Shown here piece after piece: positions 1 to 21,432 of a DNA stretch of 21,432 nucleotides. Both the position numbers and the translations under genes were made by a program. The notes beneath the pieces were generated by a model that was not told the origin of the DNA, searched no databases, and saw only the letters and a list, made by a program, of their open reading frames with translations. Location: positions 1-21,432 of the forward strand of contig JAGGYF010000033.1 in the NCBI GenBank assembly GCA_021162685.1, written 5' to 3'. Origin of the DNA: Candidatus Iainarchaeum sp. Lineage in GTDB: Archaea; B1Sed10-29; WALL01. Positions within the stretch are counted from its first letter, which is position 1. Every line of letters begins with the position of its first letter.

Positions 1-107
1 ATACAACAATTATTAGTGCTAGCTATTTTCAATAATTTCTTTTTTATTTTTCCATCCTCTTCTTTCACGTCAACTATCTCCTTCATTGGTTTTGGAATCT
101 CTATCAT
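1..107 (-). CDS. Hypothetical protein, 5' part only (runs off the left edge); next gene of the mod-DUF4145 operon
   Basis: Manual translation gives MIEIPKPMKEIVDVKEEDGKIKKKLLKIASTNNCC..., open to position 1. The ATG overlaps the TGA of the upstream gene (ATGA at 104-107), with a GGTGA SD at 112-116. Confidence 0.7.
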   Translation of the reverse strand, partial: MIEIPKPMKEIVDVKEEDGKIKKKLLKIASTNNCC

Positions 108-730
108 TTTTTCACCTTTCCGTGTTTTTCTTTTAATTTCTTGACCCTTTCTGAAGCAGCAAAAGCGATATCCATAAATCGTTCTGTTAAATCTAATATT
201 TCTTTTGCTTCTTCCTTCGCAACTTCTGGAAACTCTGGATGAAGAGCATCATTTCCAACCCATCTTATAGCATGCGCCCATTCTTTAATCTCATTTGTTA
301 TTATCCTTCTTTCTGCAAGTTCATCTATTTGTTTTTCTAACTTCTTTTTAGGGGAAGCACTTTTCAATATACATGCTTGTTGTAAGGCCCTTCTACACAT
401 ACCAGCGCAAGCTCTAAAAGCGTTAACACTTAAACAAAGCTTGGCCTCATCTATATCTTTTCTTATTTTTTCCGGGATTCTTTCATCCGTTGGAGTAGGT
501 AAAGGATTCGGAAATACGCTCGATCTTTTGTCATTTATTTTAATCAATACACAATTTTTACATGAGGGGCACATTCCTATACTCCAATTTCCCTTTGCTG
601 TATTATAAAATATAGGTTCTTCAATTTTTTCCGTTGCATAGCCTCTATGCCCTATTCCATATCTTAAGGCTATCCATACTAATGCAACATGCTTATAGCA
701 CCAGGGGCAATAAATTTCTATTGGTTTCAT
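104..730 (-). CDS. DUF4145 domain (HEPN-like) protein with N-terminal Zn-ribbon
   Basis: CPWC...CPSCKNC cysteine pairs, followed by the DUF4145-like signature DIDEAKLCLSVNAFRACAGMCRRALQ...IRWVGNDALH. ATGA-coupled to the upstream methyltransferase. Confidence 0.8.
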   Translation of the reverse strand: MKPIEIYCPWCYKHVALVWIALRYGIGHRGYATEKIEEPIFYNTAKGNWSIGMCPSCKNCVLIKINDKRSSVFPNPLPTPTDERIPEKIRKDIDEAKLCLSVNAFRACAGMCRRALQQACILKSASPKKKLEKQIDELAERRIITNEIKEWAHAIRWVGNDALHPEFPEVAKEEAKEILDLTERFMDIAFAASERVKKLKEKHGKVKK

Positions 731-1941
731 CTTCTTCCCCCTCTGAAATTTTTCAGAGTCAAAACCTCCTTTTTCTCATTCCCATAAACATCCATATATA
801 CAACCATCATTTTCTTTCCAAGTTTTTTCGGATCAAGTCTAATTTCCCAATTATTCTTTTCCAAATCTTTTGAACTAAACCATTTTGAAAGATTAAACCA
901 CTCACCATTATAATCAAAATCAACCATTACCATCGATAGTGCTTTAAAACCACGATCTTCCTCAGAAATCGGTTTTTTAGTTGTAACATTGCTATAGAAT
1001 TTTTTAATTTTGATGACGGCTTCTTTTTCTCCTGTGAACCTACCTAAACCAGATTTTGGCTTATCAAAATAATAGTCACATTCAACTGTTGGTGGATTGA
1101 TAAAGTCAAACCCAACCTGCTCAAGAACAGTGTTTACGTCCTGGTCTGTGTAGATAGGTTGACTCAAAGGTGTGAATTGCTTTTTATGTAATTCATCTAT
1201 TATAGAGTAAGGTATTTTTAGAATGTAATACTTCACGTCATCCTTAGGAACAACATCTTCTCCAAATGCTACGCTTGCCCATGGAACAATTATGAAAAAC
1301 CTCTTACCAATTTTATCCCCTATTAAAGAATGTAACTGATCGATGGATTCATAATCCAGAACATATTCATGCTCATTCTTCCATTTGAAAACTAAAACGT
1401 GATCCAGTCCAAAATAACCATCCAATTTTACTTTACCAACTTCATGTGGCTCATCTTTACACTGGAATAGCTCCAAAGCAAACTTTCTATACTTTTCAAA
1501 CGGTAATTCTTTAATTATTGTGTAATCATATAGGCCAGCATTATAGACAGCAAATGGTTTTGGCTTTAATGACTTGCCTTTATTCCCTATTCCTTCTTTC
1601 AAATTCAACATTCTTTTGATCATTGTGTAAATGGCAAGCCTTCCAGCATCAATCATTATCCATCTCCTTCCGAGCTTTTCAGCAACTGCTCCTGTAGTGC
1701 CAGAGCCTGCAAAAGCATCAAGAACGATGTCCCCTGGGTTTGATGATGCTTTGATTACTCTTTCAAGGAGTTGTTCGGAGTTTTCAGTTGGGTAATTCCA
1801 ACTTTGTGAATATCCTTTTATATCAGTCCAATCCGTACCTAAATGTCTCCAAGTTCGTAGAAGCTCTGGTAGCCCAGTTTTACTATTAATCCGTACAAAT
1901 CCTTTTTTAACCATTTCATCAATAGCTTCTTGGCTCCACAT
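727..1941 (-). CDS. mod: DNA methyltransferase Mod, C-terminal fragment (SAM-binding motif I plus C-terminal extension)
   Basis: YPTENSEQLLERVIKASSNPGDIVLDAFAGSGTTGAVAEKLGRRWIMID. Confidence 0.7.
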   Translation of the reverse strand: MWSQEAIDEMVKKGFVRINSKTGLPELLRTWRHLGTDWTDIKGYSQSWNYPTENSEQLLERVIKASSNPGDIVLDAFAGSGTTGAVAEKLGRRWIMIDAGRLAIYTMIKRMLNLKEGIGNKGKSLKPKPFAVYNAGLYDYTIIKELPFEKYRKFALELFQCKDEPHEVGKVKLDGYFGLDHVLVFKWKNEHEYVLDYESIDQLHSLIGDKIGKRFFIIVPWASVAFGEDVVPKDDVKYYILKIPYSIIDELHKKQFTPLSQPIYTDQDVNTVLEQVGFDFINPPTVECDYYFDKPKSGLGRFTGEKEAVIKIKKFYSNVTTKKPISEEDRGFKALSMVMVDFDYNGEWFNLSKWFSSKDLEKNNWEIRLDPKKLGKKMMVVYMDVYGNEKKEVLTLKNFRGGRR

Positions 1942-2780
1942 CCATCTTCTTCTTCTTGGTGGATATATATTTTCCTTCCAAAAAATACTCGAGGCAGACT
2001 TATCTCTTTATCAGAAGAAGCATGCATCTCTACCCAATCCTGTTTTCTTATAAGTATTTTGTTTCTTTCTATTTTAAGTTCAATCTCCCACGGTTCTTCT
2101 ATCTTGATATGGTTGAAATAGTAATCGTTCGTTTTTGTATAAAAGAAGATAGAATCTGTGGATACATAAAATCTTCTCCCCTCACTCTTTAATCGTCTTG
2201 TTCTATTTATAATAATCTCATTCCTGAAATTCTCCTTGCCAAAAATCTCATCCATTAACACTTTTACATAATGTCCGAAGTGATAATCAATTCTAACATA
2301 AATGCTCCCGTCATCTGAGAGAATTTCCCTAAGTAAAATTAATCTCTTCCTTAACCACTCCAGGTATTTTGCTCCCATTAACTTTGCAGAATAAGCCCCC
2401 ACATTTCCCCTTCCATAAACATCTCCGGTTCCAAATGGTGGATCAATATAGATCAATTTAACCCCCGAACTTCCATCTGGGTTTTTCAATTTGCCTGCTT
2501 CTTTCCAAAACAACAATTCTTTCAAAACTTGTAGATTATCACCAAAAATGATCATGTTATGCCATTCGTTTTCATTTATTTTTCCGAAACCTTTAACTCT
2601 CTGTAAAGGAACGGCCATTGTTTCCGTGATTATATCTATGTCTCTTTCTTTTCCAGCATAAATTAACTCAGCTTCTTGTTTAGGTTCAAAAAGTAGCCAC
2701 TTAAACTCCTCTGGCAAAGATTTGCCTTCTTTCAATCTTTGTACGATGAATTCAATTTGCTCTTTTGTTATTTCCCCCAT
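1839..2780 (-). CDS. mod: DNA methyltransferase Mod, N-terminal fragment (catalytic DPPF motif)
   Basis: NMIIFGDNLQVLK, VKLIYIDPPF, LLREILSDDGSIYVRIDYHFGHYVKVLMDEIFGKENFRNEII. The last ~40 aa are out of frame. Confidence 0.7.
   Translation of the reverse strand: MGEITKEQIEFIVQRLKEGKSLPEEFKWLLFEPKQEAELIYAGKERDIDIITETMAVPLQRVKGFGKINENEWHNMIIFGDNLQVLKELLFWKEAGKLKNPDGSSGVKLIYIDPPFGTGDVYGRGNVGAYSAKLMGAKYLEWLRKRLILLREILSDDGSIYVRIDYHFGHYVKVLMDEIFGKENFRNEIIINRTRRLKSEGRRFYVSTDSIFFYTKTNDYYFNHIKIEEPWEIELKIERNKILIRKQDWVEMHASSDKEISLPRVFFGRKIYIHQEEEDGCGAKKLLMKWLKKDLYGLIVKLGYQSFYELGDI
1963..1970. repeat. (AT)4 dinucleotide tract at the mod frameshift
   Basis: ggATATATATtttcc on the + strand. An (AGA)4-type trinucleotide tract lies just downstream on the coding strand. 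Confidence 0.7.
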
Positions 2781-2907
2781 TTTCGCACCTTATTTAGTTT
2801 TCCAAAAGCATTTTTCTTCTGTTAACTTCAGATCCTCTTCCTATGCATCATATTTCTGATCATCCCTCTTTTTTATTACTTCCTCCTGTGGTTTGCCGAG
2901 AGCCTGA

Positions 2908-2921
2908 AATGTTTAAACATT
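2908..2921. promoter_or_regulatory. Perfect 14-bp palindrome AATGTTTAAACATT between the nuclease and mod genes
   Basis: Self-complementary with a TATA-like TTTAAA core, 12 bp past the nuclease stop codon. Function is inferred only. Confidence 0.35.
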
Positions 2922-2932
2922 GCTAGTGGAAT

Positions 2933-3964
2933 TCACACCCCATCTTCGGTCTCATCCAAAATTTCTTCCAGCATCTTTCTGTACTTTGGATTTATCCTAA
3001 AATCATCTTTTTCTTCACCACTTCTACTCCCTCCACTAAATTCAATTACTTGTCTCAGGTGGGAAGTGGGTCTTTTAGTAAGTAGTTGGGAGATGTTACT
3101 CAAGTATCTGCCCGTTTGTCCAAGGTTTTTACCAATGCCCTGCGAATATAACCTTTTTTTAATCTCCTCTCTTTTGAATGTTCTGTCCTCTGAAAGCAAT
3201 ATTCTAAGGAATGCTCTGAATCTTGGGGTAAGTTCTGTTTGCCTTGTTAAAGTTTCTTTAAGTTTTTTCTTTAATGTTTCATCATCAAAATTTCCGACTT
3301 CTAATGAAAAAGGACTGCTTCGTACAGTTCGCATTTCTCTCTGTTTCATCGTTTTCTTTTTGATGTACTCTTCTAATCCTGGGGTGGGAATTAACACTTC
3401 TGAGTTTAGGAATAGATCTCCATCTTCATCTTTGAATGGCACCAATCTTACACATTTTATATCCATACCATACTCTTCAGATAGCCATTTAGCAGCTTTC
3501 AGAACATCTTGATGAAATTCTTTGGATACTAATATTATTCTTTGTTTTTGATTAATTTTTTCTAAATCTTCTTCTATAAATGCTTCTATCTTTGATTTGG
3601 CCTCATCTGGGTCTTCATTATTGTCCTGTAAGTATTCTTCAAATAGAGTAATGATCTCATTTGGAGAATATTCAGAAAATTGTGCAGCATAAGTTATTGC
3701 TTGCCAATGTACTTCTCTACCCGAATCATCTCTCTTTAGTTCAATTATCACTAAATTTCCGTTCTTGTCTATTGCCAATAGGTCGGCCTGCCTTCCGGAA
3801 GGTAAACTGTTTTGTTCGCCAATTATCAATAGTGTTTCTTCTAGCACACCAGGATTTTTCCTGATCCATTCTTCAATATCAAACCTCTCTTTTATTTCAA
3901 ACTCTGAAAATTTTATTGGAGTTAGCTTTTTCAACCTTTTGTTTTCAACATCTATCTGATACAC
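2933..3964 (-). CDS. NucS/DUF91-like PD-(D/E)XK endonuclease domain protein
   Basis: ERFDIEEWIRKNPGVL...ADLLAIDKNGNLVIIELKRD...QAITYAA (E...D...ExK...QxxxY, RecB/NucS-like). GTG start after GGGGAG. Confidence 0.75.
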   Translation of the reverse strand: MYQIDVENKRLKKLTPIKFSEFEIKERFDIEEWIRKNPGVLEETLLIIGEQNSLPSGRQADLLAIDKNGNLVIIELKRDDSGREVHWQAITYAAQFSEYSPNEIITLFEEYLQDNNEDPDEAKSKIEAFIEEDLEKINQKQRIILVSKEFHQDVLKAAKWLSEEYGMDIKCVRLVPFKDEDGDLFLNSEVLIPTPGLEEYIKKKTMKQREMRTVRSSPFSLEVGNFDDETLKKKLKETLTRQTELTPRFRAFLRILLSEDRTFKREEIKKRLYSQGIGKNLGQTGRYLSNISQLLTKRPTSHLRQVIEFSGGSRSGEEKDDFRINPKYRKMLEEILDETEDGV

Positions 3965-4199
3965 ATCATCTCCCCCAGCAAGCTCCTCTTCAACCTGTCA
4001 CCACCTTTTCTGCTAGGCCATAGCTGGAAGGGGTGAAGAGCAATAAGTATTATGTTCGTTCTTGGTATTAATGTTAATGGTTATTGCCAGCGAAAGATAC
4101 AACCAAAAGATATATAAACAAGTGACTAGTAAATAAAATTAGTACCCCACGAAAAAGAAAAAAGGAAAGGGGTTAAGTGGGCTTTGGTGTCGTTAGGGT

Positions 4200-4382
4200 T
4201 CAGATCAATCTTTTTATTATCCCAACGACACCAAGTGCACCCATAACCAAGCCAAGAAAGACAGCCCCGCTCATAGCAAGGTCACCTACTGCACTTCCCA
4301 TTGTTTTACTAAGGAGCCCCATTAAGAAGAGGACTCCTACTATTCCTGTTGCTGATATTGTACCTATTGTTATTTTTTGCAT
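4200..4382 (-). CDS. Small Gly-rich two-helix membrane protein (60 aa), unknown function
   Basis: Strong SD (GAGGTGAAAAA-ATG), TATA-like TATAAATATA at ~4434-4443, two hydrophobic segments and a basic C-terminus (KRLI). Confidence 0.7.
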   Translation of the reverse strand: MQKITIGTISATGIVGVLFLMGLLSKTMGSAVGDLAMSGAVFLGLVMGALGVVGIIKRLI

Positions 4383-4460
4383 TTTTTCACCTCATTTTTC
4401 TTTTTGATTTCATGCAGTAATTTTTTCTAAACATATATTTATACTTTTCAGCATTTAAAA

Positions 4461-4500
4461 ACGAAATCTATATAAATACTGCCACTATTACTAGTAGTGG
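4461..4500 (+). promoter_or_regulatory. BRE-TATA promoter plus inverted-repeat operator upstream of the wHTH gene
   Basis: CGAAAT-C-TATATAAA (TATA 4469-4476), then CCACTA-N7-TAGTGG (4482-4500) containing TACTAGTA, 8 bp before the ATG. Confidence 0.55.
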
Positions 4501-4508
4501 TGTGATGT

Positions 4509-5486
4509 ATGCCAACCAAAAGCCCTGAGGAAGTAAAAGAGGAAATATTGGAAGTACTGGATGATGTTCCTAGGACAGTGGATGAAATTAAAAGGCTGGC
4601 TGGGACTAGCTGGCTTGGGACAAAGAAGGCATTGGAGAGTCTAGATAGATTGGGCGTGGTGAAAACAGCGGTTAGAGGGAAGAGGAAATACTACTACAGA
4701 CCGACTGGGAAGACATGGTTTGGCTTGCCGATAAGGGAAAAAGATAAAGAGGTTTTAGAATACATATTCTGGAAGGCTAGGGAGATTTGGAAAGAAAAGG
4801 GAGTAGAGCCAAAAAGGGTGAACTTGCAGAAGGTTGCCGTCCATGTGGCTGAGGACCTAAAGTTGGATATTCCTGTGTTCAGATACTTGTATGGGCAGAT
4901 GACAGTACTCAAAGAAGCACCTAGCGAAAAACCCGCAAGGCCAAGCATTCCTGGGATAGAGGGATCAATAGAAGAGGCTGTAATGCTTTATTCTGGACCC
5001 GCGTACTTAGCAAAGGAGGTCCAATACAAAAAAGAAACAATGAGATTTTACGGGATAAAAAAAGAAATAGAACAAAACTGGCATAGGGAGTTTGAATCTG
5101 GGAAGCTAAGCAAGAGACTGATAGATTGGCTGATGGAAGCACCGAGGGATGAATACATAACTGAGGCCATAAAGGAAGTAATTTCTTTATATGCTCAGGC
5201 ACTCAAGGAAGAAAATCCTGTAGAATATTCTGAACCCCTGAGAGAAGTTTTTAGTAAGATGTGGGATGTGATTGCAACCAGGTTGGCGCACCTGGACTTG
5301 AAGAGTAAAGGTTATTCTGAAGAAGACTTAGAAGAACTCTCAAAGGTATTTGGAAACCGTGTTGAAGAAGCAAAGTACGCGTTGGATGAGTTTGAGAATA
5401 TGTTGACACCAGTAAAGTTGTCTTCGGAGATAGAGTCATTGAAAGGATCGGTTCAGAGATCTTCGGGCAACGAACAAGGAAAATAA
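4509..5486 (+). CDS. Winged-HTH protein with a putative Panacea/SocA (DUF4065)-like antitoxin domain
   Basis: N-terminal ArsR-like wHTH (EILEVLDDVPRTVDEIKRLAGTSWLGTKKALESLDRLGVV...RKYYY). The central LQKVAVHV...PVFRYLYGQ resembles the Panacea LQKxxY...WxYGP pattern (inference). Confidence 0.6.
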   Translation: MPTKSPEEVKEEILEVLDDVPRTVDEIKRLAGTSWLGTKKALESLDRLGVVKTAVRGKRKYYYRPTGKTWFGLPIREKDKEVLEYIFWKAREIWKEKGVEPKRVNLQKVAVHVAEDLKLDIPVFRYLYGQMTVLKEAPSEKPARPSIPGIEGSIEEAVMLYSGPAYLAKEVQYKKETMRFYGIKKEIEQNWHREFESGKLSKRLIDWLMEAPRDEYITEAIKEVISLYAQALKEENPVEYSEPLREVFSKMWDVIATRLAHLDLKSKGYSEEDLEELSKVFGNRVEEAKYALDEFENMLTPVKLSSEIESLKGSVQRSSGNEQGK

Positions 5487-5848
5487 CCAACGAAGTCTTC
5501 TAAGTTTCTGGTGACAATAACTTCTGCTTTTGCCTTTTTGGCTAAGATTACGTGCAAAGCGTCTGGATAATTACTAGGGTTTAACTTTCTAGCATCCTCC
5601 TTATCCCTTTCTGTGGTTTTTACAGATTCTATCTTCTTGCTAATGAGCCAGATGAAAGATGTTTTACCTAAGTTTATTTTGTGCTTTTCTAGTTCATATA
5701 GCGTATGATCCGAGATTATCAGAAAATGCTTACATTCCAAAGTTTCTTGAAAGAACTTGGCTGCCCTGCCACCCAAACTTCTTCCGAAGAGATTCCTTCT
5801 ATCTAGTAAAAAATCCAAGAGGACATTAGCATCAACGTAAACCCGCAT
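5453..5848 (-). CDS. PIN domain (VapC-like) ribonuclease toxin
   Basis: MRVYVDANVLLD...YEL...DALHVILA...IVTRNLEDF. Start set at ATG 5848 because GGTGAG at 5853-5858 is a good SD. Confidence 0.85.
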   Translation of the reverse strand: MRVYVDANVLLDFLLDRRNLFGRSLGGRAAKFFQETLECKHFLIISDHTLYELEKHKINLGKTSFIWLISKKIESVKTTERDKEDARKLNPSNYPDALHVILAKKAKAEVIVTRNLEDFVGYFPCSLPEDL

Positions 5849-5913
5849 TGCTCTCACCGACTAATTATGACACAAAGGAAATAAATTTATTCCTCCTTTA
5901 CCTTATCCCATTG

Positions 5914-7245
5914 ATGAAACCACCCATTACAATATATGGCGGGAAGAAGGAGATCGGGGGAAACAAGGTTTTGTTAGAGGGGAGAGATGCGAAGTTGTGG
6001 TTGGATTTTGGAGTTGGATATGCATCTAGAAGTAAGTATTTTGAGGAGTTTGTTAATCCACGGCCTGCGAATAGGATTGGAGACTTTATTGAGATGGGGT
6101 TGGCTCCGAATCTGAAGGGATTGTACAGGGAGGATTTGATAGGAAGGAGAGAGGAAGTTGAGTATGATGGTGTGTTTATTTCTCATGCGCATATGGATCA
6201 TTGTGCTTATGTGTCGTTTCTGAATCCAGAGATCCCTGTGTATATGAGTGAGGTTACGAAGTTGGTGTTGGAAGCGGTTAAAGAGGCGGGAAAGAGAGAT
6301 ATAGAATTGGAAATACTGGCGTTTAAGGAGAGGCCGATTAAGAAAGGAGCAGAGGAGATTGAGAGGGATATTAGGATTTTCAAGAGTGGGAAGAGGAAGA
6401 GGATTGGAGAGTTTGAGGTAACGCCAGTGAATGTTGATCATTCTGTTCCTGGTGCACACGGGTTTGTTGTGGATGGACCAGAAGGAAGGGTAGTGTATAG
6501 TGGGGATTTGAGGATGCATGGGAGGGGAAGAGAGAAGACAGAGGAATTTGTGGAGAAGGCAGAAGGAGCAGACGTTCTTGTTTTAGAAGGAACTAGGGTG
6601 GAAGAAAAGAGGTCTAGGCTGGAAGAAGATGTTGAAAGGGATGTTGTGAAGTGGGTTAAGGAGCATAGTGGATTGGTGTTAGTTGATTTTAATTTTAAGG
6701 ATGTGGATAGACTGAAAACGTTTTTGAAGGCAAGTGAGGAAAGTGATAGGATATTTGTGATTCCTTTTAAGGAGGCGGTTTTGGTTAAGCATCTGTCAAA
6801 AAAATTGAAGATCCCCTCATTGGATAATTTTGTGTTGTTCAAGCCGAAGAGAAGAAGCGGGATGTTTGAGGAGAGGGACTACAGAGGAGTAGAGAAGGAG
6901 TATTATGAGAAGTATGAGTCATGGACGTATAAGGATGTTATGGAGAATGAGAAGAAAGTTATGCTGTTTTTGTCGTATTATGCGTTTCCGAATTTGATTG
7001 ATTTAAAGCCAAAGAATGCACTGTTTATTCATTCGTTGTCAGAGGCATTTAATGAGGAGATGGAGATTTCAAAGAGGAGGATGATGAATTGGCTGAAGCA
7101 TTTTGGGATAGAGTATAGGCATAGTCATTGTTCTGGGCATGCATCTGGTTCGGAGTTGAGGGATATCGCGAAAGGGATTAATCCAAAGAGGGTGATTCCA
7201 ATTCATACAGAACATCCTAGGAAGCTTACTAGGTTGGTGAAATGA
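5914..7245 (+). CDS. MBL-fold metallo-hydrolase, beta-CASP/RNase J-like
   Basis: EIGGNK, LDFG, SHAHMDH (HxHxDH), VDHSVPGA, YSGDLR, LEGT, HCSGHA, PIHTEH. Start set at ATG 5914 (MKPPITIYGG). Confidence 0.85.
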   Translation: MKPPITIYGGKKEIGGNKVLLEGRDAKLWLDFGVGYASRSKYFEEFVNPRPANRIGDFIEMGLAPNLKGLYREDLIGRREEVEYDGVFISHAHMDHCAYVSFLNPEIPVYMSEVTKLVLEAVKEAGKRDIELEILAFKERPIKKGAEEIERDIRIFKSGKRKRIGEFEVTPVNVDHSVPGAHGFVVDGPEGRVVYSGDLRMHGRGREKTEEFVEKAEGADVLVLEGTRVEEKRSRLEEDVERDVVKWVKEHSGLVLVDFNFKDVDRLKTFLKASEESDRIFVIPFKEAVLVKHLSKKLKIPSLDNFVLFKPKRRSGMFEERDYRGVEKEYYEKYESWTYKDVMENEKKVMLFLSYYAFPNLIDLKPKNALFIHSLSEAFNEEMEISKRRMMNWLKHFGIEYRHSHCSGHASGSELRDIAKGINPKRVIPIHTEHPRKLTRLVK

Positions 7246-7778
7246 TCGGTGTTCTGATTGAAGCAGTTGTGGTTTTGTTTTATATGGTAGCATTGGCTAA
7301 AGGGAGGAACTCAGAGATCACCAGATTTGAAGTTGAGGACTGGAGAAAGGATGTTTTGATTCCGTTTGTGTTGGGTGCTTTGGTAGCAGTGGTGTTTGCG
7401 TTGGTTGGGGGAGTGAATGTTGTTTATAGGGGATTGTTGGGACTGATTCATAGTTTGGCAATTGCTCCTTTGTTTGAGGAGTTGGCGTTTAGGGGAGTGT
7501 TGTTGGGAGGAACGATGAAGTTGTTGGAAAAGAATTTTTCTAAGAGAGTGGTGGATATTAGCGGAGGGGTGTTGGTGGTTTTGGTGGCACTGGGTTTTAC
7601 GATGTTGCATGATTTGGTTTCAAAGGAGTTGTTTGTTTCTGCTGTTTTGTATGGGTTTTTGTATTTGTGGAGGAGGAATCTGGCTGGGCCAGTGGTTGCG
7701 CATTTTGGTGGGAATTTGGTGGTTTGGGTGTTGGCTTTGTTCCTCAATATTTCTTTCCTAGAGGAAACAAACTTTTAA
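7242..7778 (+). CDS. CPBP family (CAAX/Abi) intramembrane metalloprotease; C-terminus now supplied by inserted DNA
   Basis: APLFEELAFRG, FTMLH and VVAHFGGN motifs in a multi-TM protein. The last 14 codons lie inside the insertion. Confidence 0.8.
   Translation: MIGVLIEAVVVLFYMVALAKGRNSEITRFEVEDWRKDVLIPFVLGALVAVVFALVGGVNVVYRGLLGLIHSLAIAPLFEELAFRGVLLGGTMKLLEKNFSKRVVDISGGVLVVLVALGFTMLHDLVSKELFVSAVLYGFLYLWRRNLAGPVVAHFGGNLVVWVLALFLNISFLEETNF
7715..7733 (+). repeat. 19-bp direct repeat, copy 1 (TTTGGTGGTTTGGGTGTTG), putative target-site duplication
   Basis: Identical to 9096-9114. Encodes LVVWVL of the CPBP gene. Confidence 0.85.
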
Positions 7779-7803
7779 GAGTTTGTAGCCTGAAGGAAAG
7801 AAA
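7747..7803. repeat. 57-bp palindromic direct repeat A, copy 1 (downstream of ATPase 1)
   Basis: ATATTTCTTTCCTAGAGGAAACAAACTTTTAAGAGTTTGTAGCCTGAAGGAAAGAAA, 55/57 identical to 9038-9094. Confidence 0.9.
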
Positions 7804-7809
7804 TTGATG

Positions 7810-9012
7810 TTAATACAGCAATCCTATTGAGTATAAAGATACTTCTCCCTTTGATGGTAGCAATGTTTCTTTAACGACATAATGATCGCTATTTCTACCC
7901 AATTGTGATTTACCCTTTGAAGGTCCACCTACTTCAAATACCTTCCCATTCACAACGTAATCAGGTGTCCTTCTTTTTACGCCTGTTTTCAGATACATAG
8001 CATCCCCAACGTGCTGAATGAAAAAGTCTTCACGGATGCCTCCAATACTAGGTTTTACATTGTACTTTGTACACATTGCATATCTGTAGGACAATGACAT
8101 TAACACTTTGTCTTCAGACCTTATTGCTCTGTGTCCTTTTCCGTGCGGAGGGATAATGCGTAGTATCCCTGTCTCTGACAATTTTTCGACTATGTCTCTT
8201 GCAAGTTTTATCCCACATCCGAGTGAGGACGCTAGTTTAGTATAACTAAACTCTCCAGGATCAGATGTTGCCACAAACTTGATCACTCTATAAGCCAAGC
8301 TTATGTAGTATTCGTCAATTTCCCTTAAACTTGCCAAATCGTATCTGATCACCCTATCAAGTATGTTCCAATATATATCTGGATTATTGCTGTAAAATGC
8401 GGCAGGTAATGCGTCTGATTGTACATATGGTTCGTAGAGTGATACATACTGTCCAATCATTTTAGCAATCCTTGTTGTGGGCGATTTAATTATCTCCTCA
8501 AGTGTCATCTTTGGTAGTCTATCCCCTGTCCTTAGGAATATATATTCCCTAAAGGATAGTGGCTTTAGTTCAAATGTTCTTACCCTCCTTGATAGTTCAG
8601 AAGCAGATATCTTTAGGTTTATTGCAGATGAGCCTGTTACCACAATTTTTGAGTGGGTTTCATCATAAAATATCTTTATGTTGTTGGGCCATCCAGGATA
8701 AGTATGTATTTCATCAAGTAGAAAGACATTATAACCTTTTGTTTCGGCATATTCAAGAAATTCAAGCAGGTCAATATCATATTTTACAAGTATGCTAGCA
8801 TCCATATATAACGATTTATCCAGTTTTGCATTAAGTGATGATAGCAGCGTTGTTTTTCCAGTGCCTCTTAGTCCATGTATTGCAAATATTCCACTATTTG
8901 ATAGTATTTCATTTATTATCTCATTACTTGCGTCTCTTAGTTTATCCACTGCTGAGGTTCTGGATATCCTAGCAGCCTCTGAGACTGCCTTTGAGAACAA
9001 TGTTTCTTCCAT
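7810..9012 (-). CDS. AAA+ ATPase (AAA_14 family) with wHTH and degenerate PD-(D/E)XK-like C-terminus (ATPase 1)
   Basis: Walker A GLRGTGKT, Walker B VFLLDEIH, VTGSS, ELSRR, C-terminal TPDYVV...FEVGG. Confidence 0.85.
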   Translation of the reverse strand: MEETLFSKAVSEAARISRTSAVDKLRDASNEIINEILSNSGIFAIHGLRGTGKTTLLSSLNAKLDKSLYMDASILVKYDIDLLEFLEYAETKGYNVFLLDEIHTYPGWPNNIKIFYDETHSKIVVTGSSAINLKISASELSRRVRTFELKPLSFREYIFLRTGDRLPKMTLEEIIKSPTTRIAKMIGQYVSLYEPYVQSDALPAAFYSNNPDIYWNILDRVIRYDLASLREIDEYYISLAYRVIKFVATSDPGEFSYTKLASSLGCGIKLARDIVEKLSETGILRIIPPHGKGHRAIRSEDKVLMSLSYRYAMCTKYNVKPSIGGIREDFFIQHVGDAMYLKTGVKRRTPDYVVNGKVFEVGGPSKGKSQLGRNSDHYVVKETLLPSKGEVSLYSIGLLY

Positions 9013-9037
9013 ACTAGAATTTTGTGGTTACTTATAT

Positions 9038-9094
9038 ATATTTCTTTCCTCAAGGAAACAAACTTTTAAGAGTTTGTAGCCTGAAGGAAAGAAA
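9038..9094. repeat. 57-bp palindromic direct repeat A, copy 2 (abuts the ATPase 1 TATA box)
   Basis: ATATTTCTTTCCTCAAGGAAACAAACTTTTAAGAGTTTGTAGCCTGAAGGAAAGAAA. The minus strand reads GAAAGAAA-TATATATAAG about 20 nt before the ATG. Confidence 0.9.
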
Positions 9095-9095
9095 G

Positions 9096-9120
9096 TTTGG
9101 TGGTTTGGGTGTTGAAGTGA
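9096..9120 (+). repeat. 19-bp direct repeat, copy 2, followed by the orphaned original CPBP end (AAG TGA)
   Basis: t TTG GTG GTT TGG GTG TTG AAG TGA = LVVWVLK*. Confidence 0.85.
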
Positions 9121-9123
9121 GAC

Positions 9124-10341
9124 CTATACTTCCCACACAGGTATGAAGTATACATTTCTTGAGATCTCAGTTTTTTTCATCCAAAAAACTATCCCAAACG
9201 GTGAGTTAAAGTCTCTGATGAAGTTATAGAACGCTTTTCTCGGTTTGCCTCTGCTTTTTATTTCTATTGGTATTGGTGGATCTCCAACTATGACATCAAT
9301 CTCTGCTCCGGATAATGTTCTGAAATACGTTGGATTCATTTCGTTTATCTCGTTAATAACAAAGTTTTCAAGTAGTCTTCCAAGATCAATTCTATCCCAA
9401 ACATCTGAAAAATCATTTATGATAGCATTTCTCAGTCCAATATCAATGAAGTAAACTTCATTCCTCTTTGTTATCGTTTTTCTTCTATTTGTTGAGAAGG
9501 GAGGTATTTGTCTTATGATGTATGTCTTTTCAAGTGCATATAAATACTCTCTTAGAGTTATTTGGTTCACATCCGATATCTTTGAAAATCTGGATATATT
9601 CAGGCCTTTTCCTAGGTCTGCTGCAAGCAATTTAACAACCCTTGTGAATTTTTCGCTATTTTTTACTCCCATAAAATGAACTATATCTCTTTCTATGTAT
9701 GTTTGGTATAAACTTTTTAGTAGCATTCTCTTTTTCTCGTAATCTCTCTCAGTGACTATTCTGGGGAACCCACCATACATTAAATACTCGCTGAACAACC
9801 TTTTCACTTCCTGTGAGAATGCGAACTCGCTAACTTTCTTTTTATTTCCTTTGAGAAGTGTTAATATTATGCTCTTATTTTTTGACCACAACCTGTATAG
9901 TTCAGGATTTTTGTATTCCAAGAATTCTCCAAAATCTAAGGGAAGCAATTCAAAGTAGACTAGCCTTCCAACAAGGTAACTTCCGATATCTACCTTTATG
10001 TCAAAAGACCCAGATCCAGAGACAACAATTTTCAGTTTCCCTTTGTATTGGTCATACCACATCTTCAAGATGTGCCCAATTTCTTTAATGTATTGAGCCT
10101 CGTCTAGGTATATGATTTTCTTTGATAAGTATCTTTGGATAAACCCCTTAGCATCTCTTTTTATGGCGTCTCTTGTGTCATCGTCCTCCAAGGTCAAGTA
10201 TTCTCCGCCGTATTTGGACAACAAGTACTTTAGGGTTGTGGTCTTTCCAGCTTGTCTTGGTCCCTTTATTGCTATGATCTCTGGGGAGTCCATCCACCCC
10301 TCTATCTTGATCCAGATTTTTCTAGGAATGACATCTTCCAT
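9124..10341 (-). CDS. ATP-binding protein, AAA_14 + DUF4143 (ATPase 2)
   Basis: GPRQAGKTT, IIYLDEAQ, SGSGS, LVGR, YGGFP, YFIDIGLRN, LLENFV, EIDVIV...IEIK. GGTGA SD at 10346-10350. Confidence 0.9.
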   Translation of the reverse strand: MEDVIPRKIWIKIEGWMDSPEIIAIKGPRQAGKTTTLKYLLSKYGGEYLTLEDDDTRDAIKRDAKGFIQRYLSKKIIYLDEAQYIKEIGHILKMWYDQYKGKLKIVVSGSGSFDIKVDIGSYLVGRLVYFELLPLDFGEFLEYKNPELYRLWSKNKSIILTLLKGNKKKVSEFAFSQEVKRLFSEYLMYGGFPRIVTERDYEKKRMLLKSLYQTYIERDIVHFMGVKNSEKFTRVVKLLAADLGKGLNISRFSKISDVNQITLREYLYALEKTYIIRQIPPFSTNRRKTITKRNEVYFIDIGLRNAIINDFSDVWDRIDLGRLLENFVINEINEMNPTYFRTLSGAEIDVIVGDPPIPIEIKSRGKPRKAFYNFIRDFNSPFGIVFWMKKTEISRNVYFIPVWEV

Positions 10342-10419
10342 AGGGTCACCAGTATGTTTTCAACGTTATAATTTTTATAGTTTACTATAATTTTTACAGG
10401 GTAAATTTAATAGTGTGGT

Positions 10420-10462
10420 TATTTATAAACCTTCTTCTCAAAAATGCGAAGGTTTATAAATA
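10420..10462. promoter_or_regulatory. Perfect 15-bp inverted repeat forming back-to-back BRE-TATA-like elements
   Basis: TATTTATAAACCTTC-N13-GAAGGTTTATAAATA. Each arm read outward is GAAGG-TTTATAAA. Confidence 0.6.
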
Positions 10463-10466
10463 GTAG

Positions 10467-10514
10467 GGTTTCTCTTAGGGGGAAATAATTTAAAAAGATT
10501 TCCCCTTATGGGAA
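10467..10514. repeat. 48-bp palindromic direct repeat B, copy 1 (overlaps last codons and stop of ATPase 3)
   Basis: GGTTTCTCTTAGGGGGAAATAATTTAAAAAGATTTCCCCTTATGGGAA, identical to 11714-11761. Confidence 0.9.
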
Positions 10515-11713
10515 ACTAATTCAAAGAAAGAGATGTTCCGAATGTTTTTCAAGGGATATTTTTTCACAGTTATTATGTATTTTTTCGGCGTTTTTAGTAG
10601 GTGGAATCCACGCGTTTCACGTTCTAGTGTTTGTTTATTTAAGCCGTAGGCTACTTGGATCGCGGTTAGTGGTTTTTCTAGGATGAAATCCAATTCTGAG
10701 GAAGCGTCAGAGAGGTAGTATATGTTTGATAATCCAAATGTTCTTACCAGTTCACTGAATATGATATTCTCAAAAATCCTCCCCTCATTCCTTAGGAAGA
10801 TATGGTCACAAAGATAGACCTTTGGGAGTGCTTTTTCTCTTGATTTTTTAGATCTGTAGAATTTTTTTACCTCAAAAAAGAAAAGTGCATTTAGGATGTA
10901 CATATAGTAGGTATATAGTGTTTTTTTGCTCACCTTCATTCCCATAGATTTGACATCGTTGAATATTTTATGGATAGAGAATGTGCTTGCAACCGAGGAT
11001 TCAATTGAAGTGAGAAGGTAATAGAGTAGTTTCAGATTTCTTATGTTGTATCTTTCAATGATGTCCCTGAAGACGACGACATCTTTGTAGTCTGAAAGGA
11101 ACTGTTGTTTTGTGTGTGGGGATAGTACGACTTGTGGAAATCCCCCCAATTTCATGTATTTGTGGAATTTTTTGATTAGTTTTGATTCTGAGTATGAAGA
11201 ATGGATAGCCTCAAACTTTTCGTTATATTTGAACCTAAGAAATTCTGGAAAAGATAAGGGCAGAACAAGATGTGAGATGGATCTGCCCCTCATGGAAGTG
11301 GCGATCTCTTTACTTGTGACCCTTGAGTTTGATCCTGTAATGACTATCTTGTATCGCCCTCCTTCATGTATAGAGGATATTGCTCTCTCCCAACCGTTCA
11401 TGTTTTGTATTTCATCTAGGAAGATATACCCAGGCCTCTTTCCATAGATGGATATGTGGGTATTAACAGCATCCTTTATAAGGCGGATGTTTGGTTCAAT
11501 TTCTGGGTCTTCTAAGTTTATGTACAGATAATCATCGTCGCTGAGATGTAGTTTGTTCTTTATGATATCATATATGAGGAAACTTTTTCCTGCCCTCCTT
11601 GGTCCAACAAGAACTGTGACAAATTGATGGGTCAGTGTGGGATAGAGATCCCTGGGTAGTACATTTACTTCCTTGATTTCTTCCTTTTTGTCCAAGAGGT
11701 ATCTTTCGTTCAT
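10490..11713 (-). CDS. ATP-binding protein, AAA_14 + DUF4143 (ATPase 3)
   Basis: GPRRAGKS, YIFLDEIQ, ITGSNS, MRGR, GGFP, KVYLCD, IFENII, ELDFIL...IQV. Confidence 0.9.
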   Translation of the reverse strand: MNERYLLDKKEEIKEVNVLPRDLYPTLTHQFVTVLVGPRRAGKSFLIYDIIKNKLHLSDDDYLYINLEDPEIEPNIRLIKDAVNTHISIYGKRPGYIFLDEIQNMNGWERAISSIHEGGRYKIVITGSNSRVTSKEIATSMRGRSISHLVLPLSFPEFLRFKYNEKFEAIHSSYSESKLIKKFHKYMKLGGFPQVVLSPHTKQQFLSDYKDVVVFRDIIERYNIRNLKLLYYLLTSIESSVASTFSIHKIFNDVKSMGMKVSKKTLYTYYMYILNALFFFEVKKFYRSKKSREKALPKVYLCDHIFLRNEGRIFENIIFSELVRTFGLSNIYYLSDASSELDFILEKPLTAIQVAYGLNKQTLERETRGFHLLKTPKKYIITVKKYPLKNIRNISFFELVSHKGKSF

Positions 11714-11761
11714 GGTTTCTCTTAGGGGGAAATAATTTAAAAAGATTTCCCCTTATGGGAA
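11714..11761. repeat. 48-bp palindromic direct repeat B, copy 2 (immediately 5' of the ATPase 3 ATG; contains its likely TATA box)
   Basis: The minus strand reads ...GGGGAAATCTTTTTAAATTATTTCCCCCTAAGAGAAACC-ATG, with the TATA-like core about 22-30 nt upstream of the ATG. Confidence 0.9.
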
Positions 11762-11797
11762 TAACCTTTTTATTTTTTAGTATATATAGCTCTTACT

Positions 11798-12160
11798 GTG
11801 TTAGTCAGGGTTGAATTACCAAAAACAAAAAGCAATATTGTGAAAAAGAACGGAGGAATTATCTATTGCGCAGTCTATAGAGAGAAGAAGGGAAGGTTTA
11901 GGAAAGATGTTGAGGAGTCAAGAGAGTTTGGAAGGAGAATATGTGATGCAGTGAAAAAGAGGATGCATAACAAGGGGTTTTTTACTAGTGATGAATTGCC
12001 AGGATATGGAATTTCAGAAGAAGAGAAAGCAATTATTCTTGAAAGGACAGGAGCAGGAAAAGATGATTTAGTAGCTATTTTTGCTTATGAGAAAGACGAG
12101 GCAGAGGAAACGAAAAGAGTTTTGGATGAAATTTTAAAGGAGAGTGAAACTCATGGTTGA
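11798..12160 (+). CDS. Stand-alone GAD-like domain protein (resembles the AspRS-like insertion domain of GatE)
   Basis: GFFTSDELPGYGISEEEKAIILERTGAGKDDLVAIFA matches the GatE GIFHSDELPxYGIxxxE pattern recalled from the family. No GatB/E catalytic domains in 120 aa. Confidence 0.7.
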   Translation: MLVRVELPKTKSNIVKKNGGIIYCAVYREKKGRFRKDVEESREFGRRICDAVKKRMHNKGFFTSDELPGYGISEEEKAIILERTGAGKDDLVAIFAYEKDEAEETKRVLDEILKESETHG

Positions 12161-12240
12161 GAAGCAAGAGGTGATTGAGGAGATAAGGAAAAGATTTGAT
12201 GAGCTACTTTTTGAAGAATTACGAGTTCGCAATGTTGACA
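12153..12240 (+). pseudogene. Possible 5' gene remnant (MVEKQEVIEEIRKRFDELLFEELRV...)
   Basis: The ATG overlaps the end of the GAD gene and follows a GGAG SD. About 25 coding-like codons, then the frame runs antisense into the convergent gene. Confidence 0.35.
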
Positions 12241-13434
12241 TTAGTCTTCCTCGAATATCCTCATTATATTCTCATCTATCCTCTTTAGAGATTCTTTGTC
12301 AATATCAATATCTTTTAACCAAGGTACTCCATGCCAAGCCGCACGATCTCTGTAGTAGCGTACAAGACTTAGTGCACTGGTTTCTCCATAGTTAAGAAAG
12401 TAACCCGATGAAAGCTGTGAGAGATGTTCTTGTGTTAGTCCTTTGTCTTTACCCACAGCATCTATGACAGCTTTTCTCATGCGTGGATTTTGTAGGCCAC
12501 CAGCAAACATTAGCCTAAAAATCATCACCTTTTTTTCGACATCTCCAACTTTCTTCAAGTACCCTTCCACCATACGAGCAGCCTTTTCTACGGCTTCTGC
12601 ATTATTGTTAGGGATTTCTGGTAGGGGGGACCTCCAGTATACTTTTCCAAGCTCTTTGAATTTTCCTGCCAAAACTGTTTTGATTCGCTCCTCAAAGTGG
12701 GGTAGGTTCCCCTCAACAGGTACCCCCCTCTCAGCAGTTCTTATTGTTGTCACACTACGAACATTCCATGGGAGAATATCCTCCAGTCTTGCATAATCTC
12801 TATTACTGAACTCTTTAATTATTTTTCTGTCAAGCTCCTTCATCTTCTCTGCAAAATCGTTTTTTAACCTGTGAAAACCTCTACTGCCAGAAAATTTATC
12901 CTCCATTGATTTAATCATGAGAGAGAGTATAGCTATAGCTCTCCACGGTTCTTCTGATATCCTATCAACAATCCTCTTCTCAGCTAGAAGTTGTATTTGT
13001 CCTGTGTTGGCCCTATTGTCGGCTCCAGTGTACATTAATGATATGTTTATAATGTGTGCATCTTCATTAGGAGCCTTTGGATCAAATTCATGAAGCTTCT
13101 TTGGTCGTTTTTCTAGCTTTACGAAGTTCCCATCCTTGACAAGTCTGTGCTCTACAATTGGGGAGATTATTGTGTTATAAGCTAAACGAACCCCCGGCAC
13201 TTTAATTGACTTTGGTTCCCTTACCCCCCTATAGAGAGCAGCCACCCCACTTCCAGTTATGATCCCAAGCTCTTTCATTACTGCATTGCTGAGTATCTCC
13301 TTTGCAAATTCCTCATCATGCATTTGATGCAACAATGTTCCCAGTTCTATCTCTTTCTCGCGCTTTTTACCATCAACTTCCCACGATATCCTTACCTTTT
13401 TCTTCATGATTTCGGGACGTTTTTCAATTGGCAT
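12241..13434 (-). CDS. Hypothetical protein (397 aa, soluble, charged)
   Basis: Long ORF with protein-like composition and an upstream TTTTAAA TATA-like box at ~13457-13464. No family recognised. Confidence 0.75.
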   Translation of the reverse strand: MPIEKRPEIMKKKVRISWEVDGKKREKEIELGTLLHQMHDEEFAKEILSNAVMKELGIITGSGVAALYRGVREPKSIKVPGVRLAYNTIISPIVEHRLVKDGNFVKLEKRPKKLHEFDPKAPNEDAHIINISLMYTGADNRANTGQIQLLAEKRIVDRISEEPWRAIAILSLMIKSMEDKFSGSRGFHRLKNDFAEKMKELDRKIIKEFSNRDYARLEDILPWNVRSVTTIRTAERGVPVEGNLPHFEERIKTVLAGKFKELGKVYWRSPLPEIPNNNAEAVEKAARMVEGYLKKVGDVEKKVMIFRLMFAGGLQNPRMRKAVIDAVGKDKGLTQEHLSQLSSGYFLNYGETSALSLVRYYRDRAAWHGVPWLKDIDIDKESLKRIDENIMRIFEED

Positions 13435-13557
13435 ACTATACTTATCATTCTTTACAATTTAAAACTATCCTGAGTACTGTCCATTTGGGTTCTCGGAAAT
13501 GAGAAGAGGTTTAAAATTAATCCTACAAAAACCTTACCCTTTTTTCTATGCTCCTTG

Positions 13558-13600
13558 TGAATTGCCAGGATTGGATTTCAGAAGAAGAGAAAGCAGTTAT
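13558..13600 (+). repeat. Degenerate copy of GAD-gene segment 11992-12036
   Basis: TGAATTGCCAGGAT-TGGA-TTTCAGAAGAAGAGAAAGCAGTTAT vs TGAATTGCCAGGATATGGAATTTCAGAAGAAGAGAAAGCAATTAT (two 1-nt gaps, one mismatch). Confidence 0.85.
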
Positions 13601-13680
13601 AGTGCTTCTTCTGCCCAACCAGCGAAAGGTTATTTAATGGGGAGAGGTATAATAATCTGCTGCTGGTTTTTGGTGGTTCA

Positions 13681-15024
13681 GTGGACAAAGCAGATGTATT
13701 TGAGGTAGCTATATCAAATCCAGTTTCAAGGGCTTTCTTCAGAGGAATTACTAAAAACAAGAGATTGGAAAGAATACTTTCAAGGGAGAAGCAGAACTAT
13801 GATCTGGCGTGCTATTTTTATCAGCCTTGGGTTGACTTAATGCTTTATGCAACTTCAAGGTTTTTTCACTTTGAAAGCGACTTGAGAGAGAAAGGGAGGG
13901 AAAAATTAGTTAAAAGGGGAGCACAAAACCTATTTGCTTCAATAGGTGAGTATGGTTTAACACAGCCTCAGAAACTTGTGGCTCCATTTCTTGTTGTCTG
14001 GGATGTAACTAAGGCTTGTAACTTGAAGTGTGCACACTGCTACTCCAACTCAGGAAAGGCTTCAAAAAATGAGTTAACAACGCAGGAGGCAAAAGACATA
14101 ATTGACCAATTGGTTGATGCAGGTGTTGTCTCCCTTGCTTTTTCAGGGGGAGAACCGCTGGTGAGACCAGACATCTTTGAATTACTTGAGTATGCTTCAA
14201 AAAGCGGGCTTTACACAGCACTTGCTACTAATGGTACCCTCATAACAAAAGATGTTGCTAGAAAGATAAAGCAGACAGGAACAGAATACGTGGAGATAAG
14301 CCTGGATAGCCCAAACCCTGCAGTGCATGATGCTTTTAGAGGGGTTACTGGGGCTTTTGATAGAACTGTTAATGGGATAAAAAACTGCGTTGACCAAGGA
14401 ATGTGTACAGTAATTGCTACAACAGTTACAAGACATAACATTAATGATATAGATAAGATGGTAGACTTGGCTCTTAAGCTGAAAGTGTTCAGGTTGCTGT
14501 TTTTCAACTTTGTTCCAACTGGGAGAGGAAAGCAAATAACTGGCTCTGACCTAACCCCCCAACAAAGAAAAGAGCTTTTAGAGTATATATGTAGGAAAAG
14601 AGATGAGTTGATGGGAAAGCTTGACTTTTTTTCGACTGATCCGTGCTTTGCTGCTGCTCTAGTAAGACACAAAAAGGATATGTTTGTGGAGCATACAGCA
14701 AAATTCCTTGGGGGCTGTGCTGCTGGTAGGGTTTACTGCTCAATTACTGCTGAAGGAAAGGTCAAGCCATGCGTTTTCATGCCAATAATTGTTGGTGACT
14801 TGAGAAAGCAGTCTTTTGAGGATATATGGAACAATTCAGAAGTAATGAAAAACTTAAGGGACTGGTCAAAAAGAAATGAGAAATGCCGCGAGTGCAAGTA
14901 CAACACTATTTGCGGTGGATGCAGGTCGCGTGCTTATGGTTACACAGGCAATTATCTTGGCGATGACCCTCTTTGCCCTTACTCAAGCGAGTTATGGCCT
15001 AAAGAAAAGGATATAAAAGAGTGA
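13681..15024 (+). CDS. Radical SAM protein with SPASM domain (NirJ/AhbCD/PqqE-like superfamily)
   Basis: CNLKCAHC (CxxxCxxC), SGGEPL, C-terminal CAAG...KPC...CRECKYNTICGGCRSRA...DPLC. GGTGG SD before the GTG, and BRE-TATA CGAAAGGTTATTTAA at 13623-13637. Confidence 0.9.
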   Translation: MDKADVFEVAISNPVSRAFFRGITKNKRLERILSREKQNYDLACYFYQPWVDLMLYATSRFFHFESDLREKGREKLVKRGAQNLFASIGEYGLTQPQKLVAPFLVVWDVTKACNLKCAHCYSNSGKASKNELTTQEAKDIIDQLVDAGVVSLAFSGGEPLVRPDIFELLEYASKSGLYTALATNGTLITKDVARKIKQTGTEYVEISLDSPNPAVHDAFRGVTGAFDRTVNGIKNCVDQGMCTVIATTVTRHNINDIDKMVDLALKLKVFRLLFFNFVPTGRGKQITGSDLTPQQRKELLEYICRKRDELMGKLDFFSTDPCFAAALVRHKKDMFVEHTAKFLGGCAAGRVYCSITAEGKVKPCVFMPIIVGDLRKQSFEDIWNNSEVMKNLRDWSKRNEKCRECKYNTICGGCRSRAYGYTGNYLGDDPLCPYSSELWPKEKDIKE

Positions 15025-15039
15025 TGAGTAAGTGAAGGC

Positions 15040-16311
15040 ATGAGAGAGATATTAGTGGTTGTTCTTGCTGTGGCTGTGATTGGTTCACTTGTGTTGTTTC
15101 TTTTTCCTTATAATCCATTGCATCCTCCGAGGGCAGATGAGACAGGGGCTACAGAGGAAGGGATTAGAGCAGTTGTTGATGCAAATAATGCGTTTGCTTT
15201 TGATATGTATTCGGTGTTGAGTAAAGAGGAAGGGAATGTGTTCTTTTCACCTTATAGTATCTTCTCTGCTATGGCGATTGTGTATGAGGGAGCAGTGGGG
15301 GATACTGCAGAGGAGATAGGAAGCGTGTTGTATTTTCCGAGTAAGGAGGTTTTGGAGCCGAATTTTGCTGCGGTGTACAATGGAGTTAATAGCAGGGGTG
15401 TGAGAACAGGGAATGCGCTCTGGGTTCAGAAGGGATTTCCATTGGTTGAGGAGTATGTGGAGAGGGTGGAGAAGTACTATGGTGGTAAGGCAGCAAATGT
15501 TGATTTTGTGAATAAGCCAAAGGAGAGTGTGAGTACGATTAATCAGTTTATAGAGGAACAAACAAATGGAAAGATAAAGAAACTTATCAATGAGAACATG
15601 ATTACTTCTTTGACAAGGGTTATAGTGACAAATGCTGTATACTTTAAGGGGAAGTGGAAGTGGCAGTTTGATCCAAGTAAGACAAGGGATATGGAGTTTC
15701 ATGTTTCTCCTGAGGAGAGCGTGGCTGTAAGGATGATGTATATGGAGCCAGAGAAGGCGAAGTTTAGGTATGGCGATTTCGGTTTTATGCAGATGCTGGA
15801 GTTGCCCTATGAGGGAAATATGTCAATGATTATTCTGTTGCCAAAGCAGGGGAAAGAGTTTGATCCGATGACAGGTGAGGCGATTACATATAATTATACA
15901 ATAGAGGATGTTGAAAAGCAACTAACGCTTGAGAATTTTGAGAAGTGGAGATCAGAGATGAAAGAGACTAAACTTGATGGGATCTATCTTCCGCGCTTTG
16001 AAACAGAGGAGAGTTATGATTTAGTGGAAGGTATGAAAGAATTGGGTGTAGAAGATGCGTTTGATCATTTTAGGGCAGATTTTTCTGAGATGAGTGAGAG
16101 GCCCCTGTATATAGATTTTATTGTGCATAAGGCGTATGTTAAGGTGGATGAGGAGGGGACAGAGGCGGCAGCAGCAACTGCTGTTAGTTTTTCTGTGACT
16201 GCGGTGAGGAAGGAGAAGGTGTTTAAAGCAGATCATCCATTTGTGTTTTTGATTCAGGATGATGGTTTGATACTGTTTATGGGAAGGGTTGTTGATCCTA
16301 CAAAAACCTGA
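15040..16311 (+). CDS. Serpin (serine protease inhibitor) with N-terminal membrane anchor/signal
   Basis: NNAFAFDMY, NVFFSPYSI, NAVYFKGKW, LELPY, hinge VDEEGTEAAAAT, FKADHPFVFLI, ILFMGRV. Hydrophobic residues 4-23. Confidence 0.95.
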   Translation: MREILVVVLAVAVIGSLVLFLFPYNPLHPPRADETGATEEGIRAVVDANNAFAFDMYSVLSKEEGNVFFSPYSIFSAMAIVYEGAVGDTAEEIGSVLYFPSKEVLEPNFAAVYNGVNSRGVRTGNALWVQKGFPLVEEYVERVEKYYGGKAANVDFVNKPKESVSTINQFIEEQTNGKIKKLINENMITSLTRVIVTNAVYFKGKWKWQFDPSKTRDMEFHVSPEESVAVRMMYMEPEKAKFRYGDFGFMQMLELPYEGNMSMIILLPKQGKEFDPMTGEAITYNYTIEDVEKQLTLENFEKWRSEMKETKLDGIYLPRFETEESYDLVEGMKELGVEDAFDHFRADFSEMSERPLYIDFIVHKAYVKVDEEGTEAAAATAVSFSVTAVRKEKVFKADHPFVFLIQDDGLILFMGRVVDPTKT

Positions 16312-16876
16312 CGCTGTTTGCGATGTCTTTTATGGTTTGTTCTTTGACTTTGCCGTTGGAGTTTATGGAGAGGATTACGTAGGTTACATTGCCTCTTGTT
16401 TGGAATGCATCGCATTCTGTGATTTTTGGTACGCCGAATAGTTTTTCTTCGGATTGGGCGCAGACGATTATCCAGTCGCCTTGTTTTGTTCTGGAGAGTA
16501 CGTGCATGGTTTCGTCGTGGCCAAAGTTGAATGATGGAGATATAAAGTCATCTACGTATTCTTCTGTGGTTGTTGTGTTTGAGGGGAATCTGTAGAGAAC
16601 GTATGCTGTTGTGTCAGGAGCCATTACTTTTGCGAGTTGGACTTCTGGGTAGTTTATTTTGAGCTCTTTGCCTTCTGGGAAATGGATGACTAGTTCGTCA
16701 AATTCTCTTACGTGAAGTGTTGTTCCGTCTGATTGGATTTCTCGGATGGTGCATTGGCCGCCGTAGCAGCCAGAGTCTGTGGTGCATTCAAAGCCAGTTG
16801 TGCATGGGGAGCCTGGTGGCTTTGAGAAACAGCCGGTAAGGGAGATGATGAGCAGCAACAGGAGAAGAGTTTTCAT
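16298..16876 (-). CDS. Putative lipoprotein with N-terminal Cys-rich module
   Basis: MK-hydrophobic-LTGC lipobox, then CTTGFECTTDSGCYGGQC. Confidence 0.7.
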   Translation of the reverse strand: MKTLLLLLLIISLTGCFSKPPGSPCTTGFECTTDSGCYGGQCTIREIQSDGTTLHVREFDELVIHFPEGKELKINYPEVQLAKVMAPDTTAYVLYRFPSNTTTTEEYVDDFISPSFNFGHDETMHVLSRTKQGDWIIVCAQSEEKLFGVPKITECDAFQTRGNVTYVILSINSNGKVKEQTIKDIANSVRFL

Positions 16877-17661
16877 GGTTTCAACTCCTTGTATCTTTTG
16901 TGGAATTTTTTAACCTTTTCTAGATTGTGGCGACCATGATCTGCTAGGTGTTGTTGTACTGCATGAGTTAGAATGTTTCCGACATATCTTTCTCTAAATT
17001 TTGGTTTGAATTCCTCCAAAATTTTCTTTTTTTCTTCTTCGTTTTTAGCTTTCATAAGTCTCTCTTTTAATTCATATTCTATCGGTCCTACTGGCTTTGG
17101 TGTTATGGGAAGGATTAGTGCTTCAGAACTATAGCCATATTGGTATGCCTTCTCTCTTACTGCTGTTGCGTATTTGCTGCTATGTAAAGATTCTAGTTCT
17201 TCATTATTCTTGCCTTTGACATAGCTCTCATAGGTCTTTTTGAATATATTTACGATCTCTTTCCTTTCTTCCTCTTCGTTGTCTGGTTTGAACTCGTCTA
17301 AGGTATTTCCGATAAATAGTTTTGAGTCAACAACAAATGGGCCTCTGATAAAAGCGTGAAGGAAGTGTATGAATCCGTCCATGTCCTCTTCATTGATATC
17401 AAGTTCTCCTTTTTCAAATGCATCTGCTATGTGAAGGGCAAGTCTTTGGTAGGGATGATTTGGATTTGCAATTCCTCTTAATTCATCAATTTGTGGTCTG
17501 TACTTTCTTATGATTTCTTGTTTCTTGTCCACGCCCATTAATTGCCCTTTTTCCATAGAAGAGAGAACGTGATTAATAAATGCTTCAATTTTTTTAGGGT
17601 CTCCCCCGGTTTTTTCGTGGAGGATTTTTATGAAGGTGTTTAGAGTTTCTTCGTGTCCCAC
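16873..17661 (-). CDS. Hypothetical protein (262 aa, alpha-helical, charged)
   Basis: Long ORF, ATGA-coupled to the lipoprotein gene, with TTTATATA about 24-31 nt upstream of the GTG. No family recognised. Confidence 0.7.
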   Translation of the reverse strand: MGHEETLNTFIKILHEKTGGDPKKIEAFINHVLSSMEKGQLMGVDKKQEIIRKYRPQIDELRGIANPNHPYQRLALHIADAFEKGELDINEEDMDGFIHFLHAFIRGPFVVDSKLFIGNTLDEFKPDNEEEERKEIVNIFKKTYESYVKGKNNEELESLHSSKYATAVREKAYQYGYSSEALILPITPKPVGPIEYELKERLMKAKNEEEKKKILEEFKPKFRERYVGNILTHAVQQHLADHGRHNLEKVKKFHKRYKELKP

Positions 17662-17708
17662 GTTATAAACTTTTGCAAAAAGGAGTATATAAACATGTTG
17701 AGATTACT

Positions 17709-17726
17709 GGGAAAAAGAAAGAGGGA
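17709..17726 (-). terminator. Pyrimidine/oligo-T tract, likely archaeal terminator after the histone gene
   Basis: The minus strand reads TCCCTCTTTCTTTTTCCC about 60 nt after the histone stop. Confidence 0.4.
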
Positions 17727-17786
17727 GGTGGCGGGTGAGGAAGGCCGCATGGTGATGGGACAGGTAGAGGGCTTTAATGGGATGGG

Positions 17787-17990
17787 TCAGGTTCGGGATG
17801 CCATTTTTATGTCAGCATCCACAACGGTTTTCCTGCCCGCGTGACGTGCAAGCTGGTTTGCGCGAACGGAGATGTCGTTCGCGATGTCTTCCAGGATTTC
17901 TATTAGTGCGTCTACGGCAGTAACAGAAACCCTGGGTGCACCAGCCTTACGGATAAGCCGCTCTACTGCTGCTCTTGGTAACTCACTCAT
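17787..17990 (-). CDS. Archaeal histone (HMfA/HMfB family)
   Basis: MSELPRAAVERLIRKAGAPRVS...LARHAGRKTVVDADIKMA histone-fold signature, with a GGAGG SD at 17998-18002. Confidence 0.97.
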   Translation of the reverse strand: MSELPRAAVERLIRKAGAPRVSVTAVDALIEILEDIANDISVRANQLARHAGRKTVVDADIKMASRT

Positions 17991-18023
17991 CGCGCAACCT
18001 CCGATTTATTTTCTGAAAGCCAT

Positions 18024-18040
18024 AATATATAAGCTTTACG
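18024..18040 (-). promoter_or_regulatory. BRE-TATA promoter of the histone gene
   Basis: The minus strand reads CGTAAAGCTTATATATT. Confidence 0.6.
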
Positions 18041-18167
18041 TTTTGGTGGTTTTTTTGGAAAAGAAGGGAAAAAAGCAGAGATTTTTGGGAGAGAAGATGT
18101 TTAAACGGATTTTGTAACTATTATGCAGTGGTATAATATTTTAAGGGGGGAAGGAGTAAGGAATAGT

Positions 18168-20348
18168 ATGTATTTGGAGCATAGGCTGCTGAAGAAGGGG
18201 AAGATAGAGGAACGGCTTTATCAGGAGTTATTGGCAGTGAGGGCTATAGAGAGAGGAAATACGATGATAGTGGTGCCAACTGCGTTGGGGAAGACGATAG
18301 TGGCGATTCTTGTTGCAATACATTTTTTGGAGAAGTTTCCAGAGAAGAAGGTTTTGTTTTTGGCTCCGACAAAGCCATTGGTGAATCAGCATAAGAAACG
18401 TTTTGAGGAGTTGACTAATGTTGATGGATTGGTTGTGTTTACTGGTGAGACAAAGAGTACGGAGAGGAAGGGATTATGGGAGAAGGCAAGGGTTGTGTTT
18501 GCAACACCACAGACGATTGAGAGCGCTATGTTTGCTCAGCAGATTGATTTGAAGTATGTTTCTTTGATTATTTTTGACGAGTGTCATAGGGCAGTTGGGG
18601 ATTATGCGTATGTGTTTATTGCTGATCAGTTTGTTAGAAAGAATCCAGAGGGGCATATTATTGGATTGACTGCTTCGCCAGGTGGAACGAGAGAAAGGGT
18701 GCAGGAGATATGTCAGAATTTGTATATAAAAAATGTGGAGACGAGGACAGAAGTGGATGAGGATGTTAGGCCGTATGTGTATGCGAAGAAAACTGAATGG
18801 GTTTTGATAGAGTTGCCAGAGGAGTTTAGGGAAGTGAAAAGGCTTTTGGAAGAGACGATGAAGGAGATATTGAAGGAATTGAAGGATAAGGGGTATGTGA
18901 AGAATACATCATTGAAGTGGTATAATAGGGTAAATCTGCTGAAGCTGCAGAGCTATTTGTTGAAGATAAAGGGGAAGGAACCAAATGCGTGGAAGGCGTT
19001 GTCAGATGTTGCTGCATTGATGAAGTTGCATCATGCGCATGAGTTGTTGGAGACACAGGGTATTGAGCAGTTGAAAGAGTATTTTGAGAAGTTGGGGAAG
19101 GAACATACGAAAGCAGCGAAGTGGATTGTTGGGCACTTGAAGATTAGGAAGGCAATGGTTTTGGTGGAAAAGATTTTGGAAAAGGGTATTGAACATCCGA
19201 AGATTGAGAAGTTGGTTGAGATTTTGAAGAAGTATGATGGACAGGCCATAGTGTTTACGCATTATAGGACAACGGCGAAGAAGGTAGAGAGGGTTTTGAA
19301 TAGTAATGGGATAAAAGCAAAACAGTTTATTGGGCAGAGTACAAAGGAGGGTACGAAAGGGTTGAGGCAAAAGGAACAGATAGAGTTGATAAGGCGGTTT
19401 AGGGAAAAGGAGTTTAGGGTGTTGGTTGCTACATCTATTGGTGAGGAAGGATTGGACATACCTGCTGTTGATCTGGTTGTGTTCTATGAGCCAGTGCCTT
19501 CTGAGATAAGGAAGATACAGAGGGCTGGAAGAACGGGTAGGCATGCGCCCGGGCATGTTATTATATTGATTACAAAAGGAACAAGAGATGAGGCGTATTA
19601 CTGGGCTGCGAGACATAAAGAAAAGGAGATGATGAAGGTGTTGAAGGAGATAAAAGAGATGGGGTTGAAAACACAGAAGACGTTGGAGGAGTATGCTGGA
19701 AAGAGTGATAAGCCGATAGTTTATGTTGATTTTAGGGAGAGGCAGTCAGGTATTACACGGGAGTTGATGAAAAAAGAGGTAAGGGTTAAGGCAATGCAGT
19801 TGCCAGTAGGAGATTTTTTGGTTTCAGATAGGTGTGTGATAGAGAGGAAAAGTGCGAATGATTTTATCCAGTCTATTATAGATGGAAGGCTTTTTCAGCA
19901 GGCAAAGGAGTTGAAGGAGAATTTTGCGAATCCTGTGATTATGATTGAGGGAGAGGAGTTGTATGATATTAGGAAGGTGCATCCAAATGCTATAAGGGGG
20001 GCAATAGTTGCGCTTGCAGTTGATTTTGGTATTCCTCTGATTTGGACTAAGAGTGTGGAAGAGAGCGCAGAGATGATTGTTGCGTTTGCGAGGAGGGAGC
20101 AGGAGGAGAAGGAGAGGCCCATTAGGTTGCATGGAGAGAAAAGGGCCATGAGTGATGAGGAGCAGATGGTTTATATTGTTGAGAGTTTGCCAGGGGTTGG
20201 GCCTTCATTGGCAAGGGAGTTGTTGAAAAGATTTAAGACAGTTGAAAATGTATTTAAGGCAAATGAGAAGGAATTGAAGAGTATAGAGAAGATTGGAGAG
20301 AAAAAGGCAAAGGAGATCAGGAGAATAGTTACAAAGAGGTATGAATGA
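18168..20348 (+). CDS. hef: Hef helicase/endonuclease (FANCM/Mph1-like SF2 helicase fused to ERCC4/XPF nuclease and HhH)
   Basis: PTALGKT, DECH, TASPG, QRAGRTGR, VDFRE, GDF...IERKSAND, LPGVG/IEKIG HhH pairs. Start set at ATG 18168 (MYLEHRLL). Confidence 0.93.
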   Translation: MYLEHRLLKKGKIEERLYQELLAVRAIERGNTMIVVPTALGKTIVAILVAIHFLEKFPEKKVLFLAPTKPLVNQHKKRFEELTNVDGLVVFTGETKSTERKGLWEKARVVFATPQTIESAMFAQQIDLKYVSLIIFDECHRAVGDYAYVFIADQFVRKNPEGHIIGLTASPGGTRERVQEICQNLYIKNVETRTEVDEDVRPYVYAKKTEWVLIELPEEFREVKRLLEETMKEILKELKDKGYVKNTSLKWYNRVNLLKLQSYLLKIKGKEPNAWKALSDVAALMKLHHAHELLETQGIEQLKEYFEKLGKEHTKAAKWIVGHLKIRKAMVLVEKILEKGIEHPKIEKLVEILKKYDGQAIVFTHYRTTAKKVERVLNSNGIKAKQFIGQSTKEGTKGLRQKEQIELIRRFREKEFRVLVATSIGEEGLDIPAVDLVVFYEPVPSEIRKIQRAGRTGRHAPGHVIILITKGTRDEAYYWAARHKEKEMMKVLKEIKEMGLKTQKTLEEYAGKSDKPIVYVDFRERQSGITRELMKKEVRVKAMQLPVGDFLVSDRCVIERKSANDFIQSIIDGRLFQQAKELKENFANPVIMIEGEELYDIRKVHPNAIRGAIVALAVDFGIPLIWTKSVEESAEMIVAFARREQEEKERPIRLHGEKRAMSDEEQMVYIVESLPGVGPSLARELLKRFKTVENVFKANEKELKSIEKIGEKKAKEIRRIVTKRYE

Positions 20349-21184
20349 TGTTGGGTGTTCTGTTTGGTATTGTGACAATGATTGCGTGGGGGACTGCGGA
20401 CTTTCTGGTTGCAAGAGCAGTTAGAAAGGCAAAGGTGTTTGATGTATTTGTTTGGAGCCAGTTGGTTAGTGTTCTTGTTTTGCTGCTAGGTTTATTCTTT
20501 TTTGATGTTGGAGCACTTACGTATGTGGATGTTTTGTTGGTTGTTGTTGGCGGTGTGCTTAGTGTGGTTTCGTATTTGGCATTTTATAAGGGGTTGGAGG
20601 TTGGAAAGGTTTCTGTCGTGAGTCCGATTGCAGCTTGTTGGTCACTTGTTGTTGTTTTTCTGTGTATAATGTTTGGAGGAGAGCATTTAACAGTGCTGAA
20701 AGGAAGTGGTGTTGCGTTGGCAGTGATTGGAGCAGTGTTGACGTCGTTTAGATGGAGAGATGTGAAGAAGTTGAAGGTTGCAAAGGGAGTGAGGTATGCG
20801 GTATTGGCTATGTTGGCTTGGGGGATATATTTCTTTTTTATTGATGTGATGGAAGGCAGAGTGGGATGGTTTTTGGGAATACTCTTGATAAAGGTTATGG
20901 CTGTGATTTATGCATGGATGTATGTTTTTGTTGGTGGGAAAAGAGTAAACGTAAAGAATGTGTGGAGGTATGTTGCTGTAGTTGGGTTGCTTGAAGCGAT
21001 TGCATTTTTGTTTTTTGGTTTGGGCATAAGTATGGAGTATAGCTCCATTGTGGCACCAGTGAGTGCAGCGTTTCCTATGGTAACTGTTTTGTTAGCATGG
21101 ATTGTTTTAAATGAGAAAGTAGATATAAATCAGAAGATAGGAATTGTTTCGGTTGTGATGGGATTGGTTTTGCTTTCGTTATGA
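20345..21184 (+). CDS. DMT/EamA family transporter
   Basis: About 10 TM helices in two repeats: AWGTADF, YKGLEVGKVSVVSPI, GEHLT, SIVAPV, LNEKV. Confidence 0.9.
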   Translation: MMLGVLFGIVTMIAWGTADFLVARAVRKAKVFDVFVWSQLVSVLVLLLGLFFFDVGALTYVDVLLVVVGGVLSVVSYLAFYKGLEVGKVSVVSPIAACWSLVVVFLCIMFGGEHLTVLKGSGVALAVIGAVLTSFRWRDVKKLKVAKGVRYAVLAMLAWGIYFFFIDVMEGRVGWFLGILLIKVMAVIYAWMYVFVGGKRVNVKNVWRYVAVVGLLEAIAFLFFGLGISMEYSSIVAPVSAAFPMVTVLLAWIVLNEKVDINQKIGIVSVVMGLVLLSL

Positions 21185-21194
21185 TGGTGAGAGT

Positions 21195-21432
21195 ATGGGA
21201 ATTTTAAAACGGATAGAGCATTCAAAGTATGTATCGCATGAGACAAAGAGGAGTGCGCTGTTTAAGTTTTTGGCAGTGCTGGGTATTGTGTTGATTTATT
21301 TTAGTTTTGTGTCCATGAAGTATGGGCTGGATAAGGGGTTATTGGTTGGGCTGTTGACTTGGTCGTTTTTTGTGTTTTGTACACCTATTGCTGATGCTGG
21401 GTTTTTGCTTGATTTTCCGCTGAGGATATTGA
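21195..21432 (+). CDS. Membrane protein of unknown function, 5' part (runs off the right edge)
   Basis: GGTGA SD at 21186-21190, then MGILKRIEHSKYVSHETKRSALFKFLAVLGIVLIYF...TWSFFVFCTPIADAGFLLDFPLRIL, open to the end. Confidence 0.75.
   Translation, partial: MGILKRIEHSKYVSHETKRSALFKFLAVLGIVLIYFSFVSMKYGLDKGLLVGLLTWSFFVFCTPIADAGFLLDFPLRIL

What the first reader, a model, noticed from the sequence alone, without database searches (positions are those of the whole stretch)
7715..11761. AAA_14/DUF4143 ATPase-nuclease genes individually bracketed by their own palindromic direct repeats: candidate undescribed single-gene mobile or self-targeting cassettes
Seen: ATPase 1 (7810-9012) lies between 57-bp direct repeats (7747-7803, 9038-9094; 55/57 identical). 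ATPase 3 (10490-11713) lies between different 48-bp direct repeats (10467-10514, 11714-11761; identical). In both units one copy sits on the gene's promoter and the other sits at or over the stop codon. Recombination between copies would release a 1291-bp or 1247-bp circle holding one whole gene plus its promoter. No integrase or transposase is in the window. Known: AAA_14/DUF4143 proteins combine an ATPase, a wHTH and a PD-(D/E)XK-like C-terminus, are often multi-copy, and have no established function. Inference: each protein recognises its cognate repeat, and the unit is a minimal mobile cassette accumulating at this hotspot. The alternative is a DNA-looping autoregulatory unit. I know of no described system with this layout.
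Basis: partly seen in the sequence, partly recalled or inferred. Interest (0 to 1): 0.88.

Follow-up and report, generated by a model that had tools for sequence, protein, structure and literature searches.

The report
Single-gene ATPase cassettes bracketed by own repeats
Genes of a very common but uncharacterised ATPase family, listed as candidate phage-defence genes, sit between two copies of their own gene-specific palindromic DNA module and are gained and lost as one-gene units, which suggests an undescribed kind of gene cassette.

Summary
R57 (7747-7803 and 9038-9094, 55 of 57) brackets ATPase 1. R48 (10467-10514 and 11714-11761, 48 of 48) brackets ATPase 3. Each occurs only there in the 1.11-Mb genome.

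The layout is general. In the 31 genomes of this small-genome archaeal phylum, 22 of 48 testable AAA_14 genes have flanking direct repeats above every one of 113 neighbouring control ORFs. Two of 8 bacterial plasmid homologues show it too. Repeat type follows the protein clade. The two copies of a cassette resemble each other more than either resembles its orthologous copy (8 of 8 comparisons).

One congener holds a single copy of the repeat and no gene at the orthologous site. Two other cassettes, absent from congeners, are flanked by 85- and 54-nt duplications of a host gene's 3' end. ATPase 1 has a 19-nt one. The window also holds a solo palindrome (10421-10463) of a third cassette type.

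Best reading (about 0.55): one-gene insertion/excision cassettes whose palindromes are the protein's own binding sites and promoter. Binding and catalysis are not shown. ATPase 3 lacks the canonical nuclease motif, and reads gave no circle junction. The family equals PADLOC's PDC-S01.

The parts
7242..7778 (+). Host gene for a CPBP/Rce1-like membrane protease. Its 3' end runs into the left R57 copy, and its last 14 codons lie beyond the 19-nt outer repeat.
   Evidence: Pfam PF02517 at 3.5e-11; translation. Orthologues end 10-11 residues after the HxxxN motif, this one 20 residues after it.
7715..7733 (.). Left copy of the outer 19-nt direct repeat, inside the protease gene's 3' end.
   Evidence: Exact pair, unique in the genome. 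It is the only outer repeat among 25 cassettes tested; 0 of 200 shuffles reached its score.
7747..7803 (.). R57, stop-side copy of the ATPase 1 cassette. It holds two tandem imperfect palindromes.
   Evidence: The site type is shared with the orthologous cassette L052 in G014.
7810..9012 (-). ATPase 1 (400 aa): AAA_14 ATPase with a C-terminal E...D...E-V-G-G-x-x-K motif.
   Evidence: PF13173 at 84.3 bits; PADLOC PDC-S01 at 3.1e-21; motif alignment.
9013..9037 (-). Spacer between R57 and the ATG. With the repeat's edge it forms an A/T-rich TATA-like box. The promoter is inferred.
   Evidence: Sequence. The archaeal TATA consensus is recalled. There are no transcript data.
9038..9094 (.). R57, promoter-side copy of the ATPase 1 cassette.
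9096..9114 (.). Right copy of the outer 19-nt direct repeat. Read in the protease gene's frame it is followed by one codon and a stop.
9124..10341 (-). ATPase 2 (405 aa): AAA_14 plus DUF4143 with the canonical D...E-I-K motif and no flanking repeat.
   Evidence: Flank score 11.5, rank 41 of 522.
10421..10463 (.). P43, a solo palindrome (15-nt arms, 13-nt loop) of a third cassette type. No ATPase of the matching clade was found in this genome.
   Evidence: 93-94% identical to both repeats that bracket an ATPase in G011. The P43 clade has no G000 member in the tree. Palindrome reached by 0 of 300 shuffles.
10467..10514 (.). R48, stop-side copy of the ATPase 3 cassette. It encodes the last 8 residues and the stop.
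10490..11713 (-). ATPase 3 (407 aa): AAA_14 plus DUF4143. The third nuclease motif is Q-V-A, which is not canonical.
   Evidence: (PDC-S01 at 3.4e-87).
11714..11761 (.). R48, promoter-side copy. The palindrome's A/T centre (TTTTTAAAT on the gene's strand) lies about 27 nt before the ATG.
   Evidence: The same orientation and distance are seen in the G007 orthologue.

Best explanation
Each bracketed gene is a self-contained one-gene cassette of about 1.25-1.3 kb. It holds a gene for an AAA+ ATPase and one gene-specific module of one or two palindromes that carries or abuts the promoter. The ATPase has a STAND/Orc1-Cdc6-like N-terminal part with a winged helix, then a restriction-endonuclease-like domain.

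In the chromosome the module is present twice in direct orientation, so the unit is terminally redundant, as if a circle had been opened inside the module. In the R48 and P43 types the reading frame runs into the stop-side copy, so one period holds the promoter and nearly the whole ORF.

What comparison shows: cassettes are gained and lost as units. Loss between the two copies leaves a solo module. Insertion is accompanied by duplication either of the module or of 19-85 nt of host sequence, often a host gene's 3' end. The two copies of a cassette are kept alike while orthologous cassettes drift apart.

What is inferred: the palindromes are the binding sites of the cassette's own protein, through its winged helix. 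At the promoter-side copy that binding would give autorepression. The stop-side copy would double as a terminator.

What is not shown: who breaks and joins the DNA. It could be the protein's own nuclease-like domain or host homologous recombination acting on an excised circle.
For: Observation and uniqueness.

Generality:
- Relatives: 22 of 48 testable ATPase ORFs score 18 or more, against a maximum of 16.5 among 113 non-ATPase ORFs in the same loci (Fisher p = 3.9e-14). One of the 22 (L065) is a tandem paralogue pair.
- Own genome: 3 of 10 against 5 of 512 (p = 2.7e-4), plus a fourth gene (C16) with the same palindrome twice on each side.
- Bacterial plasmids: 2 of 8. In Treponema pTRESU01 the palindrome sits in the promoter and again 4 nt after the stop, followed by a T-run.

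Geometry is constant. The promoter-side copy lies about -90 to -20 from the ATG. The stop-side copy starts within -41 to +12 of the stop in most cases. Neighbours are not ATPase genes.

Ten of the 22 repeats hold a palindrome at p <= 0.03.

Protein clade and repeat type go together.

Concerted evolution: within-cassette identity is 0.72-0.91, above every between-genome value (0.36-0.76), in 8 of 8 orthologue comparisons.

Solo allele: the G017:C26 cassette against G013:C6, with collinear flanks, one repeat and no gene.

Other solos: R48-like in G018 and G010 and P43 in the window.

Insertions: L044 carries an 85-nt duplicate of an MscS-like gene's 3' end that still reads in frame. L039 carries a 54-nt duplicate. 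Both are absent from congeners. L021 9425-10675 carries a 61-nt duplicate of a host gene's promoter and 5' end. Window ATPase 1 carries a 19-nt outer repeat.

Turnover: in 5 of 5 informative congener comparisons the ATPase is missing at the orthologous place. The closest homologues of the window's ATPases lie in other families of the phylum.

Fold: best matches are SSO1545 (Z 16.4) and PAB2304 (Z 15.9), then STAND NTPases and Orc1/Cdc6 on DNA.
Against: - No joint, circle junction or empty-site read was seen. The four runs were low-depth contigs of one study and could not have shown one.
- There are no recent copies within the genome. The best paralogue identity in G000 is 41%, unlike a typical active transposable element.
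- About half of the family members in the phylum, including ATPase 2 in the window, have no flanking repeat.
- Outside the phylum the figure was 3 of 14, and two of those are adjacent tandem ATPases.
- The R48 and P43 clades, which have some of the best-kept repeats, lack the E and K of the third nuclease motif. Self-catalysed cutting is therefore doubtful there.
- Only 1 precise solo allele was found among 7 cassettes compared with congeners, and plain deletion between direct repeats would also give it.
- An outer target-type repeat was found for 1 of 25 cassettes only, and the host duplications vary from 19 to 85 nt, which fits no known fixed staggered cut.
- Promoters and binding are inferred, not measured.
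- Start codons are those of the longest ORF, so distances to the ATG may be off.
- All relatives are metagenome-assembled genomes.
Confidence: 0.55

Rival explanations
1. Regulation only. The palindromes are operators of an autoregulated gene. The stop-side copy is a terminator or a second operator for DNA looping. The units are not mobile, and presence/absence differences are ordinary deletions and rearrangements in a variable island.
For: The promoter-side copies overlap or abut TATA-like boxes, or lie between the -35 and -10 regions in Treponema. The typical layout is two tandem palindromes with conserved half-sites and drifting loops in older pairs. The Treponema stop-side copy is a stem followed by a T-run. 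The fold resembles DNA-binding AAA+ proteins with a winged helix. There are no recent intragenomic copies.
Against: It does not explain the non-palindromic pairs that are duplicated host sequence around family members absent from congeners. It does not explain full identity over 48-61 nt, loops and spacers included, while orthologues differ. It does not explain solo modules without a cognate gene, or ORFs that end inside the repeated promoter module.
Confidence: 0.25
2. Homing into a palindromic target. The palindromic module belongs to the host (the solo sites). The ATPase gene inserts next to the site that its protein recognises, and every insertion duplicates a long stretch of target, 19-85 nt, whether palindromic or not.
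For: A solo module stands at an orthologous site and at unrelated sites. Host-derived duplications of variable length exist. In the R48 and P43 types the promoter and the stop codon lie inside the repeated module.
Against: The same module travels with the same protein clade to unrelated contexts in genomes of different families. Solo modules are rare: R48-like sequence was found in 4 of 31 genomes. No function is known that would keep unoccupied sites. A homing gene normally splits its site, whereas here both copies are intact.
Confidence: 0.12
3. By-product of tandem gene duplication, partial deletion and gene conversion in a paralogue-rich island, with no role for the repeats.
For: Real examples exist in the same data. 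The TPR paralogue pair on C42, the two adjacent ATPases of L065 and those of L075 all give long flanking repeats.
Against: In the window and in nearly all other cases the neighbours are not paralogues. The repeats are intergenic palindromes, not gene ends. The layout recurs in many clades and in Bacteria with the same geometry.
Confidence: 0.05
4. Assembly artefact of a metagenome-assembled genome.
For: The genome is a 45-contig assembly with many 127-nt contig overlaps and dispersed repeats.
Against: The repeats (48-57 nt) are shorter than those overlaps. Short-word contigs from four runs cover both copies in their own contexts and stop at repeat borders, as expected of true repeats. The layout recurs in at least 12 other assemblies and in finished plasmids.
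Confidence: 0.02

Closest known systems
PADLOC PDC-S01 (AAA_14 + DUF4143, COG1373), a candidate single-gene defence system
   Same: All three window ATPases hit the PDC-S01 models: 3.1e-21, 1.2e-79 and 3.4e-87. Passages I read in PMC12988326 call it the fourth most common defence candidate in prokaryotes, enriched in Archaea, unvalidated, and an ATPase fused to a PD-(D/E)XK domain. The window also holds other defence-type genes.
   Different: Nothing in the passages I read mentions flanking repeats, cognate DNA sites, solo sites or insertion polymorphism. If the cassettes are selfish, their place in defence islands may reflect where such units accumulate rather than a defence role.
Integron gene cassettes (ORF plus attC, excised as circles)
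   Same: One ORF per unit. An imperfect palindrome lies directly after the stop. Units cluster next to each other. Excision as a small circle is predicted, and solo sites exist.
   Different: No IntI or any tyrosine recombinase in the genome, and no attI or common promoter. Each unit has its own promoter. Its palindromic module stands on both sides and is specific to the gene's clade. The cassette encodes the likely site-binding protein itself.
Xer-dependent modules (pdif modules, IMEX); recalled, not read here
   Same: Genes bracketed by palindromic recombination sites and exchanged as modules.
   Different: Those use one universal dif-like site and the host's XerC/D. Here the sites differ from gene to gene, and PF00589 has no match in the genome.
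Archaeal Orc1/Cdc6 initiators with their linked origin repeats; archaeal ATPases SSO1545 and PAB2304
   Same: Fold of residues 12-308: 2fna Z 16.4 and 2qen Z 15.9; 2qby (Orc1/Cdc6 on origin DNA) is the top Foldseek row at E 3.2e-07. That an AAA+ winged-helix protein binds inverted repeats around an A/T-rich centre next to its own gene is recalled knowledge of origins.
   Different: There is an extra restriction-endonuclease-like C-terminal domain. The sites flank the gene as direct repeats. No unwinding element or replication role is shown.
Insertion sequences with palindromic ends (IS200/IS605, REP/RAYT); recalled
   Same: One-gene units with hairpin-forming ends and no regular short target duplication.
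   Different: There is no Y1 or DDE transposase. The ends are direct copies of one module. No multiple identical copies occur in a genome.

Membership tests
AAA_14/DUF4143 = PADLOC PDC-S01 | AAA_14 (PF13173) domain above Pfam's gathering score | tested here: met
   84.3, 92.6 and 113.1 bits against a cut-off of 27 for ATPases 1, 2 and 3.
AAA_14/DUF4143 = PADLOC PDC-S01 | DUF4143 (PF13635) C-terminal domain | tested here: met
   ATPase 2 scores 109.6 bits and ATPase 3 scores 56.5 bits against a cut-off of 28.1. ATPase 1 has no Pfam row at E <= 0.001, but its C-terminus aligns with the others and keeps the E and D columns.
AAA_14/DUF4143 = PADLOC PDC-S01 | Match to the PDC-S01 profile models | tested here: met
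   3.1e-21, 1.2e-79 and 3.4e-87.
AAA_14/DUF4143 = PADLOC PDC-S01 | Protection against phage | not testable with these tools
   The passages read in PMC12988326 say validation is pending for most such candidates.
PD-(D/E)XK nuclease superfamily (C-terminal domain) | Alpha-beta-beta-beta-alpha-beta core fold | tested here: inconclusive
   The domain model (pLDDT 84.9) has that order of elements. Foldseek finds no match at E <= 0.001, but most of the best weak rows are such nucleases: McrC, EcoRII, Ecl18kI, MspJI, Bax1, Can2. A table row in PMC3424549 lists DUF4143 in the superfamily with function unknown.
PD-(D/E)XK nuclease superfamily (C-terminal domain) | Catalytic E ... D ... (D/E)-x-K residues | tested here: not met
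   For ATPase 3 the E and D are present but the third motif is Q-V-A. The P43 clade is alike. ATPase 2 has D...E-I-K. ATPase 1 has E-V-G-G-x-x-K.
Integron gene cassette | IntI tyrosine recombinase with attI and a common promoter beside the array | tested here: not met
   PF00589 gives 0 candidates in the 98.4%-complete genome. No such gene in the window.
Integron gene cassette | Promoterless ORF followed by its own attC, preceded by the neighbour's different attC | tested here: not met
   The same module stands on both sides, and the promoter-side copy carries or abuts a TATA-like box.
Xer-dependent module (pdif, IMEX) | One common dif-like site recognised by host XerC/D or XerA | tested here: not met
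   The sites differ between cassettes. No PF00589 match.
Insertion sequence or transposon | Transposase gene, terminal inverted repeats, target duplication of fixed short length | tested here: not met
   No transposase family in the cassette ORFs. An outer repeat occurs in 1 of 25 cassettes. Host duplications are 19, 54, 61 and 85 nt.
Homing endonuclease gene | Insertion splits and destroys the recognition site | tested here: not met
   Both copies of the module are whole.
Orc1/Cdc6-type initiator with origin | AAA+ module followed by a winged helix | tested here: met
   The AF2 model (pLDDT 87.6) matches 2qby, 2v1u, 1fnn, 2fna and 2qen over residues 12-308.
Orc1/Cdc6-type initiator with origin | Origin function: unwinding element and replication start at the repeats | not testable with these tools
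   The sequence shows only an 11-13-nt A/T centre in R48 and P43.

The most novel reading that the evidence does not exclude
These are autonomous one-gene mobile elements of a new class. The AAA+/winged-helix/restriction-endonuclease-like protein recognises the palindromic module at both ends of its own gene and drives excision to a roughly 1.25-kb circle and re-insertion. Some clades would rely on host recombination or on a partner supplied in trans. On this reading PDC-S01, counted as one of the commonest defence candidates in prokaryotes, would be largely a family of selfish cassettes that pile up in variable islands.
Probability: 0.25. Interest if true: 0.92.

Novelty: new variant of a known kind. 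Interest (0 to 1): 0.8.

Why it matters
AAA_14/DUF4143 (PDC-S01) proteins number in the tens of thousands in sequenced prokaryotes and have no known function. The passages I read count 9,986 in Archaea and 29,494 in Bacteria.

This work gives the family a concrete, testable handle. Each gene appears to come with its own DNA site, in two copies, at fixed places around the gene, and the pair marks the borders of a unit that is gained and lost. That gives ready-made substrates for binding, cleavage and excision assays.

It also offers a possible reason why these genes are multi-copy, diverse and patchy. It cautions that 'found in defence islands' may mark a selfish cassette as easily as a defence gene.

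A similar bracketing was seen around two other families: a Schlafen/AlbA_2 gene and an ATPase_2/DUF234 gene. The layout may therefore be wider than one family.

Tried and rejected
Reads. The look-up of sequencing runs listed 4 runs of one study, all kept as low-depth contigs, with no RNA holder. Read laying found no joints, so it gives no evidence either way on circles or empty sites. Contigs end at repeat borders.

Metagenome scan for the R48 core. It returned only two contigs that are 99.97-100% identical to loci already held from G007 and G018. Nothing new.

Viral contigs. No relatives of ATPase 1 or 3.

Rfam. No family in the window.

The PDB by sequence. No match for ATPase 3.

Wider search. 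The phylum-level search returned the same 31 genomes as the class, so it added nothing.

Congener comparisons.
- L054 and L027: no usable synteny.
- L057 and L060: the ATPase is missing in the congener, but the borders are not at the repeats and no solo copy is present.

The protease gene's C-terminus. Orthologues end 10-11 residues after the HxxxN motif. The present reading ends 20 after it, and the reading from the right-hand 19-nt copy ends 7 after it. Which end is ancestral stays open.

A general outer target duplication is rejected: 1 of 25.

ORF 12241-13434 as a hidden ATPase is rejected: no Pfam, PADLOC or Atlas lead, no Walker A, and no real match to my ATPase profile.

Literature. Searches for 'DUF4143' (4 papers), 'COG1373' (8) and 'PDC-S01' (7) were made. 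I read only passages of PMC3424549, the bioRxiv preprint 10.64898/2026.10.19.760177 and PMC12988326. None mentions flanking repeats. Supplements were closed and may hold more. The search for 'AAA_14/PF13173' returned unrelated papers. That the layout is not in print rests on these searches only.

Not used: complex prediction, the search of protein representatives, the search for homologous proteins.

Full report
WHAT IS IN THE WINDOW

The region holds three genes on the minus strand for AAA_14 ATPases: 7810-9012, 9124-10341 and 10490-11713. All three match PADLOC's candidate single-gene defence family PDC-S01.

- R57 at 7747-7803 and 9038-9094, 55 of 57 identical.
- R48 at 10467-10514 and 11714-11761, 48 of 48 identical.

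Each occurs only at these two places in the window's own 1.11-Mb assembly of 45 contigs.

R48's left copy encodes the last eight residues and the stop of ATPase 3. Its right copy ends at the ATG, with an A/T-rich centre about 27 nt upstream. R57 lies 6 nt past the stop of ATPase 1 and 25 nt before its ATG. That these are promoters is my inference from recalled archaeal TATA boxes. No RNA data were on hand.

Three things were not in the finding:
- A 19-nt direct repeat lies just outside the R57 pair, at 7715-7733 (inside the 3' end of a CPBP/Rce1-like protease gene) and at 9096-9114.
- A third palindrome, P43, sits at 10421-10463, 3 nt from R48.
- ATPase 2 has no flanking repeat (rank 41 of 522).

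IS IT MORE THAN CHANCE, AND IS IT GENERAL?

In the window's genome I aligned the start region against the stop region of every ORF of 250 aa or more. The ten testable AAA_14 genes rank 2, 3, 5, 11, 41, 89, 136, 182, 209 and 244 of 522. Rank 5 (C39) has a 26-nt pair. Rank 11 (C16) has the palindrome GTTACA-4 nt-TGTAAC twice upstream and twice downstream.

The other high scorers are explained otherwise. One is a tandem TPR paralogue pair and others are tRNA-related repeats.

The class and the phylum hold the same 31 species genomes of 0.3-1.3 Mb. Nineteen of them have AAA_14 genes. I fetched all 52 places outside G000.

Of 48 testable ATPase ORFs, 22 score 18 or more. The best of 113 non-ATPase ORFs of 200 aa or more in the same loci scores 16.5 (p = 3.9e-14). 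One of the 22 (L065) is a pair of adjacent paralogues and should be set aside.

The repeats are 26-85 nt long, often perfect, and differ from gene to gene. The neighbours are not ATPase genes. The promoter-side copy lies about -90 to -20 from the ATG, and the stop-side copy begins within a few bases of the stop or overlaps it.

Ten of the 22 hold a palindrome that beats shuffles at p <= 0.03, commonly two tandem palindromes of about 20 nt.

Outside the phylum the picture is thinner:
- In four other archaeal genomes, 3 of 14 score 18 or more. One of these is an ATPase_2/DUF234 gene and two are adjacent tandem ATPases.
- Of eight bacterial plasmid homologues, picked from a spread of the 265 plasmid records hit, 2 show the layout.

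In Treponema succinifaciens pTRESU01 a 13-nt-arm palindrome sits inside the promoter. A second copy sits 4 nt after the stop, followed by a T-run. That second copy carries a symmetric pair of changes that keeps it a palindrome.

REPEATS AND PROTEINS GO TOGETHER

I built a quick tree of 62 ATPases. The careful search did not finish, so this is the quick IQ-TREE result. It groups genes that carry related repeats:
- ATPase 3 with G007's gene. Both have R48, the proteins are 59% identical, and the tail encoded by the palindrome is conserved.
- ATPase 1 with G014's L052 gene. Both have two sites of the type TTTnTTnCC-4 nt-GGnnAnAAA.
- A P43 clade in G011, G018, G006 and G013.
- C16 with G011's L032 gene, and others.

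This fits cognate recognition, but shared descent of the whole unit would give the same picture.

In 8 of 8 orthologue comparisons the two copies within a cassette (0.72-0.91 identity with 6-nt pads) are more alike than any copy is to a copy in the other genome (0.36-0.76). Upstream copies are no closer to upstream copies than to downstream ones. So the pairs are either renewed or homogenised. They have not simply drifted since an old duplication.

In the P43 type the ORF reads through the stop-side copy and stops at the position that corresponds to the start codon in the promoter-side copy. In R48 it stops in the A/T centre. One period therefore holds the promoter and almost the whole ORF. 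That is what a circle opened inside the module would look like.

GAIN AND LOSS

I compared seven cassettes with congeneric genomes.

For G017:C26 (L053) both flanks are collinear in G013:C6 at 70-75% identity. G013 has exactly one copy of the two-palindrome module and no gene.

For G002's L044, the ATPase abuts the stop of an MscS-like gene. An 85-nt second copy of that gene's 3' end, about 80% identical and still in frame, lies beyond the ATPase's promoter. G004 and G005 have the MscS-like gene with a single 3' end and no ATPase.

For G004's L039 the same holds with a 54-nt copy of another gene's 3' end. G002 and G005 have that gene without an ATPase beside it.

L057 and L060 are missing at the orthologous place, but the borders are not clean. 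L054 and L027 gave no synteny.

So the ATPase is absent from the congener in 5 of 5 informative cases. One case is a precise solo allele, and two carry duplicated host sequence.

A further cassette (L021 9425-10675) is flanked by a 61-nt duplicate of the next gene's promoter and first codons.

The 19-nt outer repeat around ATPase 1 in the window is of the same kind, and is the only outer repeat among 25 cassettes.

Solo modules also exist elsewhere. R48-like palindromes stand alone in G018, between convergent genes, and in G010. The window's P43 is 93-94% identical to the pair that brackets an ATPase in G011, yet G000 has no ATPase of that clade.

Distribution is patchy. The nearest homologues of the window's ATPases lie in other families of the phylum, at identities equal to or above those of the Hef protein:

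| ATPase | Genome of nearest homologue | ATPase identity | Hef identity to that genome |
|---|---|---|---|
| ATPase 3 | G007 | 59% | 58% |
| C16 | G011 | 64% | 52-55% |
| C25_151 | G009 | 77% | 57% |

Paralogues within G000 are at most 41% identical. There has been no recent burst of copies.

THE PROTEIN

AlphaFold2 on a 20-sequence alignment gives a confident model of ATPase 3 (pLDDT 87.6).

Residues 12-308 match the archaeal ATPases SSO1545 (Z 16.4) and PAB2304 (Z 15.9). Next come STAND NTPases and Orc1/Cdc6 bound to origin DNA. The transposition ATPases MuB and TnsC match the AAA+ core at Z about 10.

The C-terminal 108 residues, folded alone (pLDDT 84.9), have an alpha-beta-beta-beta-alpha-beta order. 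Their matches are only weak, but most of the best are restriction-type nucleases.

Walker A and B are conserved, and one E and one D of the nuclease motif are invariant. The third motif varies:
- E-x-K in ATPase 2 and in the clade with host-sequence duplications.
- E-V-G-G-x-x-K in the ATPase 1 clade.
- Q-x-[A/T/S] in the R48 and P43 clades.

ATPase 3 is thus probably not an active nuclease of the usual kind. No tyrosine recombinase is found in the genome.

READING

The data show that these genes are one-gene units with a repeated, clade-specific palindromic module at both ends, and that the units come and go.

I infer that the module is the protein's own binding site and promoter or operator. 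I also infer that the terminal redundancy comes from opening and closing a circular or tandem form, or from insertion with duplication. Who catalyses this is open.

The regulatory reading is likely true for the promoter-side copy. It does not by itself explain the host-sequence duplications, the solo modules or the concerted evolution.

KNOWN SYSTEMS

The gene family is known as PDC-S01 (COG1373), with no function assigned. The layout resembles integron cassettes and Xer-dependent modules in principle, but it fails their defining features.

VERDICT

I rate it a new variant of recombination-site-bracketed gene cassettes, with a fair chance of being a new class of one-gene mobile element.

Noticed in passing
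window 11992-12036 and 13558-13600, around ORF 12241-13434 (-): A fourth gene in the window is bracketed by a direct repeat of 43-45 nt at 93% identity. The left copy lies inside the GAD-domain ORF 11798-12160 and the right copy is a degenerate fragment of it. The bracketed 397-aa ORF has no Pfam, PADLOC or Atlas lead and is not an ATPase.
   Followed up: partly
window 13517-13550 and 16292-16325: A 34-nt repeat (82%) brackets the radical SAM/SPASM gene (13681-15024) and the serpin gene (15040-16311).
   Followed up: no
window 104-3964: Defence-type genes lie next to the ATPases. There is a DUF4145 protein (PD-T7-4-like) and an N6_N4 DNA methylase whose two halves fall in two overlapping ORFs (727-1941 and 1839-2780, possibly a frameshift). 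There is also a NucS-like nuclease that matches PDC-S11 at 1.8e-60.
   Followed up: no
L086 765-835 and 2144-2214 (G035:C11): A gene for a Schlafen AlbA_2 + HATPase_c_4 + DUF7342 protein is bracketed by a perfect 71-nt direct repeat full of TTAACGRTA motifs. This is the same layout in another family, in another small archaeal genome. Window ORF 4509-5486 also has a DUF7342 hit.
   Followed up: partly
L088 2106-2169 and 3504-3567 (G035:C11): An ATPase_2/DUF234 gene, the sister architecture, is bracketed by a perfect 64-nt direct repeat.
   Followed up: no
G000, whole genome: No match to the tyrosine recombinase family PF00589 in a 98.4%-complete assembly, although all 14 control genomes have one.
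   Followed up: no
G000 contig ends (C3, C12, C13, C15, C19, C41 and others): A family of dispersed short repeats of about 45-130 nt occurs at many contig ends and inside at least ten contigs. Many contigs overlap by exactly 127 nt.
   Followed up: no
L035 (G013:C27, 1758 nt): A whole contig consists of little more than one P43-type cassette: the gene at 220-1491 and repeats at 215-251 and 1487-1523. The assembly broke on both sides of it.
   Followed up: no
relatives, Hef homologues: The Hef helicase-nuclease of the window (18123-20348) gives two separate matches, a helicase part and a nuclease part, in G011, G013, G015, G017, G021, G024, G025, G026, G028, G029 and G030. Some have stops at the joint.
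   Followed up: no
L134 (G012:C6 10721-11224): In G012, a homologue of the window's CPBP/Rce1-like protease gene occupies the place that an ATPase cassette occupies in its congener G007.
   Followed up: no

Follow-up and report, generated by a model that had tools for sequence, protein, structure and literature searches.

A palindrome-bracketed ATPase-nuclease cassette nested in a 19-nt direct repeat at the end of a CPBP protease gene of Candidatus Iainarchaeum

We analyzed a 21,432-nt stretch of Candidatus Iainarchaeum sp. DNA (assembly GCA_021162685.1, contig JAGGYF010000033.1, positions 1 to 21,432), here called the window. A CPBP protease gene is followed there by four ATPase or unassigned genes, A1 to A4 (Table 1). 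Along the DNA, the 3' end of the CPBP gene reads as a 19-mer, 13 nt, a 57-mer, 6 nt, the A1 gene, 25 nt, a second 57-mer, a single G, the second 19-mer, and AAG TGA. The CPBP open reading frame (ORF) terminates in ...LVVWVLALFLNISFLEETNF-stop, with the stop codon in the center of the left 57-mer; its final 45 nt (7734-7778) are either insert derived or made up of the 13-nt spacer plus module sequence.

Table 1. Features of the window around the end of the CPBP gene and the neighboring units
Feature	Position	Strand	Basis
CPBP (Rce1-like) membrane protease gene	7242..7778	+	Pfam PF02517, E 3.5e-11, residues 65-160; translation
Left 19-nt repeat copy, CPBP residues (N)LVVWVL	7715..7733	+	Exact match; uniqueness in genome
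13-nt spacer, codes ALFL, from insert or native gene end	7734..7746	+	Sequence; homologue tail lengths
Palindromic module downstream of A1 (6 nt past its stop), contains CPBP stop	7747..7803		Hairpin fold; palindrome scan
A1, 400 aa; AAA_14 ATPase domain, winged helix, putative DUF4143-like nuclease domain; divergent PDC-S01	7810..9012	-	Pfam, PADLOC, profile, model
Putative A1 promoter stretch, TATA-like box straddling module edge	9013..9037	-	Sequence; spacing
Palindromic module upstream of A1	9038..9094		55/57 identical to 7747-7803
Right 19-nt repeat copy	9096..9114	+	Exact match; 238-nt contig covers it
AAG TGA, candidate displaced original CPBP end (K-stop)	9115..9120	+	3 nt from A2 stop codon
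A2, AAA_14 + DUF4143 ATPase without flanking repeat	9124..10341	-	Pfam; repeat search
A3 cassette, AAA_14 + DUF4143 gene at 10490..11713	10467..11761	-	Pfam; repeats
Fourth unit, 3' end of GAD gene plus A4 (397-aa gene, 12241..13434, minus) between repeats	11992..13600		Repeat search

The A1 protein matched Pfam AAA_14 (PF13173; E 9.7e-24) and begins with an N-terminal P-loop domain that has both Walker motifs (A and B); G47, G50, G52, K53, T54, D100, and E101 are invariant across 14 family members. Pfam DUF4143 (PF13635) was not detected in A1; a profile of the A1 family nevertheless aligned to A2 over 338 columns that span the A2 DUF4143 region (probability 99.1%, E 7e-19). Residues E328, D351, E360, and K366 are invariant in the A1 family, the ExK lysine being displaced. 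The structure model (pLDDT 89.3) matched the folds of CED-4, Orc1/Cdc6, and SSO1545. PADLOC models of the candidate system PDC-S01 (COG1373; AAA_14 plus DUF4143), whose members are single genes of about 400 aa that join an ATPase to a PD-(D/E)xK-type domain, recognized A1 (E 3.1e-21, confined to residues 26-277), A2 (E 1.2e-79), and A3 (E 3.4e-87). By its AAA_14 domain and its model match, A1 belongs to PDC-S01, as a divergent branch lacking a Pfam DUF4143 match and with a shifted ExK lysine. In the sections of PMC12988326 that deal with it, PDC-S01 is ranked as the fourth most common predicted defense system in prokaryotes, is especially frequent and abundant in archaea, and is said to lack experimental proof; flanking repeats or mobility are not mentioned in those sections. 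One phage record contained a match to A1 at 25% identity. The base composition of A1 is ordinary (GC skew in the 21st percentile, GC in the 17th), and therefore composition does not mark a foreign origin. We interpret the A1 unit as a PDC-S01-type cassette that is complete in itself and carries a single gene, a candidate antivirus gene.

Both 57-nt repeats lie inside the 19-mer pair and are palindromic; the left copy folds into a single hairpin (-15.6 kcal/mol; z -7.6). Long palindromes are few in this genome (24 found), and the two A1 modules rank best among them. A search of RNA families with the modules returned no match. Modules occur only twice per genome, and when those of A1 and of the related loci L007 and L008 were aligned, 32 columns were invariant; L008 has kept one module, the upstream one. 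The module-to-gene spacing of 25-35 nt recurs in seven other cassettes, and the similarity of upstream regions increased with protein identity (Spearman 0.46, reached in 0 of 5000 permutations; 14 loci). One candidate explanation, that the modules are native host hairpins or terminators hit by an insertion with a 57-nt target duplication, was rejected, given the scarcity of long palindromes in this genome and the covariation of the modules with the protein. The sequence comparisons instead indicate that the modules are cassette borne and carried on both sides of the gene, rather than target DNA. The original prediction had treated them as a side issue, whereas they turn out to be a hallmark of the gene family. 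Most likely, the module is a DNA site for the putative winged helix of A1. The two copies appear to stay identical within a cassette and would permit loss of the gene by recombination, leaving one lone module.

We compared 31 related genomes for this layout. The module-gene-module arrangement was strong at 7 of 15 places with an A1-family gene and weaker at 4 more, in this genome and five others, and in the assemblies of several other genomes the bracketing repeats measured 30 to 61 nt. One pair of sister species yielded an unoccupied and an occupied site: G013 holds a lone module where G017 holds module-ATPase-module, with flanks 73-75% identical. This pair supports the view that the ATPase 1 unit forms a separate block, gained and lost as a whole. 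At four other loci (L008, L011, L017, and L027), only one of the two flanks had a match in the sister genome, or the flanks reached contig ends. Flanking repeats were absent from all four places of the A2 branch and from plasmids with A3 homologues in the 4 of 273 records examined (three bacterial, one Methanosphaera). Within this genome, a flank repeat of at least 40 bits accompanied 5 of 250 ORFs of 300-500 aa, namely, A1, A3, A4, an AAA_14 gene on contig C39, and a single gene duplicated in tandem. Such repeats are specific to this set of genes, and across the related genomes compared the module pair is conserved and apparently self-renewing.

Outside the modules, the two 19-mers stand exactly where the original prediction had placed them. 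In the whole 1.11-Mb assembly the 19-mer is found at full length only at these two sites (next best match, 13 nt), no third copy exists in the window when up to 3 mismatches are allowed, and two matches arose in 0 of 100 shuffles. This last result tells against a chance repeat. An assembly artefact, in which the assembler threaded an episomal circle sharing the module into the chromosome path, would be conceivable in that the short-read contigs of the runs break within the repeats, with no listed piece crossing the left junction. Even so, in a second assembly a 17-kb contig joins an identical CPBP tail to A1 and the beginning of A2; a sequencing run from a different study yielded a 238-nt contig that spans 8881-9118, and hence the right junction, without a difference; the module copies differ at 2 positions; and the same architecture recurs with its 30- to 61-nt repeats in the assemblies of several other genomes. 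We regard chance or artefact as barely credible.

Both 19-mers can be read in the CPBP frame. After the right copy the frame continues directly into K-stop, as had been predicted, and when 1381 bp are removed it stays open and ends in ...LVVWVLK-stop. The open frame agrees with the earlier proposal that this deletion restores a clean allele; the allele itself was not found, nor was a sufficiently close relative for comparison. When the CPBP protein was used as query in a word-indexed search, only the query came back, its protein cluster contained one further sequence (that of the 17-kb contig), and two metagenome scans, one for the CPBP protein and one for A1, gave nothing confirmed; a genome-collection scan with A1 produced a single distant bacterial match. 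Parts of the stretch are contained in six sequencing runs, and the contigs of four were compared over 5500-15500. None contained an uninterrupted allele, and these contigs, fragmentary, of low depth, and without joints, are uninformative on its absence. As to the proposed origin of the CPBP tail from the insert, ALFLNISFLEETNF is not conserved in the CPBP homologues of three relatives, which supports that proposal, but their tails run for 10-11 hydrophobic residues past a GN/SN motif, a length closer to the present LVVWVLALFL than to the rebuilt 7-residue LVVWVLK. The 13-nt spacer next to the left 19-mer may therefore be native.

The best explanation of these data, in our judgment at somewhat better than even confidence, is that the whole A1 cassette entered the end of the CPBP gene and duplicated 19 nt of its target. 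In gene orientation, the incoming cassette would have consisted of the 57-nt palindromic module, promoter, gene, and the same module. The inserted DNA would correspond to 7734-9095, or to 7747-9094 with a short filler, placed into the last CPBP codons and doubling the 19 nt. The CPBP gene would now run from the left 19-mer into the insert and end in the module center, and its former K-stop end would be left displaced behind the right 19-mer. The exactness, uniqueness, and nonchance occurrence of the 19-mer count for this reading, as do the position of both copies in the CPBP frame and the stop that follows the right one. The discrete, module-bracketed nature of the cassette, the cassette-borne modules, the specificity of flank repeats and the 26-nt repeat on C39, the lack of matches to common recombinases, and the restriction-modification precedent discussed below also speak for it. 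Counting against it are the missing empty allele, the 13 cassettes described below, the shortness of 19 bp relative to a 30-bp limit used for similar events, the homologue tail length, and the unremarkable base composition of A1. Insertion into the CPBP 3' end, the central claim of the original prediction, thus draws strength from the discrete nature of the cassette and from the sister pair, and lacks an uninterrupted allele.

We searched for an outer duplication like the 19-mer at the other module-bearing cassettes and found none at 13 of 13, where the longest words shared between the two sides were 5-9 nt. The best of these, 9 nt at L044 (p 0.005) and 8 nt at L036 (p 0.045), did not have both copies beside the module edges. 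The only other candidate in the same genome lies at the AAA_14 gene on C39, which is flanked by a unique, nonpalindromic 26-nt repeat (25/26 identical) that looks like a second target duplication. That the 13 cassettes end at the module edges favors a two-step history, in which a cassette later entered, or returned, between 19-mers already 33 nt apart, exactly at its module edges and without target duplication. The 19-mers would then go back to an in-frame repeat, or to the trace that a previous mini-insertion or a lone module had left. Removing only module-gene-module (7747-9094) likewise leaves the CPBP frame open with the identical stop, a lone module is known at the unoccupied G013 site, and the present ALFL suits the helix length of the homologues. 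Mini-insertions bearing hairpins lie between duplicated tRNA ends in the same genome, an observation that would also accord with this history. Yet the scheme requires an unexplained exact 19-nt repeat precisely where the cassette later landed, and it still calls for one event that duplicates 19 nt. Moreover, the 14 nt between the 19-mers match nothing else, and the 13-nt spacer matches the first arm of the right module copy at 10/13 positions, a likeness that points to an origin of the spacer in the insert. We consider two steps unlikely.

The region beyond A1 raises another alternative. A2 has a single palindrome upstream (10420-10462), and A3 is bracketed by two perfect 48-nt copies (10467-10514 and 11714-11761) that contain a palindrome and the last 24 nt of the gene and abut the A3 ATG. 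In the fourth unit, a nonpalindromic 45-nt piece inside the GAD-domain gene (11992-12036) is found again at 13558-13600 with one indel; A4 itself had no match in Pfam, NCBIfam, or PADLOC and none usable in a protein atlas. The interval 7800-13600 is a variable slot, with four unrelated units beside restriction-modification, PDC-S11, and PIN genes. In such a slot, homologous recombination with DNA of a related strain could have swapped in a donor CPBP end together with the cassette, by a crossover within CPBP on the left and an illegitimate join on the right, upstream of the recipient's last 25 nt, giving a working new CPBP end and a displaced old stub. The GAD fragment at 13558-13600 would fit as a relic, since the GAD domain continues intact past the left copy. 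However, a swap merely shifts the origin of the cassette-CPBP junction to the donor, a donor-like allele was not found in the protein search, cluster, or metagenome scan, and the right joint would still need an illegitimate event. This origin seems to us quite unlikely.

Candidate enzymes were sought in the 98.4%-complete genome. Neither tyrosine (PF00589) nor serine (PF00239) recombinases were matched, although control genomes were, and no match was obtained for Y1 transposase (PF01797) or, at E <= 0.01, for Cas1 (PF01867). The insert contains one ORF, the ATPase, and no other mobility gene. It does not resemble a DDE transposon, in that only the ATPase gene lies within it and its ends are direct repeats, their inverted similarity stemming solely from the palindromic nature of each module. 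Nor does it resemble a casposon (no Cas1-type integrase), an integrase-borne island or integron (no tyrosine or serine recombinase), or an IS200/IS605 element (no Y1 transposase; hairpins exist, but as identical direct copies). Site-specific integration of a 1381-bp circle by an integrase acting in trans, with the 19-mer as att core and the modules as attP arm sites, has in its favor that closing the circle at the 19-mer would put the core between two modules in the manner of arm sites and that 19 bp is a typical att core length. The lack of a tyrosine or serine recombinase, a cassette that encodes an ATPase only, and the absence of an outer core from other cassettes make it very improbable. 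Since no recombinase of four common families was found, a cut-and-fill or repair route, possibly with the cassette's nuclease, is plausible for the favored insertion. Most likely, a staggered-end break, or nicks 19 nt apart, would have been joined to incoming DNA and filled in. Either the nuclease encoded by the cassette or host repair may have made the cuts. The original prediction had suggested such a mechanism; its plausibility stands, and we infer the cutting and joining.

Insertion of restriction-modification gene units with long target duplication was reportedly described by Nobusato et al. in 2000. In the parts of Furuta, Abe and Kobayashi (2010; PMC2853133) that set out this phenomenon, inserted restriction-modification genes are flanked by genome-unique 46-47-bp duplications that overlap the 3' end of a neighbor; the definition carries a 30-bp limit and asks that the repeat correspond to just one copy at the unoccupied site in another genome, and an internal palindromic module pair like that of the A1 cassette is not described there. 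The A1 insert is likewise a nuclease gene unit without transposase or integrase, with a unique direct repeat over a neighbor's 3' end and with long, variable repeat lengths, and the break-and-fill-in route above is the one proposed for those cases. The cargo differs, an ATPase-nuclease versus a restriction-modification pair. The outer A1 repeat, at 19 bp, falls short of the >30-bp limit, and no empty site was found to show that it is target DNA; the 57-nt repeat has sufficient length but is cassette borne.

Other likenesses are partial. Integron cassettes with attC, among them those that form repeat-ORF-repeat arrays in chromosomal integrons, are compact ORFs bounded by imperfect palindromes. 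A1 cassettes share the compact single ORF and imperfect palindromes of similar length; however, no integron-type tyrosine recombinase was found, the module lies on both sides rather than as one attC, and the GTT/AAC triplets appear reversed relative to attC when compared by eye with the consensus. By analogy of form only, LTR elements and solo LTRs show identical end repeats, a short outer target duplication, and a lone repeat after loss; A1 cassettes differ in having no reverse transcriptase, 30- to 61-nt palindromes as repeats, and mostly no outer duplication. In a fold search with the predicted structure, archaeal Orc1/Cdc6 on origin DNA ranked near A1 (2qby_A, E 3.5e-8; 2v1u_A), and both share the scheme of an AAA+ ATPase plus winged helix beside paired repeats around an A+T-rich center, but TM-scores were low (0.30-0.43), A1 has an extra nuclease-like domain, and the arm spacer is only 6-18 nt.

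The PDC-S01 ATPase-nucleases of this branch could be autonomous one-gene mobile elements that bind their own module through the winged helix, exit as circles, and make staggered cuts at module edges, an idea we hold to be doubtful. The unit would leave as a one-module circle while a lone module stays behind; the module would be cut at both edges with a stagger of ~50-60 nt; and joining to a broken target with fill-in would produce two identical module copies per insertion. A target duplication of variable length would be added outside, measuring 19 nt in the present case and 26 nt on C39 and being absent at the other sites. Such a cycle would explain why module pairs are 100% identical despite drift between lineages.

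Our literature search found no paper on repeat-bracketed PDC-S01 genes, and the supplements of PMC12988326 and PMC2853133 may bear on the point. What is new here is a cassette-borne module pair nested in a probable target duplication. The window unites the cis element of the cassette, a doubled palindromic module, with what is probably the scar of an insertion into a host gene, in a genome without the usual recombinases. In this very small archaeon from a vent, the apparent scar gives a hint of how genes of this type may travel when no known recombinase is at hand. The window also bears on the build-up of defense islands in archaea with very small genomes. The module pair in turn offers testable handles on self-movement: binding of the protein to the module, cuts at module edges, circles, and lone modules. 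If the cassettes do mobilize themselves, they would represent a new class of transposition that combines a PD-(D/E)xK nuclease with an AAA+ motor, and a very common "defense candidate" would be, at least in part, a selfish element.

A1, the gene of the ATPase 1 unit, was searched against 31 genomes of its class, giving 15 places in 7 genomes (E ≤ 1e-20), and the left flank of each gene was compared with its right flank, with ten shuffles per locus. A strong direct repeat (56 to 121 bits; shuffles at most 20 to 34 bits) was found at 7 of the 15 places (identical/length: window, 55/57; L007, 61/61; L010, 51/51; L011, 58/58; L016, 49/49; L015, 37/37; L009, 31/32). At L013, L017, L019 and L020 the same palindrome stood on both sides at lower identity; this comparison showed no downstream copy at L008, L014 and L018, and a contig end truncates L012. 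The branch of A3 comprised 25 places in 13 of the 31 genomes, 23 of them assessable, with repeats of at least 40 bits in 6 and a maximum of 34 bits in the remaining 17. Flanking repeats were absent from all 4 places of the A2 branch and from the four plasmid-borne homologues examined. As a control, we picked 273 host-genome ORFs of 300 to 500 aa, 250 of which had enough flank to test. Five carried a repeat of at least 40 bits: A1, A3, A4, a tandem gene duplicate on contig C42, and C39:1442..2827, another AAA_14 gene. Flanking repeats are specific to these genes, which carry them far more often than other genes do. A literature search, with supplements outside its scope, returned no paper describing such modules or repeat-bracketed PDC-S01 genes.

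The repeats around A1 are two 57-nt modules (55/57 identical), each an imperfect palindrome with a long single-hairpin fold (z −7.6 and −5.7), with both differences in an internal loop of the fold; the modules of L007, L010, L011 and L016 are likewise single hairpins (z −4.2 to −5.6). In gene orientation the layout of this module-gene-module cassette is constant: module, 25 to 35 nt with a TATA-like box, ATG to stop, 2 to 12 nt, and the same module. Aligned with the upstream modules of L007 (51% protein identity; from another family) and L008, the relatives nearest to A1, the A1 modules share 32 invariant columns, AGGC.ACAAA and TTTGTT.CC among them. Similarity of the upstream 130 nt rose with protein identity across 14 loci (Spearman 0.46, reached by 0 of 5,000 label permutations; this P value is generous, since related loci are not independent), and the loci most alike in upstream DNA were those paired as sisters in the protein tree, with the two members of each pair in different genomes. 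L008 has its upstream module in the same place, the downstream one having been lost or never present. Every module occurred exactly twice in its own genome. Between genes of the host genome, long palindromes are uncommon: a scan found 24, the two A1 modules ranking best. We considered that the 57-nt copies might represent a native hairpin that was duplicated as a long stretch of target; because the modules co-vary with the protein, L008 keeps a single one, each occurs twice per genome and palindromes are rare, this was rejected. The modules belong to the cassette rather than to the target.

The cassette comes and goes as a block. L013 in genome G017 sits between two genes which, in sister species G013, are adjacent with one module between them (flanks 73 to 75% identical). 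Because modules are cassette-borne, this lone module is best read as the remnant of recombination between two copies. The A3 module pair is 48/48 identical and that of a 59%-identical relative in genome G007 is 33/33, both palindromes being built on GGGGGAAAT / ATTTCCCC; the relative's cassette is close to the orthologue of the window serpin, in opposite orientation. Since the modules, clearly related, differ between genomes and are perfect within each, the copies have been either homogenized or renewed by cassette re-insertion. The A3 repeat includes the last 24 nt of the ORF and abuts the start codon, so closing a circle at the repeat would yield almost wholly coding DNA.

Outside the A1 unit lies a direct repeat of 19 nt, with no other copies in the window or genome; two copies occurred in 0 of 100 shuffles. 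The order is 19-mer, 13 nt, 57-mer, A1, 57-mer, G, 19-mer, AAG TGA. In the frame of the CPBP gene, the left 19-mer (LVVWVL) leads through the 13 nt (ALFL) into the left 57-mer and stops there; the right copy is followed by K and a stop, 3 nt from the A2 stop. The original prediction described the pair correctly, in its positions, its place outside the 57-nt repeats and this in-frame K-stop. Once the 57-mers are attributed to the cassette, no repeat other than the 19-mer pair is built of host gene sequence.

The prediction had also claimed that the A1 unit inserted into the 3' end of the CPBP gene, leaving a 19-bp target duplication. In favor, the pair is exact, unique and in frame, and the stop of the right copy abuts A2; however, a search for an uninterrupted CPBP allele found none, and an outer repeat was absent from all 13 other module-bearing cassettes (longest common words, 5 to 9 nt). 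Nominal matches came only from L044 (9 nt; P = 0.005) and L036 (8 nt; P = 0.045), with copies not next to both edges. Comparison of C termini showed that homologues in G004, G012 and G007 lack the NISFLEETNF tail, which counts for an insertion scar. So do the absence of the usual recombinases (no matches to four families in the 98%-complete genome) and the 26-nt repeat flanking the C39 gene, which is of the same kind. [quoted passage not shown] Of the 13 spacer nucleotides, 10 agree with those of a module arm, which speaks weakly for an origin in the insert. The best reading, to which we give slightly better than even chances, is one-step insertion with a 19-nt duplication. Against it, too, deleting module-gene-module alone leaves the frame open through a second LVVWVL to the same K-stop, and CPBP homologues end 10 to 11 hydrophobic residues past a GN/SN motif, like the present LVVWVLALFL, versus 7 residues in the tail rebuilt by removing the insert. 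Of its two live rivals, a two-step or pre-existing-repeat version appears improbable, and a recombinational slot swap leaving a relic tail is a shade less probable still. One-step insertion remains our preferred account.

Features of the window and of other contigs (window coordinates unless a contig is named)
Feature	Location	Strand	Remark
MBL-fold RNase gene	5848..7245		overlaps start of CPBP/Rce1-like gene
CPBP/Rce1-like gene	7242..7778		
19-mer	7715-7733 and 9096-9114		
57-nt modules	7747-7803 and 9038-9094		inside 19-mer pair
A1	7810..9012	minus	~400-aa gene, AAA_14 ATPase
A2	9124..10341	minus	~400-aa gene, AAA_14 ATPase
A3	10490..11713	minus	~400-aa gene, AAA_14 ATPase
A3 48-nt direct repeat	10467-10514 and 11714-11761		perfect; contains palindrome
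A4	12241..13434	minus	397 aa
26-nt direct repeat	C39:1372-1397 and 2890-2915		nonpalindromic, 25/26 identical; only two places in genome; brackets AAA_14 gene 1442..2827 plus promoter-like stretch
25-nt repeat of L048	G018:C13, 1358-1382 and 2612-2636		flanks ATPase gene

The host is a small DPANN-type archaeon (1.11 Mb, 45 contigs, 98% complete); the window is the entire 21.4-kb contig C18 of its assembly, G000, and sequencing runs containing the stretch are labeled hydrothermal vent metagenomes. G000 has 14 AAA_14 places above cutoff, several at contig ends. A1, A2 and A3 share only 22 to 24% identity and alike match the PADLOC candidate PDC-S01; searches of Pfam, NCBIfam, PADLOC and the protein atlas assigned A4 to no family. 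Neighbors are a split DNA methylase, a PDC-S11 candidate, one DUF4145 and one PIN gene; further genes encode GAD-domain, radical SAM/SPASM, serpin and Hef-type helicase proteins. The N6_N4 methylase domain is halved over two overlapping minus-strand ORFs (727-2780; profile positions 145-213 and 1-132), the gene being either split or frameshifted. G-over-C excess is extreme on the coding strand of the MBL RNase (0.51; 99th percentile of 695 long G000 ORFs) and CPBP (0.59) genes (5848-7778). Window 4509-7254 has a syntenic copy in another family (L066, G007:C37), where the CPBP homologue lies inverted and convergent with the MBL gene (29-nt gap), ending ...NWLVWIEFLLV-stop. For the radical SAM/SPASM ORF (13681-15024), family matches start only near residue 100; its start is overlapped by a 69-aa upstream ORF (13499..13708) that includes the GAD-like fragment.

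Other repeats were also observed. The intact GAD-domain gene contains, in its middle, a 45-nt nonpalindromic piece (11992-12036) that recurs 1.5 kb downstream (13558-13600; one indel), the copies bracketing that gene's 3' end and A4; the repeat may be the relic of a recombinational swap. The A2 upstream palindrome (10420-10462), which has no downstream copy, shares an exact 14-mer with the L048 repeat. Duplicated tRNA 3'-end fragments occur at C12:4890-5125, C15:41110-41360, C16:1090-1345, C17:210-3010 and C20:2440-2680; some bracket a recurring element of ~100 to 200 nt, and those on C17 bracket 1- to 1.7-kb blocks whose small ORFs have toxin-antitoxin size (84 to 186 aa). The genome yielded no integrase. 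A CRISPR-like array lies at a contig end (C26:13-490; 37- to 40-nt repeats at 73- to 75-nt spacing), and Cas1 had no family match in the assembly.

The confident A1 structure model (pLDDT 89.3, pTM 0.87) best matched CED-4/Apaf-type and Orc1/Cdc6 ATPases bound to DNA, together with SSO1545 and PAB2304, two archaeal ATPases, all with low TM-scores, as expected for a multidomain chain. Pfam sees AAA_14 alone in A1; the alignment of the A1-family profile with A2 extends through the DUF4143 domain of A2 (99.1% probability), and within the family the acidic residues of a PD-(D/E)xK-like site do not vary. The A1 protein would bind the module, probably through its winged helix. The two module copies would recombine, deleting or releasing the gene, and may be renewed by re-insertion or gene conversion; the 19-nt duplication would come from staggered breaks and subsequent fill-in. 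In this archaeal class most flanking repeats are cassette-borne palindromic modules, not target DNA, and the window holds both kinds nested, the module within a target-type 19-mer pair.
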